Positions 1-64,000 of a stretch of DNA of 64,000 nt are shown here, piece by piece. Origin of the DNA: a virus; IMG/VR virus record IMGVR_UViG_3300027969_000086, positions 4,592 through 68,591 of that record. One strand, 5' to 3'. A program made the position numbers and the translations under genes. Under the pieces are notes generated by a model. That model made no database searches and had not been told where the DNA came from. It saw only the letters and a program-made list of their open reading frames with translations. Position 1 is the stretch's first letter. Each line of letters opens with the position of its first letter.

Positions 1-984
1 TTTGAGACCGACCTACTCTATCTTGATGTTAACAACTCTCGCATAGGTGTTAAGACCGCCAGCCCTCAATACGATTTAGACATCGTTGGTACCACAAGAA
101 CTACAAACCTTGTAGTTGACACACAAGCAAATATTGCACAGTTTACCATTAGCGGTAACACAATCGCTAGTTCTAACAACACAATTAATTTTATTCCAAC
201 GGGCGGAACTGCCACAGTTTATCAAGCACGCCTGCAGGTCAACGACTTTGAAATTCAAGGTAATACAATTTCTACAATTGTATCAAACTCAAACATTGAG
301 TTACGACCAAACGGTATAGGTATAGTAGATATCTACTCTAATACCACAGTTAACGGAAATCTAATAGTAACTGGTAATACTAATGTTACTGGAAATGTTA
401 CCATTGGTGGAAATATCACCATAGGTGATGCACTAACTGATAGTATTACTATCAATGCCAGTATCAACAGTGACCTAGTGCCTCAAACAGACAATGCATA
501 TGATCTAGGAAGCCCTAGCTTCTATTGGAGAAATGTCTACGCACAGAATTTCTTTACAGACATGTTGAGTTTAGATTCTCTAGATATAGGAAACCTACAG
601 TTTAGAGACAACGAAATCACGACTACTACCAGTATGAACCTATCGATATTTGGCAACGGTACAGGTGGTGTCGATCTAGGTAATTTTAGATTCAAAGATA
701 ATACAATAACAAACATTGCTAACAATGCAATCAGTCAGATACTTGCAACAGGCACAGGCTATTTTAAAATTGCAGGTACCAACGGTGTTGTAATGCCTCG
801 AGGAGGCAACGGAACACGACCAACAGCCTATGCAGTTCTCGGTATGACTAGATTCAATACTGATTCAAGGGCCTTGGAAGTTTGGGACGGATTTGGTTGG
901 GCTAGCCCCGCAGGTAGCTCAGGAGCAGTAACTGGTAGCCAAGCTGAAGATATATCTATAGCGTTTGCGCTCACATTAGGATAA
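1..984 (+). CDS. Tail/baseplate-associated virion protein, 5'-truncated
   Basis: Frame 1 is open from base 1 (FETDLLYLDVNNSRIGVKTASPQYDLDIVG...) to TAA at 984; the ORF track begins only at GTG 478. Beta-rich G/N/T repeats and a C-terminal PxG..RP..GMTRFNTD motif typical of phage fibres. Confidence 0.7.
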   Translation, partial: FETDLLYLDVNNSRIGVKTASPQYDLDIVGTTRTTNLVVDTQANIAQFTISGNTIASSNNTINFIPTGGTATVYQARLQVNDFEIQGNTISTIVSNSNIELRPNGIGIVDIYSNTTVNGNLIVTGNTNVTGNVTIGGNITIGDALTDSITINASINSDLVPQTDNAYDLGSPSFYWRNVYAQNFFTDMLSLDSLDIGNLQFRDNEITTTTSMNLSIFGNGTGGVDLGNFRFKDNTITNIANNAISQILATGTGYFKIAGTNGVVMPRGGNGTRPTAYAVLGMTRFNTDSRALEVWDGFGWASPAGSSGAVTGSQAEDISIAFALTLG

Positions 985-988
985 CAAC

Positions 989-1321
989 ATGCCAACAGTT
1001 TTTAAACATGCAGTTAATACCGGAATAGGAACAGATCCAGTGGATGTGTTACAAATTCCTGCAGGTGTTAGAGCAACAGTGATAGGATGCAACATTGCAA
1101 ATGTTACTGAGTACGATACAGTATCAGTGAATGTGTTTGTTGTTGACGAAAATTCAACACAGGCTCACTATGTTAAGGGATTACCTATCCCACCAAACAC
1201 CAGTGTTAAAGTTATTACCAACGGTGAAAAGTTAATTTTACCAGAAACATCTGGTATTCGCATTGTTAGCGATACAGAAGACAGCATCGATACAACAATA
1301 AGTTATGTAGAGATATCGTAA
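989..1321 (+). CDS. Small virion protein (110 aa), similar to 15142..15462
   Basis: Beta-rich; pattern (vLQIPAG..ATV..CNIAN...) parallels the 15142 ORF (vYTVPVG..AVV..SLCN). Confidence 0.6.
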   Translation: MPTVFKHAVNTGIGTDPVDVLQIPAGVRATVIGCNIANVTEYDTVSVNVFVVDENSTQAHYVKGLPIPPNTSVKVITNGEKLILPETSGIRIVSDTEDSIDTTISYVEIS

Positions 1322-1331
1322 GGAATATATA

Positions 1332-1700
1332 ATGAGCAATAGCAATTATTACATCGGAAGAGATCCTGTAGAAACACTAGGCGATAGTCCTAGATATTGG
1401 TATGCTCTAAGAAGAAATGACGACGGTGAGCTTTATATTGTAAGAAGCGATCAGGTTACTGATAAAGAAGCATATACTATCAACGAAGTTGGCAACCCTA
1501 CTGAAAACTTTGAAGACTTTGAACCGGGGATTGACCATTTTGAAGGTGTAGATGAGAGTCACAACAAAGTATTTGATAATATGAAATATACTCAGTATCG
1601 TTGGGACGATAGAAGTATATTCTATTATGTAGATTCAAGCGGTCAATTAGTACAAAGAATTTTCCAAGGATATGCATATCCTAACGGAATTTCATCATAA
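1332..1700 (+). CDS. Hypothetical protein (122 aa) in tail gene block
   Basis: AAGGA RBS; tightly packed in the operon. Confidence 0.6.
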   Translation: MSNSNYYIGRDPVETLGDSPRYWYALRRNDDGELYIVRSDQVTDKEAYTINEVGNPTENFEDFEPGIDHFEGVDESHNKVFDNMKYTQYRWDDRSIFYYVDSSGQLVQRIFQGYAYPNGISS

Positions 1701-1712
1701 ACGGAATAGAAC

Positions 1713-4700
1713 ATGGCAGATTTTAAGATCAGTAGATTTAGGTATACTTGGAAAGGTCAATGGACTACCGGTACTGCCTATGTCAGAGATGACGTAGTCA
1801 AGTATGGAGGTGGATCATATGTTTGCGTTAGAGGGCACACAGCTTCCTCTGATTTCTACACTGATGTAGACTATACTGTACCTGGATCTAATCCAGCAGT
1901 GTCAAGTCCTGCTTGGGTCACAATGACCGAAGGCTCTGCATGGAGAAGCGACTGGGTAACTGTTACGCAATACAATATAGGCGATGTTGTACAGTATGGT
2001 GGCTACACTTACCTGTGTGTTGATGGACACTTGTCGGGCGCAACATTTGCAACTAATAGCACGAAATGGGTTGACTATATTATTTCAGCAAGTTGGAAAG
2101 GAACATTTTTACCGGTAACAAGATACGGCAAAGGCGACATTGTTCGTTACGGTGCAACAGTCTATGAATGCGTAGTAGAGCACACTTCAGGAACTAGATT
2201 AGAAACTAATCAAGCTAATTGGACCATCTACTATCAGAATGTTGACACCTTTAATACATGGACAGCATTAACAAATTATAAAGTCAACGATTTAGTTAAG
2301 TATGGTGGTAGCATTTGGAAGTGCGTTACAGCGCATACTGGAGAATTAGCATTTACTCCAACTAATTGGCAAGTAGAATTATACGGCTATCAATTTGGTG
2401 GCGACTGGGCATCATTTACCCTTTATCAAATTGGTGACATTGTACGATATGGCGGCGATTTATTTTACAGCAATATCAACAACAACGATTTAAATCCAAG
2501 AGATTTTGAAGATAGTACTATTGCTTGGACAAAACTTGCCCAAGGTTACAATCCTAGAGGCGATTGGACTCATACAGAATTGTACAGGCCCGGTGACCTA
2601 GTTCGTCGAGGCGGCGACCTTTATGTAGCTCTAAGAGAATCAGACAATGACCTAAGTAGCTTAGATTATCTAAGTGACAGCGACTGGGAAAAATTAGTTC
2701 CAGGATTTAATTGGAGAGGTCGTTGGGGAACCGAAAACTCTTATGCCATTGGAGACCTAGTCATATACACTGGTGTAACCTATCGATGCGCGGCTCCACA
2801 CTATTCTGACAGTATTAATTTCCCAGGTGACAACGGTTCAGTATTAGGACTTTGGGAAATATATGTTAATGGCGGAGACATACTTGGATTAACTAATCCA
2901 GGTGATCTAGTTTATTACGGCTTATCAAGAACTAACGTCGGCGACGGAAGTTCGTTTGGTCCTACTAGCATTCCAATTGGTATCGAAGATCAGTTGTTAA
3001 AGGTTGACGACACTAATCTAAAAACCTATTATGAAAAATATGGAACACTAGTTACTGGTCGATTTGTTGCACCCAACGGAACTGATCGACCAGATTATGG
3101 TGCAAGTCCTTACACTCCTTATAAAACTGTTAGATATGCTTGTGAACAGGCAGAAGCCATCGAGGGCAATGTTGACATTACGGTATACCCTGGTGTTTAC
3201 GAAGAAATATTGCCTATTATTATTCCAGCAGGAACAGCAGTTAAGGGTCTAGAAGTAAGAGCAGTTACAGTAAAAGCCAATGAACCCATTGCAGCACTAG
3301 CAGGAGACAGTAACTATAGTATTGAAGTATTGGAACACTTAAAAACACTAACAGATAATATTGTTAGAGGCATTCCAGTAACAGTGATATACCCTGGCAA
3401 CAATGAAATACAAGATATTAGAAACGCAGGCACGCCTGCCGATGTAACTCAGATTAATGCATTGTATGACAACATCATTGACTACATTAACTTCTACATT
3501 AATAGTACTAGTACAGATCCAGTTATGGTTGGTACCAATACTGCCAACCCTGCTACAGCCGATGCAATTGCTGCGTTAACAGCAAATAAAAATTTCTTGG
3601 CTGCTGAGGCTGTGGCCTATAACCAATCAACACACCCCGAATATAGTTTTGATCCTGACGGTTGTAAACGAGATGTGGCCAGTTATATTGACGCAATTTG
3701 CTACGATCTAAGATACACTGGAAATTATAAATCATTGCTGGCCGCTAGATACTATAGAAATGCAGTACTTGGGTCAGCCAGCGAAGACATGTTCTATATA
3801 CGAGATGCCTGCGGTCTTCGAAATATGACCGTTTCCGGCCTTAGTGGAACTTTGAATCCCTTTGGAGTTTTTGATTTTTATCAACGACCAACAGGCGGCG
3901 CTTATGTAAGTCTTGATCCAGGCTGGGGCCCAGACGACAACCGCACATGGATTATTACTCGAAGCCCATACATTCAGAACGTAGCAACATTTGGATATGC
4001 AGCCTACGGCCAAGTTATTGATGGTTCATTGCACAACGGCGGAAATAAATCTATAGTTAGCAATGACTTTACACAGATTATCTCAGATGGTATTGGCGCT
4101 TATGTTTTAAACGGTGGTCGCGCAGAACTGGTTTCAGTGTTTACATATTACAGTCAAGTTGGATACCTAGCAGAAAATGGTGGTATCATCCGTGCTACCA
4201 ACGGTAACAACAGCTACGGCAAATACGGAGCAATGGCGCTAGGAGTTGACGATACTGAAACGCCGATCAGTGTTACAGTTAACAACTATAATCATCAAGC
4301 CAGTGTTGAAGCTGCCTTTGCTGGATTGTTAGGCGGCGACTCTGATAAAATTATTGCTTTTGAATTTGAAAACTGCGGTCAAAACTATACCACAGCATCT
4401 TATGGAATCACCGGAGCCGGTGCAGGTGCTTCGGTTATACAAGAAGAAATTAGAGATCAAGCGGTGTTTGAAGCATTGCTGGTCAATCCTTACGATTCAA
4501 CAGGCCCCGGCGGAACTGGTTTTACATTTAGAACTGCCAATGCTCAGACCGGTACTACAACAACAATTAAACTAGCAGGAACCGATAACGGAGTAGAAGC
4601 AGAATATCTAGGATTAAGAATTATTATTATCAGTGGTGCAGGTACCGGCCAGTATGGTTATATTTCTGCTTATAATCCAACTTCCAAATATGTATCTGTT

Positions 4701-7163
4701 AGAAAAGAAAGTGACGGCACACCGGGTTGGGACCATATAATTCCAGGATATCCTATCAATGATGTTCTATTGGCAAGTACTAGATATCAGATCGAACCAA
4801 GAGTTACATTTACAGCACCAGATTTTAATACCTATCCAATAACTCTGCCTAGCAACAGCGTGTGGTCAAAAGTTATATGGGGCGAAACTTCTTCAACTTA
4901 CAACGACATTACTGGTTCTGCTGGTACCGGAGTAGTTGATGAAGAAGTCACACCGGTAGCCGCAATCTGGGATGTTGTAAAAACTGGCAGAAGTTATAGT
5001 GTTACCCTATCTTCAGCAGGTGCTGGATATGCAGTCGGACAGGCTATTACTATTGATGGTTCTGATGTTGGCGGCATAGATGATGACAACGATATTACAA
5101 TATATGTAACAGCTATATCAGACGATAGTACAAATTCTATCACAGGATTTAGATACGACGGGCAAGCAGCCAGCGGAAACTTTGTAGCATTTGCGTCAGC
5201 TAGCAATGCATTTGCATATTCTGCGGACGGTATTACTTGGAGCCCGGGCTTTTTGCCAACTTCTGGCAACTGGACTGTAGCAGCCTCAGGTGGTCAACGA
5301 TTTATTGCTATTGCAACCGGATCAACCAATGCCGCAGTATCAATAGACGGTATTACCTGGACTGCGGTCACCCTTCCTTTGTCAAGAAATTGGGTAGGTG
5401 CTGCTTACGGCGGTGGGACATTTGTAGCAATCAGCAATAACTTAGACAGCGCAGTATATAGCACTAACGGTGGAACATCGTGGAATGCAACAGCAATGCC
5501 ATCATTTGGTGACTCGTCATTCAATACTTGGGTCGATGTTTGCTACGGACAAAATAAATTCTTTGCAATTGCTAACACGTTAAACACAGGAGCATTTAGC
5601 TCTAACGGTATAACATGGACTGGAGCACTAGTTGATGCAACAGATGACTCTAGTCAAGTAGACTGGGTAAGCTGTGCCTATGGTAATGGACGCTTTGTAG
5701 TTTTATCAAGTCAAGGAAACCTAGGTTACAGTTTTGACGGTAACACTTGGTACGCAGGTACAGCATTGCCAAAGCAAGACGGTTCTACCGTAATGAACTG
5801 GAAGAAAATTAGGTTTGCTCAAGGCGTGTTTGTAGCAGTTTGCGACACTGGAAGCGCAGTTATGGGCGGTGACCCAACTACAGGACCAACAGTTTATGCT
5901 GCCAAGACTGAAGACGGCATACTATGGGAAGGTGTAAATCTTTCATCAGCACTGTCGTGGACCGATCTTGCATTTGGAAACCCAAATGTTACACTAGGCG
6001 ACTCAACAATTCTTAATAACTTAGGAACTTGGGTAGCTGTTGGATCGGAAACAGGAACAGCCGCAACAAGATTCTACACCGGAGCAAGAGCCAAAGGTCG
6101 TGCAATTATTACCAGTGGTAGATTGACAAATATTAGGTTATGGGATCCGGGTTCTGGTTATACTATCGAGCCCACAATGACGGTAACTGATCCTAATAAT
6201 ACCAGCGAGGCATTTACTTGGAATAGACTAGGCAGCGGAGTTTTAGGACAACCAACATTCTTAAATAGAGGTATTGGTTACAGAAGCAGTACCACAACAG
6301 TTACATTAAACGGCGACGGATTTGCAGATGTTATACCGACGGGCAAGTTTATTACATTAACTGGATTTACAGAAATTCCTGGCCCAGGAGCACAAGTCAT
6401 CTTTAATGGCAAGCCTACTCGATATAGACTAGTTACTATTGCTAATCTAGGAGACTTAGGTGACGGGACACTTAGCATCCAAGCACAAATCAGTCCAACT
6501 CTTGATGTAGATGATTTGATTGAACACGGCCTACAAGTTGCTGTTAGAACACGATACAGTTCTTGTCGAATTACTGGACACGACTTTTTAGATATTGGAA
6601 CTGGAAATGTTTTAAACACAAATTATCCCGAACTATATTCGCAAGCAACTTTTCAGTCTTCTCCAGAGAATGAAGTAGTCGAAGGCAACGGTGGTCGAGT
6701 ATTCTACACCTCAACTGATCAAAACGGTAATTTTAGAACCGGCGAATTGTTTGCGGTTGAACAAGCAACTGGTATTGTTACTATTAGTGCAGATTTCTTC
6801 GATCTTCAAGGTCTAAGTGAACTAAAACTAGGTGGAGTTCGACTAGGCGGATCAGCAGTTGTTATTAGAGAATTTTCAACAGATCCTCTATTCAGTGAAG
6901 ATAGCAATAACATTGTTCCAACACAGCGAGCAATTAAAACTTACCTTGCAAGTAGACTAAGTGTTGCAGGATCAGACTTGATTGCCAATGCATTCCAAGC
7001 TGGTGAAGTATCTGTAGGCGGACAAGAATTTACCAATGTCTTGTTAAACGATATTACTATCCCTGTTAAGGTAGATTTTTCTGGACCAAATGCAGGAGTA
7101 ACAGGAATGATGTTGGCAATGGCAATGTTTTATCGATCATTTAAAGATGACGAAGGGCGATAA
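1713..7163 (+). CDS. Giant virion structural/tail fibre-like protein (1816 aa)
   Basis: N-terminal CBM5/12-like repeats (W...t.Y..gDvV.YGG..Y.C...H), central beta-helix-like segment (RSPYIQN...NDFTQ..SDGIG), Asp-box/propeller repeats (AYG.G.FVA...SxDGitW), C-terminal GHDFLDIGTG/TSTDQ.GNFR region. Confidence 0.75.
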   Translation: MADFKISRFRYTWKGQWTTGTAYVRDDVVKYGGGSYVCVRGHTASSDFYTDVDYTVPGSNPAVSSPAWVTMTEGSAWRSDWVTVTQYNIGDVVQYGGYTYLCVDGHLSGATFATNSTKWVDYIISASWKGTFLPVTRYGKGDIVRYGATVYECVVEHTSGTRLETNQANWTIYYQNVDTFNTWTALTNYKVNDLVKYGGSIWKCVTAHTGELAFTPTNWQVELYGYQFGGDWASFTLYQIGDIVRYGGDLFYSNINNNDLNPRDFEDSTIAWTKLAQGYNPRGDWTHTELYRPGDLVRRGGDLYVALRESDNDLSSLDYLSDSDWEKLVPGFNWRGRWGTENSYAIGDLVIYTGVTYRCAAPHYSDSINFPGDNGSVLGLWEIYVNGGDILGLTNPGDLVYYGLSRTNVGDGSSFGPTSIPIGIEDQLLKVDDTNLKTYYEKYGTLVTGRFVAPNGTDRPDYGASPYTPYKTVRYACEQAEAIEGNVDITVYPGVYEEILPIIIPAGTAVKGLEVRAVTVKANEPIAALAGDSNYSIEVLEHLKTLTDNIVRGIPVTVIYPGNNEIQDIRNAGTPADVTQINALYDNIIDYINFYINSTSTDPVMVGTNTANPATADAIAALTANKNFLAAEAVAYNQSTHPEYSFDPDGCKRDVASYIDAICYDLRYTGNYKSLLAARYYRNAVLGSASEDMFYIRDACGLRNMTVSGLSGTLNPFGVFDFYQRPTGGAYVSLDPGWGPDDNRTWIITRSPYIQNVATFGYAAYGQVIDGSLHNGGNKSIVSNDFTQIISDGIGAYVLNGGRAELVSVFTYYSQVGYLAENGGIIRATNGNNSYGKYGAMALGVDDTETPISVTVNNYNHQASVEAAFAGLLGGDSDKIIAFEFENCGQNYTTASYGITGAGAGASVIQEEIRDQAVFEALLVNPYDSTGPGGTGFTFRTANAQTGTTTTIKLAGTDNGVEAEYLGLRIIIISGAGTGQYGYISAYNPTSKYVSVRKESDGTPGWDHIIPGYPINDVLLASTRYQIEPRVTFTAPDFNTYPITLPSNSVWSKVIWGETSSTYNDITGSAGTGVVDEEVTPVAAIWDVVKTGRSYSVTLSSAGAGYAVGQAITIDGSDVGGIDDDNDITIYVTAISDDSTNSITGFRYDGQAASGNFVAFASASNAFAYSADGITWSPGFLPTSGNWTVAASGGQRFIAIATGSTNAAVSIDGITWTAVTLPLSRNWVGAAYGGGTFVAISNNLDSAVYSTNGGTSWNATAMPSFGDSSFNTWVDVCYGQNKFFAIANTLNTGAFSSNGITWTGALVDATDDSSQVDWVSCAYGNGRFVVLSSQGNLGYSFDGNTWYAGTALPKQDGSTVMNWKKIRFAQGVFVAVCDTGSAVMGGDPTTGPTVYAAKTEDGILWEGVNLSSALSWTDLAFGNPNVTLGDSTILNNLGTWVAVGSETGTAATRFYTGARAKGRAIITSGRLTNIRLWDPGSGYTIEPTMTVTDPNNTSEAFTWNRLGSGVLGQPTFLNRGIGYRSSTTTVTLNGDGFADVIPTGKFITLTGFTEIPGPGAQVIFNGKPTRYRLVTIANLGDLGDGTLSIQAQISPTLDVDDLIEHGLQVAVRTRYSSCRITGHDFLDIGTGNVLNTNYPELYSQATFQSSPENEVVEGNGGRVFYTSTDQNGNFRTGELFAVEQATGIVTISADFFDLQGLSELKLGGVRLGGSAVVIREFSTDPLFSEDSNNIVPTQRAIKTYLASRLSVAGSDLIANAFQAGEVSVGGQEFTNVLLNDITIPVKVDFSGPNAGVTGMMLAMAMFYRSFKDDEGR

Positions 7164-7208
7164 TGAGAATGAATAAATACACTAACTTCAACAAACGCGG
7201 AGTGAATA

Positions 7209-10200
7209 ATGGCAGAATTTAAATTAGGTAGAATTAGATTTGTATGGAAAAGTGACTGGGCGACTGGCACCACATACTACAAAGATGACGTTGTCAAGTA
7301 TGGCGGTAAAGTGTTTATCTGTATTACAGGTCACGCAGCATCTGCCGACTTCTACACAGACTTAGATGCAATTCCTTCTAAGTGGAATCAACTAAGCGAC
7401 GGCTTTACATGGGAAAACGACTGGGCAGTTGGCACAACTTATAAGACCAACGACATGGTCAAGTACGGTGGCCGCTTATATGTTTGCCGTATTCCTCACA
7501 CATCCGCAGCAACCTTAGCATCAGGCTTGGAAGCAGATCTAAATCTAGCAGACAGCACACTTTCTAAGTGGGATAATGTTGCCGACGGTATTGATTGGAA
7601 AGGCACATGGACTGTGTCTACTCGCTACAAAGTTAATGATGTTGTTAAGTATGGTGGTATCAACTATATCTGTAACACTTACCACACTTCAGCAGCGTCT
7701 ATTTCGCTGGGTCTAGAAACTGACCTAGGAAAATGGGATGTATTCAATCGCGGTATTGAATATCGCGATGCCTGGACAGCTCTAACACGCTATCGTGTTA
7801 ACGATGTTGTTAAGTATGGCGGAACATTATACATCTGTACTCTATTACATACTTCTACATCGAACTTTGGTGTAGATATTAACAATTGGTCTTCTTTTGT
7901 TGAAGGCCTGCAATTTGAAAATACTTGGAGCAGTGCAACATCATACCAGCCAGGCGATATTGTACGCTACGGTGGTAACCAATATGTTGCAACCACAGTC
8001 AATCTTGCCGCAGTTCCATCTACATCTACTGCAAACTGGGATTTATTCAGCAAAGGATTTAGCTTTACAACTGACTGGAGCAATGCAACATCTTATAAAG
8101 TAGGTGAAGTTGTTAGATTAAACGGCTATACCTATCTATGCATATTAGACCACAGTGGACAAACTCCGCCTAGTGCAACCTACTGGACAAGATTAAACAG
8201 TGGTGTTCTTTGGAAAGGTGAATGGGCAAACAGTACCGCTTATTATCTAGGCGACGCAGTTAGATACATGTCCAACGTCTACATCTGCGTTCAGAACCAT
8301 ACCAGCAACGATGACGACAGCACAACATTTACAGATTCAACCCGCAGCCCTTCAGGAGACACCGAAGGTGTTTATTGGAATATCTTTAATGTAGGTAATG
8401 AATATGCTGTTATGACCAATCCAGGTGATATGGTCTATTATAACGGTGATCAAGGCCCTGCAAGACTGCCAATTGGTATTGAAGGACAGGTTCTAAAAGT
8501 TACTTCCAGTGGCAATCCTGACTGGGATTATCTAGGAGTTGTTGATCAAAATTATTATGTTGGCAATCACGGAGTTGATTTACCAGCTCCAATCCACGGA
8601 AGAACTTCAGACAAGCCATGGAAGACTGTTCGTTATGCCTTAGAGCAAATCGAAAAAGGTCCTCGCAACCCTGCCGCTCAGCGCCTACTAGAAATGAATC
8701 GCGTATTCATTCAACGAGAAGTAACAGAATGGATTGCAAGACAGATAATTTCTAATGCATCGCCATTTACTACTTCTTTTGTCTATGACGAATTTAAATG
8801 CGAGCGCGATGTAGGATTTGTTGTTGACAGAATCATACACGATATCGGCCACGGTGGAAATTTAAAAACTCTTGCAGCAGCATTATCATACATTAATGCC
8901 TTAGATGGCGGTATACTATTTGCCACAGCCTTTGACGAAAACGGTACCGGCACATACTCACGCCTTGCAGAACAAAAAGATGAAGATGTAGCAGCCTACA
9001 ATTACATGTTAACCGTGATTGGAAATGTTCTAAATAACCAAGCACCACAGGTAAACTATCAAGTATTAAACGGCGATAATTCTACTGCTATTGTTCCTCA
9101 ATTCATTGACGCTGACTTAGTTGCAGAAACAGGAGTTCTAGCAACTATTACGGATTTAGTTGGCATAGTAACAACTGCACTAACAGATGGCAATACAACT
9201 AATCTACCGGATCGTACTGTACCAGCATCCTTGTTGAATGTTAAAACAGGATCTTATTCTGAAACATTGCCAATGATTGTTCCAACTGATGTTTGTGTAC
9301 TAGGCGACGAAAAACGAGCAGTAACAGTTTCCGCAGCAGGCAGCTTAATTGACATATCCGATGCATACTATACTGTTGACACTTTCAATCATGTTCAATC
9401 AATTGTTGAAGACATTGTTACAGGAACTACAATTACTCGAACTACCGGAAATAGTCTAGACCAAAGCATTAATGCTCCGTTCTCTGATGCTACACAAGCT
9501 ACTGTAACTGGAAGACTAGTCAAGCTAATGAAGCAACAGGCAGATTTTAAACTAGGTACTATGCATCTTGCCAGTTTAACTGACCCAACTGGATACAATG
9601 TCAGCTATCTAGCAGGTTACGGTAATGCTAGAAAACTAATCAAAGAAAACAAAAAGTTTTTCCAAGAAGAAGTTGTTGCTTACATGGTGGCAACTTATCC
9701 TACTTTGAGTTATGGTAAAGTAAAAACTCGAAGAGATGCTGGATATATCGTAGATGCAGTAATCTATGACTTGACCTATGGCGGAAATGCATTAAGCGTT
9801 AAAGCCGGTCTTGCTTATTATGACGGTGATGACAATACACAACCACAATTACCAACTTCTATTAAAGCACCTACACTGGCAGCACTAGCATTCTTGAAAG
9901 ATAGACTGCAGGCCATTGCGGTTAATACACCAGTAACTCCTCTTCAAACAACAGTAGTTCAATTTAGAGGAACAGCAGGTGCAGCTGGAACAGCAACATT
10001 TGTTGGCGCAAGACTAGACGAAATTATTACTATTATTAATACTGGACCTTCTGCTGTAGGAACCACAGTTACATTAACTGATCCAACTCCCGCAAACGGT
10101 GTTAACTCTACAACTGCACTAATCAGTGCATATAGTACATTGAGTTCAGCCAACGAAACTATAGTTACCAATGTTGTTGACTATCTAAATACAAACTTTG

Positions 10201-13200
10201 GCAGCTTTAGATACAATAGTGCATTTTGCCGCAGAGACAGTGGTTACTTGGTAGATGCAGCATACTACGATGCAGCGTTTGGCTCTAACTTCTGGGCAGT
10301 GCAAAACGGACTGTCTTATCTACGCAGTCAAGCAGGTGAAGTAACAGCTAACCAACTTGACCAAGAGATTGGTTCAATTAATTATATTAAAGGTCGAGTA
10401 GCTGCATCAGTGGCCAGCGATGCAACAGCAGTATCAAGAGCCAACGCTGCTTATGTTGAAATTGTTGATATCATCGAAAACGGAGTAGCCAATGCTGATG
10501 CATTAGTCTACACCAGTACAGGCACAGCTAACTTTACCAACGCTAGAGCACAATTGGTTACCAACCGTGCATTCATTATCAGTACTATGGTAACATGGCT
10601 AACTGCTAACGTTCCTGGATATGTTGCCCTATCAGCAGCTAAAAAATTACTTTGCCAGCGTGACCTAGGCTACGCAATTGATGCATTGGCCTACGATGTT
10701 AACTACGGTGGCAACATTGCTACCCGTAACTTCTGTCGCTCATTGTTCAATAACATCACAGGCGTTGGAATTGAATCAGTTAACAGCGGAACTACTTACA
10801 CACAACTAGGTGTAATCACAGCGCAGATTGTTCGTGAAACTTATGCTGGTCAAGATACCAGCGGTACAGCAGCAAGTGCTACTGAGGCAACACGCATGAC
10901 AACATTGTGCGGCAATATTTCCACAGTGGCCACAGCAGGTAACCTAAGTGGATTAGTTGCAGAAAGCCTTCCAAGCATTACTTGGGCATCAGCTGGTATT
11001 CAAACAGCTCTAGGTACTCTTGCAACTGACAAAACTGATATTGTTAAGGATACGCTACAATATATCTCTGACAACTACAGCGATTTTACTTACAATCATG
11101 CTAAAGCAGAAAGAGATGCAACAATTGTATTGAAAGCAGTTGGATATGACTTCATGTTCAACACAAATTATCAATCAATTAAAGCAGCGCATGCCTACCT
11201 AAGACTAACTGCTTCTGAGTTGTTTGATCAATCAACAATTATCAAACAAGTGACTCTTGCATCATTAGAATATACACGCACTCAAGCAATTGCCAATGTT
11301 GGAAGTAATGCAACAGCTATTGCTAGAATCAATACTCTAATGGACGATGTCTACGCTATTGTCTACAGTGGAAGTAGAGAAGGTGACATGTGTCAAACTG
11401 TTGAAAGAAACAAAGACTATGCTGCACTACAACTAGAACGCAACAGAGATTTTATTGTTGCTGAAGTTAGTGCATACATTGCAGACACATATACCGATAC
11501 AGTTACAGCAGCCACAGCCGCAACTGATGTATTCACTTGCAGCGATACAAGTTGGATGAAGAGAAATGTTGCTGTAAGATTTACTGGAACAACATTTGGT
11601 GGCGTAACTGCTGGAACAACATACTATATACAAGATGTTGTGAGTTCTACAACATTCAAAATTGCAACTACACGAAACACTGCAACAGCATTAGATATTT
11701 CAGCTAATGCTAGCGGTTCAATGACTGTGGCATTGTATTATAATACTGAATTGTGTGCAAGAGATGTTGGAACATACATTGACGCATTGAAGTGGGATTT
11801 AAAATACACTTCAAATTACAAATCTATGTTTGTTGCACGATACTATGCAAATGCAGTAACAGGCAGTCAAGAAGAAGACATGTACTATCTACGCAACGGC
11901 ACTGGTCTTCGTAATATGACATTGCGAGGTCTAGAAGGAGATCTAACACCTCCTAACGCATACGGTACAAGTCGTGTAACCTCAGGAGCATATGCAAGTT
12001 TGGATCCAGGTTGGGGCCCAGCAGACTTCCGCACATGGATTACTGCTCGTTCACCATACATTCAGAACTGTGCTACATTTGGTAATGCTGCGATTGGTCA
12101 AAAGATCGACGGCTCTTTACACAATGGTGGTAACAAGTCCTTTGTATCCAACGACTTCACACAATTGATCAGTGATGGTATTGGCGCATGGGTTACAAAT
12201 AATGCTAGAGCAGAACTTGTTTCGGTATTCTCGTATTATTCACACATTGGTTACCTGTCAGAAAACGGTGGTCGTATTCGTGGTACCAACGGCAACAACA
12301 GTTATGGTGACTTTGGATCTGTAGCAGAAGGTTTTGACGCAACTGAAACAACCAAGACAGCGATTGTTGACAATAGATATCAATACAAATCAGTAGTTGG
12401 TACAGTGACCACCGACAGTGATGCAATTTATAGATACGAATTTGACCATGCTGGTAACGAATATACTGAAGCAGCTTGGTTATTGATTGGCCCAGGTAAC
12501 AACGCCATAGCTTATCAAGATGAATTCCGTGACGATGCGGTATATCAAGTGCGTATGATTGACAACGTTGATGATAGTACAGCAGCGCCCGAAGCTGACG
12601 GAAATCAAGGTGGCTTTGGTTATGTAACAAATACAGGTACTGCGCAAAACGGATCTTCTACTACTATTACACTGTCAGCCACCGACAACCAACTAAGCAC
12701 AGCTTATATTGGAATGGTACTGCATATCACTTCAGGTAATGGTATTGGTCAATATGCAATTATCAACACCTACGATGCTGGTACTAAAATTGCAGCAGTA
12801 ATTAAAGAAACAACAGGTGCAGGTGGTTGGGATCACCAAGTACCTGGAACAACAATTGTTTCTCCTGACTCTTCAAGTTCATACTTAATTGAACCAAGAA
12901 TCAGTTTTACAAGCCCTACATACTCTGCGGCAGCTACAACATTGCCAACCAGCGGTGCATGGACAGCCGTTGCATACGGAAACACTGCAACTACCTATAC
13001 CAGCGTTACTGGAACCTATTCTGGAGCTGGTCTAAGTGCTAGTTTTATGGTGGTTAGAAACGGTAGCAAATATCAAGTAACAGTACAGGCCGGTGGAACT
13101 GGTTACACAAGACTTGAAACTATTACAATTCTTGGTACAAGTGTTGGAGGCCTAGCACCGACCAACAATATCACAGTTACAATAACCAGCGTAAACTCAG

Positions 13201-15122
13201 TAACTGGAGCAATTCAAGCAGTTGATTTTGAAGGTTACGGACTCGGCGGTAGATTTGTTGCCGTAAGAAGCGGTAGCATTATTGGAGCAACCAGTGAAGA
13301 TGGAACAAGTTGGACCACAAGAACTAGTTTGATGCCAAGCGGAGCAGCATGGAAGGCCCTGGCATTTGGACAGTTTGAAGATGGATCGTCTGTAAATCGC
13401 AGTACTAGATTTGTTGCAGTAGCAGGAACTAGTGCAAATACAACTGGTGCATATTCTGAAGACGGTATAACATGGTCATCATCAACTATGGTAACCAGCG
13501 CGACCTGGGTTGATGTGGCCTACGGTGAAGGCAGATTTGTAGCAATTGCCAGCGACACTACCACTGTTAGAATCAGCTTAGACGGCGAAACCTGGGATCT
13601 AACAGGTGCATTACCTGCAACAGGATTCACTGCAATTACCTACGGTATGGGATTGTTTGTTGCTGTTAAGTCAGGCGGAACAGCAGCCGCAAGTTCAGTT
13701 GATGGTGTTACATGGATTTCTAGAACATTGCCAAGTAGCAGTGCATGGAATGCTGTATCATGGGGCAATGGTAGATTCGTAGCAATTTCCAACACCGCAG
13801 GATCTACAGTAGCAGCCTACAGCTTAAACGGAACTAGTTGGACTGCAAGTACATTGCCAGCTTCTGCAACTTGGACAAAAATTGCCTACGGTCAAGGTAT
13901 GTTCTACGCAGTTAGTACAACTACACAGGCTGCAAGCAGCCCAGACGGTGTACATTGGACTTCAAGAACCACAGGCGCAGCCGCAAGCGGATTTGCTGCC
14001 ATTACGCATGGTAACCCGCAGCGAATAGGATCATTTGCTGCTGTTGGTGCCGGTACTGGTACTGTAGCAGGTCAAGTATTCTGTGGCGCTACAACAAAGG
14101 CTCGTGCATATGTTTCAAGTGAGAAAATTGCAATAATTCGTATTGTTGAACCAGGATCTGGTTACGCCAGCGCACCAACAATTACAATCACAGACCCTAA
14201 CAACATCTATGAAGCACCAACCACAGTAAGATTAGGTGACGGAGTATTGGCTAACCCATCGTTTGTTAACCGTGGTACTGGGTATCAAACATGTAGTGCT
14301 GAAATTGATACAGGAGACGGCTATGCTGACTTCTTCCAAGACGGTGCATATGTTGCTGTTAGAAGAATTAGTTCAAGACCAGCACCTGGTGCTAACTTGG
14401 TATTTGCAGGCAGCGATATAACCTACAAAGTTGTTAGCGTGGTCAGCTTTAGAGGCGAATACGACGGTGCATATACTGCGTTCTTCCAAGTAAGTCCAAT
14501 TCTAAAAGTTTCAGACAATCTTGCAAATGGAACAGCAATCACAACTAGAATTCGATACAGTCAAGTTCGATTAACTGGACACGACTTCTTAGACATTGGG
14601 ACAGGCGGAGTTGGGACAACAAATTACCCTGACCATCCTACGCAGGCCCCAGTCCAGGCAAACGAGGCAGTTGAAAGCAACGGTGGACGAGTGTTCTTTA
14701 CATCAACGGACCAAGACGGTAACTTCCGAGTCGGCGACTTGTTTACTATTGAACAGTCAACTGGTATTGCTACATTGAATGCTGATGCATTTAATATTTC
14801 AGGACTGCAAGAACTTAGCTTGGGCAACTTGTCACTAGGCGGAGCAAGTGCAGCGATTACTGAATTCTCAACAGATCCGTTCTTTACAGCGGACAGCGAT
14901 TCGGTAGTACCGACACAACGAGCTATTAAAGCCTACATTGCTAGCCAAATTGGCGGCGGCGGTGCGAGCTTGATTGTTAACAGCGTAACAGCTGGCGACA
15001 TTTTGATAGGAACAAACCAAATTACTAACGTGACAGGTGGAACTATCAACTTTAATGCAACAGTAAACTTCACCGGCGGCCTAACTGGCTCGCCACTTGC
15101 ATTAAGCTATTTCTTAAACTAA
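7209..15122 (+). CDS. Giant virion structural/tail fibre-like protein (2637 aa), paralog of 1713..7163
   Basis: Same domain order and shared motifs (MA.FK..R.R..WK, SLDPGWGP, GHDFLDIGTG, VPTQRAIK.Y), plus extra helical C-x-R-D repeats; GGAG RBS. Confidence 0.75.
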   Translation: MAEFKLGRIRFVWKSDWATGTTYYKDDVVKYGGKVFICITGHAASADFYTDLDAIPSKWNQLSDGFTWENDWAVGTTYKTNDMVKYGGRLYVCRIPHTSAATLASGLEADLNLADSTLSKWDNVADGIDWKGTWTVSTRYKVNDVVKYGGINYICNTYHTSAASISLGLETDLGKWDVFNRGIEYRDAWTALTRYRVNDVVKYGGTLYICTLLHTSTSNFGVDINNWSSFVEGLQFENTWSSATSYQPGDIVRYGGNQYVATTVNLAAVPSTSTANWDLFSKGFSFTTDWSNATSYKVGEVVRLNGYTYLCILDHSGQTPPSATYWTRLNSGVLWKGEWANSTAYYLGDAVRYMSNVYICVQNHTSNDDDSTTFTDSTRSPSGDTEGVYWNIFNVGNEYAVMTNPGDMVYYNGDQGPARLPIGIEGQVLKVTSSGNPDWDYLGVVDQNYYVGNHGVDLPAPIHGRTSDKPWKTVRYALEQIEKGPRNPAAQRLLEMNRVFIQREVTEWIARQIISNASPFTTSFVYDEFKCERDVGFVVDRIIHDIGHGGNLKTLAAALSYINALDGGILFATAFDENGTGTYSRLAEQKDEDVAAYNYMLTVIGNVLNNQAPQVNYQVLNGDNSTAIVPQFIDADLVAETGVLATITDLVGIVTTALTDGNTTNLPDRTVPASLLNVKTGSYSETLPMIVPTDVCVLGDEKRAVTVSAAGSLIDISDAYYTVDTFNHVQSIVEDIVTGTTITRTTGNSLDQSINAPFSDATQATVTGRLVKLMKQQADFKLGTMHLASLTDPTGYNVSYLAGYGNARKLIKENKKFFQEEVVAYMVATYPTLSYGKVKTRRDAGYIVDAVIYDLTYGGNALSVKAGLAYYDGDDNTQPQLPTSIKAPTLAALAFLKDRLQAIAVNTPVTPLQTTVVQFRGTAGAAGTATFVGARLDEIITIINTGPSAVGTTVTLTDPTPANGVNSTTALISAYSTLSSANETIVTNVVDYLNTNFGSFRYNSAFCRRDSGYLVDAAYYDAAFGSNFWAVQNGLSYLRSQAGEVTANQLDQEIGSINYIKGRVAASVASDATAVSRANAAYVEIVDIIENGVANADALVYTSTGTANFTNARAQLVTNRAFIISTMVTWLTANVPGYVALSAAKKLLCQRDLGYAIDALAYDVNYGGNIATRNFCRSLFNNITGVGIESVNSGTTYTQLGVITAQIVRETYAGQDTSGTAASATEATRMTTLCGNISTVATAGNLSGLVAESLPSITWASAGIQTALGTLATDKTDIVKDTLQYISDNYSDFTYNHAKAERDATIVLKAVGYDFMFNTNYQSIKAAHAYLRLTASELFDQSTIIKQVTLASLEYTRTQAIANVGSNATAIARINTLMDDVYAIVYSGSREGDMCQTVERNKDYAALQLERNRDFIVAEVSAYIADTYTDTVTAATAATDVFTCSDTSWMKRNVAVRFTGTTFGGVTAGTTYYIQDVVSSTTFKIATTRNTATALDISANASGSMTVALYYNTELCARDVGTYIDALKWDLKYTSNYKSMFVARYYANAVTGSQEEDMYYLRNGTGLRNMTLRGLEGDLTPPNAYGTSRVTSGAYASLDPGWGPADFRTWITARSPYIQNCATFGNAAIGQKIDGSLHNGGNKSFVSNDFTQLISDGIGAWVTNNARAELVSVFSYYSHIGYLSENGGRIRGTNGNNSYGDFGSVAEGFDATETTKTAIVDNRYQYKSVVGTVTTDSDAIYRYEFDHAGNEYTEAAWLLIGPGNNAIAYQDEFRDDAVYQVRMIDNVDDSTAAPEADGNQGGFGYVTNTGTAQNGSSTTITLSATDNQLSTAYIGMVLHITSGNGIGQYAIINTYDAGTKIAAVIKETTGAGGWDHQVPGTTIVSPDSSSSYLIEPRISFTSPTYSAAATTLPTSGAWTAVAYGNTATTYTSVTGTYSGAGLSASFMVVRNGSKYQVTVQAGGTGYTRLETITILGTSVGGLAPTNNITVTITSVNSVTGAIQAVDFEGYGLGGRFVAVRSGSIIGATSEDGTSWTTRTSLMPSGAAWKALAFGQFEDGSSVNRSTRFVAVAGTSANTTGAYSEDGITWSSSTMVTSATWVDVAYGEGRFVAIASDTTTVRISLDGETWDLTGALPATGFTAITYGMGLFVAVKSGGTAAASSVDGVTWISRTLPSSSAWNAVSWGNGRFVAISNTAGSTVAAYSLNGTSWTASTLPASATWTKIAYGQGMFYAVSTTTQAASSPDGVHWTSRTTGAAASGFAAITHGNPQRIGSFAAVGAGTGTVAGQVFCGATTKARAYVSSEKIAIIRIVEPGSGYASAPTITITDPNNIYEAPTTVRLGDGVLANPSFVNRGTGYQTCSAEIDTGDGYADFFQDGAYVAVRRISSRPAPGANLVFAGSDITYKVVSVVSFRGEYDGAYTAFFQVSPILKVSDNLANGTAITTRIRYSQVRLTGHDFLDIGTGGVGTTNYPDHPTQAPVQANEAVESNGGRVFFTSTDQDGNFRVGDLFTIEQSTGIATLNADAFNISGLQELSLGNLSLGGASAAITEFSTDPFFTADSDSVVPTQRAIKAYIASQIGGGGASLIVNSVTAGDILIGTNQITNVTGGTINFNATVNFTGGLTGSPLALSYFLN

Positions 15123-15141
15123 ATACATTGGAGAAAACATT

Positions 15142-15462
15142 ATGGCAACAGGAAGATTAGGAATTCAGGACTGCGCAGCAACAACAAACTATTCTGTGTA
15201 CACAGTACCAGTAGGTTATTTTGCAGTGGTGTCTGTTTCGTTATGTAACAGAGGTGCAACATCCTCTAACGTTAGAATTTCAGTTAGTAGTGCGGCAACA
15301 CCTGCTACTGGCGAATATCTAGAATACGATTCAGAATTGGTAGCAAACGGTGTTCTAGAAAGAACAGGCATTGTTATGGACGCTGGCAAGATTCTAGTAG
15401 TACGCTCAAGCGCAGCAAGCGTTAGCGCAGTTGTAATGGGTATCGAAACCTCAACAGCTTAA
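15142..15462 (+). CDS. Small virion protein (106 aa)
   Basis: GGAG RBS, upstream ACTAAATA late-type box; similar to 989..1321. Confidence 0.6.
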   Translation: MATGRLGIQDCAATTNYSVYTVPVGYFAVVSVSLCNRGATSSNVRISVSSAATPATGEYLEYDSELVANGVLERTGIVMDAGKILVVRSSAASVSAVVMGIETSTA

Positions 15463-15477
15463 TTTAAGGAATAAATC

Positions 15478-16410
15478 ATGGGAAGAACCGTACGTAATGG
15501 TGTAGGAGGGCAGGCTGGATTTGGTAAGGTTACCATCGGCGCTAGTACCATTTCAACAACACAAGCCAACACCGACCTTACCATTGATCCTAACGGAACA
15601 GGTATTGTTAGAATTACCAACGACATGTTGCTGACAGCAGCTGGTGAACTGCGACTAGCAGACACTGACTCGTCAAACTGGGTTGGTTTCAAAAGTCCAG
15701 GGACCGTTGCAGCCAACAAAGTCTGGACACTGCCTGCTGCTGACGGTTCTGCTAACCAAGTATTAAAAACTGACGGCAGTGCAGCTCTAGGTTGGGCTGC
15801 AATTGCAGTTGCACTTGGAGATGAAACTGCTTCAGCATCCACTCATTATCCCTTGTTGCAGACTGCAACCAGCGGAACTGCCGCAACACTATACGCATCA
15901 AGTACAAAACTAGCCTTTCAGCCAAGCACTGGTACAATGACATTTCCTATTCTAACAGGAAGTACAGGCTCTGGAGCAAACCTTGTGCTGAGAAGCACAA
16001 GCAATGCTACAAAAGGACAAGTCTACATTGACGAAACCACAGTAAGCTCAAGTGTAACTACAGGTGCTTTGCGTGTTGGCGGTGGCGTTGGTATCAGTGG
16101 CACATTGTATGTGGCCAGTCTAGTTGAAACATCAAGTATTGCTATCAAAGAAAATATCAATCCTATCAGTGATGCACTAGATAAAATCATGCAGTTGACT
16201 GGTTACACCTATGATAGAACAGATATCAAAACAAAAAATGAAGCAGGATTTATTGCTGAATATGTCAATGACATTTTGCCCGGTATTGTAAACAAAGATG
16301 AAAATGGTCAAGCCAACGGTATTCAGTATTCAAAATTAACTGCCTACTTGGTTGAAGCAATCAAAACACTCAATCAAGAAGTTAAAGAATTAAAAGCAAA
16401 ACTAGGATAA
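15478..16410 (+). CDS. Tail fibre protein with C-terminal intramolecular chaperone (peptidase S74) domain
   Basis: ETSS..IKENI.PI.DALDKI..L.GYTYD...GFIAE.V...Y.KL.AYLVEAIK followed by a terminal coiled coil. Confidence 0.8.
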   Translation: MGRTVRNGVGGQAGFGKVTIGASTISTTQANTDLTIDPNGTGIVRITNDMLLTAAGELRLADTDSSNWVGFKSPGTVAANKVWTLPAADGSANQVLKTDGSAALGWAAIAVALGDETASASTHYPLLQTATSGTAATLYASSTKLAFQPSTGTMTFPILTGSTGSGANLVLRSTSNATKGQVYIDETTVSSSVTTGALRVGGGVGISGTLYVASLVETSSIAIKENINPISDALDKIMQLTGYTYDRTDIKTKNEAGFIAEYVNDILPGIVNKDENGQANGIQYSKLTAYLVEAIKTLNQEVKELKAKLG

Positions 16411-16414
16411 AAAG

Positions 16415-17224
16415 ATGGCGATATTACAGAATACCAGTTTTAGAGGAACAACGAACACGTTGCAACTGCCTTCTGGAACCACAGCCCAACGCCCAGCAAG
16501 TCCTATAGAAGGCATGATTCGTTTCAATTCCACAATAGGAATAAACGAAGTGTTCATGAACAATGCTTGGGAAAACATGACATCTCCCATAGCCAACACA
16601 AAATGTTATCTTCCGTTGTTTGGAACAGCCGACGGAGACATCACTGACACAACCAGCGGTGTTGTAGGAACATTAAGTGGCGGCACAAGAAATTATCTGC
16701 AAAGCGGATACAATGGACTTAGACTCGAATCTGATGCTTACCTAGATATCATGACCACAGAGCTTAGAAAACTAGACGGTAACCCTTTTTGGACCATTGA
16801 ATTCTGGTTGTACAAAACCGGCGGCGTTGGCAGCTCAGCAGAAACCATGGTTGAACTATGTCACTACACTCGTGGATTGCTATATAGAGCAAACGACAGT
16901 GACGGAACCAACAACTATTGGAGAGGTACATCTATTAACTTAGGTACAACTACTAGTAACGCATGGGTTCATCATGCTGTAGTTGGCTATGGAGCAAACA
17001 TCAAAGTATTTAAAAACGGAACACAGGTAGCCGACACCATGAATGCCGTGGGAGTTTCAAGATTTGCTGATCCGATAACCACAGGTGGACATGATTTGTG
17101 TCGCATCGGCCGTTCAAGTCACACTAGTGGTCAGTATACCAACGGAACATTTAGAAAATTCAAGGTAAGTAACAGCGCAAGATATCTAGCAAACTTTACT
17201 TCATCTTCAGTATATCCTTTATAA
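16415..17224 (+). CDS. Fibre-associated protein with concanavalin A/LamG-like domain
   Basis: WTIEFWLY, W.H.AVV, KVFKNG, FKVSNSARY..NFT motifs; N-terminal LQLPSGTTAQRP..GMIRFN module. Confidence 0.7.
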   Translation: MAILQNTSFRGTTNTLQLPSGTTAQRPASPIEGMIRFNSTIGINEVFMNNAWENMTSPIANTKCYLPLFGTADGDITDTTSGVVGTLSGGTRNYLQSGYNGLRLESDAYLDIMTTELRKLDGNPFWTIEFWLYKTGGVGSSAETMVELCHYTRGLLYRANDSDGTNNYWRGTSINLGTTTSNAWVHHAVVGYGANIKVFKNGTQVADTMNAVGVSRFADPITTGGHDLCRIGRSSHTSGQYTNGTFRKFKVSNSARYLANFTSSSVYPL

Positions 17225-17236
17225 GGTAAGAAATAA

Positions 17237-19126
17237 ATGGCGATTTTACAAAGTACAACAATTGGAGGAACTGGTTATCTACAACTACCAGTTGGAACCA
17301 GTGCCGCCCGCCCAACAGAGCCAGCTTGGACTGTAGTATCGTTGACCGCAACAGGCAGCGGTAACTGGACAGTTCCAGCAGGCGTTACACAAGTCGATGT
17401 ACTTGTAGTTGGTGGTGGTGGTGGTGGTGGCTGCTGGGTAGGTGGTGGTGGTGGTGGTGGTGGCGTTCTTTATCGTGAAGGCTACGCGGTTACAGCAGGC
17501 AGCACCATAGCATATACAGTAGGTGTAGGCGGAACTGGTGAATATAATCCGGGAGGCTACAGTGGGATGCCTAGAGCAACCAACGGTGGTGCATCAACCT
17601 TTGGTGCTATTACAGCACTAGGTGGCGGCCGTGGCGGCAGCTGGGACACATATCCTGCAACAACAGGAGCTAGTGGCGGTGGTAACGGATATTCAACGGT
17701 TGGCGCAGCCGGCACAGCTGGACAGGGATTTCGAGGCGGTACAGGACGAGGTGATAGCACTAACGGCTACCCAACAGGTGGTGGCGGTGGTGCAGGCGGC
17801 CCCGGCGGTAATTGGCGTGAAGCAGGAAGTGGGGAACTTACCACAGGGCCTTGGGGTCAAAATGGTAAAAGTGGAGACGGTGGTCCTGGACTAGGATTTA
17901 ACATTTCCGGCACAATGACCTTTTATGGTGGTGGTGGTGGTGGTGGCATCCACGGAAGTAGCAGTGATGCCCGTCCGGGATTTGGTGGTATCGGTGGCGG
18001 TGGTGACGGCAATGGCCCGTCAACAACACTAGCAGCACATCAAACTGCACGAGCAAACAGCGGTGGCGGTGGAGGTGGCGGTGGCAACGGTGGTGGATCA
18101 CCTAGTTATGGTGGCGCGGGCGGCAGTGGTGTTATTATCATTAGATACACTACAGGCGACGCAGTTAACCTAAGACAAGGCGCAATCCGCTTAAACACAC
18201 AAAAAGGACTTGAGTTCTATCGCGGTGAAGGCCGCTGGTTGAACTTGTCGATGCCATTCCCATACAGAACAGTTATTACCACTGGTTATATGGCCGGTGG
18301 ATATAAAGATTCAAGTCCGTGGAACAACGTTAATAGAATTTATCATTCAACAGATGTATCGGTTAACCTAGGCGACGGCGCAATTGCAAGAACCTTTAAC
18401 TATCAAAGCGGCTCCTGCGGTCTAAACATTGGCTACATATGGGGCAGCGGAAACGGCCATGCGGTAGCAAGTAATTATGTACAAGGGTTTAACATGCGAA
18501 CTGAAACTGCATATAATCCGCCGATTACTGCGTTGACCAACAATAGATACAACTCTGGTACAATATTCAACGAACATTATTTTTCTTTCACTTCGGGCGG
18601 CGGGGCAGCTGAAATTGAAGAATACAATTTGACCAACGAAGTCAAACAAACTTCCCCAGCAGGCGGCTTTTCCTCTACAGGTCAATGGGGTATGAGTCAC
18701 GAAACCTACGGTACTTGGTATTGGGAAGAAGATTCAAGAAACTTCCACTATGCTGCAAGAACAGTTACAGCACAATTTGGCGGACAGCCTAGTGCATACC
18801 ATCAACAGAAATCTGTACAAAGTAAATACTCAAATAACTATGCAGGTAACGAAGGCAGCTATAACGGTGGATACAATCTTCGTAGAACCAATATGTATAC
18901 TAGAACAAGTAGCGGTACTGTGGCCAAACCTAGAACCAACAACGGAGAAGAAAACTATAGCTTAGGGCAAGACTGGCAATACCTACTAGGCGAATATAAT
19001 GGCGCTCAAAACAACAATAGTTGGAAGTTCTATTATTCAACCGAATCTGGTTTTGCTGGCAGCAGCAGCATGGAGCCAAAAGGGCATGCCGGCTCAAGTT
19101 CTGGCGTTTGCTTCTGGAGATCATAA
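17237..19126 (+). CDS. Glycine-rich domain plus C-terminal propeller-like virion protein (629 aa)
   Basis: WTVPAGVT.VDVLVVGGGGGG...GGSGVIIIRY glycine-rich domain; C-terminal repeats beginning GYMAGGY. Confidence 0.7.
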   Translation: MAILQSTTIGGTGYLQLPVGTSAARPTEPAWTVVSLTATGSGNWTVPAGVTQVDVLVVGGGGGGGCWVGGGGGGGGVLYREGYAVTAGSTIAYTVGVGGTGEYNPGGYSGMPRATNGGASTFGAITALGGGRGGSWDTYPATTGASGGGNGYSTVGAAGTAGQGFRGGTGRGDSTNGYPTGGGGGAGGPGGNWREAGSGELTTGPWGQNGKSGDGGPGLGFNISGTMTFYGGGGGGGIHGSSSDARPGFGGIGGGGDGNGPSTTLAAHQTARANSGGGGGGGGNGGGSPSYGGAGGSGVIIIRYTTGDAVNLRQGAIRLNTQKGLEFYRGEGRWLNLSMPFPYRTVITTGYMAGGYKDSSPWNNVNRIYHSTDVSVNLGDGAIARTFNYQSGSCGLNIGYIWGSGNGHAVASNYVQGFNMRTETAYNPPITALTNNRYNSGTIFNEHYFSFTSGGGAAEIEEYNLTNEVKQTSPAGGFSSTGQWGMSHETYGTWYWEEDSRNFHYAARTVTAQFGGQPSAYHQQKSVQSKYSNNYAGNEGSYNGGYNLRRTNMYTRTSSGTVAKPRTNNGEENYSLGQDWQYLLGEYNGAQNNNSWKFYYSTESGFAGSSSMEPKGHAGSSSGVCFWRS

Positions 19127-20163
19127 TGGCAATTTTAGCAGCTAACTCATCAATAAATTCAACAGGCTTTTTACAGCTACCGTCAGATAATTCTACTAGC
19201 GGTACAGCTGGACAACTTAGATTTAATCCTAGAAGTAACATGATTGAAAGTTACGGTGGCTCAATAAACAGCAGCTGGGAGTTTGTAGGCATACCTTTCC
19301 AAGCACGAGATGTTCAGGTTGCCGGATATCTACACGGTGGTTATGCTGCCAGCGTTGTATGGAATAATACCAACAGATTAACATTCGCCACAGACACATC
19401 TGTTAACCTTGGTGATAATCAAGAAGCTGGACACAACTATCAAAGCAGCGGATTTAGTCTAACAAGAAACTATACATGGGGTGCCAGCGGTTCTCACTGT
19501 GTTGCAGCCAGCAATATCATCTGTTTTGACATGGTCACTGAAGTATCGATTACTACAGGATATACTCGCAACATGCCAGGCAGTACTATTAACACTGGTA
19601 CTATTCAACAAGAACACTATTTTGCCTATATTGCACCGTCAAGCTACCTCAGCGGACAAATTTACGAATTCAACTTGACTACTCAAACACTGGGCACAAC
19701 CTACGGCACAGGTAACAACACCACCAGTTGGGGTGCTTGGACTGAACACTTTGGTATTTTTTATGGTGGTACAGAAAGAATTTTCAATTTTGCCACAAGA
19801 ACACCATATGATCGTTCAGCATCTACTGCAATAGCCGGAGATCCTTATCAACATAACATACAGACTAGACAGGCAACAACCATTGCAGGCCGCGAAGGTA
19901 ATCCAAGCACCAATTGGCGTATTACTAACTATCAAAACAATGCCAGCTATAATGCTATAGGTGCTAAACCTGCATATAGCGGTGAAGAAAATATGGTCAG
20001 TGCAAGAGATTGGGGATATTGCCAAGGTTTTTACAACGGAAGTCACGTTAATACAACCTACAAAGTTCAATTTGCAACTTGGGGAGGATTTGTTGGGTCA
20101 AGCTCAATGGAACCAAAAGGCAAAAGTGGTAACAGTTCCGGAACTATGTCATGGCGTCCATGA
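19126..20163 (+). CDS. Propeller-like virion protein, paralog of the C-terminal half of 17237..19126
   Basis: Start at the TAATG overlap (MAILAANS...); shares GY..GGY...WNN.NR...TD.SVNLGD and SSSMEPKG..G.SSG...WR with the upstream ORF. Confidence 0.7.
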   Translation: MAILAANSSINSTGFLQLPSDNSTSGTAGQLRFNPRSNMIESYGGSINSSWEFVGIPFQARDVQVAGYLHGGYAASVVWNNTNRLTFATDTSVNLGDNQEAGHNYQSSGFSLTRNYTWGASGSHCVAASNIICFDMVTEVSITTGYTRNMPGSTINTGTIQQEHYFAYIAPSSYLSGQIYEFNLTTQTLGTTYGTGNNTTSWGAWTEHFGIFYGGTERIFNFATRTPYDRSASTAIAGDPYQHNIQTRQATTIAGREGNPSTNWRITNYQNNASYNAIGAKPAYSGEENMVSARDWGYCQGFYNGSHVNTTYKVQFATWGGFVGSSSMEPKGKSGNSSGTMSWRP

Positions 20164-20168
20164 CCCTT

Positions 20169-20176
20169 TATAAATA
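20169..20176 (+). promoter_or_regulatory. T4-type late promoter TATAAATA
   Basis: Exact T4 gp55 consensus in the intergenic gap upstream of 20199. Confidence 0.7.
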
Positions 20177-20198
20177 GACACACAATAAAGGAAACACT

Positions 20199-21044
20199 AT
20201 GACTGACCGTAGAATGCAATATAACTCTAGTCGTTTTAATAGCGAAATTAACAGCGATGTTAGTATGCTATCAGAAGAAGATCAGAGTTTGATCAAAATT
20301 GCAATGAACAAAGAATGGACCAACCCAAAATTCAAACTAAGATGGTTTGTTGGCCAGGCACAAATTACTCCATTTGCCAAGTTCCGTCAATGGCTTCTTG
20401 AAATTAAAGCAAAGGAAGAATCCATTGAAAACATGGAATATGAAATTGCCAAGCACGAAGTAGAGTGCGAGCGTTTTAGAAGAATGGCTGCAGAAGCCAT
20501 TGACGACTTAGATCGTCGCCTTGCCGAGCTTGAATTATGGAATAGAGAACGCCTAAGCTATACCAGCAAGCGCAGACTGCAAGACTGGTATCTAGAACGC
20601 CAGCATCTAATTGACTTATGCACCGAATTCATGGCTTCTGAAGAAGCAAAGCTCCCAGACGGCTCTGGCAGAACTTACATGGACATCATGAATACTGCCG
20701 AAGAAGATGTCTACGAAAGCCAATATTGGACTAATAGATTAGCCAAGCAGGCTGCATGTGATATGATTTTTTATGGTAGAATCAACAGCGGTAACATGGA
20801 TGCTATCTTAATGTTAAGCCCAGATCAACAGTCTGAGACTCTAGCATTAACTGTTAATTTTGCAACCAAATTACAAGCATATCAAGGACAATTACAAAGT
20901 GCGGCAGACAAACAACTAGGAGTTGGAACATTTAACACCGACGCCCTTACCACACCAAAAGAATTAATACAAGATAATTCGCTAGGATTAGCGCAAGAAA
21001 AGGAGATATTTGATGTTTATAATTTACGAAACGATAGCCAGTAA
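20199..21044 (+). CDS. Hypothetical coiled-coil protein (281 aa)
   Basis: Helical E/R/L-rich central segment; AAGGA RBS. Confidence 0.65.
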   Translation: MTDRRMQYNSSRFNSEINSDVSMLSEEDQSLIKIAMNKEWTNPKFKLRWFVGQAQITPFAKFRQWLLEIKAKEESIENMEYEIAKHEVECERFRRMAAEAIDDLDRRLAELELWNRERLSYTSKRRLQDWYLERQHLIDLCTEFMASEEAKLPDGSGRTYMDIMNTAEEDVYESQYWTNRLAKQAACDMIFYGRINSGNMDAILMLSPDQQSETLALTVNFATKLQAYQGQLQSAADKQLGVGTFNTDALTTPKELIQDNSLGLAQEKEIFDVYNLRNDSQ

Positions 21045-21558
21045 TGATCCAAGGCGTGACAGCCGGATACAAGATATCGGTTCATTTTGGCATTATACGA
21101 TAGCCAGAGTAGATCCAAGTGTCGCCAACGGAGTTCAAGTTGACTGGCTTAAGGGTGATGTAACCACAGAACAAATTGCCATGGCTCACAAGTTGGCAAC
21201 TTCAGTAGACGGTGAAATCACTGTTGTAAATGCAAACATTAGTTCGTATGCTGATATTTCTTATCCTAGCAGTGGTGGCAATCTAGGCTATACCAAACAA
21301 ACTTATTTCTTAACTGATGTTGATAAAACTTATACTAAAACTTTCTTGCAAAAAGTTTGTAAAATACATATCAAAAATCACCTAGTCTGTGACGGAACAA
21401 AAAATCCCGTTGGTACAGATGTTAAGTTAAATGAAGAAATTGATAATGCATATGATGTCAACCAAATGCATATATTGATGAGGAATTATTTTGAAATGGA
21501 TTGCAGTGCCTATACTATAAATCGACCAAGGGATCCCAAGTTTGTTGTGAAATGGTAA
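21013..21558 (+). CDS. Hypothetical protein
   Basis: AGGAG at 21001, ATG at 21013 (track start is TTG 21010); overlaps the previous stop. Confidence 0.6.
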   Translation: MFIIYETIASNDPRRDSRIQDIGSFWHYTIARVDPSVANGVQVDWLKGDVTTEQIAMAHKLATSVDGEITVVNANISSYADISYPSSGGNLGYTKQTYFLTDVDKTYTKTFLQKVCKIHIKNHLVCDGTKNPVGTDVKLNEEIDNAYDVNQMHILMRNYFEMDCSAYTINRPRDPKFVVKW

Positions 21559-21565
21559 TATCACA

Positions 21566-21612
21566 TTGCGAAGTCCAACTAAAGGTGTTATACTAAGTAG
21601 TATACACCTTTA
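21566..21612 (+). promoter_or_regulatory. Sigma70-like promoter overlapped by an inverted repeat
   Basis: TTGCGA-N17-TATACT with extended TG; palindrome TAAAGGTGTTATACT-aagt-AGTATACACCTTTA at 21580-21612. Confidence 0.55.
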
Positions 21613-21621
21613 TTTACGACT

Positions 21622-23301
21622 ATGCGAAAAATATTCAGCGTACCACTTAATCCCAAACTAAATCCAGAGCAGTACTCAGAGTTCCTTAGTTTTCTTTCAC
21701 AATACAAAGATTATATTAGAGATGTGTATTTTACATCTCGCATCAAACCTTTTGTGCAAGATGCTATGGGAGATGTATTTCTACTAGAGGAGTATCACTT
21801 CAGTGCTATTGAAGCAGCATTGAATATACAAAAAACCCTAGGAATTTCAGTAAGCGCAACATTTAATAATATCGAAATCCCTGCCACACAACAAAATTTA
21901 GATTTGTTTATTAAAAATTTTAAACCATTGTATGATGCAGGGATCCGTAGTGCTACAATTCCGCACACACATTGGATGGCAACTGGCCAGATCAAAGCTG
22001 CCTTTCCTGAGTTGTATGTAAAAAATACCATACTTCGTGAAGTACACACTGCACAGGAAGTAGTTAATCTTGCTAATTACGGGTTTGATTATATTAATCT
22101 TGATAGAGACATGATGCGAGATCATGTCCTCCTTCGAACAATTAAAAAAGCAAAAGCATACATCAAAGAAACCACAGGCAGAGATATTGCAATTAGCCTA
22201 TTAGGTAACGAAGGATGTGTAGGTGGTTGCAGCATGATGGTTGAGCATTTTCAATTCAATAACAATCGATCCGGGGATACGCCGCAATACTTCAACGATG
22301 CTATTAGCAGAACCAGTTGTAAAAAATGGGAAGTTGAAGACCCTGCAATATTTTTAAAAACTGCAAACTTTCCGCCATGGAGAGCAGACTGGGATCAATT
22401 TATCGACGAGCTAGGCATTGATAGTATCAAAATGCATGGCCGTGAAGCAATCACTCGTCTGTATGAAACTATGGACATTATTAAAAACTATGCAGAAGGC
22501 AAAGACATATTGTTTCAAGGATTCGAAAATTATCTAGAAGAAACAAACCTAACAGAAAAGCCAATAAACATTTGGCGTGAAAAAATTAAAACTTGTCAGT
22601 TCGAATGTTGGTCATGCCAATACTGCGATAAAATTTACGATAAAAAATCCAAGTTGGTATATTCTGAATTAGTTCAACATACAGCACAATGTATTTCAGA
22701 TTCCGGAATACCAACAATGCGATTAGATATCCCCGGTCTTACCAGTCCTAGAGTACAGACGCTGTTAAATTCTCTAGCTAAGGGTGTAAACACCTATTTA
22801 GAAGTGGGCGCCGCAATGGGTGCAACCTTTTGTGCCGCTATTAAAGGCAATCCAATACATGCAATTGCTGTTGACAATTGGAAAGAACAAATTCAACCTG
22901 CAAGAAATGATTTAAATCAGCTTCCTAGGAACAATGTTCAAACATTTATTGAAAATGTTAAGAAGCATAAAGGACTAGCTGAAGTAGATATTTTAAACGG
23001 CGACTTATTTAAAGCAGATGTTTCTCAATTCTCATCCAACATTGAGATGTTTTTTTATGACGGCCCTCATGATTTTGAAAGTACAAAGCGAGCGGTTGAG
23101 CATTACTATCCAATTCTAGCCAATGAGTGTATTATTGTATTTGATGATGCAAATTGGCAATCAGTTGTTGAAGGTGCGCAGGCCGGCATTAACAGTGTAG
23201 GCGCTCGAGTTACTTTTGAAAAGATGATGTTGAACTCCCTAGAAAGCCCAAACGAATGGTGGAATGGGCTATACATTGTTGTAATTAGAAAAAATGATTA
23301 A
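21622..23301 (+). CDS. Peptidase U32-family (Fe-S) domain fused to a class I SAM methyltransferase
   Basis: N-half: GFDYINLDRD, NEGCVGGC...H...SC, GIDSIKMHGRE, CxxxCxxCxxC. C-half: YLEVGAAMGAT, AVDNW, FFYDGPH, IIVFDD (Methyltransf_24-like). Confidence 0.75.
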   Translation: MRKIFSVPLNPKLNPEQYSEFLSFLSQYKDYIRDVYFTSRIKPFVQDAMGDVFLLEEYHFSAIEAALNIQKTLGISVSATFNNIEIPATQQNLDLFIKNFKPLYDAGIRSATIPHTHWMATGQIKAAFPELYVKNTILREVHTAQEVVNLANYGFDYINLDRDMMRDHVLLRTIKKAKAYIKETTGRDIAISLLGNEGCVGGCSMMVEHFQFNNNRSGDTPQYFNDAISRTSCKKWEVEDPAIFLKTANFPPWRADWDQFIDELGIDSIKMHGREAITRLYETMDIIKNYAEGKDILFQGFENYLEETNLTEKPINIWREKIKTCQFECWSCQYCDKIYDKKSKLVYSELVQHTAQCISDSGIPTMRLDIPGLTSPRVQTLLNSLAKGVNTYLEVGAAMGATFCAAIKGNPIHAIAVDNWKEQIQPARNDLNQLPRNNVQTFIENVKKHKGLAEVDILNGDLFKADVSQFSSNIEMFFYDGPHDFESTKRAVEHYYPILANECIIVFDDANWQSVVEGAQAGINSVGARVTFEKMMLNSLESPNEWWNGLYIVVIRKND

Positions 23302-24808
23302 TAGAACACAAAAAATAATTATATTTGGCGGTGGTACAAGTGGTTGGCTGTCAGCAGCATACCTTACACACAATTTACAAGTGCCCTGTGAAATCACTTT
23401 AATTGAAGATACTACATTAGGCCCTATCGGAGTCGGCGAAGGAACACAACCACTGACAGCTCAGTTCTTGTTTCAATGTGGACTTAATCCGGCCCAATGG
23501 ATGAAACCCAGTAATGCAGCATTTAAATTAGGTGTAGAACTCAGCGGATGGAACGACGAGCCTTATTTTGTAGACAATGACGGATTACAAAGTTCGTTCA
23601 TAGCTGAAGATTTATATACCAGCGACTATTTCATTAAAAAACCCTATAGCGAATTTGCAAAGTTTCATCCCGCCTATCAACTAGCTAAGGCTAACCTAAG
23701 TCCAAAAATGTTTGATCATTTAGACACTAGCTTTGGCGCAAACAACGAAGGCTACGGTGCCGTACATTTTTCTGCATACGAAATTTTAGATGCTCTTAAA
23801 GAACTGATAGGCAATAAGGTCAAACATATTGATACTAGAATTGCCAAGGTTGAAAAAGACATACACGGCATCACTAAACTAATTGACGACAACGGACAGA
23901 GTTATTCTGCAGATCTTTATATTGACTGTAGTGGATTCAATTCTATACTATTGGAAAAAACACTAGGAGTTGCATTTACATCTTACGATAAATGGTTGCC
24001 TAATGATCGTGCTGTAGTAATGCCTACGCAATTTAAAGACCCGGAAACTGAATGCTTCCCATATACAAAAGCAACTACAATGACTGCCGGATGGAGATTT
24101 ACTATCCCTATCTATACAAGAACAGGCAACGGCTATGTTTACAGCAGTAAATTTATCAGCGACGAAGACGCTGAAAAAGAACTAAGAGAAACAATTGGAG
24201 AATTTGAGGCCCCGGCAAAATTCTTAAAAATGAAGTGCGGGTATCATAAAGAAATTGCAGTTAAGAATGTGGTAGCAGTAGGACTCAGTGCAGGATTTGT
24301 AGAGCCATTAGAAGCAACAGGTATCACCTTTACTACCGCAGTGATTAAATCAGTAACCGATTTGCTGAATATGAATAGAAATATATGGAATCAACCAATC
24401 AAAGATTTAATTAATCGAGGCTTCTATGAAATGAACATGGAAATTCTAGCATTTGTTTGGGCGCACTATCATTTCTCAAAGAGGTCAGATACACCATTCT
24501 GGCAAAGCATTAGACAACAAGATATCAAAGATCTGCCTGAAGATGTACAATTCATACTAGGTCATTTCTATCCTCGTCCGGGAAGATTCCTATACTTTAG
24601 TAAAAGCTCTATGTTTAATATTGTTCAGTGGTTCAGTGTGTTACATGCCGGCGGGGCCTACGACAATCTAGAAAAAATTGACAGACCAAACGAAAACGAA
24701 TATGCAGAATATTTTATTGATGTTCAAAACTATAGAGTAGAGCAAGCAAAAAAACGATTTCCGAATCATTACGCTTACTTAGATCAATGGTATAAAAATA
24801 ATTCTTAA
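23294..24808 (+). CDS. prnA: Flavin-dependent tryptophan halogenase family protein
   Basis: GGGTSGW FAD motif, IGVGEGT, AAFKLG (catalytic Lys position), DLYIDCSGF, GFVEPLEATG, RSDTPFW. Confidence 0.85.
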   Translation: MINRTQKIIIFGGGTSGWLSAAYLTHNLQVPCEITLIEDTTLGPIGVGEGTQPLTAQFLFQCGLNPAQWMKPSNAAFKLGVELSGWNDEPYFVDNDGLQSSFIAEDLYTSDYFIKKPYSEFAKFHPAYQLAKANLSPKMFDHLDTSFGANNEGYGAVHFSAYEILDALKELIGNKVKHIDTRIAKVEKDIHGITKLIDDNGQSYSADLYIDCSGFNSILLEKTLGVAFTSYDKWLPNDRAVVMPTQFKDPETECFPYTKATTMTAGWRFTIPIYTRTGNGYVYSSKFISDEDAEKELRETIGEFEAPAKFLKMKCGYHKEIAVKNVVAVGLSAGFVEPLEATGITFTTAVIKSVTDLLNMNRNIWNQPIKDLINRGFYEMNMEILAFVWAHYHFSKRSDTPFWQSIRQQDIKDLPEDVQFILGHFYPRPGRFLYFSKSSMFNIVQWFSVLHAGGAYDNLEKIDRPNENEYAEYFIDVQNYRVEQAKKRFPNHYAYLDQWYKNNS

Positions 24809-24817
24809 GGATTTAAC

Positions 24818-25231
24818 ATGTTAACTGAGACAACACTAGGCGAATATGTACTGTATACAAATACAATACGACAAGCTAAAGATGCTTACACTGCTAGAAA
24901 AGTACAAAAAGACAAAAAGAAATTAAAAACTTGGATGAATGCATTATTAGAAGATAGAGATCTTATAGTATTTCATAAAGAAAACGGCAACGAAAAGATG
25001 TCAGTGGTAACAAGAAAAACTAATAATATAATATTTGCCGATGCACCTCTTTCTTGGGAAACAGTTGGTCCTCAGACATATCTTGTTTTAGATTATGTAT
25101 TGGGTTATGAGCTGCCAAGTACATTTGCAATAGCAATTCATGCCAACGACATTACAAAATTTATGTGCAAAGCAGAAGGTATAACAGAACTTAGCAGAAC
25201 TGTACAGTGGTATTCATATGGACACTATTGA
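24818..25231 (+). CDS. Hypothetical protein (137 aa)
   Basis: AAGGA RBS; AT-rich ORF. Confidence 0.55.
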   Translation: MLTETTLGEYVLYTNTIRQAKDAYTARKVQKDKKKLKTWMNALLEDRDLIVFHKENGNEKMSVVTRKTNNIIFADAPLSWETVGPQTYLVLDYVLGYELPSTFAIAIHANDITKFMCKAEGITELSRTVQWYSYGHY

Positions 25232-25952
25232 ATTTTTTACAGCAGCACCGGGTCTTTCGGATCTATTTCCAATCATACCAGCCAGCCAATATAGAGCTAA
25301 CTGGATGGCCGCGGCCAAGAACGACTGGGTCGCCAACAAAGATAAATTTACTAAGTCTCGACAGACACATATATTTCAATGTCCTGGAATATTTGACATG
25401 TTCAATCACGGGTACATTATTCCTTTATGGCATGATCTAATAATTCGAACAGACGGACCCACCCGCCCATTTTCGTGGAGTATACCTTCGGGAGCATTAA
25501 ATTCCTATCGAGGAAAAGAAGTTGTGGGAACGCATAAACCCGGTCTTGATAAATTTATCCCTAAGCGTCCTTGGAGTCACCAACAGGTTATAAAATTAGA
25601 TACTCCTTGGAATATAATAGCACCAAAGGGTGTAAAGTTCTTAATGTTGCCTATTGCATATCCCGACGAATTTACATTTGAAAATGCCGCAGGCATTTTA
25701 GACCCTGCAGTTAGTACAGAAATAAATTTACAAATTCATTGGAATGTACTACAAGGAGAAACACTTATCAAAGCAGGCACGCCAATCGGACATTTAATTC
25801 CACTATCCGAAAAAAACTACGATTTAGTTGTAAGAGAAATGTCCGATAACGATAAAATGTGGATAGAAAAACGAAACTTGTTTATGAGTGTATTTTTTAG
25901 ACAGAACAGAAATCTGCTAAAAGATTTCTATCACAAGCATTTTAAAAAATGA
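25218..25952 (+). CDS. Hypothetical phage protein (244 aa)
   Basis: PIIPA...W, CPG..D....GYIIPLW.D, PW.I..PKG, IKAGTP pattern recalled from large-phage accessory proteins. Confidence 0.6.
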   Translation: MDTIEFFTAAPGLSDLFPIIPASQYRANWMAAAKNDWVANKDKFTKSRQTHIFQCPGIFDMFNHGYIIPLWHDLIIRTDGPTRPFSWSIPSGALNSYRGKEVVGTHKPGLDKFIPKRPWSHQQVIKLDTPWNIIAPKGVKFLMLPIAYPDEFTFENAAGILDPAVSTEINLQIHWNVLQGETLIKAGTPIGHLIPLSEKNYDLVVREMSDNDKMWIEKRNLFMSVFFRQNRNLLKDFYHKHFKK

Positions 25953-26278
25953 AATTTACAAAGATTTCGTTTACTACAAGATTTACCGAGCAAGGGCAAA
26001 TATACACAACATATCGAGCTCTTGAAAAGATATTTGGGCGCCCCTATTTCGGGCCCGGCGAAGAAGACAACCCACCTACGGACGGAATGTTAGCTAGAGT
26101 CACTTGTCAGTGGCGGCTGCGGTATGAAGACGGCACTGTGGCAATCGTATACGACGATCGTCAAAAAACCACAAACTATGCTCCGTATTACTGGCGAGTT
26201 GGCGGATTTAGTGGCCGATCTTTTGAACTAGTACAACAAACAATCAAAGAATACAATGAACAACAGAAACATAAATAG
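25949..26278 (+). CDS. Hypothetical protein (109 aa)
   Basis: ATGA overlap; TY..L..IFG.P...VT.QW...W.VGG pattern. Confidence 0.55.
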   Translation: MKFTKISFTTRFTEQGQIYTTYRALEKIFGRPYFGPGEEDNPPTDGMLARVTCQWRLRYEDGTVAIVYDDRQKTTNYAPYYWRVGGFSGRSFELVQQTIKEYNEQQKHK

Positions 26279-26301
26279 TGTAATACTGAGCAAATTACAT
26301 T

Positions 26302-27777
26302 ATGCCATCCAATAGAAATCCAGTTGTAAATTTAGTAAGATTTACACCGAATGATGAAGACTTCCTTAATAGAAAGCTAGGTTCGCGAGGGGAAGTTTTC
26401 TATGATCAAGATAACGATACCCTTAGAATTTATAACGGTGCTGATACTGCTGGTATTAAGTTAGCCCGAAACGACCTCATTGGGGTGTCAGCAGCATCTA
26501 TGCGGGATGCTTTGATTATCAGCAGATCCGCCACAGTCTACTATACTACAACTATTGTAGGTCCACAGAGTCCTGATACAGGAAACAAATATGCATTAAA
26601 TGGCGAGTACAGACCCAAGCCAAATTTTGTAACCGGCTATACCTATATATTTGATCAAAGCGATGACACCAATGTCTACTGGCCTAATGCCAACGGCACT
26701 ACACAAAATAGACACCCATTGAATTTTTCATCAGATAATCTAAGCGGTGTTCGAGGTGGCGGTACCGCCTATACTTCAAATGTAGTATATAAATTAGATG
26801 GCGAAATTGTAACATACGCAACTTATAACAGTGTGGCATTTGATAATGCCGACACTCGTACGGTACAGATTACAGTAACTAACGCTACCCCAACAACACT
26901 ATATTATTGGTGTTATAATCACCTTGCTATGGGAGAAGAAATTGCCGTAGCAGATCCAGGCAGTGGTGCAGGTGGTGCAACAGTTTCAGTTGGCAATACA
27001 CTACCAGAAGATCCAATAAGTGGAAATTTATGGCTTAATACTGACAATGGTAGATTATATGTTTACATAGATGACGGTACATCTACACAGTGGATGCAGC
27101 CAAGTGTGCCTATGCCTAGCTTAGGCAGTATATCATTTACTGGCACAGTTATAGATTCAGTTGACTCTAGTTCGATATCATTTACACCTGCGGTGACTTT
27201 CAATTCAGATATACGCATTGAAAATGATTTAATTATTGCAGGCAATATTGTATACGGAAACGAAAAATTAGCCACAGAGTCATATGTTAGCACAGCACTT
27301 GAACAAGTGGTTGTTGAAGCACTTTCAATAAATGCTTCAACTGTTGGATTAGGCAATGTAACTAACGAATCAAAAGCTACAATGTTCACTAGTCCAACAT
27401 TTACCGGAACTTCTACATTCCAACAATCTGTCGAAGTATTGAATACTAAAACAGGGGCAACAGGAACTGTTGATCACGATTATTCTACAGGAGCCATTTG
27501 GTATCATACTAGTTTAGCTGATAATTTCACAGCTAATTTTACCAATGTGCCTACCACTGCTAGTCGAGCTATCTCAATTGTTCTTGTATTAATACAAGGA
27601 GCTACCCCGTATGTTCCAAATGTATTACAGATAGACGGTACACCTGTAACTATTAATTGGCTAGCTGGATTAACACCATCCGGAAACGCCAGCAAAAAAG
27701 ACATTGTTAGTTTTACATTTACTAGAATAGCATCGAGTTGGACAGTTTTTGGCAGTTTAAGCTCATTCGGAACATAA
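26302..27777 (+). CDS. Virion structural protein with cupredoxin-like motif (491 aa)
   Basis: CATAAATA upstream; RHPL...LYYWCYNHLAMG; P.SGNLWLNTDNGRLY module. Confidence 0.65.
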   Translation: MPSNRNPVVNLVRFTPNDEDFLNRKLGSRGEVFYDQDNDTLRIYNGADTAGIKLARNDLIGVSAASMRDALIISRSATVYYTTTIVGPQSPDTGNKYALNGEYRPKPNFVTGYTYIFDQSDDTNVYWPNANGTTQNRHPLNFSSDNLSGVRGGGTAYTSNVVYKLDGEIVTYATYNSVAFDNADTRTVQITVTNATPTTLYYWCYNHLAMGEEIAVADPGSGAGGATVSVGNTLPEDPISGNLWLNTDNGRLYVYIDDGTSTQWMQPSVPMPSLGSISFTGTVIDSVDSSSISFTPAVTFNSDIRIENDLIIAGNIVYGNEKLATESYVSTALEQVVVEALSINASTVGLGNVTNESKATMFTSPTFTGTSTFQQSVEVLNTKTGATGTVDHDYSTGAIWYHTSLADNFTANFTNVPTTASRAISIVLVLIQGATPYVPNVLQIDGTPVTINWLAGLTPSGNASKKDIVSFTFTRIASSWTVFGSLSSFGT

Positions 27778-27778
27778 T

Positions 27779-28846
27779 ATGCCACGATTAACTAGTGTTC
27801 AGAGTAGACAACTTAGCGGGCTAGCAACCAGTAGACCGTGGCTAATAACTTCTAGTGCAAATCCGGTTGCGGAAGGAAACACCTTTACATTAACAGCCTC
27901 TAATCCTCCAGGCTACGTCAGTGTATCACCATATACCCTTTCTGGTAATGCAGCAGCTGGTGAATCTCTAGAGTATCTACCAGTTCCGGGAACTTCTACA
28001 TTGAGTTATGTCCTAGGCAGCGTTGTTGATAAAATAGAATTAAAAACACTGAACGATCATCAAAATGCAACATCCAAGTCAGTGACTATGACAATTCAAG
28101 ACGGAACAATAACCGTTCCTATTACCGAAGCTGGGACACAATTAGGCGTACCAACTTATTCTACAGGAACTAATATTACATCGGGTAGTCTAGGCGGCAT
28201 CAATAATGCAACCATAACAACAACAGGATGGCGCAAATATCTTTCAGCTAATCAGAGTACCGGTAGACTAACATTAACATTACCTAGTACTTTATCAATT
28301 CCTTGCACGATTGAATTCTATGGAAGATTAAACGGTATTAATACAGGATCATCTGATCTAGCAACATATCTAAGCGTATCTAATTCAGCAACAGATCAGT
28401 TTGTTGGCCTGATGTATAAGCCACAGGTATTTCCGTATACGCACCAGGGTGGTATTAATGTACGACCCGACGGCGGATTCGATGTAACCGCAGCTACAGA
28501 TATTTGGACTTGGCATGTAATAACCATTGATGCAAGCTGGGTTCCTCGTTATTATCATTTGCAACTATACACCGAAAACGGTACAAGAAAGTGGGGTTAT
28601 AGAAATGCAACAGGTCTTGATCAAGCAATCAACGTTACCTCAAGAACCTCCTGGAATCGACTTAACTTTATTGCACCACCTGCAACCTATTCTAATACAT
28701 TCTACGACGGATTAACCTATGTTGACTATCACACTGTTCGAATTAGCAATATCAATAGATACGGAACTTCTACAATGATTACCCCACCAGATCCGTATAC
28801 ATTAGAAACAGATGGAAATACTGTGGCGATTTATAGATTTGCATAA
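27779..28846 (+). CDS. Probable fibre/receptor-binding protein (355 aa), lectin-like C-terminus
   Basis: T/S/G-rich; CTIEFYG, W.WHVITID, VRISNINRY resemble a LamG domain. Confidence 0.5.
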   Translation: MPRLTSVQSRQLSGLATSRPWLITSSANPVAEGNTFTLTASNPPGYVSVSPYTLSGNAAAGESLEYLPVPGTSTLSYVLGSVVDKIELKTLNDHQNATSKSVTMTIQDGTITVPITEAGTQLGVPTYSTGTNITSGSLGGINNATITTTGWRKYLSANQSTGRLTLTLPSTLSIPCTIEFYGRLNGINTGSSDLATYLSVSNSATDQFVGLMYKPQVFPYTHQGGINVRPDGGFDVTAATDIWTWHVITIDASWVPRYYHLQLYTENGTRKWGYRNATGLDQAINVTSRTSWNRLNFIAPPATYSNTFYDGLTYVDYHTVRISNINRYGTSTMITPPDPYTLETDGNTVAIYRFA

Positions 28847-28869
28847 CATAAATAATTTTAGGAACAACT

Positions 28870-29730
28870 ATGGCAATTAATTTTCCATCATCGCCCGCTG
28901 CAAATGCAACATACTCGTCAGGAGATGCTACCTGGATCTTTGACGGAACAGTTTGGGACTTGTTAACTGCTAGCAGCCAAGTGGTAATTTCTACCCCTAA
29001 TACTTTTTCAACAGTAGCGGTTGCTGGACAGAGTAATGTGGTTGCAGATACTTCAACCGATACCCTTACATTAATTGCCGGTAGCAATGTCACGCTAACT
29101 ACCGATCCCTCATCCGACAGTATCACTATTAATTCTACAGCAGGTGGCGGTGGCGGCGGCACTAGCAATTCATTTGCAAATATAGCGGTTGCTGGACAAA
29201 CTACGGTAGCGGCAGACAGTGATACTGATACACTTACCTTGGTAGGTAGTGGTATTACTATTACTACCAATGCAGGTACTGATACAATTACATTTACTAG
29301 TTCAGCAGCCAGTACTTTTGCAGGACTTACTGAAGTAGCTCTTGGAAGTTTTAGTATAGATCAAGTTTACATGCCTGCTATTACCATGCTCACTGTTAGC
29401 AATAGTGGAGCGGTTTCTTATTTGTTTGATCAATATTCAGGAAGCAATCCGACTATCTATGCCATAGGCGGAACTACTATAGCATTTAAATTACAATGTG
29501 CAGGCCACCCGTTTGTGATTCAAGACGGAACAGGTACAAATTACAATACTGGATTATTCCATGTAGCACTTAATGGAGCGGTTAGTACCGGATCAAATGC
29601 ACAAGGACAGGTAAATGGAACACTATACTGGAAAGTTCCTGCATCTATTTCTGGAGGATACAGGTATCAATGTACACTGCATCCAATCATGGTCGGCGCT
29701 ATTACAGTTAAAAACATCGTGAGCTTATAA
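28870..29730 (+). CDS. Virion protein with internal repeat and C-terminal cupredoxin-like domain
   Basis: MAINFPSSP N-terminus; duplicated AVAGQ..V.AD..TDTLTL; GHPF...YRYQCTLHPIMVG.ITV. Confidence 0.65.
   Translation: MAINFPSSPAANATYSSGDATWIFDGTVWDLLTASSQVVISTPNTFSTVAVAGQSNVVADTSTDTLTLIAGSNVTLTTDPSSDSITINSTAGGGGGGTSNSFANIAVAGQTTVAADSDTDTLTLVGSGITITTNAGTDTITFTSSAASTFAGLTEVALGSFSIDQVYMPAITMLTVSNSGAVSYLFDQYSGSNPTIYAIGGTTIAFKLQCAGHPFVIQDGTGTNYNTGLFHVALNGAVSTGSNAQGQVNGTLYWKVPASISGGYRYQCTLHPIMVGAITVKNIVSL
28999..29301 (+). repeat. Intragenic direct repeat (2 copies, about 46 codons each)
   Basis: NTFSTVAVAGQSNVVADTSTDTLTL versus NSFANIAVAGQTTVAADSDTDTLTL; shared nucleotide core TAGCGGTTGCTGGACA. 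Confidence 0.75.
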
Positions 29731-29731
29731 A

Positions 29732-29980
29732 ATGAATACTACTGGAATTTATCAATGGTCGAAGACCGAGAACGGAGTCCGCCAAGTTACTCCAGAAATC
29801 ACCAAGCCGTTATATGATGTTGTGATCTTTAATACACAAACCAATCAAAGAATATTGGTCATACAGATGGTTGAATTTTTTGAAAGAGAGAATTTTATTC
29901 AAGAAATATTTGACGGTGCAGTTAGATTTTTAAATGGCGAACCTAACTGCTGCTACGAAGATAAAGTTAGTTGGATTTAA
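29732..29980 (+). CDS. Hypothetical protein (82 aa)
   Basis: Starts immediately after the previous stop; converges with the minus-strand block. Confidence 0.5.
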   Translation: MNTTGIYQWSKTENGVRQVTPEITKPLYDVVIFNTQTNQRILVIQMVEFFERENFIQEIFDGAVRFLNGEPNCCYEDKVSWI

Positions 29981-30245
29981 CTTTTTCGTAATCTTCTAAT
30001 TGCCTAGCTATACTTTGACGAATCTCAGATAGTGTATTGCGACTATCGGAAATCATATTAGGCAACTGTTTAGCCATTAGCACATCTCTATGCTGTTGAT
30101 CAACAGCTCTAACTTCTCGCAATAACTGATTTAGTTTTTCGTTAAGTTCAGTTTTAACTCGATCATTGGTAACATTGTTAATCCGTGATCTCCAATCGTT
30201 AAATTCAGTTTTAAATCTTTCACTGTTTTCCAAAGTTGGCAGCAT
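29967..30245 (-). CDS. Hypothetical helical protein (92 aa)
   Basis: GGAG RBS on the minus strand; coiled-coil-like. Confidence 0.6.
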   Translation of the reverse strand: MLPTLENSERFKTEFNDWRSRINNVTNDRVKTELNEKLNQLLREVRAVDQQHRDVLMAKQLPNMISDSRNTLSEIRQSIARQLEDYEKVKSN

Positions 30246-30615
30246 TTTCTAACTCCATTATAGTATCAATTTTTGTGCGTATCAGCTGATTATTTAATGT
30301 GACCTTAAGACCACCATGCAATTGTTTAGGAAGATAATCTAGACCGCACCACGCTAGTGTGGGCACAGCCTGCGTTAAAAATTCGTTAGAGACCAAACAC
30401 ACATAGGTACCGTATTCAAACCCACGGTCTTCGCTGAGATACAACTCAATGGGCAGTATTCTTCCCGAGTGATAATCTTTAAGTAGCACATCGGCATCTT
30501 CTAACAGTGATGCAGATCTAGCAAATGTGGGCACAGTCCATTTCTCATCTTGAAGAATGAGTAGGATTCTACCCGTAGTTTTTGCTAGAAATAATAAGCC
30601 GGCTCGTTGTTGCAT
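30220..30615 (-). CDS. NUDIX-fold-like protein (degenerate Nudix box)
   Basis: AGLLFLA..TGRILL, FEY.TY.CLV..EF, LP..LH.G pattern, but no GX5EX7REUXEE motif. Confidence 0.45.
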   Translation of the reverse strand: MQQRAGLLFLAKTTGRILLILQDEKWTVPTFARSASLLEDADVLLKDYHSGRILPIELYLSEDRGFEYGTYVCLVSNEFLTQAVPTLAWCGLDYLPKQLHGGLKVTLNNQLIRTKIDTIMELENAANFGKQ

Positions 30616-30625
30616 CCAGTACTTA

Positions 30626-32506
30626 TTAAGGATTTAGAGTCAATCTCCAAGATCCTGGCAAGTATTCACCCTCAAACGATTTCAACCATTGGACACCGTC
30701 CCACTTGTATTGTATACCTGTTCGTAGGTTGGTAATGTAGATGTTGGTAGTAACTTCTTCAGGATCAAAAACACTAACCCAACGACTTCCATTCCACTCA
30801 ATAATGCTGTTGGCTTTAATGAATACATCTGAATCGTCTAGATTTTTCCAAGCAGTTGGTCCCGAACTACGCTCTGGTTTACCTGGTAAGTAAACATCAG
30901 TTTCAACGAGTAGGGTATCGGGATCGTCGCCTTCTGAGAACCAATCTGGATAGGTATATTTTTCAATGGTGTACTTTATAACACTGGCAACGCCATTGCC
31001 GTCTTCTAGTGGAGGAAACTCATTCAGTCGTATTTTGTATTTGCCTGACACTGTTCTGTAACTTGTTGATGCAAAAGTTTCAAATACACCGCCGTCTTCA
31101 ACTTCTGTAAATCCCACTTCAACACCGTTGACATACACTTTGGTTTGAAAAATGTTGCTATACGACCTTGGCAAGTTAGAGGCGCTGGCCTTTTGCTTTT
31201 GATCGGGTCTAACAATTCTGTAGTAATCTATGTCAGTGTCAATAATATTGGTAGCAATGCTGGCTGCTCGAGTTGGTGCAAGAAACATGTTTAGATCATC
31301 TAACATTAGATATCTTAATCCAACAGGATAGTTTGCCTTTGTTCCGTAGGTCGACAACGGATTGAAGTTATAGGGATTAATGATAGCATCTATTGTGCCC
31401 TTGCTGGCTGAACGCACACTGGTATAAACTGTGTTGTCAGGATATCTTCCTGTGGCAATCAATGTATTGCCCGGAACGGTGTCCATGTCCATAGACACAA
31501 CCAATAGTGTAGGATCTACAGGGTTGACAGTAATGGAGCCAACAAGTTCGCCACCGTTAGGCTGTTTAAATGTAATTCTGCTAACACCTTCTTTATAACC
31601 ACCATATTGATCTAGCACCAATTGCCAATCTAATTTTTTGCCAATTTTTTCAGGAGGTAAATCTAGTCCAGCATCAAGCACAGCCTGTCCAACATCCACA
31701 ATACTGATATTATAATCTCCAGCTACTCCGTTATCTGCCTTTAGCATAACAATGCCATAGCGTTTGTATTCAACAGCAGTTTGCAGATCTCCGTCGTTGT
31801 AAATCAAGTTGTTGATGTTAACTGCATCGCCTGTATTAGTAAACATATTGTTGATAACTGCACGAACAACACCCAGTTTCTTGACTTTAGTCGGAGGACT
31901 AATGTATATAGGCATTTCAAATTCTAAACTGGCAATGTCTATATCGGTGTCTGTACCTTGTGGTATTGACCTAGAACTAAAATTTGTACTAGTAAGATAG
32001 ATAACACTAAGACTGGTCCAATCAACATAGTTGTCTGTAGTCTGCACTTCAAGACTAGGATTGAATAGGATTAATATTTGCTCAAGCAATTGCAATTTTT
32101 GATCAGTGTTAGATGTCCATACATCTGCCTTGACCTTGAGTTTAAAAGGAGTAGGCATCAATCTTTCAACAGTATAGCCTGCACCTTGTTCAGTACCATA
32201 TACTCGTTGCCCTGCAACATCTTCATAGGTGCGCTCTCGTATATTCACCTTGCTGACAAATGTGCTGTCTGCTAATCTACTAGTGTCTAATTCTAACCCC
32301 GTAATATAACAGGAAATTCTAGGAACTGTAGGCATTTTGTTTTCGCTATTATCTTTAATGATACTAGCAACTTGCCTAGTTAGGTCACCATACATAACAG
32401 GCACCAGGCGTTCTTCTTTGTCCCCAGCCTGATATTTAAATCCAATAAACACCCGCATGAACTGTGTTACATACCGGCGTATCTGTCCATCATAAAAGAA
32501 ATCCAT
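30626..32506 (-). CDS. gp15: Tail sheath stabiliser/terminator (T4 gp15-like) with C-terminal extension
   Basis: FFYD.QIRRY..QF..VF N-terminus, VPV.YG, MP.P..., QLLEQIL..FNP. Confidence 0.75.
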   Translation of the reverse strand: MDFFYDGQIRRYVTQFMRVFIGFKYQAGDKEERLVPVMYGDLTRQVASIIKDNSENKMPTVPRISCYITGLELDTSRLADSTFVSKVNIRERTYEDVAGQRVYGTEQGAGYTVERLMPTPFKLKVKADVWTSNTDQKLQLLEQILILFNPSLEVQTTDNYVDWTSLSVIYLTSTNFSSRSIPQGTDTDIDIASLEFEMPIYISPPTKVKKLGVVRAVINNMFTNTGDAVNINNLIYNDGDLQTAVEYKRYGIVMLKADNGVAGDYNISIVDVGQAVLDAGLDLPPEKIGKKLDWQLVLDQYGGYKEGVSRITFKQPNGGELVGSITVNPVDPTLLVVSMDMDTVPGNTLIATGRYPDNTVYTSVRSASKGTIDAIINPYNFNPLSTYGTKANYPVGLRYLMLDDLNMFLAPTRAASIATNIIDTDIDYYRIVRPDQKQKASASNLPRSYSNIFQTKVYVNGVEVGFTEVEDGGVFETFASTSYRTVSGKYKIRLNEFPPLEDGNGVASVIKYTIEKYTYPDWFSEGDDPDTLLVETDVYLPGKPERSSGPTAWKNLDDSDVFIKANSIIEWNGSRWVSVFDPEEVTTNIYITNLRTGIQYKWDGVQWLKSFEGEYLPGSWRLTLNP

Positions 32507-33786
32507 TATTCGTCTGCCTCTGGTCTAAGAGCTTTTGACAAACTCTGGCGCTCTTTAACTGTCTTACCATTAATAGTAGTAGCTTTTGTATTATTGACAA
32601 AATCTGCTTTTTGTGTTTGTCTAACATCTTTACCAACAAATCTGTCACCAGTTCCTACATCGCTTTCACCCAGATTGTTCATGGTCATTCTTACATTGTC
32701 CTCAATCTTGATCCAGCGTGTGCCACTGTACCTAAACAAGCGAGTAGGCAAGTAATCTGTTCGCAAACAGAATTGGCCTTCTTGAGGTGTTGTTGGGAAA
32801 GCAATACCAGCGGTAAATCTAGCACCGTTGGCCGGAATGGCGTCAGCCAACCAAGTATCTGTATTGCCGTTTATTTCCCCATACCCGCCACGCTCAATAC
32901 TTCTATAAGTTTGATCAGCAGTAACCCCAGCATATATTGGATTACCTTCAGTGTCAAATAGTGGAGCACCGTTTTCATCTGTGGCCTGCGGCTGGTTGTT
33001 TGTAATGAAAGTTGTTTCTAGGTCAGCACTGATCAGTTGAGGATTACCATCTGGACCTTTTTGTAAATGATAAAACTGTGTAGTATCAAATCCACTCTTC
33101 GGCGCATCCGCTTCTGCTTGATCCAATACCGCAGCAGTGATCTGCATTTCTTTTTCATAGGTTGACATGATATCGCGCAGTGTGGTATTACTGCCTTCTT
33201 CTGCAACACCGTCAAGTATCTGTTTAAATTCTTGACTGTCAACCAGTGGTTTACATTTTGCACGATATAAATGTGGGTACCAAGTTACTGAAAATCCTTC
33301 TGCTGCCCTATTAACTTCTTCAACAACATAGAATCGTTTGAGAGCAAATTGCAAATTGTTTAAAGCGTGTTCGTCTTTTAGGTGCGGAAGTTCAATAACA
33401 TCGCCACTCATAATCTTACGACCTATTTTTTCCACAGTATCGTTAATATGGAAAGTCATAAAGATTGTGTCGTTTTGTAAAAATAAGCCAAATTGACTTA
33501 GGTTAAAATCAATGTCTGCTAGATTGTAAACACCACGCAATAGATAAATGTCGGGATCGTACTTGCGATCACGGTTTTCTAAAAACAACAGGTCTTGAAT
33601 TTGTGTTTCGTTGGAAGTTCCGTAGTCTGGAGTACTTGGTGTATCACCTTGTGTGGCAGCACCGGGTCCAATATACTTGTGAACCAGCACATCAGTACCG
33701 CCAACTTGGAACATTTCCCAAATGGTTTTGTCAATAAATTTATAATCATTGCCCTTTTCTGGGCGGTATAAGCTGAGTCTTGGCAT
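32506..33786 (-). CDS. gp14: Neck / head-closure protein (T4 gp14-like)
   Basis: LSQFGLF..ND.I...H...GDVIELPHL; lies between the gp15-like and gp13-like genes. Confidence 0.65.
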   Translation of the reverse strand: MPRLSLYRPEKGNDYKFIDKTIWEMFQVGGTDVLVHKYIGPGAATQGDTPSTPDYGTSNETQIQDLLFLENRDRKYDPDIYLLRGVYNLADIDFNLSQFGLFLQNDTIFMTFHINDTVEKIGRKIMSGDVIELPHLKDEHALNNLQFALKRFYVVEEVNRAAEGFSVTWYPHLYRAKCKPLVDSQEFKQILDGVAEEGSNTTLRDIMSTYEKEMQITAAVLDQAEADAPKSGFDTTQFYHLQKGPDGNPQLISADLETTFITNNQPQATDENGAPLFDTEGNPIYAGVTADQTYRSIERGGYGEINGNTDTWLADAIPANGARFTAGIAFPTTPQEGQFCLRTDYLPTRLFRYSGTRWIKIEDNVRMTMNNLGESDVGTGDRFVGKDVRQTQKADFVNNTKATTINGKTVKERQSLSKALRPEADE

Positions 33787-33820
33787 AGTAGTATATTTAC
33801 CGCTGCCGATAAATAGCTGT

Positions 33821-34579
33821 ATGAACCAAATAGATCAAGCCAAAAAAGAAGTCTACGACTACTGCAAACTCATGCTGGGCGACGGCATGATCGACATTGA
33901 ACTAGACCCGCAGCACTACGAAATTGCGCTGACTCGAAGCCTAGCTGTTTTCCGTCAACGAAGCGATAATGCAGTTGAAGAAAGTTATGCGTTTATGACC
34001 TTGTTGCCTGACACTAATGAGTATATTCTTCCAAAGGAGATACAGCAGGTTCGACAGATTTTCCGTCGAAGTGTTGGTTCAAGAAGCGGCAACGGCTCTG
34101 GCGGCACCGTATTTGAACCGTTCAACATGGCCTACACAAACACCTATTTGTTATCATCAACAAACATGGGTGGCTTACTAACCTATGAATTGTTCAGTCA
34201 GTATCAAGAACTAGTTGGTAAAATGTTTGGAAGTTTTATTAACTTTACATGGCATCCAACACATCGCAAGTTGATTATTCAACAACGGCCCCGTGGTGAA
34301 GAAGAAGTAATGCTATGGGTGTATAATACTCGTCCGGATTTTGGGATCATCAACGATACCTATGCAGGGCAATGGGTCAAAGACTACAGCCTAGCCAACT
34401 GCAAAATGATGCTAGGGCAAGCTCGTGAAAAGTTTGCTCAAATTGCAGGACCCGGAGGTGGTAGCAGCCTAAACGGTGCAGCCATGAAAGCTGAAGCGCA
34501 AACAGATCTAGAACGATTGACCAAAGAATTAGAAACTCTAGTTTCGGGCGGTTCTGGCTACAGTTTCATAATTGGTTAA
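33821..34579 (+). CDS. gp13: Neck / adaptor protein (T4 gp13-like)
   Basis: DY....LG.GMIDIEL, WVKDY.LA..K..LG.AR.KF..I.GP.GG.SLNG..M..EA; start placed at ATG 33821 after GATAAATA. Confidence 0.8.
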   Translation: MNQIDQAKKEVYDYCKLMLGDGMIDIELDPQHYEIALTRSLAVFRQRSDNAVEESYAFMTLLPDTNEYILPKEIQQVRQIFRRSVGSRSGNGSGGTVFEPFNMAYTNTYLLSSTNMGGLLTYELFSQYQELVGKMFGSFINFTWHPTHRKLIIQQRPRGEEEVMLWVYNTRPDFGIINDTYAGQWVKDYSLANCKMMLGQAREKFAQIAGPGGGSSLNGAAMKAEAQTDLERLTKELETLVSGGSGYSFIIG

Positions 34580-34585
34580 CCAGAG

Positions 34586-34614
34586 TTGACCTTGTAGTTA
34601 TTCTATAGTATACT
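34586..34614 (+). promoter_or_regulatory. Sigma70-like promoter for dNMP kinase
   Basis: TTGACC-N17-TATACT, followed by AGGAG RBS. Confidence 0.7.
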
Positions 34615-34633
34615 TGTCTTATAGGAGACATTT

Positions 34634-35287
34634 ATGATTATAGGAATATGCGGATTCATCGGCAGCGGCAAAGACACAGTTGCTGATTACCTTGTTAACT
34701 TCCACGAATTTAGACGAGAGTCATTTGCCAACACACTTAAAGATGCAGTGGCCGCAGTGTTCGGGTGGGACCGCACCTTGCTTGAAGGGCGTACCAAAGA
34801 AGCCCGTGAGTGGCGTGAACAAGTAGATCCGTGGTGGGCAGAACGACTAGCAATGCCTACACTAACTCCTAGGTGGGTACTACAATACTGGGGCACCGAA
34901 GTATGCCGTAGATCATTCCATGACGACATATGGATTGCTAGCCTAGAAAACAAACTCCGAATGAGCAAAGATAATGTAGTAATCAGTGACTGCCGCTTTC
35001 CTAACGAAATACAAAGCATACGAGATGCAGGTGGAAAGATCGTTTGGGTACAGCGTGGCAACTTACCTGATTGGTACCAAACAGCCCTGGATGCTAATGC
35101 AGGGCACAATTATGCAGTACAGGATTTAAAAATGCGTAAGATCCATGCCAGCGAAACGGCTTGGGTAGGAACAGACTTTGACAGTATCCTAGATAACAAT
35201 TACACAATCGATAACTTGTATCAACAAGCAAAACTAATAGTCAGCAACGAGATCACCTTGCTTCCAGTTAACTCCGTCCTTGGCTAA
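34634..35287 (+). CDS. gp1: Deoxynucleoside monophosphate kinase (T4 gp1-like)
   Basis: IIGICGFIGSGKDT P-loop, SFA..LKD, TPR.VLQ..GTE, VISDCRFPNE, HASE. Confidence 0.9.
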   Translation: MIIGICGFIGSGKDTVADYLVNFHEFRRESFANTLKDAVAAVFGWDRTLLEGRTKEAREWREQVDPWWAERLAMPTLTPRWVLQYWGTEVCRRSFHDDIWIASLENKLRMSKDNVVISDCRFPNEIQSIRDAGGKIVWVQRGNLPDWYQTALDANAGHNYAVQDLKMRKIHASETAWVGTDFDSILDNNYTIDNLYQQAKLIVSNEITLLPVNSVLG

Positions 35288-35569
35288 TACCTGAGCACAA
35301 TTAGCGCAGACTGTTTTTAAATTAGCAGGCCGGCAGTTATCAAGATTGCCATCAACATGAAAAACCTTAAAAGGTTCTTTGTGAACACTTCTAAATCCAC
35401 AGCGATCACACTGTGACTTTATTCTATACCCTGCTCTAAACCAGCGGGGTATCCCGTGATTAACTCCGTGTGCCATGCAGATCTCGCAGAGGCTACGATA
35501 GTAGATTCTGTTGTTTTTCTTGTAGTTAACCGCACGGGGTCTAGAACCGCATTTGCATAAAGGTCTCAT
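35234..35569 (-). CDS. HNH endonuclease-like zinc-finger protein
   Basis: CxC, CxxC, CDRC, HVDGN..N....NL..VCANC; start placed at ATG 35569, 5 nt after TGTAAATA. Confidence 0.7.
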   Translation of the reverse strand: MRPLCKCGSRPRAVNYKKNNRIYYRSLCEICMAHGVNHGIPRWFRAGYRIKSQCDRCGFRSVHKEPFKVFHVDGNLDNCRPANLKTVCANCAQVLAKDGVNWKQGDLVADY

Positions 35570-35674
35570 ACAGATATTTACACCTTTTTCGCCCCTTTTC
35601 AATATGCTATAAGTGCCCATTTTTCCTAGACTACGCTAAATATTATGAGAGAACTAAACTCAGGAGATAACGAT

Positions 35675-38600
35675 ATGGCACTAGTTTCCCCAGGCGTACA
35701 AGTTACGATAATTGATGAGAGCTTTTATACACCAGCTGAACCTGGTACCACTCCTCTTATTGTTGTAGCTACAGCACAGGATAAAAGCAATGGAGCAGGC
35801 ACAGGCACTGCTACTGCGACAACAAAAGCAAATGCTGGAAAAGCATTTAGATTAACAAGTCAGAAAGATGTTGGCGACTTGTTTGGTGTTCCTTTCTTTG
35901 AAAAGACCCCTAGCAACACACCGATTCACGGTAGTGAGCGTAATGAATATGGACTATTAGCAGCTTACAGCTACCTAGGTGTTTCAGCAAGTGCATTTAT
36001 TGTACGTGCCGATGTTAACCTAAGCGAGCTAGAAGGCACAGCAACAGAGCCAGGTGCAGAGCCAGATGATGGTGCATGGTGGGTTGATACTCGCGGCACA
36101 ACATACGGTATCTTTGAGTGGAATGGTGCAGCCGGTGACACCACAGGCGGCCAATCATTCACAATGAAAGAGCCAATCGTTCTAACAGACGATGATGCAA
36201 CAACAAAAATTACCAGCAATGCACCAAGAGGATCAGTTGGATCTATTGGCGATTATGCTGTGGTATTTGAAACTGGTACAGTACAAAAAGAACTAGCAAG
36301 AATTTACTTCAAAAGCCCAGGTGGCGGCTACAACCAAAGCGGTAGTCTAGTAACAGCAGGTTCATGGGTTAAGGTTGGTAGCGGTGGTTGGGCAGCTAGC
36401 TGGCCAACAGTTACTTCTAAAACTATTGGAACACCTTCATGGTCAATAAGTGACACCTTTACATTAAACGGTACATTAATTACAGTTAGCGGTGTAACAC
36501 TAGCAGCTCTAGTCAGCGACATTAATACAGCAATGGGCGGCAGCTCTGGTGTTTATGCTAAAGCAGTAAACAACAAACTGTATCTATACAGCAACGGTGC
36601 AACTGAAGGCAATGCAGACTCAACAAGTTCTGGTAGCATTGTTCTAACAGCCGGCACAGGTGATGTTATTGCCGCAACTACAACATTGAGTGATGTTGGT
36701 ATTAAGGCAGGTGAATATTTCCCCCCAACATTGTCTATCGCTCCGCATACAAGTGTTCCAGAATACAAGTCTGGTGATACTGAGCCAAAGCCAACTGGAA
36801 GTGTGTGGTTGAAAACCACAGAGCCAGGCGAAGGCGCCCGTTGGAGAGTCAAACGTTGGAATTCTGCTACACAAGCATGGGTAGCCTACGATGCTCCAAT
36901 CTATGACACCAGCGCAAGTGCATTGTATTACCTAGACCGTAGTGGCGGTGGTACAAGTATTCCTTCTGACAGCATTTATGTGTTAGCCAATGCTGAAGAA
37001 CAATTCAGCTATGCTGACGGCACTGACGAAGCTCCAGATGCTCGCGATACAACTTTTAAAGAGTTAAGTTTCCGTGTTTGGAGACGAGCAACTACAGGTG
37101 CAACCGTTGTTGAATCTGCAGTTATCACAACAGGTACACTTACAGGTGGCGCCAATACATTCACAATTAAACAGAGTATCAAAGGCAGTTTAGCACTATC
37201 AGCTGCTAGCACAGTTAGTTTTACAGCAGTAGGTACAAGTGCTGATGCTGAAACACTAGCGGCAGCTATCAATGCTATCACAATGTTTGGTGCTGACGGT
37301 AGTCAAGTTACTAACCATATCGAAGCAGCAGTTACAGCAGACGGTACAGTTACACTAAGCCACAAAGTTGGTGGTGAAATTCGTTTAACAAATGGTACAC
37401 TTAACCCTGTTTCTGCATTGTTTACAGCTTATAATGTAATTACAGAAGCTGGTACAGCTAATTTCTATACTGCTCCTACAGAAGCTCCAGAAGATTACAT
37501 TGTTACTAACTGGCGTCCACTGGCTGACGAAGCCACAAATGGCTTTGCAGCAAGTCCAGATGCTCCATTGAACGAGCCAACAGATGGTCAACTATGGTAC
37601 AACAACAGCTTTGCTGAAGTTGATATTATGGTTCACAACGGTCGTACTTGGGTTGGTTACAAGCATTCTACAAGCCCATACTATAACGTTACAGCATCAC
37701 TAAAAACAAGCCCAGGTGGTCCTATTGTAGGCGCAACTGCTCCAGCAGCAGCCAACGGTCAAAGCGACGGTACAGCACTAGTTAACGGCGATCTATGGAT
37801 CAGCACAGCTGACATGGAAAACTTCCCAACAATTTACAAGTGGGATGGCTTAAACCTAGAGTGGGCATTGGTTGACAAAACTGATCAAATCACCGATCAA
37901 GGCGTGCTATTTGCCGATGCTCGTTGGGCAACCAGTGGTGCATCAAGCACACCAAGCACAATTGCTGATCTATTAGAAAATAATTTCTTAGACACAGATG
38001 CTCCAGATCCTGCACTATATCCAAAGGGTATGTTGCTATGGAACCTACGCCGAAGTGGTGGTAACGTTAAGAAATATCAAAACAGCTACATTGATCTAGC
38101 CGCAGACAACGCAAGAACTGGCGCCGCTACTCTAGCTGGTAACGCATTTGTTTCCGGTGAAAGTATGAGCGGTTACTGGTCAGATCGTTGGACTACAGAA
38201 AGTGGCAACAACGAAGACGGTTCAGGCGCATTTGGTCGTCTTGCACAACGTAAGGTTGTTGTACAGGCAATGAAGTCAGTTATTGATACCAGCATTGAAA
38301 TCCGCGACGAAGAGCGCAGAAACTTCAACTTGATCGCTGCCCCTGGATATCCAGAAACGCTACAGAACTTGATCAGCTTGAACATTGATCGTGGTCAAAC
38401 AGCGTTTGTTATCGGTGATACACCATTGCGTCTACCAAGCGATGCTACATCATTGTTGAACTGGGGTACTAATGCTGCTCTAGTAACAGACAACGGTGAC
38501 GACGGCATTGTCAGCTATGACGAATATTGTGCAGTTTACTATCCAAATGGATTTACCACAGACTTAGGCGGCGCTAACGCAGTTGTTCCAGCTTCACACA

Positions 38601-39169
38601 TGATGATGAAAACATTTGCACTAAGCGACCAAGTTAGCTATCCATGGTTTGCACCAGCTGGTACAAGACGCGGTGGTATTTCTAACGCAACCAGTGTTGG
38701 ATACATTGATGCACTAAGTGGAGAATTCCAAACTGTTGCATTGAACGAAGGTACAAGAGATGTGCTTTATGATCTAAAAGTTAACCCAATTCCATTCTTT
38801 GTTGGAGTAGGTCTAGTTGCTTATGGTCAAAAGACTCGTGCTAGAAATGCCAGCGCATTAGATAGAATCAACGTAGCTCGTCTAGTTGTTTATCTAAGAA
38901 GCCAGCTATCAAAACTAGCTCGCCCATATGTGTTTGAACCAAACGATTCTATCACCCGTGATGAAATCAAAGGCGCAGTAGAGAGCTTGTTATTAGAATT
39001 AGTTGGTCTAAGAGCTCTATATGACTTTGCAGTAGTTTGTGATGAGTCAAACAACACACCAAGTAGAGTTGATCGTAATGAGTTGTATGTTGATATTGCT
39101 ATTGAGCCAGTTAAGGCAGTAGAATTCATCTACATTCCAGTGCGCATCAAGAATACTGGTGAAATTTAA
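35675..39169 (+). CDS. gp18: Contractile tail sheath protein (T4 gp18-like), enlarged
   Basis: MALVSPGV, PWFAPAG.RRG, VNPI, GQKT, SALDRINVARL, FEPND..TR, CDESNNTP..VDRNEL, EFIYIP; CAGGAG RBS. Confidence 0.92.
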   Translation: MALVSPGVQVTIIDESFYTPAEPGTTPLIVVATAQDKSNGAGTGTATATTKANAGKAFRLTSQKDVGDLFGVPFFEKTPSNTPIHGSERNEYGLLAAYSYLGVSASAFIVRADVNLSELEGTATEPGAEPDDGAWWVDTRGTTYGIFEWNGAAGDTTGGQSFTMKEPIVLTDDDATTKITSNAPRGSVGSIGDYAVVFETGTVQKELARIYFKSPGGGYNQSGSLVTAGSWVKVGSGGWAASWPTVTSKTIGTPSWSISDTFTLNGTLITVSGVTLAALVSDINTAMGGSSGVYAKAVNNKLYLYSNGATEGNADSTSSGSIVLTAGTGDVIAATTTLSDVGIKAGEYFPPTLSIAPHTSVPEYKSGDTEPKPTGSVWLKTTEPGEGARWRVKRWNSATQAWVAYDAPIYDTSASALYYLDRSGGGTSIPSDSIYVLANAEEQFSYADGTDEAPDARDTTFKELSFRVWRRATTGATVVESAVITTGTLTGGANTFTIKQSIKGSLALSAASTVSFTAVGTSADAETLAAAINAITMFGADGSQVTNHIEAAVTADGTVTLSHKVGGEIRLTNGTLNPVSALFTAYNVITEAGTANFYTAPTEAPEDYIVTNWRPLADEATNGFAASPDAPLNEPTDGQLWYNNSFAEVDIMVHNGRTWVGYKHSTSPYYNVTASLKTSPGGPIVGATAPAAANGQSDGTALVNGDLWISTADMENFPTIYKWDGLNLEWALVDKTDQITDQGVLFADARWATSGASSTPSTIADLLENNFLDTDAPDPALYPKGMLLWNLRRSGGNVKKYQNSYIDLAADNARTGAATLAGNAFVSGESMSGYWSDRWTTESGNNEDGSGAFGRLAQRKVVVQAMKSVIDTSIEIRDEERRNFNLIAAPGYPETLQNLISLNIDRGQTAFVIGDTPLRLPSDATSLLNWGTNAALVTDNGDDGIVSYDEYCAVYYPNGFTTDLGGANAVVPASHMMMKTFALSDQVSYPWFAPAGTRRGGISNATSVGYIDALSGEFQTVALNEGTRDVLYDLKVNPIPFFVGVGLVAYGQKTRARNASALDRINVARLVVYLRSQLSKLARPYVFEPNDSITRDEIKGAVESLLLELVGLRALYDFAVVCDESNNTPSRVDRNELYVDIAIEPVKAVEFIYIPVRIKNTGEI

Positions 39170-39185
39170 TTAACGGAGCAAAGAA

Positions 39186-39815
39186 ATGCCAATTACATCA
39201 TTAAATAACTTTTCGATCAACCCAGCTGGTCCTGGTACCAATACTGGTATGTTGATGCCAAAACTGAAGTATCGCTTCAGAGTGACATTGCTTGGCTTCG
39301 GTACTCAGGCTAGTACAGAATTAACCAAGCAGGTCATTGACGTAAGCAGACCAAAAATTGCTTTTGAAGAGATTGAAGTTCCTATTTACAACTCAAAGAT
39401 CTATCTAAGCGGTAAACCAACGCATGAAATGTTGACCTTAAACGTCCGTGATGACGCAGCAGGCAATGTTATCAAGCTAGTTGGACAACAGATCCAGAAG
39501 CAATTCGACTTCTTAGAGCAAGCAAGTGCTCGTTCTGGTATTGACTACAAGTTTACAACTCGTGTCGAAGTACTAGACGGTGGTAACGGCGCTCTAGGAC
39601 CACAAGTACTTGAAACATTTGAGTGCTTTGGTTGTTTCCTACAAAACACTGATTACGGTGATTTAAACTATGGAACTAACGAAGTTGCTACTGTTGCATT
39701 AAGCATTAGATATGACAACATCCTACACGAAGCTGGTACAGTTGGTGTTGGTACACTAGTTGGTCGTCAAGCAGCTACTCAGGCAATTACTGGATTAACT
39801 CCGGGCGCAGTTTAA
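39186..39815 (+). CDS. gp19: Tail tube protein (gp19-like)
   Basis: Follows the sheath gene; PKLKYRFRV, V.RP.I.FEE, YGDLNY..., L.IRYDN. Confidence 0.8.
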   Translation: MPITSLNNFSINPAGPGTNTGMLMPKLKYRFRVTLLGFGTQASTELTKQVIDVSRPKIAFEEIEVPIYNSKIYLSGKPTHEMLTLNVRDDAAGNVIKLVGQQIQKQFDFLEQASARSGIDYKFTTRVEVLDGGNGALGPQVLETFECFGCFLQNTDYGDLNYGTNEVATVALSIRYDNILHEAGTVGVGTLVGRQAATQAITGLTPGAV

Positions 39816-39828
39816 TCTTAATTGATTC

Positions 39829-39858
39829 AAAAAACCCGGTTTTATACCGGGTTTTTTT
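39829..39858 (+). terminator. Rho-independent terminator (possibly bidirectional)
   Basis: A-run/CCCGGT stem, short loop, ACCGGG followed by TTTTTTT. Confidence 0.8.
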
Positions 39859-39875
39859 GTGGCATAAATAATTGT

Positions 39876-40976
39876 ATGGCAAATAAATTCACAAGATATC
39901 TACTCGGTGACGGTAACTTTTTTGGCGGCTTAGTCGGCGGTATTACCAAGCCAAAAGGTATCATGGCCGATTGGCAACACGCTTCTCGAACATTTGTTGA
40001 CGATACATTTAGACTTGCCCCAAGACATAAGTTCCTGTACTATGTGGTATTTGAAATTAATTCTTCTGCACACAACGCCTCAGCATTTACAGCTAAACAC
40101 AGTCAAGAAGTTGCCTTACTTTGCAAGACAGCCGAACTGCCAAAATTTAATTTTGAGATGGTTACAAAGAATCAGTACAATAGAAAAAAATTATTGTATA
40201 AGTCAATGAATTACGAACCTGTTAATATTACCATGCACGACGATAATACCGGAATCGTTAGTTCAATGTGGGCAATATATTATGCAGCCTATATACAAGA
40301 TCGTAAGTTGCCGTTGAATGCCTACGAAGATTTACATTACAGAAACGCCGGTACAAGTTTTGACAATTATCGATATGGCCTAGACAACGATAAGAGATAT
40401 GACTTTTTTACAAGTATTAGTATCTACACAATGAGTCGAAGCCGCTTCAACGGATATACTCTAGTAAATCCTAGAATTCAAAGTTGGAATCACGGAAATG
40501 TTGACTACGGCGACGGCGGCACTATGGAAAGTGCGATGTCTATACAGTATGAATCTGTTCAGTATAGTACCGGTAGTGTTTCAAATAACAGTCCTAAAGG
40601 ATTTGCCACTTTACATTACGATGTAACGCCTAGTCCATTAAGTGTACAAGGTGGCGGAACATCTGCACTATTTGGTGGTGGAGGAGTATTAGCAGGTGTA
40701 GAAAGCATATTTGGTGATGTAGCTAATAGCAAAAGTCCGCTATACAACAGTCCTGCTGGTTTCTTAGGTACTGCAATTAAATCTATAAACACTTATAAGA
40801 ATATCAAAGGTCTAAGTAAAGACGGTATTGCACAAGAATTAGGACAGATTATTAGTAGTCCAGCAGCCATTGGTGGAATTGTTAATAAAGTTGGCGGTAT
40901 TGCAGGTAGCATATTTCCTAAAAATATTCCTAGTGGTGATTCAATAATTGCCTCAGCTAAAAAGTTTTTTGGATAA
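39876..40976 (+). CDS. Tail-tube-like baseplate/tube initiator protein (gp54/gp48-like)
   Basis: K.AELPKF......NQYNRK......YEPVNIT.HDD tube-family pattern; ATG 5 nt after CATAAATA. Confidence 0.55.
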   Translation: MANKFTRYLLGDGNFFGGLVGGITKPKGIMADWQHASRTFVDDTFRLAPRHKFLYYVVFEINSSAHNASAFTAKHSQEVALLCKTAELPKFNFEMVTKNQYNRKKLLYKSMNYEPVNITMHDDNTGIVSSMWAIYYAAYIQDRKLPLNAYEDLHYRNAGTSFDNYRYGLDNDKRYDFFTSISIYTMSRSRFNGYTLVNPRIQSWNHGNVDYGDGGTMESAMSIQYESVQYSTGSVSNNSPKGFATLHYDVTPSPLSVQGGGTSALFGGGGVLAGVESIFGDVANSKSPLYNSPAGFLGTAIKSINTYKNIKGLSKDGIAQELGQIISSPAAIGGIVNKVGGIAGSIFPKNIPSGDSIIASAKKFFG

Positions 40977-40979
40977 TAC

Positions 40980-41351
40980 ATGAGAACAAATTTACCTCCT
41001 ATTGAATCTAGTGCGGATAGTGCAGCTAAAACCAAATTGTTCTTTGATGAGTATGGTCAATCTCCTTTAGAATTTTCAGCTAACGATGTAGAAGCAGCCA
41101 TTGGATTTTTTATGAGCAATGGCTTTGATCGTGATGCTGCCGAAATTACTGCGGCAGTGGTATTACGACAGGCCAAGCTAGAAACTATTCCTGTGTTTCA
41201 ATTGATTGATCAATTAAAAGCCCTTGATGGTGTAAAACTCAGCGCCATGGTTGCAGAAATTTTAAACAACAACAGACCTAGTTCAAGTGCCCTAGGATAT
41301 AAAGCAGCCAATTCGGACGATCAGTTTAAGACTCGCAACATTGCGGCCTAA
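40980..41351 (+). CDS. Hypothetical protein (123 aa)
   Basis: Packed between the tube-like gene and gp4. Confidence 0.6.
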   Translation: MRTNLPPIESSADSAAKTKLFFDEYGQSPLEFSANDVEAAIGFFMSNGFDRDAAEITAAVVLRQAKLETIPVFQLIDQLKALDGVKLSAMVAEILNNNRPSSSALGYKAANSDDQFKTRNIAA

Positions 41352-41353
41352 AT

Positions 41354-41791
41354 ATGAAATTTGCCCAAGGTCGGTTTGAAATGAAGAATCCTGAAAAGTA
41401 TGTAGGGAAAAAGATTCCACTGGCTCGTAGTAGTTGGGAATTTGTATTCATGCGTATGCTGGATGAACATCAGGGTGTAGAAAAATGGGCCAGCGAAAGT
41501 ATACAAATTCCCTATCGTGATCCCTTTAGCGGCAAGTATACAATATATGTTCCTGATTTCTTTATTGTGTACAACGATAAAACTGGTGGCAAACATGCTG
41601 AAGTTGTTGAAGTAAAACCAGAAAGTCAAACTATATTAGAGAAAGTGGGAAAGAGTCGATACAATCAAGAGCAGTATGTAAAGAACATGGCCAAGTGGGA
41701 AGCCGCTAGGGCATGGTGCAAACAGCAAGGATTAAAATTTAGGGTGGTCAACGAAGGTGATATTTTCCATCAAGGAGCAAAAAGAAAGTGA
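41354..41791 (+). CDS. gp4: Head completion nuclease (T4 gp4 / TnsA-like)
   Basis: NPEKY.G, RSSWE..FM..LD, WASE...IPY, YVPDF, VEVKP, N.AKW.AA. Confidence 0.88.
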   Translation: MKFAQGRFEMKNPEKYVGKKIPLARSSWEFVFMRMLDEHQGVEKWASESIQIPYRDPFSGKYTIYVPDFFIVYNDKTGGKHAEVVEVKPESQTILEKVGKSRYNQEQYVKNMAKWEAARAWCKQQGLKFRVVNEGDIFHQGAKRK

Positions 41792-42366
41792 TGGAGTATT
41801 CACAGGTTGGCCAAGATATCTTTGCACTCCAAATATGTAATCATAAATCATATGTAGAGATTGGTGCAGCAGATCCTATAAAACAGAATAATACTTTTTT
41901 GTTAGAAAAACAGGGCTGGACGGGTATTAGTTTAGAACTTAATACAGATTTTAAAGCAGATTGGAATAACATTAGAAGTAATTCTTGCTATTATACAGAC
42001 GCAGTTAATTATAAGTATAATTTAAAAGATCGAATGGGATATTTGAGTTGTGACATTAATCCTCCAGAATTAACATTACAGGCACTTAAAAATGTAATTG
42101 ATCAGGGTGTCGTTTTTGACTGTATTACTTTTGAACATGACGATTATTTGCGAGAAGAAAAAGGATTTTTAGAAACATGTAATTCTGCAAAAAAATATTT
42201 AGATAGTAAAGGATACAGAGTTGCAGTAAATAATGTATTTGCTACTAGAAGAAGAAAATCCTGGAAAGGTGAATGTCATTTTGAAACCTGGTATGTGAAT
42301 AAAGATATAGAATTTAAAACTGTAGAATATAGAGACTGGTTGAAAGCACAGATAAGTATGATATGA
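41788..42366 (+). CDS. FkbM-like SAM methyltransferase-family protein
   Basis: YSQ.GQD, YVEIGA.DP...NNT..LE..GW.GIS.E, YLS.D, ITFEHD; visibly AT-rich. Confidence 0.65.
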   Translation: MMEYSQVGQDIFALQICNHKSYVEIGAADPIKQNNTFLLEKQGWTGISLELNTDFKADWNNIRSNSCYYTDAVNYKYNLKDRMGYLSCDINPPELTLQALKNVIDQGVVFDCITFEHDDYLREEKGFLETCNSAKKYLDSKGYRVAVNNVFATRRRKSWKGECHFETWYVNKDIEFKTVEYRDWLKAQISMI

Positions 42367-42854
42367 CTAAAAAATTAGAAGAACTATTTAATCTAGATGA
42401 AAAAGCTCAGCCTGTTCCAGAAGTAGAGCTGGCTGTAGAAACACCAGTAAAAGATCATACACCCGTGCGTAGCATTGACGAAAGCTATGCTGAAGTTGAG
42501 CGCATCACACAGAGTCTACCAGCAATCAACGAATTAAACGATCTAGGTGATGCTGAACTCGATGATCTAGCTAATAAGGCTGAAAAAGCCTATGATGAGC
42601 TAATGGATCTAGGTATGAATGTTGAAGTTCGTTATAGCAGCAGAATTTTTGAAGTAGCTAGCTCAATGCTGGGTCATGCAATCACAGCAAAAACTAATAA
42701 AGTTGAAAAGAAACTCAAAGCAATTGATCTGCAATTAAAGAAGTATAAGATTGACAAAGACAACAACGAAGACCCAAATGATGTTATCAACGGGCAGGGT
42801 TATGTAATCACTGACCGTAATGAGCTCATTAAAAAATTAAGCGGAAAAGCATAA
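42363..42854 (+). CDS. Putative terminase small subunit
   Basis: Helical; Y..LMDLG...R...R.FEVA..ML resembles T4 gp16; lies upstream of terL. Confidence 0.5.
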   Translation: MTKKLEELFNLDEKAQPVPEVELAVETPVKDHTPVRSIDESYAEVERITQSLPAINELNDLGDAELDDLANKAEKAYDELMDLGMNVEVRYSSRIFEVASSMLGHAITAKTNKVEKKLKAIDLQLKKYKIDKDNNEDPNDVINGQGYVITDRNELIKKLSGKA

Positions 42855-42862
42855 ATACTCGT

Positions 42863-43429
42863 ATGAAAACTCTAAAAGAATATCTTACCGAAAGCAAAAA
42901 GGTCTATGACTTTAAGGTCAAAGTAGCCGGTGACTTGCCAGAGACTTTTCAAGAAAATCTAAAAACAGCTTTAGACAGATGCAAATGCATTAAACTTGAA
43001 AAGATCAGCACAACACCAATTCAATCTTTGCCTTTGGACTTTCCTACCATGAAGAACTGCGAAGTTCATATCTTCGAAGTTATTTGCGAATACCCAATTA
43101 CTGGTCCAGAAATTATCAATGATATTAAAAGTCTGGGCCTAGAAGAACACAGCTTCCGTGTTAGAGGCAGCGACGAACCAAGTGAAACTGACCAAGTGTT
43201 TGCAGATCTAGAAGAAGTTAAAAATGTATTACTGACTGATGCACAAGTTGGTGATCCCAAGATCAAAGGCAAAGACTATTTTGGAGATGACTTCAATCGT
43301 AGTTTCTTAAAAGATTTAGAAAAAACAGCAAAGCAACGCAAAAAAGATCAAGACGGGCCGACAGAATATAAACTGCCCAAGGCTAAAACAGACAAGGCCG
43401 GCCTAAAAAGCGCCATGGGGAGTAAATAA
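42863..43429 (+). CDS. Hypothetical, probable head/core protein
   Basis: MKTLKEYLTES N-terminus typical of protease-processed T4-like head proteins. Confidence 0.5.
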   Translation: MKTLKEYLTESKKVYDFKVKVAGDLPETFQENLKTALDRCKCIKLEKISTTPIQSLPLDFPTMKNCEVHIFEVICEYPITGPEIINDIKSLGLEEHSFRVRGSDEPSETDQVFADLEEVKNVLLTDAQVGDPKIKGKDYFGDDFNRSFLKDLEKTAKQRKKDQDGPTEYKLPKAKTDKAGLKSAMGSK

Positions 43430-44268
43430 TGGATTTTAATCAGTTAATGGCAAGAATGCGTGAGTTGGATCAACCAGCACAGGCACAAGTACAAGAATCA
43501 CCGGTTGCAGAATGTGGCGATCCTATTATGGGACAAGCACCAATGGGCATGGGCAATCAAATGCCTCCGCCGCCATCACATCCTAGTATGAGTGTTAATC
43601 TAAATGCTCAAGGTATGGACAACATTGAAAGTTTAATGAAGTTGATGACCAAAGTCAACCCAGACATGATCAATCAACCAATGCCCAAGGCTATTGAAAT
43701 TGAACCAATGGGTATGCCTTCGTTAACACCTCCAGGTCCTAGCATTTCCAGTATTGGCGATCTAGGCAATCTAGATGCAGGTCCGTTGAAAATGTTGCCA
43801 GACTTAGACAAGGATGAGCCACATGATGAGCCTGATGCAGATAACATGGGTGGTCCAAGCGACATGGATGCAGACAACATGCCTCCAATGGGCGACTTAG
43901 ACAGCGATGACGGTGATGATGTAACCAAAGCAATGGGTGACATCGACGGTGACGGTGATCACGATATGGATGATCATGAAGCCGAGAAAGACGGTCCAGA
44001 AGACAAAGAGCCAGAAGACGACGAAGAGAAAAAAGAAGGATTTGGAAACGCTGTTGCCGGTAGTCCAGGCTCTGATTACAAAGATGTTGACTACATGGTG
44101 AACAAACTTGCAGGTGGCATGAATGAGCCTAAGAAGAGTTACAGTGGCAAACCATATCGTGGAGACAATCCAATGGCTGCAGGCGCCTACGAAAGCAGAG
44201 ATGCTCTCCGTGCTAGCATCCGTTTAGAATTACAACAGAGATTAGCAGAAGCTAAAGGAGCAAAATAA
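43429..44268 (+). CDS. Acidic, Met/Pro-rich low-complexity protein (probable head internal/scaffold)
   Basis: TAATG coupling; D/E/M/P-rich; DIDGDGDHDMDD segment. Confidence 0.5.
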   Translation: MDFNQLMARMRELDQPAQAQVQESPVAECGDPIMGQAPMGMGNQMPPPPSHPSMSVNLNAQGMDNIESLMKLMTKVNPDMINQPMPKAIEIEPMGMPSLTPPGPSISSIGDLGNLDAGPLKMLPDLDKDEPHDEPDADNMGGPSDMDADNMPPMGDLDSDDGDDVTKAMGDIDGDGDHDMDDHEAEKDGPEDKEPEDDEEKKEGFGNAVAGSPGSDYKDVDYMVNKLAGGMNEPKKSYSGKPYRGDNPMAAGAYESRDALRASIRLELQQRLAEAKGAK

Positions 44269-44708
44269 TGGCAGATTTATACGGCGTAGCGGCAGCTGGC
44301 ACATCAGTAAATGTTGATGCCAATGCAAGAAAATTATTAGGTGATGGCGCATCAGGTGTTGGTCCATATACAAGTTTTGGTACTCCTACATTGGTAGCAC
44401 TCAAGATTGTATCGGCAACCATTAACTTTACCACTTCACCTGCTTCTGCTAACAGCAATATGTCTAAAGCAGTTACTGGACTGCAAAGTCGTGCAGAAGT
44501 TTATTATGTTGGTGTACCAACAGCCTCAGGTGCCAATCAGTTTGTGGCATTAGTTCATGCAGAAGATAGTGGTAACGGATACGGTGCGTCAACTAGCATG
44601 GACGGAACTTATGAAAACCTCGAAGACGCGATCGGTGCTGCACTAGGTGTTGCAGAAAACGATATCACAATTACCGAAGTAACATTAGGTGGTTTAACAT
44701 TTGCTTGA
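44268..44708 (+). CDS. Hypothetical virion protein (146 aa)
   Basis: AAGGAG RBS; A/G/T/S-rich. Confidence 0.55.
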   Translation: MADLYGVAAAGTSVNVDANARKLLGDGASGVGPYTSFGTPTLVALKIVSATINFTTSPASANSNMSKAVTGLQSRAEVYYVGVPTASGANQFVALVHAEDSGNGYGASTSMDGTYENLEDAIGAALGVAENDITITEVTLGGLTFA

Positions 44709-44725
44709 TATAATAAAGCAAAATC

Positions 44726-44753
44726 AAATAGGCTCTTCGGAGCCTATTTTTTT
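44726..44753 (+). terminator. Rho-independent terminator with cUUCGg tetraloop
   Basis: AAATAGGCTC-TTCG-GAGCCTATTT followed by TTTT. Confidence 0.85.
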
Positions 44754-44767
44754 CAGTAAATAACAAT

Positions 44768-46354
44768 ATGGCAAAATCACTAGACGGTAATTTAATTAAG
44801 AAGGCTCATGCTCCTCAACGATATACTCTTGAGGAAGTCAAACACCTTGAAGCCTGCATGGATCCGGTAACTGGCCCAATTTACTTTGCAAAAAACTTTT
44901 TAAAAATCCAACATCCTGTGCGCGGCTCAATTCCGTTTGTTCCTTACGATTACCAAGAACGCCTAATTGATGCGTACCATAACAACAAACAGTGTATTGC
45001 CATGTTGCCTCGTCAGATGGGTAAGACCACATGTGCATGTGCCTACCTACTATGGTACACAATGTTTGTACCCGAAGCACAGGTATTGATTGCTGCTCAC
45101 AAGTATGAAGGTGCGCAGGATATTATGAATCGTTACCGCTTTGGTTACGAGAATTTGCCAGACTTTATTCGTGCAGGTGTGTACTCATACAATAGAAACA
45201 CTATTGAATACGACAACGGTGCTCGTATACAGGCAGTGACAACTACAGAAAATACAGGCCGCGGTAAATCTCTTTCATTGATCTATTGCGATGAGTTTGC
45301 ATTCGTACAACCTCCAGAGAAAGCCAAAGAGTTCTGGACTGCACTATCACCAACATTATCAACGGGCGGTAAGTGTATTATTACATCAACACCAAACTCA
45401 GACGAAGATCAGTTTGCGTTAATTTGGACAGAAGCGCAAAAGCGTTTTGACGAGTTCGGAATTGAACAGCCCTTGGGTACAAACGGCTTTAACAGTTTCT
45501 TTGCACACTGGAACGAACATCCGGATCGCGACGAAGCATGGGCACAAACAGAACGTGCCAAGATTGGCGAAGAAAGATTTCGTCGTGAGTTTGACTGTGA
45601 ATTTTTGATCTTTGACGAAACATTGATCAATGCTGTGCGACTGGCTGAAATGAAAGGAGTCGAACCCACAATGATTATGGGACAGACTCGATGGTATAAA
45701 GACATAAACCCGCAAGCAACTTATCTAGTGGCACACGATCCCAGTCTTGGTACAGGCGGAGACTATGGAGCTATACAGGTCTTTGAAATGCCCACAATGG
45801 AACAGGTTGCAGAGTGGCGTCACAACCTAACACCTATACAAAATCAAGTAAAGGTAATGCGAGAAATATTAAGATATATTCAAGAGCGTGGCCAAGAAAA
45901 AGGTGGACAACCACAGCTATATTATTCAGTAGAAAATAATACACTGGGAGAAGCCGCACTTATTGTTATTCGTGACATAGGTGAAGAAAACTTTCCAGGG
46001 TTATTCCTAAGCGAGCCTATCCGCAAAGGGCATGTGCGTAAATTCCGCAAAGGATTCAACACCACACACCGTACAAAAATTACAGCTTGCAGTCAACTCA
46101 AGAACATGCTAGAAACACAAAAGATGAAGATCTACAGTAAGCCCTTGGTTTCTGAACTTAAGACCTTTGTAGCAACTGGTGTAGGATTTAATGCTAAAAC
46201 AGGCGAACACGATGATCTTATCAGTGGTGTTTTGTTAATTATACGCATGGCCACTGTGTTAGCAGACTGGGATCCGCAGATCTATGACAAGCTAACAGAA
46301 AGAATCACTGAAGATCAGATGCCCATGCCTATCTTTGTGTCTAGCGGTTTTTGA
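44768..46354 (+). CDS. terL: Terminase large subunit (T4 gp17-like)
   Basis: YDYQ, PRQMGKTT Walker A, IYCDEFAFV Walker B, ITSTPN, F.REF.CEF, DPS.G.GGDY, VENN, HDDL. Confidence 0.93.
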   Translation: MAKSLDGNLIKKAHAPQRYTLEEVKHLEACMDPVTGPIYFAKNFLKIQHPVRGSIPFVPYDYQERLIDAYHNNKQCIAMLPRQMGKTTCACAYLLWYTMFVPEAQVLIAAHKYEGAQDIMNRYRFGYENLPDFIRAGVYSYNRNTIEYDNGARIQAVTTTENTGRGKSLSLIYCDEFAFVQPPEKAKEFWTALSPTLSTGGKCIITSTPNSDEDQFALIWTEAQKRFDEFGIEQPLGTNGFNSFFAHWNEHPDRDEAWAQTERAKIGEERFRREFDCEFLIFDETLINAVRLAEMKGVEPTMIMGQTRWYKDINPQATYLVAHDPSLGTGGDYGAIQVFEMPTMEQVAEWRHNLTPIQNQVKVMREILRYIQERGQEKGGQPQLYYSVENNTLGEAALIVIRDIGEENFPGLFLSEPIRKGHVRKFRKGFNTTHRTKITACSQLKNMLETQKMKIYSKPLVSELKTFVATGVGFNAKTGEHDDLISGVLLIIRMATVLADWDPQIYDKLTERITEDQMPMPIFVSSGF

Positions 46355-46365
46355 TAAATATAACT

Positions 46366-48267
46366 ATGGATGCAACAAACAATATTGCCACTGATTTATT
46401 TTATAAAATTCGCAGCCGCTTCAAAGGCCTAAAACTAGGCAATGAATTGGGTGCTATTACCATTAACCCAGAAGAAGCACGATTCTTCGATTTTGATTAC
46501 ATGGAAGGTGAAACTGCTGTAGGACATGTTAGTATCAGTCTTGCAGAACAGAATTCTATCAAAGTTTATTTCAGTACAGGCATCACAGAAAGCATGGATC
46601 CCTTACAGAAAAACAACTGGTACGGATTCCTAAAAGAATTAAGACTATTTTCTAAAAGAAGATTGATGAGCTTTGATACTAGAGACATTGCCAAAGACAA
46701 TCTAGATCGTAGAGATTATGAGTTTTTAACTCAGCACAATCAACCAAAACAACAACCAAATACAGTGATACAACCTGTCGGAGAAAGTATTATGAGTGAA
46801 AGCCAACTATACGGTAGTAAGACAATGAGCTACCAAAAGTTAATGGATACCCGTTTGATTATCAAACACAGCCAAGCACTAGCAGACGATATGCAGCCTG
46901 GTGCTAGAAGCAGAAACATCTCAGCATTGTTTGTAGAGAACCAAGACGGTGAAAGATTTAAATATCCTTTCATCCATCTAAGTGGCGCTCGTGCAATGCA
47001 ACGACATGTGGCCAACGGCGGTGTACCTTACGACGACATAGGCAAAAGTATTATCAACATGAGCGAGCAAATTGCTCAATTAAAAAGTTTCAACAACTAT
47101 GTTGTTCGTAACGATTTAATGAACTTTGAAACTAACGATGTTGTTGAGCGTAGTCAACAACAGTTAAACATGATGCGTGAGCAACTGTCTAGGCTGGCTA
47201 AACAAAGTCACTACGAAGTCTATAAAGAAACATTCCAGCCACAAGAGGCATTAGAAGTTCCACAAGAAGTAGTCGAAGATTACACTGAAAAATTCACAGT
47301 TAAGAACTTTAAAGAAGATATCAAAAGCGTATTTCCAGTTCTGTACAGACTAATGAAGGAAAGCGAACTAGGCTATGACGACATAGTCGCAATGACAAAC
47401 ATTGAACAACCAACCACAGAAGATTTTGATCTTGAAGAAAATGATAATGAGTTTGATCGCTTTGAATCATGGGTTATGGGCCTAGGAGAAGACAGTCCTA
47501 TACAAAGTCAAGAACCAGAAGAGCAGGCAACCGCAATACAAGCACTACAAGAATTAGTAGCTCAAGCCTTCCCAATAGGTGTAGATGGATCTAACGCAAT
47601 CGAAAGCCTCAAAGGTATCATTGAAGATCCTCAATTAGAAAAACAAATCCAGACACAGGCAGAGCAAGATCCCGAGATGGATGCAAGAGGGCTAGTACAA
47701 CAATGGTTGAGCCTATATGCACCAGAAGTATTGGAGCAATTAGATTTCGGAGATTTTGATCCGAACGCAACAGCGGAACCAGAAGGTGAAGCGCCGGCGA
47801 CTGACCAAGGGGGTGATATAACAGCGCCAGAAGCACCAGCAGCAGAGGTTCCAGCAGAAGAACCAGTTCCGCAAGAATCAGCGAACGGACCAAACAAGAG
47901 TGATGTTCCTGCTTTTATGAGAAAAAGCAAAGGCGGCGATGATTGGAAGATGAGCTCAAAAGATCTAGATGATGAGAAAACAAAATCACCAACTAGTTCA
48001 GCAGGCTTAGAGCGTAAGAAGAAAGAATTAGGAATAGAGAGTCAGCAAATGAATGTTCAAGAAGTTGCAGAATTTATTCACAGCTTCTATGATCGCAATT
48101 CAGGCACATTCCCTAAAGGCCCGGAAGGCGTTTGTACTATGGTAGGCAAAAAGTTTGGCGAACAGGCAGAACAAGTTGCTCGTAAAATGGTAGAAAGAAT
48201 GGCTCCACAACAACAAGATCCACAGATTGCAGAATTGGCTCGTATTAGAGAATTAGCAGGCTATTAA
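46366..48267 (+). CDS. Hypothetical, probable head-associated protein
   Basis: ATG 5 nt after GATAAATA; acidic linker; C-terminal ELARIRELAGY; contains DVPAFMRK. Confidence 0.6.
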   Translation: MDATNNIATDLFYKIRSRFKGLKLGNELGAITINPEEARFFDFDYMEGETAVGHVSISLAEQNSIKVYFSTGITESMDPLQKNNWYGFLKELRLFSKRRLMSFDTRDIAKDNLDRRDYEFLTQHNQPKQQPNTVIQPVGESIMSESQLYGSKTMSYQKLMDTRLIIKHSQALADDMQPGARSRNISALFVENQDGERFKYPFIHLSGARAMQRHVANGGVPYDDIGKSIINMSEQIAQLKSFNNYVVRNDLMNFETNDVVERSQQQLNMMREQLSRLAKQSHYEVYKETFQPQEALEVPQEVVEDYTEKFTVKNFKEDIKSVFPVLYRLMKESELGYDDIVAMTNIEQPTTEDFDLEENDNEFDRFESWVMGLGEDSPIQSQEPEEQATAIQALQELVAQAFPIGVDGSNAIESLKGIIEDPQLEKQIQTQAEQDPEMDARGLVQQWLSLYAPEVLEQLDFGDFDPNATAEPEGEAPATDQGGDITAPEAPAAEVPAEEPVPQESANGPNKSDVPAFMRKSKGGDDWKMSSKDLDDEKTKSPTSSAGLERKKKELGIESQQMNVQEVAEFIHSFYDRNSGTFPKGPEGVCTMVGKKFGEQAEQVARKMVERMAPQQQDPQIAELARIRELAGY

Positions 48268-48307
48268 AATTTCGTTGCAGTTAGAGTCTAGTTAACTCTA
48301 TTAGATC

Positions 48308-48332
48308 GGGCAACTAGGTTGCCCTTTCTTTT
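48308..48332 (+). terminator. Rho-independent terminator
   Basis: GGGCAAC-TAG-GTTGCCC followed by TTTCTTTT. Confidence 0.7.
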
Positions 48333-48408
48333 GGCTTAATAATAATGTAATGCTATTTTGAGTAAATATATTGTAGAGAGTCTACATACATAAATTAAAG
48401 GAGCGCAC

Positions 48409-49365
48409 ATGGCGTCAGAAATAGAAAATTTACAAGCACAGATAGATGATATTAAAGCCAAACTTTGTGCAGTGGGTACAATACTCAGCGAGTATTGCAA
48501 CATTGAGCCTAAAGTAGAAATACCTGCCGGAGCATTTGTTCACATCGATGGTTCAAAAGGTAATGCCAACGACCAAACAGGTCACGGATACAACGCTGTA
48601 CAAAGTCAACACTCTGGTGCTCCGACTTATGATGCGGCTACTAAGGCTTGGAACTTCACAGGTAGCAAGACTGCTAACCAAGGTTTAAGTTTCAATCCAA
48701 ATGCGGCCGTAACTGATATTCCGGGTTTAACTCCTGCACAATTTGCAGCAACAGATCCAGGCACAAGAAGTTTAGGTGCTCAGATTGGTTCTAACAAGGC
48801 TCGTACTTTCTTGACTTGGGTCAAGTTCAATCCATTTGCCTATACCAACATCAACAGTGGTCAAAAGCGTTATCAGTATGCTGTGGCATTTGGTCGTGAT
48901 GAAGTTGGCTATCAGTTTGCTCTAGGTAGCACATATGATTGCAAGCCATTGATCTATACAGGTCGTGAAGTGGCCGCAAACAATACAAGTGCAACACAGG
49001 CTGTTCCTCCAGCAGATGCAGCACACAACAATCCACAAGTGATGACAACTGCTTATCCAAGTCAGTGGATTTTGATGACTGCAACTGTTACTCCAACAAC
49101 CCCAGGTAAAGGTACAACTAGTATCTATATTAACGATGGCGCAGTTACACAGTCATTTACACCAAACTTGGCGATTAATACTATTTCAAACTTCTTCCAG
49201 ATTGGACAGTATTGCCCAGTTCCAAACCTACAAGATCCACAGTACACACAGTACTTTATGGGATTGAATGGTTCAGTTGGTACTGTTACAGTTTACAACA
49301 GAGTGTTGACACCTGCTGAAATCAAACAGTATTATGATGCGACTAAGTCAAATTATATAAAGTAA
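48409..49365 (+). CDS. Concanavalin A/LamG-like domain protein with N-terminal coiled coil
   Basis: TFLTWVKF, W.L.TAT, IYIND, FQIG, G.VG.V.VYNRVLT.AEIKQYY; AAGGAG RBS and AGTAAATA box. Confidence 0.7.
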   Translation: MASEIENLQAQIDDIKAKLCAVGTILSEYCNIEPKVEIPAGAFVHIDGSKGNANDQTGHGYNAVQSQHSGAPTYDAATKAWNFTGSKTANQGLSFNPNAAVTDIPGLTPAQFAATDPGTRSLGAQIGSNKARTFLTWVKFNPFAYTNINSGQKRYQYAVAFGRDEVGYQFALGSTYDCKPLIYTGREVAANNTSATQAVPPADAAHNNPQVMTTAYPSQWILMTATVTPTTPGKGTTSIYINDGAVTQSFTPNLAINTISNFFQIGQYCPVPNLQDPQYTQYFMGLNGSVGTVTVYNRVLTPAEIKQYYDATKSNYIK

Positions 49366-49384
49366 TTGTCGGCAACACAAATAG

Positions 49385-49409
49385 AAGCACCTTTGGGTGC
49401 TTTTATTTT
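49385..49409 (+). terminator. Rho-independent terminator
   Basis: AAGCACC-TTTG-GGTGCTT followed by TTATTTT. Confidence 0.7.
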
Positions 49410-49499
49410 GGCTAAATTGATTGTAAACGAATGTTAAGGCTACCGCGTTATATATATGTAGGGGTAGAAATTCCTACTTAACCAAAAGGAAACTTTGAA

Positions 49500-49745
49500 A
49501 TGAAATCAGCAATCGCAATCCTCGCTACCGTGTTCGCAGTATCAGCATTTGCACAAGCACCTGCTAAGAAAGAAGAAGCCAAGCCAGCAACACCGGTTGC
49601 AACAGCACCAGCTGCAACAGCAAGTGCTCCAGCACCAGCTAAGGCAGAAGTTAAGAAAGACGAGAAAAAGCCTGCAAAAAGTGAGCCTGCTAAGAAAGAG
49701 CCAGCTAAAGCAGACGCAAAGCCCGCCGCTACGCCAGCAAAGTAA
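49500..49745 (+). CDS. Small exported Ala/Lys/Pro-rich protein
   Basis: Sec signal MKSAIAILATVFAVSAFA (A-F-A cleavage site); disordered PAKKE repeats; AAAGGA RBS. Confidence 0.7.
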   Translation: MKSAIAILATVFAVSAFAQAPAKKEEAKPATPVATAPAATASAPAPAKAEVKKDEKKPAKSEPAKKEPAKADAKPAATPAK

Positions 49746-49972
49746 GTTTGACCTAGACGATAGTGACCTCATAATAGACGATGAGGTCACATTTGGTCGT
49801 AATCGACGCAGTGAACAGTTTGGTAAGTTAGTTGAAGATGACCTATCAGACTATGTAAAGTTTAGATTATGGCTAGCTAGGCAAATGGCAATGGCCAAAT
49901 ATAAAGAAGTCCACGGTTAAGCCCTGGGCTTTTTTATTGGCAAAACAAAATCAAAAAAACAACAGAAAATCA

Positions 49973-50001
49973 TTGACCTTGCTAAATAAAAAGCGCATAA
50001 T
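49973..50001 (+). promoter_or_regulatory. Sigma70-like promoter with an embedded late-type box, upstream of gp32
   Basis: TTGACC-N17-CATAAT; GCTAAATA at 49981-49988 lies in the spacer. Confidence 0.6.
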
Positions 50002-50058
50002 AACATATGTGCATAAGGCATATAAAACATTTTAGGCATAACATAGGAGGCATTTAAA

Positions 50059-51045
50059 ATGGCAACTCTCGCAGAAATCCGTGCTAAACTTCAAGAAGCA
50101 CAATCAAAGTCCACAGGACAATCCACAGGCGGTGGAGACAACGCAATTTACCCACATTGGAATATGCAGGAAGGTAAGGAAGCAGTAATTCGCTTGCTAC
50201 CAGACGGTAATCCCAACAACACATTTTTCTGGGTAGAACGAGCAATGATCAAATTGCCGTTCGCAGGTATCAAAGGTGAAACAGACAGTCGTCCAGTTCA
50301 AGTGCAAGTTCCTTGCGTTGAAATGTACAACGACGGTACAGCTTGCCCAATCCTTTCAGAAGTTCGTGGTTGGTTCAAGGATAAAGCCCTTGAAGAAATG
50401 GGTCGTAAGTACTGGAAAAAGCGTTCATACATTTTTCAAGGCTTTGTTGTTGAAGATCCTATCCGTGAAGAAAAGACTCCGGACAATCCAATCCGTAGAT
50501 TCATCATCGGTCCTCAAATCTATCAAATCATCCGTTCAGCACTGATGGATCCAGAGTTGGAAGAATTGCCAACTGACTTCCTGCGTGGTGTTGACTTCCG
50601 TATTGCTAAGACTAGCAAGGGCGGTTTTGCTGACTACTCTACTTCAAAGTGGAGCCGTCGTGAACGAGCATTGAGCGATATTGAAAAGGCAGCTTTGGAA
50701 TCACATCAGTTACACAACTTGAGTGACTTCCTTCCTAAGAAGCCTACTGATGTTGAACTCAAGGTAATGAAAGAAATGTTTGAAGCGTCAGTTGACGGTG
50801 AAGCATATGACCTAGAGCGTTGGGGACAATATTTCAAACCAGCAGGTTTGGGTAGTGCCACTGGCGATCCTAACAAGGCCACAAGCCGTGCAGCCGCTCC
50901 TGCTCCAGTAGCAGATGAAGACGATGCTCCGTTCGATACTACTCCTGCTCCAAAAGCAGAGGCAGCTCCTACTCCGGTAGGCGATGCAGGTGGCGCAAGT
51001 CGTGCGCAAGACATTCTTGCAATGATTCGTAACCGTCAAAAGTAA
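50059..51045 (+). CDS. gp32: Single-stranded DNA-binding protein (T4 gp32-like)
   Basis: AVIRLLPD, CVEM...CP, YWKKRSY, G.DF.I.K..KGGFADY..SKW, acidic tail ending DILAMIRNRQ; AGGAGG RBS. Confidence 0.85.
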   Translation: MATLAEIRAKLQEAQSKSTGQSTGGGDNAIYPHWNMQEGKEAVIRLLPDGNPNNTFFWVERAMIKLPFAGIKGETDSRPVQVQVPCVEMYNDGTACPILSEVRGWFKDKALEEMGRKYWKKRSYIFQGFVVEDPIREEKTPDNPIRRFIIGPQIYQIIRSALMDPELEELPTDFLRGVDFRIAKTSKGGFADYSTSKWSRRERALSDIEKAALESHQLHNLSDFLPKKPTDVELKVMKEMFEASVDGEAYDLERWGQYFKPAGLGSATGDPNKATSRAAAPAPVADEDDAPFDTTPAPKAEAAPTPVGDAGGASRAQDILAMIRNRQK

Positions 51046-51059
51046 ATCGTTGTAGACAA

Positions 51060-51083
51060 GAGTACGAGCCCGCGCTCGTACTC
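51060..51083 (+). other. Perfect 10-bp hairpin after gp32 (weak terminator or mRNA processing/stabiliser)
   Basis: GAGTACGAGC-CCGC-GCTCGTACTC, with no clear U-tract. Confidence 0.55.
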
Positions 51084-51106
51084 GCCTTCATTTCAGGAGA
51101 ATAAAA

Positions 51107-51319
51107 ATGGCAAAAATATTAAAAGTAAATGAGAACTTTTCTCTAAGTTATAATAGTCGCGAAGATCAATCTGGCGACACTGTGGCGGATATTGATATTA
51201 GATTCGATAACCCTAAGGATGATTCTGTTATAATTAAAAGACTAAACACTTGGCTACAAGCAATTGGTCGAGAAGACATTGTTGTAAGCCCAAAGAAATT
51301 TCCAAAGGGTGAACTATAA
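51107..51319 (+). CDS. Hypothetical protein (70 aa)
   Basis: CAGGAG RBS; TAATG coupling to uvsX. Confidence 0.6.
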   Translation: MAKILKVNENFSLSYNSREDQSGDTVADIDIRFDNPKDDSVIIKRLNTWLQAIGREDIVVSPKKFPKGEL

Positions 51320-52398
51320 TGGCAAAAGCATTTGATATTAGTAAATTTAGAAAGTCAATTACTAAATCTATCGACGGTTTAAGTATTGGCTTTAACGATC
51401 CAACTGATTGGGTCAGCACAAACAACTATGCATTAAACTATCTTATCAGCGGATATTTTGATCGAGGTATTCCACTAGGTAAAGTTACGGTGTTCGCAGG
51501 TGAAAGTGGTGCAGGTAAATCATTTATCTGTTCAGGTAACCTTGTAGCAAACGCACAGAAAGCAGGCATCTATCCTATCTTGATTGATACAGAAAATGCG
51601 CTTGACGAAAAATGGTTACACGCACTTGGCGTTGATACAAGTCCAGACAAGTTGTTAAAACTTAACATGGCCATGATCGACGATGTGGCAAAGACTATTA
51701 CAGAGTTCATTGCAGAATATAAAACAATGGATGAAGCAGATCGTCCTAAGATCTTGTTTATCATTGATTCATTAGGTATGTTATTGACTCCTACTGATGT
51801 CAATCAATTCCAGGCAGGTGATATGAAAGGTGACATGGGCCGTAAGCCTAAGGCATTGACAGCATTGGTTCGTAATTGTGTTAATATGTTCGGCGCTTAC
51901 AACATTGGTATGGTATGTACTAATCACACATACGCTAGTCAGGATATGTTCGATCCAGATGATAAAATTTCAGGTGGCCAAGGTTTTATCTATGCAAGTT
52001 CAATCGTTGTTGCTATGCGTAAATTAAAATTGAAACTTGATGCAGACGGCAATAAGACTACAACGGTTCAAGGTATTCGTGCAGCTTGTAAGATTATGAA
52101 AACTCGTTATGCAAAACCGTTTGAAAGTGTGCAGGTTGAGATTCCTTATGAAACAGGTATGAGTCCATATAGTGGATTGGTCGACCTGTTCGAAGCCAAA
52201 GGCATGCTCAAGAAAGAAGGTAACAGCCTTGTATACACCACCAAAGACGGTGAGATCATCAAGCAGTTTCGTAAGGCTTGGGAAAAGAATGAAAAGAATG
52301 GATTAGATATTGCTATGGAAGATATTTCAAAACATGGCGAAATTTCCGTTTCAGAGATAACTACTAATGTTGAAACTGAAACGGAGATTACTGAATGA
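51319..52398 (+). CDS. uvsX: RecA-like recombinase UvsX
   Basis: GIPLGKVTVFAGESGAGKS, IDTENALD, IIDSLG, TNHTY, SGG.GFIYASS, K.MKTRY. Confidence 0.92.
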   Translation: MAKAFDISKFRKSITKSIDGLSIGFNDPTDWVSTNNYALNYLISGYFDRGIPLGKVTVFAGESGAGKSFICSGNLVANAQKAGIYPILIDTENALDEKWLHALGVDTSPDKLLKLNMAMIDDVAKTITEFIAEYKTMDEADRPKILFIIDSLGMLLTPTDVNQFQAGDMKGDMGRKPKALTALVRNCVNMFGAYNIGMVCTNHTYASQDMFDPDDKISGGQGFIYASSIVVAMRKLKLKLDADGNKTTTVQGIRAACKIMKTRYAKPFESVQVEIPYETGMSPYSGLVDLFEAKGMLKKEGNSLVYTTKDGEIIKQFRKAWEKNEKNGLDIAMEDISKHGEISVSEITTNVETETEITE

Positions 52399-52631
52399 AA
52401 GAAGATTTAATCGCAGATATTTGGACCTTGGTCATAGAACACATTCCAGAGAAGCATCGTAAAGATCTTGCTGCCGACTTTGTTAATACATTGTTAGACT
52501 ACAGCATTAAAGAAAGTGTTCTACAAAGTCTATTGGGAGTTGACGGATATCTCGACGATGCTATTAACTATGCAATCGACGGCGAAGACATTGACGACGA
52601 AGATCCAGAATATTACGAAGATGAGGAATAA
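52395..52631 (+). CDS. Hypothetical acidic protein (78 aa)
   Basis: ATGA overlap with uvsX; acidic C-terminus. Confidence 0.6.
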   Translation: MKEDLIADIWTLVIEHIPEKHRKDLAADFVNTLLDYSIKESVLQSLLGVDGYLDDAINYAIDGEDIDDEDPEYYEDEE

Positions 52632-53087
52632 ATGAATTGGTATGATCGGGTTAGTAAAGATATTTCAAACATACCTGATGCTGTGGCATATTATGAAGCT
52701 GAATTAATAGCAGCAAAACAAGATGTTCGCGTATCAGGAAGCATTGAGAAAGCCTCTGCAGCAATGCCTGGCATAGTTGAAAACCGATTTAACCAACTTC
52801 AAGAAATTGAAGGTATTTTAGAATACCTTAATATTGAACTTCGTAGACTTCGTAGTCAGCATTTTCGAAAGTATCTTGAAAACTATCAAAGGTCCTTGTC
52901 TTCTAGAGACTGTGAAAAGTTTGTAGAAGGCGAGGCCGATGTAGTTGACTTTGAAAAAATTATCAACGACTTTGCCTTACTTCGTAATAAATGGCTTGGT
53001 ATTATCAAAGCATTAGATATCAAACAATGGCAGTTAAGCAATATTGTTAAACTTCGAACTGCCGGATTAGAAGACGCCACTCTTTAA
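52632..53087 (+). CDS. uvsY: Recombination mediator UvsY
   Basis: Helical; K.LD.KQWQL.NIVKLR.AG C-terminus; adjacent to uvsX. Confidence 0.75.
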   Translation: MNWYDRVSKDISNIPDAVAYYEAELIAAKQDVRVSGSIEKASAAMPGIVENRFNQLQEIEGILEYLNIELRRLRSQHFRKYLENYQRSLSSRDCEKFVEGEADVVDFEKIINDFALLRNKWLGIIKALDIKQWQLSNIVKLRTAGLEDATL

Positions 53088-53621
53088 TCTTTCGGCAAAC
53101 TTAATTACATCAAACGGTTCTTGTGGACCTATCCATAATATTTTGAGTTTATCGTCTTGAAGTTTTTCTTCCCACCACTCTTCACTTTTGATACACACAA
53201 AGGGTTTTTTGCTTTTTCTAGCTTGTAAATCACTGTGCAATCCTACTACACAAAGAGTATTGGTCATTGACAGCATTAAATTTTTTACAACATCAATATC
53301 TTCTTCAGGAATAAACGGAAGCACGTCAAGGCATACCGTTAAATCCCATTTTCCGACCGGTAGTTCTTTATATTTTTCATAGGCCGGATCATATAAATTG
53401 TAAGAGTTAATCCCTATCAATTGGGCAAAATCTAACTCATCTCCAGAATACTGTGTTCCTTTTCCGCAACCATAGTCTAACATAGTTTTGCAATTATATT
53501 GTTTAATTATTTCTTGTAGTTGTTTAATATACTGGTAACTACCGCCCCCGTCCCAGGTTACACTCTTATTATGAAATTCTATACTTTTAGATAGTGTTTG
53601 TTTGTATTTGTTTGAAAACAT
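53067..53621 (-). CDS. Class I SAM-dependent methyltransferase
   Basis: MLDYGCGKG, YDP, DL.VC.DVL..IPE.D, ..EEWW.EK. Confidence 0.75.
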   Translation of the reverse strand: MFSNKYKQTLSKSIEFHNKSVTWDGGGSYQYIKQLQEIIKQYNCKTMLDYGCGKGTQYSGDELDFAQLIGINSYNLYDPAYEKYKELPVGKWDLTVCLDVLPFIPEEDIDVVKNLMLSMTNTLCVVGLHSDLQARKSKKPFVCIKSEEWWEEKLQDDKLKILWIGPQEPFDVIKFAERLKSGVF

Positions 53622-53671
53622 AAAATATCCTTTTTAATATTTACCAGTAATAGTAGCAGATAAATATCTGC

Positions 53672-54442
53672 ATGAAAAAGATTGTTTTAATCACTGGGGG
53701 CTTTGACCCTCTACATTCTGGGCACATTGCCTATATCAACGCAGCTAGAGAACTTGGCGATTCCTTAATCGTCGGGGTCAATTCTGATCAATGGTTACGC
53801 CGAAAGAAAGGGCAAGAATTTATGCCCTGGGAAGAACGAGCAACTATCATTGCAGCACTACATAATGTCGACAGAGTTATCAACTTTGATGACAGCGATA
53901 ACAGCGCCAAAGATGCTATTAGAAAAGTTAGAGCAATATATCCAACTGCTCAAATAATCTTTGCCAACGGCGGCGACCGAACCAAAGAAAATATTCCGGA
54001 AATGGATCTACTTGAAGAAATGCTTCACTTAGATTTTGTATTTGCTGTAGGCGGCGAAGACAAAAAGAATTCCAGCAGCTGGATTCTCCAAGAATGGAAA
54101 GCACCTAAGACTAGTCGAGCTTGGGGATATTATCGAGTGTTGCACGAAGTTGACAATCATGTCAAACTCAAAGAACTCACGGTTATTCCCAAGACTTGTC
54201 TTAGTATGCAACGTCATCAAGACCGTGCAGAACATTGGTTTGTAGCTGAAGGCACAGCCACGGTCTATAGCATAGATCACAGTTCAGACATGGATCTATT
54301 AGGTGAATATACACAACATCAACACATACATATCAATAGAACTCAATGGCATAAGTTATGTAATGAAACTGATCAACCCTTGCGAGTTATTGAAATACAG
54401 TACGGTGAAAATTGTGTCGAAGAGGATATAGAAAGAAAATGA
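53672..54442 (+). CDS. Cytidylyl/nucleotidyltransferase fused to a mannose-6-phosphate-isomerase-type cupin
   Basis: TGGFDPLHSGH (HxGH), VGVNSD, FANGGDR, KNSSS; then R.WGYY, LSMQRH..RAEHW.V, IEIQYG...EEDIER. Confidence 0.85.
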   Translation: MKKIVLITGGFDPLHSGHIAYINAARELGDSLIVGVNSDQWLRRKKGQEFMPWEERATIIAALHNVDRVINFDDSDNSAKDAIRKVRAIYPTAQIIFANGGDRTKENIPEMDLLEEMLHLDFVFAVGGEDKKNSSSWILQEWKAPKTSRAWGYYRVLHEVDNHVKLKELTVIPKTCLSMQRHQDRAEHWFVAEGTATVYSIDHSSDMDLLGEYTQHQHIHINRTQWHKLCNETDQPLRVIEIQYGENCVEEDIERK

Positions 54443-55116
54443 TTAACATTTTTATTGGTTATGACCATCGTGAGGCCATTGCATATCATGTATGTGCAAA
54501 TAGCATCATTAGACATTCGAGTAAACCAGTCTCACTAACACCACTTGCGTTACAAAACATGCAGGACTATCAAGAAACACATACTGACGGAAGTAATCAA
54601 TTTATCTACAGTAGATTTCTTGTGCCGCATCTGATGGAATATAAGGGATGGGCAATCTTCATGGATGGCGATATGTTGCTACGAGACGACATTGAAAAAT
54701 TATGGGAATTGCGGGACGACACCAAAGCAGTAATGGTGGTCAAGCATGATTACAAAACAAAAATGGCAGAAAAGTATCTAGGTGCTAAAAACGAAAACTA
54801 TCCTCGTAAGAATTGGTCAAGTGTTATTTTATGGAATTGCGGACACGCTTCGAATAAAGTAGTAACTCCTGAGTTTATCGAAACTGCTACAGGTGCGCAA
54901 CTTCATAGGTTTACTTGGCTTGCCGATGACCTAGTTGGAGAGTTGCCTAAGGTGTGGAACTGGTTGCCCGATGAGTTTGGTGCTAATCAAGATGCAAAAT
55001 TATTGCACTACACCCTAGGAACTCCAAGTTTTCATGACTTTGCTACAACTCCTATGGGAGACGAATGGCATCGTGAACGCATTTATACTGATTACTGCCT
55101 ACAAAGAAATCTATGA
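54439..55116 (+). CDS. Glycosyltransferase (GT-A, GT8-like)
   Basis: IFIGYD.RE, F.YSRFLVP, FMDGDML (DxD), YPRKNWSS, WNWL, LHYT.G.P. Confidence 0.75.
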   Translation: MINIFIGYDHREAIAYHVCANSIIRHSSKPVSLTPLALQNMQDYQETHTDGSNQFIYSRFLVPHLMEYKGWAIFMDGDMLLRDDIEKLWELRDDTKAVMVVKHDYKTKMAEKYLGAKNENYPRKNWSSVILWNCGHASNKVVTPEFIETATGAQLHRFTWLADDLVGELPKVWNWLPDEFGANQDAKLLHYTLGTPSFHDFATTPMGDEWHRERIYTDYCLQRNL

Positions 55117-55910
55117 TCTTTTTAAGCAAAGAAGGCGAAGACGAATACATTAACATGTTTGCCTCTGGGTGTAAACAGAGTTCTATATCAACTGACAATT
55201 TCGCCTACGATATATCTACAGAACCAATAGTACTGCGAGGTATATTAAAACATAAAATAATGAAACGCTGCTGGAAAGACGGTCGAACATTTTATTATAT
55301 GGATACCGGGTATTTTGGTAATGAAAGGACAGCTTCAAATCCCAATGGATGGAAGTACTGGCATCGCATAGTAAAAAACGATCTTCAGCACGGTGAAATT
55401 ATTACTAGACCCGACGATCGTTTTAAAAAATTTAACAAAACTTTTACACCTTGGAAAAAAGACGGTAGAAAGATATTAGTTGCAGCCCCGGATGATAAAC
55501 CTTGTAAATTCTACGGAGTTACAAGAGAGCAATGGGTCGCTGACACCGTTGCAACAATTAAACAACATACAGATAGACCAGTAGTCGTAAGAGAACGAGC
55601 ACCTAAAAGGATCGACAGAATTGCTACAGATACTTTACAACAGGCATTAGACAACGATGTATTTGCTCTAGTAACATATAATAGTGTTGCCGCAATTGAA
55701 AGTGTTTTTTACGGTATACCAGCGTTTACTATGGCTCCCGCAAATGCTGCAAGTCCAGTAGCATTACAAGATCTTAGTAAAATAGAAACACCGTACTATG
55801 CAGATAAAGATAAGTTATATGCCTGGGGTTGTCATTTAGCCTATGGGCAATTTCACATAACTGAGTTAAAAAGCGGTGAAGCAAAAAGGATGCTAGAAGA
55901 ACTATGGTAA
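55113..55910 (+). CDS. Capsule-synthesis (KpsS/KpsC-like) GT-B protein, paralog 1
   Basis: YMDTGYFG, KILV..P, TDRPVVVR, LVTYNS.AAIES..YGIPAF, LAYGQF...E..SG.A. Confidence 0.55.
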   Translation: MIFLSKEGEDEYINMFASGCKQSSISTDNFAYDISTEPIVLRGILKHKIMKRCWKDGRTFYYMDTGYFGNERTASNPNGWKYWHRIVKNDLQHGEIITRPDDRFKKFNKTFTPWKKDGRKILVAAPDDKPCKFYGVTREQWVADTVATIKQHTDRPVVVRERAPKRIDRIATDTLQQALDNDVFALVTYNSVAAIESVFYGIPAFTMAPANAASPVALQDLSKIETPYYADKDKLYAWGCHLAYGQFHITELKSGEAKRMLEELW

Positions 55911-56695
55911 TGAAAATAGAAGATGTTACTTGCATTGAACAGCTGATTGTTTACGGTTCCGGCGGCCAATGTACAGATGACTACAATGATAAAACAAAAC
56001 CTTTTGTAGCAAGAGGTGTAGTAAAACGAAAAGAAATACATCAGTGTATTAAAGAGGGTAGGAGTTTCTATTATACCGATACTGGATATTTTGGAAACTT
56101 TAAAAGCGAAGGTAATTCTAGTGGCAAGAAAAAATGGGTACGGATTGTCAAAGACGAACTACAGAAATCCACACTAGAAACATGGCCTTCGGACCGATGG
56201 GATTTTCTTGTAAAGCTAGATAAGCGCCTGGAATGGAAAGGATGGAAAACCAAAGGAAACAAAATTTTATTGGTAACTCCAAATCCTAAATCTTGTCACT
56301 ACTTTGGATTTGAATTAGATGATTGGAAAAACAACACAATCGCTGAAATTAAAAAACATACAGACATGCCAATTATTATTAGAGATAAAGCATCTCGAAG
56401 TGAACGACATGCTAACTCGATATATGAAGCACTAGATCAAGGAATTTTTGCCACAGTAACCTTTAATAGTATTGCTGCTATTGAATCAATTGCCTATGGA
56501 ATCCCTGCGTTCGTTGCAGTTCCTTGTGCAGCAAGCCCATTAGCACTAACTGATCTTTCAAAGATTGCAACACCGTATTATCCAGACGAATCTCTAGTTA
56601 AAAAACAATGTTCCAATTTAGCTTACGGACAGTTCCGCGGCGAGGAAATTGAAAACGGTACTGCTTGGAAAATTTTACAAAGAACCGCCAAATGA
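55904..56695 (+). CDS. Capsule-synthesis-like GT-B protein, paralog 2
   Basis: YTDTGYFG, TVTFNS.AAIES..YGIPAF, LAYGQF..EEI.NG.AW; alternative start at 55910. Confidence 0.55.
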   Translation: MVMKIEDVTCIEQLIVYGSGGQCTDDYNDKTKPFVARGVVKRKEIHQCIKEGRSFYYTDTGYFGNFKSEGNSSGKKKWVRIVKDELQKSTLETWPSDRWDFLVKLDKRLEWKGWKTKGNKILLVTPNPKSCHYFGFELDDWKNNTIAEIKKHTDMPIIIRDKASRSERHANSIYEALDQGIFATVTFNSIAAIESIAYGIPAFVAVPCAASPLALTDLSKIATPYYPDESLVKKQCSNLAYGQFRGEEIENGTAWKILQRTAK

Positions 56696-57795
56696 AATTA
56701 CTAATTAACGATAAAGAGATTGCATATTTTTTATTGAGCCTTATTGATCATACCGAATCATTAAAGGATATCAAGCTGCCAGAAAACGAAACTGCACTGG
56801 CAATAAACTATGTGTTAGAGTTAACCCATCGTCCATTAAAAGGTAAAAAATTTAATCTGTCAAAACATAAACAAAAAATAAAAGACAGAATTAAACGAGC
56901 AGTGTATCGAGATTTAAAACATTATCGCGATGCTATCGTAGAACAACTGCATAGATCTCGTCTTGAACATTTTACAAAAGTTCACGAAAACATTGAATAT
57001 TTTATCAAGAAATTAGGCGAAGACAAAGTTCTAAACTTATATCAAAAAAGCAAAAAACAAAATTTTGTTAAAAGTACTGGATTTTTCTTAGATCAAAATG
57101 CAGAGCTAATCAGGCGTAACAGATTTAATTCATACGAAGAAGATTGTCTAATTAGAAATACAGTAGGCAACGAAAATCTATTGATAACAAAAATTAAAAA
57201 ACAATATCCTTTTTGGTTTATCGATAGCGGCTACACTAATTTTTTAGAAGAAAATAAAATATGGCATAGGATTGTTCGTAGCCATTTACATCATGGAAAC
57301 TCTTTTGACGCTCCAGTTGATAGATTAGGAATATTTAAATCGTTTCCTCAACAATGGCGACAAGGCGGAGAAAAGATAATGGTTATCGAACCAGGACGAT
57401 TTGCCGCAGGTATTTTTGGCGTCGATCTTAAGACATGGAAATACGACATAGAAAAAGAAATTAGACAGTATTCAGATAGGCCGATTGTGTTCAGAGAAAA
57501 AGCACCAAAGAAAGTAAGAGATCCGTTGTATAAACATTTATGCAATGAAGATTATTATTGTTTAATTAATATTAATTCTAATGCTGCTACCGAAGCAGTT
57601 TGGGCCGGCATTCCAGTAATTACCTTAGACCAACATGTTACTAACCCAGTTACTAGCAATAGTATTTCTAATATTAACGATCTGTATAGACCTAATCTAG
57701 CTCAATGGTTGTGTATGCTAAGTTATAGTCAATTTACCTATGAAGAATTAATAGATGGATCTTTTTTAAAAATTGTAAAAAGGTATCATGTCTAA
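56692..57795 (+). CDS. Capsule-synthesis-like GT-B protein, paralog 3, with basic N-terminal extension
   Basis: FIDSGY, SDRPIVFR.K, ININS.AATEA..AGIP, LSYSQFT.EEL..G. Confidence 0.55.
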   Translation: MKLLINDKEIAYFLLSLIDHTESLKDIKLPENETALAINYVLELTHRPLKGKKFNLSKHKQKIKDRIKRAVYRDLKHYRDAIVEQLHRSRLEHFTKVHENIEYFIKKLGEDKVLNLYQKSKKQNFVKSTGFFLDQNAELIRRNRFNSYEEDCLIRNTVGNENLLITKIKKQYPFWFIDSGYTNFLEENKIWHRIVRSHLHHGNSFDAPVDRLGIFKSFPQQWRQGGEKIMVIEPGRFAAGIFGVDLKTWKYDIEKEIRQYSDRPIVFREKAPKKVRDPLYKHLCNEDYYCLININSNAATEAVWAGIPVITLDQHVTNPVTSNSISNINDLYRPNLAQWLCMLSYSQFTYEELIDGSFLKIVKRYHV

Positions 57796-58711
57796 AATTG
57801 CTGTAGCTTATTATGGGGGAATTCCTCCTAATAATAATAACATAGAAAAACCTATGATTCTTGATTATTTTTGTCAAGGAGTTACTGCTGCTGGAGATAC
57901 TGCGATTGCTCACCGAGGAATGAATGCAATAAGATGTGATGTTGCTCTTATTCAGGGATTTGTACACGAACACGGTAAATCAGCACCACATTTGCAATTG
58001 AGACAAAATGCTGTAGACACTCAAAAACGAAACGGCAATCGTAGTTTAATCGTTGATAGTAATTTATTTTTATATGCAGATCTTGGAAATAGTAAACGAT
58101 ACCTTCGTTATAGTTTTGACGGAGTTTTTCCAACTACTGGATTTTATTTTGACAAAGAGGTTGACTCTGGTCGCTGGGCCAAAATCAGTCAAAACTTAAA
58201 TATCAATCTTAAACCATATCGTAGTGTAGGAAACCATATTTTAATTTGTTGCCAGCGTAACGGCGGATGGAGTATGCGGGGACTTCATGTACAACAATGG
58301 CTCGACGACACAATTTTAAAAATTAAAAAGTTTAGTGATAGACCTATTGTTGTTAGAGCGCACCCCGGAGATAAAAAAAGTAGATTGTATTTAAAAATTA
58401 ATCATAGAAATGTAACATTGAGTCCTCCAACAAAGCCATTAACTGATGATTTGAAAAATGCATGGGCAACTGTAGTGTATAATAGTAGTCCTAGTGTTGC
58501 TAGTTTAATAGAAGGAATTCCGGCATTCCTTACAGACCCTATCCCCGAATACAGCCAAAGTTCTGTAGCATCTAATACAGAACTAAGTATGATAGAGCAC
58601 CCTACTTTGTATGAAAGACAAGAATGGATTGAACGATTGTCAATGTGTCATTGGAACTTTGACGAGCTTAGATCAGGTGAAGCATGGCAATTTTTTAAAA
58701 GGTATTTATGA
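57788..58711 (+). CDS. Capsule-synthesis-like GT-B protein, paralog 4
   Basis: ILICCQ, SDRPIVVRAHP, VVYNSS..V.S..EGIP, L..CHW..DEL.SG.AW. Confidence 0.55.
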   Translation: MSKIAVAYYGGIPPNNNNIEKPMILDYFCQGVTAAGDTAIAHRGMNAIRCDVALIQGFVHEHGKSAPHLQLRQNAVDTQKRNGNRSLIVDSNLFLYADLGNSKRYLRYSFDGVFPTTGFYFDKEVDSGRWAKISQNLNINLKPYRSVGNHILICCQRNGGWSMRGLHVQQWLDDTILKIKKFSDRPIVVRAHPGDKKSRLYLKINHRNVTLSPPTKPLTDDLKNAWATVVYNSSPSVASLIEGIPAFLTDPIPEYSQSSVASNTELSMIEHPTLYERQEWIERLSMCHWNFDELRSGEAWQFFKRYL

Positions 58712-59418
58712 GACAATTACACAATGGATGGCATGTGCCAGATGACGACAAGAAAATAAGTTTTGTTCTTGAGGGGGATGCCAACATGGAAAATCCTGCA
58801 TACGAAGGAAAGTATCGTAATTTAATACTAGAACTTATACCTAACAAGCGAACATTTGTTGATGTGGGGACCAATGTAGGAATTTGGAGTAGGCCCATGA
58901 TGACGCGGTTTAATACTACAGTTTCCTACGAACCAAGTCGTCAAAATTTAGAATGTTTAAAGGCAAATATTCCAAGCGGTATCGATCTTCGTGAAAAAGC
59001 TGTGGCAAACTTTCAAGGCACCGCAGCCTTTCATCAAGCTGGAAAAAATTGTGGTGACGGAAAATTATGTAGGCCAGGGATTGGCGCATCGTATGATGTG
59101 CCTGTAGTTAAATTAGACGACGAAGAGTTAACTAATGTTGATTTAATTAAAATCGATGTACAAGGATGGGAATACGAAGTATTACAGGGAGCAGTTGGTA
59201 TTATTAAAGAACAACGACCGTGGGTAATATTTGAAGTTAATCAAGACATCGACGAATGTTGTAAGTTAATGGAAGAACTAGGATACGAAACAATCAGTTG
59301 CAAGAGCAAACGAGTGTTTATATGGGCTCCGCTCACCGGATATAATACGCCTACAGATTCTACAAGGTTTGGTCGATATCTAGGACCGGGTCCTTATAAA
59401 GAAAGATTTGGCGGTTAA
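58708..59418 (+). CDS. FkbM-family methyltransferase
   Basis: FVDVGTNVGIW, SYEP...N..CL..N, LDD, DLIKIDVQGWE..VL.GA, P.VIFE. Confidence 0.85.
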   Translation: MRQLHNGWHVPDDDKKISFVLEGDANMENPAYEGKYRNLILELIPNKRTFVDVGTNVGIWSRPMMTRFNTTVSYEPSRQNLECLKANIPSGIDLREKAVANFQGTAAFHQAGKNCGDGKLCRPGIGASYDVPVVKLDDEELTNVDLIKIDVQGWEYEVLQGAVGIIKEQRPWVIFEVNQDIDECCKLMEELGYETISCKSKRVFIWAPLTGYNTPTDSTRFGRYLGPGPYKERFGG

Positions 59419-60227
59419 GAAAATTGCTGCCAATAAGGCTCGGGCCGGTTAACAAGCAGGTCCGTTCTTTTACTTTTTCCTAGATCTTTTCTTCCACCCT
59501 TAAGATGATCTAACCAAGCACCCCACTCGCTGTTGATAAGAGGATGACCTTCACCGGTAACAAGGTGACTACTCCAATCTAATTCGTTTGTTTTAACATA
59601 ATTTCTTACAGCGTCGAATACAAAACTATCGTGCCATTCGGCTAGTTTAAAAATTCCATCTTCTGCATTGTCGTACATCCATTGAAACTTTTGTAAAAAT
59701 TGTTGAACTGCCGGACTGCGTAAATTCATAGAATACAGCCCGCACTCACTAAATTTTCCCTTGCGCCCCAAGAAACATAAATCTTTATCTTGTGGAATTA
59801 GTCGTTTAATTTGTGCTATGCTAATTGGACTATGACAAATAGTGTCGGCATCCATCCATATTAATATATCAGCGTCGGTTGTTTTTGCACAATGAAAAAT
59901 ACTATAGACTTTATGAGCAAATCTTACAGCGTCCCACTTAAAACCTTTACCTGAGTCTTTTCTTTTTGATCTAACAGGATCTAATTTAACATCGCCATTG
60001 GCTTTAGGAACTCCCTTCCATTTTTCTTTAAAAGCAGATAGTTCCGTAACACTGTCTAGGTCAAACAATGTTACATGATTGTGATCTCTAATTGCAGGAT
60101 TACATTTTTCTGGATAAATGTGTAAGGTGATTTCTTGAGGCCAGTTAGTGCAGAATGTATCAATCATTCTTTGCGCATATGTTTTAAGGCCTGCTTCGTG
60201 AAATGTAGTAACTACAGCAATTTTCAT
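59415..60227 (-). CDS. Glycosyltransferase (GT-A fold)
   Basis: VVTTF, RFAHKV, LIWMDADT (DxD), SECG, EWHDSFVFD, DHLKG.RK. Confidence 0.7.
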   Translation of the reverse strand: MKIAVVTTFHEAGLKTYAQRMIDTFCTNWPQEITLHIYPEKCNPAIRDHNHVTLFDLDSVTELSAFKEKWKGVPKANGDVKLDPVRSKRKDSGKGFKWDAVRFAHKVYSIFHCAKTTDADILIWMDADTICHSPISIAQIKRLIPQDKDLCFLGRKGKFSECGLYSMNLRSPAVQQFLQKFQWMYDNAEDGIFKLAEWHDSFVFDAVRNYVKTNELDWSSHLVTGEGHPLINSEWGAWLDHLKGGRKDLGKSKRTDLLVNRPEPYWQQFS

Positions 60228-60631
60228 TTTCTAATAATTTTCCAAACTTGATAATCGTCTACAACAGTAATTTGTTCGTATCGTATTCTTCTAAAGAAGT
60301 CGATGTACTCTGTACTTAGTATAAGATCTCTGTGTAAAAAAATAACAGGAGCACATTTCCTTGTTAGTTGAGGTATAAACTGAAATATTCCTGAATCGTA
60401 ATTGGTATTAAGAAATACAATATCAATAGATTGCAATTGGTTTATAAAAGCATGGTCCTGAATGGCTATTAAATTTTTATATTTTGGTAACTGATGTTGA
60501 TGGTTAACACAAAACACCGTATTAAACCCACCGATCATATTTTCGATATTTTTTTGATTGGGACCTACAACAATCACATTGTCTATAACTTTTTTAACGG
60601 TTTTTTGAATTCTTTTTATAAATTTTGACAT
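60224..60631 (-). CDS. Hypothetical protein (135 aa)
   Basis: ATGA overlap with the downstream glycosyltransferase. Confidence 0.55.
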   Translation of the reverse strand: MSKFIKRIQKTVKKVIDNVIVVGPNQKNIENMIGGFNTVFCVNHQHQLPKYKNLIAIQDHAFINQLQSIDIVFLNTNYDSGIFQFIPQLTRKCAPVIFLHRDLILSTEYIDFFRRIRYEQITVVDDYQVWKIIRK

Positions 60632-60664
60632 GATGTGAGTTAAATACTCAGTTATTTATTCACT

Positions 60665-61519
60665 ATGAAATTCAAACTTTACAAAAACTACGGTGCATTG
60701 AACAGTGTTCCGGTATTCGACGCCTTTGCCAACGGCGTTAAGGTGTCTGGCCACGAAATTGTGGAGGATGGCGAAGATGTGGCAGTAATTTGGTCGGTTT
60801 TGTGGAATGGTCGCATGGCCGGCAACCAACAAATTTACAACGATTGTGTTAAACAAAACAAACCTGTAATGGTTATCGAAGTGGGTAGTTTAAAAAGAGG
60901 CCTAACATGGAGAATTTCTGAAGGACATATCAACGGCCTTGGAATTTTTGGAAATATTGAAAATTTAGACCCCTCGAGGCCACAAAAATTAGGGGTTAGC
61001 CTTCGACCTGAAAAAACAAAACGGCGCAATGAAATTCTTATTGCCACCCAACACAGTCGAAGTCTTCAGTGGCAAGGTCAACCTAGCATGGAGCAATGGA
61101 TACGAGACACTATAGTAAAAATCAAACGCCACTCTAGCCGAAGAATTGTGGTTAGGCCCCATCCTAGGTCACAAATTTGTGAAAAGTTTGCCGATGCAGT
61201 AATTGAGATTCCAAAAAAATTGGTCAACACCTACGACGGGTTCGACATCAATTATGATTATCATTGTGTTATCAACCACAATTCCGGTCCATCTGTTCAG
61301 GCAGCAATCAATGGAACCCCAACCATCTGTGATAGCTCAAGTTTGGCGTTCCCAGTCAGTGAAAAATGGGAAAATTTAGAAAATCCACAATTGCCTGATC
61401 GTGAGGAATGGTTCTTAAAATTATGTCATACCGAATGGACTGTGGATGAGATTAGCCAAGGCATTCCACTTAAACGCCTCGAAGGCTACCTCGAAGAAAA
61501 ATTAAAAATTAGGCCTTGA
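60665..61519 (+). CDS. Capsule-synthesis-like GT-B protein, paralog 5
   Basis: VIE.G.L.R, ILIATQ, RRIVVRPHP, VINHNSG..V.AA..G.P, L.HTEWT.DEI..G. Confidence 0.55.
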   Translation: MKFKLYKNYGALNSVPVFDAFANGVKVSGHEIVEDGEDVAVIWSVLWNGRMAGNQQIYNDCVKQNKPVMVIEVGSLKRGLTWRISEGHINGLGIFGNIENLDPSRPQKLGVSLRPEKTKRRNEILIATQHSRSLQWQGQPSMEQWIRDTIVKIKRHSSRRIVVRPHPRSQICEKFADAVIEIPKKLVNTYDGFDINYDYHCVINHNSGPSVQAAINGTPTICDSSSLAFPVSEKWENLENPQLPDREEWFLKLCHTEWTVDEISQGIPLKRLEGYLEEKLKIRP

Positions 61520-61544
61520 TTTTCACAATTTTAGGTGCTATACT
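61516..61544 (+). promoter_or_regulatory. Sigma70-like promoter, probably leaderless
   Basis: TTGATT-N17-TATACT with extended TG; ATG at 61551 lies 6 nt downstream, with no SD. Confidence 0.65.
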
Positions 61545-61550
61545 GTATAG

Positions 61551-62741
61551 ATGCTAAAATCATCATTTGTCGAAGATATATTTCTTGAGTTCGTAGATCT
61601 GTGTGACAATAAAAATATTCAACTACAACACCAAGACCAATCAGCAGCCAACAGTTTCTTTGTTGTGCTTTCTACTGGCGGCCAATTGACCAAAAATCAG
61701 GCAAATTTTATCATCAAAATTCTCCAAAAATACAAAATGTATGCCAAGCTAGCTGGACTTGATTATTCCTTGCTTTTAGAAAATCCCGAGTGGCGAGCAG
61801 ATTTTAGAATTCTTGATATGGCAAGAAAAATATTTGTAGAAAAAGATGAAGACGGCGAAGTGTGGATTTGTGCCAAGTTTCCTTTTGCACTAAAAGAGGT
61901 ATTTGATCGAGAAATTTCGCCAATTACCAAAGACTTCGGAGTCAGCACCTGGGACCCCGAAAGAAAGATTCGCAAGATGAAATTTTATAATTTCAACCTT
62001 ATCGAAGTCTACGAGTTCGCACATACCAACAACTTTGAGATTGATGATACCTTTATGGTAGCACTTGCAGATGTTGAAGAAATTTGGCAAAATAGTGAAA
62101 CAATTACTCCCTATTGTGAAAAGCACTTTGGTGCAACAGTTGACTTGATCAATGCCCCGCAGGAAACAGTTGAATGGTTTGAACAGCATAGAACCTGTAA
62201 TCAATCCAGCGATCTACTACTGGCCAAGAGCATGGGATACCTGTTGAAAGAATCTCCAAAAACACTGGCAGAAAAAATAGCCTCGTCAGAACATAGACAA
62301 TTTTGGATGAAGAGTCTAGATCAATTTTTTGAACTGTACAAAGACACCGACGGCATAACAGCAGTGATTCTAAACAAAGGTGACAACTCAGAAGAATGGG
62401 TCAAGTCGTTTACTATGTCGGCTATTTTACATGATGTTTCACCGACAGATATCCGCATTTGTTTCCGCCAAGACAAAATTGAGGACCGAGGGTTTAATCA
62501 GTGGGTCAAAGACAACGGCTACGGTGGTAAGGTGGAAGGCGGTAAAATTTTTATATTTCAAAACAAACCTCCTAAGTGGTTGTTTTCTGATGGAATAGAT
62601 GTTAAAATTATTTTAACTAATAGCTTATATCCAGTGCCCAGTGCCACTACGCAGGCCTGGATGGAATCACACACCTGTGTATGCTTTGTAGGTGATATCA
62701 AGGCTGCACACATTAAGGACAAGAAAATTGCCGAGTTGTAA
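61551..62741 (+). CDS. Hypothetical protein (396 aa) upstream of uvsW
   Basis: Long ORF with its own promoter; overlaps the uvsW start. Confidence 0.65.
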   Translation: MLKSSFVEDIFLEFVDLCDNKNIQLQHQDQSAANSFFVVLSTGGQLTKNQANFIIKILQKYKMYAKLAGLDYSLLLENPEWRADFRILDMARKIFVEKDEDGEVWICAKFPFALKEVFDREISPITKDFGVSTWDPERKIRKMKFYNFNLIEVYEFAHTNNFEIDDTFMVALADVEEIWQNSETITPYCEKHFGATVDLINAPQETVEWFEQHRTCNQSSDLLLAKSMGYLLKESPKTLAEKIASSEHRQFWMKSLDQFFELYKDTDGITAVILNKGDNSEEWVKSFTMSAILHDVSPTDIRICFRQDKIEDRGFNQWVKDNGYGGKVEGGKIFIFQNKPPKWLFSDGIDVKIILTNSLYPVPSATTQAWMESHTCVCFVGDIKAAHIKDKKIAEL

Positions 62742-64000
62742 ACTAACAATTAAAGATGAAGTTAATATCAAAGTCGACGGCCTGGCAGTAGAAACACGGC
62801 GTAAAATTGTCAACAAATTAAAGTTTGATTTGCCCTATGCACGACACATGCCGGCATATAAACTAGGCCGATGGGATGGGACTAAAACTTACTTTAGCAT
62901 TGGTGGTACTGGTTATCTTGCACACTTGGATGTAATATTACCTATCATAGAAGATGCAGGCTATGAAATTGACATAGAAGATTTGCGCCATCATAGCAAG
63001 ATAGAATTCACACCTATCGATGAAAACTATTGGGCGGATCAAGGCAAAACTTGGCCCAAGGGTCACCCAGAGGCCGGTACTCCTATTGTACTGCGTGACT
63101 ATCAATACGATGTTGTCAACAAGTTTTTAGAAAATCCACAGGCCTTACAAGAAGTTGCTACAGGCGCAGGCAAAACAATTACTACGGCAACACTCAGTCA
63201 CTTATGCGAGCCCTACGGCCGCACAATGGTGGTTGTTCCTAATAAATCACTAGTAGTACAAACTGAAGAAGACTACAAGAACCTTGGACTTGATGTTGGT
63301 GTTTACTTCGGCGACAGAAAAGAATTAGGTAAGACACATACTATATGCACATGGCAAAGTCTTAATGTTCTAGACAAGAAAAGTTATGATGATGAAACAT
63401 TAAGCCTGGCTGAATTTACTGCAGGAGTGGCAGCAATCATTGTTGACGAAGTGCATCAAGCCAAGGCAGAAGTATTGACTAAACTACTAACACAGAATTT
63501 TAACAACTGTGCAATTCGTTGGGGACTTACAGGAACTGTACCTAAAGAAGCATTTGAATTTCAAGGCATTCTTGCCAGCATTGGTCCTGTGATCAATCAG
63601 GTTTCTGCACACGATCTACAAGAAAAAGGTGTGCTGGCAAATTTACAAATCAATGTATTGCAGACTACAGATGTGCAGGTGTTCCGTAGCTTTCAAGAAG
63701 AATACAGTTTCTTAGTCACTGATCCTACAAGATTAACCTGGATGGCAAATAAGATCAAGGCGCTGTCCCTAGGTGGAAATACTTTGGTATTAATTAATAG
63801 AATCGACACAGGAAATAAGTTAATCGAACTAATTCCTGAAGCTGTATTTGTCAGTGGTGGCATGAAACTAGATGAAAGAAAAGAAGAGTATGACGAAATT
63901 AAAACTAGTGATGGCAAGATTATTGTGGCGACTTATGGTGTGGCCGCTGTGGGTATTAATATCCCCCGTATTTTTAATCTGGTTCTTATTGAGCCCGGAA
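62728..64000 (+). CDS. uvsW: SF2 DNA helicase UvsW, 3'-truncated
   Basis: Not in the ORF track because there is no stop in the window. Frame 1 from TTG 62728 after AAGGA: G.WDG, LRDYQ, ATGAGKT, VVVP, TWQS, IIVDEVH, GLTGT, VATYG.A.VGINIP. Confidence 0.88.
   Translation, partial: MPSCKLTIKDEVNIKVDGLAVETRRKIVNKLKFDLPYARHMPAYKLGRWDGTKTYFSIGGTGYLAHLDVILPIIEDAGYEIDIEDLRHHSKIEFTPIDENYWADQGKTWPKGHPEAGTPIVLRDYQYDVVNKFLENPQALQEVATGAGKTITTATLSHLCEPYGRTMVVVPNKSLVVQTEEDYKNLGLDVGVYFGDRKELGKTHTICTWQSLNVLDKKSYDDETLSLAEFTAGVAAIIVDEVHQAKAEVLTKLLTQNFNNCAIRWGLTGTVPKEAFEFQGILASIGPVINQVSAHDLQEKGVLANLQINVLQTTDVQVFRSFQEEYSFLVTDPTRLTWMANKIKALSLGGNTLVLINRIDTGNKLIELIPEAVFVSGGMKLDERKEEYDEIKTSDGKIIVATYGVAAVGINIPRIFNLVLIEPG

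Follow-up and report, generated by a model that had tools for sequence, protein, structure and literature searches.

The cassette described here lies in a 64-kb window, the whole stretch of viral DNA that was analysed, where it sits among fibre genes with structural genes flanking it on both sides (Table 1). We refer to genes and their products by the position of their first nucleotide. All six open reading frames that a first-pass annotation had proposed as a candidate modification module were found on the plus strand with the boundaries it gave. The U32-like and methyltransferase domains are encoded by a single gene (21622–23301, 559 aa).

Table 1. Features of the cassette and its immediate surroundings in the window.
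Feature	Position	Strand	Remarks
Fibre-like protein, 269 aa	16415..17224	+	N-terminal MAIL...LQLP module as in both propellers; context, outside the core
Propeller paralogue 1, 629 aa	17237..19126	+	Fibre-type N-terminus; glycine-rich domain 38–304; Kelch-type propeller ~315–629
Propeller paralogue 2, 345 aa	19126..20163	+	Fibre-type N-terminus; six-bladed Kelch-type beta-propeller 61–345
TATAAATA, T4-type late-promoter-like element	20169..20176	+	22 nt upstream of the 20199 start codon
Conserved helical protein, 281 aa, phrog_1409	20199..21044	+	Constant neighbour of the U32-like gene
Small conserved protein, 181 aa	21013..21558	+	Without known family
Divergent U32-like TIM-barrel domain, residues ~1–350	21622..22671	+	Fold, profile comparison, bridging homologue, seven invariant Cys
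Class I SAM methyltransferase domain, O-methyltransferase-like fold	22672..23301	+	Pfam Methyltransf_24, fold matches
Flavin-dependent tryptophan-type halogenase, 504 aa	23294..24808	+	Pfam Trp_halogenase; lineage-specific accessory
Two small genes (137 aa; 244 aa, phrog_7084)	24818..25952	+	Travel with the halogenase

The proposal of two paralogous propeller-like proteins with a fibre-type N-terminal module was borne out. The 17237 and 19126 proteins are 36% identical over 325 residues (E = 2e-44), and comparison of N-termini showed that a MAIL...G(Y/F)LQLP module opens both of them and the 16415 protein, whose first ~60 residues match many phage families in PHROG. In an AlphaFold model (60-row alignment, mean pLDDT 84.6, residues 61–345 mostly above 85), the 19126 protein folds into a Kelch-type propeller of six blades, with a Foldseek E value of 3.9e-13 and a VIA-align match to KLHL17 (6hrl, Z 29.1, rmsd 2.4, 268 residues aligned). 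The likeness to KLHL/Keap1-type propellers lies in these blades and this superposition, whereas Pfam detects no Kelch repeats in either protein, and the phage fibre-type N-terminus, the family's own invariant residues (G72, Y73, Y105, E287, G335, S337 and S338) and constant linkage to a U32-like gene set the window family apart. Judged by their names alone, Kelch-like virion proteins also occur in phiKZ-like jumbo phages. BFVD gives a cyanophage S-RIM12 protein named 'Sericin 1-like protein' as the best match of the 19126 protein (8e-24), while the 17237 protein matches phrog_1417 (1.6e-46) and, in Pfam, only Gly_rich_2 (8.6e-19, spanning its glycine-rich domain). Our candidate modification target, the conserved propeller C-terminus (...SSGxxxWR[DN]), proved in the model to form the last, well-packed propeller strand rather than a free tail, which speaks against the reading preferred below.

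The 20199 protein matches its PHROG family at 1.7e-37 and no Pfam family, and the coiled coil described for it corresponds to a charged, probably helical stretch at residues ~60–135. The small hypothetical 21013 protein is just that, with no match in Pfam, PHROG or NCBIfam, and no fused 20199-U32 form was found. The octamer TATAAATA, which we take to be the T4 late-promoter consensus, has its only exact match in the 64-kb window before 20199; ATAAATA is found ahead of the genes starting at 7209, 26302 and 28870 as well. Among relatives, the TAAATA core occurs at −50 to −11 of the 20199 homologue in 19 of 45, compared with 2.9 in shuffles, and we infer a late operon for the cassette.

The N-terminal domain of the fusion protein had been called U32, and the motifs quoted for it are present (N196-E-G-C199-x3-C203-x5-H209 ... 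C233 and C325-x3-C329-x2-C332-x2-C335). C199, C203, C233, C325, C329, C332 and C335 are invariant across 79 aligned homologues, down to 23% identity, with E197, E208 and H209 nearly invariant in the same set, and the seven cysteines are presumed to be metal or Fe-S ligands. Structure prediction, one of the checks suggested for this protein, returned a U32-type TIM barrel: when the model (pLDDT 93.5) was searched against 48,161 PDB representatives, the U32 protein Mk0906 came first among TIM barrels (5d88, VIA Z 17.1, rmsd 3.1, 226 of 247 residues aligned), and the next barrel listed was MTHFR (Z 13.0, rmsd 5.6). Profile comparison with seven canonical U32 proteins using hhalign gave 93.2% probability (E = 2.9e-7), although this match ends at residue ~186, short of the Cys motif. 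A bridging homologue (P0274) links the window domain (E = 1.7e-11) to PF01136 (38.1 bits, 1.4e-9), and in the nearest ESM Atlas clusters PF01136 is assigned to 20% of members.

The profile check gave a divided answer, as Methyltransf_24 was reported for the 21622 protein but Pfam U32 was not, even at E ≤ 10 with the isolated N-domain, so the U32 assignment rests on fold and remote homology. The canonical signature (E-x-F-x2-G-[SA]-x-C-x4-G-x-C) occurs in 0 of 79 family members, whereas E-x-C-x3-C...E-H...C plus Cx3Cx2Cx2C is found in all 79 and in none of the seven canonical proteins. The modelled domain is thus supported as a divergent U32-type TIM barrel whose homology to canonical U32 shows in profile comparison, but not as a typical one. 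It shares its barrel with B. subtilis TrhP1/TrhP2 (YrrO/YrrN), which act with TrmR (YrrM), and with E. coli TrhP and RlhA (peptidase U32). Unlike TrhP and RlhA, it has a replaced Cys signature and an added C-terminal cluster, goes unseen by Pfam and has phage fibre genes as neighbours. With neither a Pfam U32 match nor the canonical signature, its chemistry may differ from that of TrhP, RlhA and UbiU/V. Passages in the discussion of a 2019 study describe direct hydroxylase activity as not yet demonstrated in vitro even for canonical U32 proteins (PMC6599085).

Fusion of the U32-like domain to a SAM methyltransferase was confirmed. Methyltransf_24 (residues 393–509, 42.6 bits, cut-off 26.3) is the only Pfam report for the protein, and fold matches were an O-methyltransferase (5x7f, VIA Z 17.3), MeT1 (6g7d, 16.7) and TrmR (5zw3, 15.4), supporting cation-dependent O-methyltransferases, including TrmR, as the nearest solved folds of the model. 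JGI names several homologues 'predicted O-methyltransferase YrrM'. The full-length fusion is kept in 121 of 126 phage records, and the methyltransferase part is present at 88 of 89 loci. The analogy to hydroxylation followed by methylation has a real precedent, as passages of PMC6599085 describe a B. subtilis operon, yrrM(trmR)-yrrN-yrrO, in which an O-methyltransferase is encoded together with two U32 proteins for the conversion of ho5U to mo5U. In the window a U32-type domain is likewise coupled to an O-methyltransferase-like one, but there the two are fused in one polypeptide.

This precedent also raises an alternative that we consider unlikely, namely that the fusion is a phage counterpart of TrhP plus TrmR (or of RlhA) converting pyrimidines first to the 5-hydroxy and then to the 5-methoxy form in tRNA or rRNA of the host or phage, which would tune the decoding of phage codons and leave its place among fibre genes as historical. 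The characterised nucleic-acid U32 proteins all act on pyrimidine C5, as far as that source covers them (PMC6599085), the C-domain's fold matches include TrmR and several tRNA methyltransferases, and the YrrM naming points the same way. Against this, the TrhP residues given there as essential (E162, C170 and C177) lie in the canonical motif that the window family lacks, the highest-ranking fold matches are O-methyltransferases of small molecules or sugars and the Pfam family is Methyltransf_24. No RNA-binding domain was seen. RNA modification would also leave unexplained a constant linkage to propeller and 20199 genes, which extends to a Ralstonia phage, RP12, without the methyltransferase.

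That linkage was surveyed at 89 loci, which were not dereplicated and favour close relatives; apart from RP12, all loci come from one broad marine lineage. A propeller gene lies within 4 kb upstream of the fusion at 57 of 58 loci with enough flanking sequence, a 20199-family gene within 2.2 kb upstream at 72 of 75 (in two of the three exceptions, L061 and L066, the block is nearby on the other strand) and a 21013 homologue within 0.8 kb upstream at 53 of 80. The same gene order is found in P-HM2, S-CAM4 and Syn33, and in the very distant, phiKZ-like RP12 it surrounds a stand-alone, unfused U32-like gene (ORF139) directly preceded by a 20199 homologue (ORF140, E = 1.6e-35). In the RP12 annotation ORF136 is labelled 'virion' and ORF139–142 are without that label. 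Unlinking in related genomes, a test set beforehand, was therefore not what we observed, although genes within a syntenic structural region can stay together by descent even if their functions are not coupled. By comparison, a cellular U32-like subfamily of 400–450 aa had a propeller (propC) or 20199-family neighbour at 0 of 25 loci.

Some neighbours recall the historical idea of a 'U32 collagenase'. The U32-like domain might be a metal-dependent assembly factor or protease for glycine-rich or collagen-like fibres, with the helical protein as chaperone and no hydroxylation involved; we judge this improbable. In its favour are the fibre genes around the cassette, the long glycine-rich domain of the 17237 protein, a collagen-repeat gene (ORF143) just upstream of the RP12 propeller gene and ORFs with glycine-rich domains that adjoin U32-like genes at 2 of 25 genome-bin loci. 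However, a glycine-rich domain lies upstream at only 17 of 54 loci, the fused SAM methyltransferase and seven invariant cysteines point to redox or transfer chemistry and protease activity of U32 proteins is itself doubtful.

The first-pass annotation knew of no description of such a system. We likewise found none of a propeller/20199/U32-methyltransferase system in the literature, but the genes themselves have long been known as the cyanomyovirus clusters T4-GC351–354 (nomenclature of Sullivan et al. 2010), a 'sericin 1 precursor-like protein' and three hypothetical proteins that carry no functional annotation in the records consulted. According to annotation notes, P-HM2 and Syn33 carry these genes in identical order, and the fusions in those 121 records are 41–44% identical to that of the window over 99% of its length. 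The window lineage differs in that it is only ~43% identical to any cultured phage, encodes a pair of propeller paralogues of which one has a glycine-rich insert, and has acquired the halogenase along with two small genes.

The 23294 protein is, as proposed, a flavin-dependent halogenase (full-length Pfam Trp_halogenase domain, 322 bits, 6.4e-96) whose gene overlaps the fusion gene by 8 nt. Its PDB relatives include 9luq (2.4e-65), PyrH (2wet, 4.7e-65) and VirX1 (6qgm, 1.9e-56), and with the VirX1/cyanophage enzymes of the PrnA/PyrH/RebH family it shares GxGxxG (at 12) and K78, but its motif is W267-x-F-x-I-P rather than WxWxIP. The Syn9 halogenases lie in the same post-fibre region, yet the window enzyme is only ~31% identical to those of Syn9 and Syn10 and, unlike VirX1 and other cyanophage halogenases, is directly and overlappingly coupled to a U32-methyltransferase gene. 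Its inclusion in the module did not hold up: a halogenase is directly downstream of the fusion at 48 of 82 loci, in a set biased to close relatives of the window, missing from the other 34 and absent from the three cultured cyanophage loci examined and RP12, so it is a lineage-specific add-on outside the conserved core. The two small genes that follow have no Pfam or PDB relative; a 25218 homologue is present at 43 of 77 loci and also follows the two halogenases of Syn9 (gp43, 35% identity).

With a halogenase at hand, the enzymes might instead decorate an aromatic metabolite (quinone, indole or similar) during infection, like tailoring enzymes of natural-product pathways, which seems to us quite unlikely. 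A quinone ring is the target of U32 proteins of the UbiU/UbiV type, and the best methyltransferase fold matches are small-molecule O-methyltransferases. Dehalogenimonas copies adjoin reductive dehalogenase genes, a transporter-like gene comes right after the RP12 U32-like gene and VirX1 accepts diverse free aromatic compounds in the experiments we cite from PMC8407142. Yet no scaffold-building genes lie nearby, many loci and the isolates examined do without the halogenase, and the U32-like gene has propellers of fibre type and a helical protein as its invariant companions rather than enzymes of metabolism.

Our preferred reading, which we hold tentatively and at somewhat less than even chances, is that of an enzyme expressed late in infection that hydroxylates and then O-methylates on behalf of the propeller fibre module. 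The region as a whole would be a conserved accessory cassette that belongs to the tail-fibre module and is expressed late, with a core of one to three fibre-anchored six-bladed Kelch-type propellers, a 20199-family helical protein, often a 21013-family protein and a U32-like metal/Fe-S TIM-barrel enzyme. Because the U32-like domain is fused to an O-methyltransferase in the marine lineage, the 21622 protein is most likely one polypeptide for two successive steps: the U32-like domain would carry out oxygen-independent hydroxylation of an sp2 carbon, and the C-terminal domain would O-methylate the new hydroxyl with SAM, following the logic of TrhP1/TrhP2 and TrmR. The most likely substrate would be a propeller side chain, or one on a co-made partner, an argument from linkage, since phages with unrelated backbones keep the enzyme gene next to those for the propeller and the helical protein. 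The halogenase gene and the two small genes after it would extend this transcription unit in one clade, and the halogenase may add a halogen to the same or a related substrate. This large marine phage carries a gene set that is widely conserved yet undescribed.

The window derives from a source record of 68.6 kb, estimated to be ~20% complete, and its gene content is that of the structural region of a T4-like myovirus (see table). The region had no DNA-level match by megablast against 50,697 phage records, and its closest cultured relatives by protein were marine cyanomyoviruses, at ~43% identity. The six ORFs that the first-pass annotation had grouped as a candidate modification module were all present as described.

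Features of the window and of comparison loci, with positions
Feature	Position	Strand	Remark
Giant fibre protein 1	1713-7163		
Giant fibre protein 2	7209-15122		
Further fibre-like genes			after giant fibres
Baseplate-fibre connector			after giant fibres
Neck genes		minus	after giant fibres
Tail sheath, tube			after giant fibres
Large terminase			after giant fibres
Element TATAAATA	20169-20176		single copy in window
ATAAATA sites	7173, 20170, 26271, 28848, plus five more	plus	several lie 5-30 nt before gene starts
Fibre-region segments divided by ATAAATA sites	7209-20163; 20199-26278; 26302-28846; 28870 onwards		
25218 gene, after the halogenase	25218-25952		244 aa, phrog_7084, no known family
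25218 counterpart in Syn9, gp43	L004:10580-11368		
RP12 ORF138	L091:10016-11056		transporter-like membrane gene
NHL/DUF5128 propeller gene, Proteobacteria bin	L096:6890-7885		six-bladed; on 90-kb contig

The 21622 gene encodes a 559-aa fusion of an N-terminal domain (residues 1-350) and a methyltransferase domain. The N-terminal domain had been called U32, an assignment that stands for the predicted TIM-barrel fold and for remote homology but not for the family model or the canonical Cys signature. PF01136 matched neither the whole protein nor residues 1-350, even at E ≤ 10, and searches of NCBIfam and of PDB sequences gave no U32 match. Four lines of evidence (fold, bridging homologues, profile comparison, and ESM Atlas neighbours) nevertheless agree in identifying a divergent U32 relative. 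We compared a structural model built from a 79-row alignment (pLDDT 93.5, pTM 0.89) with 48,161 PDB representatives, without a Foldseek pre-filter. Residues 1-280 aligned with the U32 protein Mk0906 (5d88; Z 17.1, rmsd 3.1, 226 of 247 residues), the top non-methyltransferase match among all these chains, and the sole other barrel within the top 50 fold matches was MTHFR (Z 13.0, rmsd 5.6). Run with both domains of the model together, Foldseek returned mainly pyruvate kinases and methyltransferases, and so gave no information on the barrel. An exhaustive phmmer search of residues 1-350 against 1.84 billion representatives recovered 266 relatives. Only two of the 79 aligned homologues matched PF01136 (P0274 at 38.1 bits, P0270 at 20.1 bits), and the first of these acts as a bridge, with an E of 1.7e-11 to the window domain. 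When the 79-row domain alignment was compared by hhalign with seven canonical U32 proteins drawn from three genomes, the probability was 93.2% (E 2.9e-7, query columns 25-186), and 20% of members in the nearest ESM Atlas clusters carried PF01136.

The family nevertheless differs from canonical U32 proteins in its cysteine motifs. The canonical signature E-x-F-x2-G-[SA]-[LIVM]-C-x4-G-x-C, which we take to be the PROSITE motif, was found by regular expression in six of the seven canonical proteins versus none of the 79 family members, while a C-terminal Cx3Cx2Cx2C was present in all 79 family members versus none of the seven. The essential TrhP residues E162, C170, and C177 fall inside the canonical signature (PMC6599085). 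Where that motif would lie, the family carries E197-x-C199-x3-C203, although the two motifs correspond by position only, because the hhalign match stops just before the Cys region. Seven cysteines (C199, C203, C233, C325, C329, C332, and C335) were invariant in the 79 homologues, with E197, E208, and H209 nearly so. These cysteines are candidate metal or Fe-S ligands; an Fe-S cluster and prephenate-dependent, O2-independent hydroxylation are putative.

The fusion to a SAM methyltransferase proved to be as proposed. PF13578 (Methyltransf_24) matched at 42.6 bits (cut-off 26.3), and the modelled C-terminal domain has the Rossmann-type fold of class I SAM methyltransferases. Its nearest solved folds were cation-dependent O-methyltransferases (5x7f, Z 17.3; MeT1 6g7d, 16.7; 8c9v, 16.4; then 3tr6 and 4oa5), and TrmR, the ho5U methyltransferase, scored Z 15.4. 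D480 and D509 were conserved at 90% or more across 16 fused homologues and are candidate counterparts of the COMT metal ligands, the acidic residues that mark cation-dependent O-methyltransferases. Pfam searches of 10 odd-length homologues found no other fusion partners, and three single-protein IMG/VR scans returned no stand-alone U32-like genes.

To assess linkage, we gathered 89 fusion loci, three from annotated cyanophage isolates and the rest from IMG/VR contigs (all 12 from a single-protein scan and the best 80 of at least 581 stretches confirmed by an alignment scan); this set was not dereplicated and is tilted toward close relatives. An HMM for each window gene was built in two rounds from the ORFs of these loci, and each neighbour was counted over those loci whose flank could have contained it. 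The gene-neighbourhood check suggested in the first-pass annotation supported linkage of the propeller gene, found within 4 kb upstream of the fusion in 57 of 58 loci, and of the family of the 20199 gene, which encodes a helical protein and lay within 2.2 kb upstream in 72 of 75 loci and within 1.8 kb in 64 (both among the matches listed). The sole locus without an upstream propeller (L066) has two copies on the opposite strand. Two of the loci without a 20199-family gene within 2.2 kb carry a nearby opposite-strand copy (L061 and L066), and the third has a flank of just 2.3 kb (L060). Linkage of other claimed members held in part: among the matches listed, the family of the small 21013 gene lay within 0.8 kb upstream in 53 of 80 loci and farther upstream in eight more, but a halogenase was directly downstream in only 48 of 82. 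Genes of the 25218 family (43/77) were found downstream and a glycine-rich domain (17/54) upstream, again among the matches listed.

The same cassette was recognizable in cultured cyanomyoviruses. Its genes in P-HM2 and Syn33 bear the notes T4-LIKE GC 351, 352, 353, and 354, and the order in S-CAM4 is identical. Searches by tblastn and HMM placed the propeller, helical protein, and fusion at the GC351, GC353, and GC354 genes of all three isolates, with order kept. A 21013-family match was found only in P-HM2 among the three, at the GC352 gene position, where it precedes the helical gene.

The same trio is carried by RP12, a jumbo phage of Ralstonia related to phiKZ (PMC5468394), which was the single independent stand-alone phage context examined and provides the strongest test of the linkage. 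RP12 ORF139 is a stand-alone U32-like gene (E 2.6e-100 to the family HMM), ORF140 directly before it is a 20199 homologue (1.6e-35), and ORF142, two genes upstream, is a propeller homologue (1.1e-9). Since this order occurs without the methyltransferase, the core of the cassette consists of the propeller, the helical protein, and the U32-like enzyme, to which a methyltransferase was added in the marine lineage and a halogenase later still. Flanking the RP12 genes, ORF138 (DUF401, 40 bits; CitMHS) comes immediately after ORF139, with which it overlaps, and ORF143, a collagen-repeat gene, precedes the propeller gene.

In a cellular U32-like subfamily of 400-450 aa, neither propeller (propC) nor 20199-family neighbours were found in any of 25 loci. 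Three copies belonging to this subfamily on the Dehalogenimonas chromosome CP139473.1 (L094, L097, and L100) each lie within ~1.5 kb of a reductive dehalogenase gene (RdhA), and two of them adjoin a fusion between a B12-binding radical-SAM protein and PqqD, a domain for peptide recognition. Separately, one cellular homologue in a Proteobacteria bin (L096) has an NHL/DUF5128 propeller gene directly upstream, a pairing that echoes the phage arrangement with an unrelated propeller family and was the sole case among the neighbours scanned at five further loci on large genome-bin contigs (L096, L103, L107, L109, and L114).

We read the 21622 protein, by analogy, as a hydroxylate-then-O-methylate enzyme: its U32-like domain would hydroxylate a substrate, which the C-terminal domain would then O-methylate. 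The combination of a U32-type domain bearing invariant cysteines with an O-methyltransferase mirrors the yrrMNO operon, to our knowledge the only genetic coupling of U32 proteins with a methyltransferase. In that operon, mo5U is made via ho5U (PMC6599085). Because of the yrrMNO precedent, RNA is our second-ranked substrate, but it fits poorly with the altered Cys motif, with the linkage of the cassette, and with the methyltransferase-free arrangement in RP12. We place a protein first, at low absolute confidence, because linkage that outlasts transfer between phage backbones points to a substrate within the propeller and helical-protein module. Counting against our reading are the failure of a C-terminal Trp tail as the target, the lack of 20199-U32-like fusions among the proteins searched (both described below), and the absence of propeller and 20199-family neighbours in the cellular subfamily. 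Behind a protein and RNA we rank a free aromatic metabolite third and, fourth, a reading in which the U32-like protein has an assembly or protease role.

The proteins of the two propeller genes (17237 and 19126) are paralogous, as had been claimed (36% identity across 325 residues, E 2e-44). Residues 61-345 of the 19126 protein form a six-bladed Kelch-type propeller in a model built from a 60-row alignment of related loci (mean pLDDT 84.6, with low confidence up to residue ~60). The model resembled KLHL17 (6hrl; VIA-align Z 29.1, rmsd 2.4, 268 aligned residues), KLHL12 (2vpj, Z 28.1), and Keap1 (6fmp, Z 27.7), with a Foldseek E of 3.9e-13; Pfam detected no Kelch repeat or family in this protein or in the 17237 C-terminal domain. 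Among viral models, cyanophage S-RIM12 supplied the best match (8e-24), a protein named 'Sericin 1-like protein', and the fourth was a 292-aa protein of phage RP12. An N-terminal MAIL...LQLP module is common to the proteins of 17237, 19126, and the preceding gene 16415, and within the first ~25 codons of these consecutive genes it takes the form MAIL...T(G)xLQLPxG. It probably serves all three proteins as a docking module, by which their different distal domains are fixed to the virion. In L012, L071, and L090 the fusion gene is preceded by three to five propeller paralogues in tandem, so within the cassette it is the propeller gene that expands and varies, as a gene for host recognition would be expected to do.

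The propeller family shares a conserved C-terminus, ...PKG[HK]xGxSS[GA]xxxWR[DN]. We considered this Trp-bearing tail as a halogenase or hydroxylase substrate and rejected it, as residues 340-344 form a confident propeller strand in the model; the Trp is also present in the halogenase-free loci L012, L063, L066, and L073.

The 23294 gene unambiguously encodes a halogenase (PF04820 Trp_halogenase, 322.4 bits) and overlaps the fusion gene, both as first annotated; the overlap is 8 nt. The protein matched the PDB relatives 9luq, PyrH, and VirX1 at 2.4e-65 to 1.9e-56 and carries GGGTSG at residue 12 (GxGxxG), W267-R-F-T-I-P (a WxFxIP variant), and K78, whose equivalence to the halogenase Lys near position 79 is by position only. 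Variants of WxWxIP are known among flavin-dependent halogenases (PMC8407142). No halogenase was found near the fusion in P-HM2, Syn33, or S-CAM4. The post-fibre region of Syn9 contains two halogenases and a 25218 homologue without a fusion there. Proteins of the 25218 family accompany cyanophage halogenases in two distant lineages, and in L014 and L066 a homologue directly follows the fusion without a halogenase. The 25218 protein, which had no PDB relative, could be a halogenase partner.

The remaining cassette proteins yielded few annotations. The 20199 protein matched phrog_1409 as its sole family and had no match in the ESM Atlas, in Pfam at E ≤ 10, or in a PDB profile search; its putative coiled coil was read from sequence only. 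The 21013 protein is hypothetical, as annotated, with no Pfam, PHROG, or NCBIfam family. A complex prediction for the U32-like domain (1-350) and the 20199 protein (score 0.00, mark 0.32) neither supports nor opposes an interaction. No 20199-U32-like fusions were found among 275 collected proteins, nor among longer proteins, the latter being weak evidence.

A promoter-like element precedes the 20199 gene. The sequence TATAAATA, which we take to be the T4 late-promoter consensus, occurs 22 nt ahead of its start, and ATAAATA lies 15-29 nt ahead of the starts 7209, 26302, and 28870, although this 7-mer is rarer than expected in the window (11 versus 20.6). The core TAAATA was present at -50 to -11 of the homologous gene in 19 of 45 non-redundant relatives (200 shuffles: mean 2.9, maximum 9), the exact 7-mer in only six. 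We therefore treat TATAAATA as a putative late-promoter-like element heading a unit from 20199 to ~26278.

As a kind of enzyme, the pairing of U32 with a methyltransferase is already known from yrrMNO, whereas the novelty lies in this U32 branch with its Cys set, in its fusion to the methyltransferase, and in the setting among fibre genes. Consistent with the earlier view that the system was undescribed, our literature searches found no paper on the enzyme or the cassette. Sullivan et al. (2010) mention prnA among cyanophage genes and report ten co-distributed cyanophage virion proteins, which the passage concerned leaves unnamed. The annotated records examined label the fusion family 'hypothetical protein', yet it is abundant: the protein collection contains 1,910 clusters of it (E ≤ 1e-5), IMG/VR at least 581 confirmed stretches, and it occurs in 126 sequenced phage isolates.

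The most specific version of our reading is that the fusion is the first protein-acting U32-family enzyme, performing O2-free hydroxylation and then O-methylation of an aromatic side chain on the phage's own Kelch-propeller receptor-binding proteins, joined by a peptidyl halogenase in one marine clade. We consider this version improbable as a whole; if true, it would mean enzyme-installed methoxy and halogen groups on phage host-recognition proteins. The cassette occurs in cultured phage-host pairs (P-HM2, Syn33, S-RIM2, P-SSM4, and RP12), which makes the substrate question directly testable. The U32 superfamily gains a branch that is marked by a distinct set of invariant cysteines and is fused to the presumed next-step enzyme, and in one clade the long-puzzling cyanophage halogenases can now be assigned a genetic partner. 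Among the carriers are viruses of cyanobacteria, hosts that produce oxygen, and in such cells the predicted activity, hydroxylation by an Fe-S enzyme without O2, would be unexpected.
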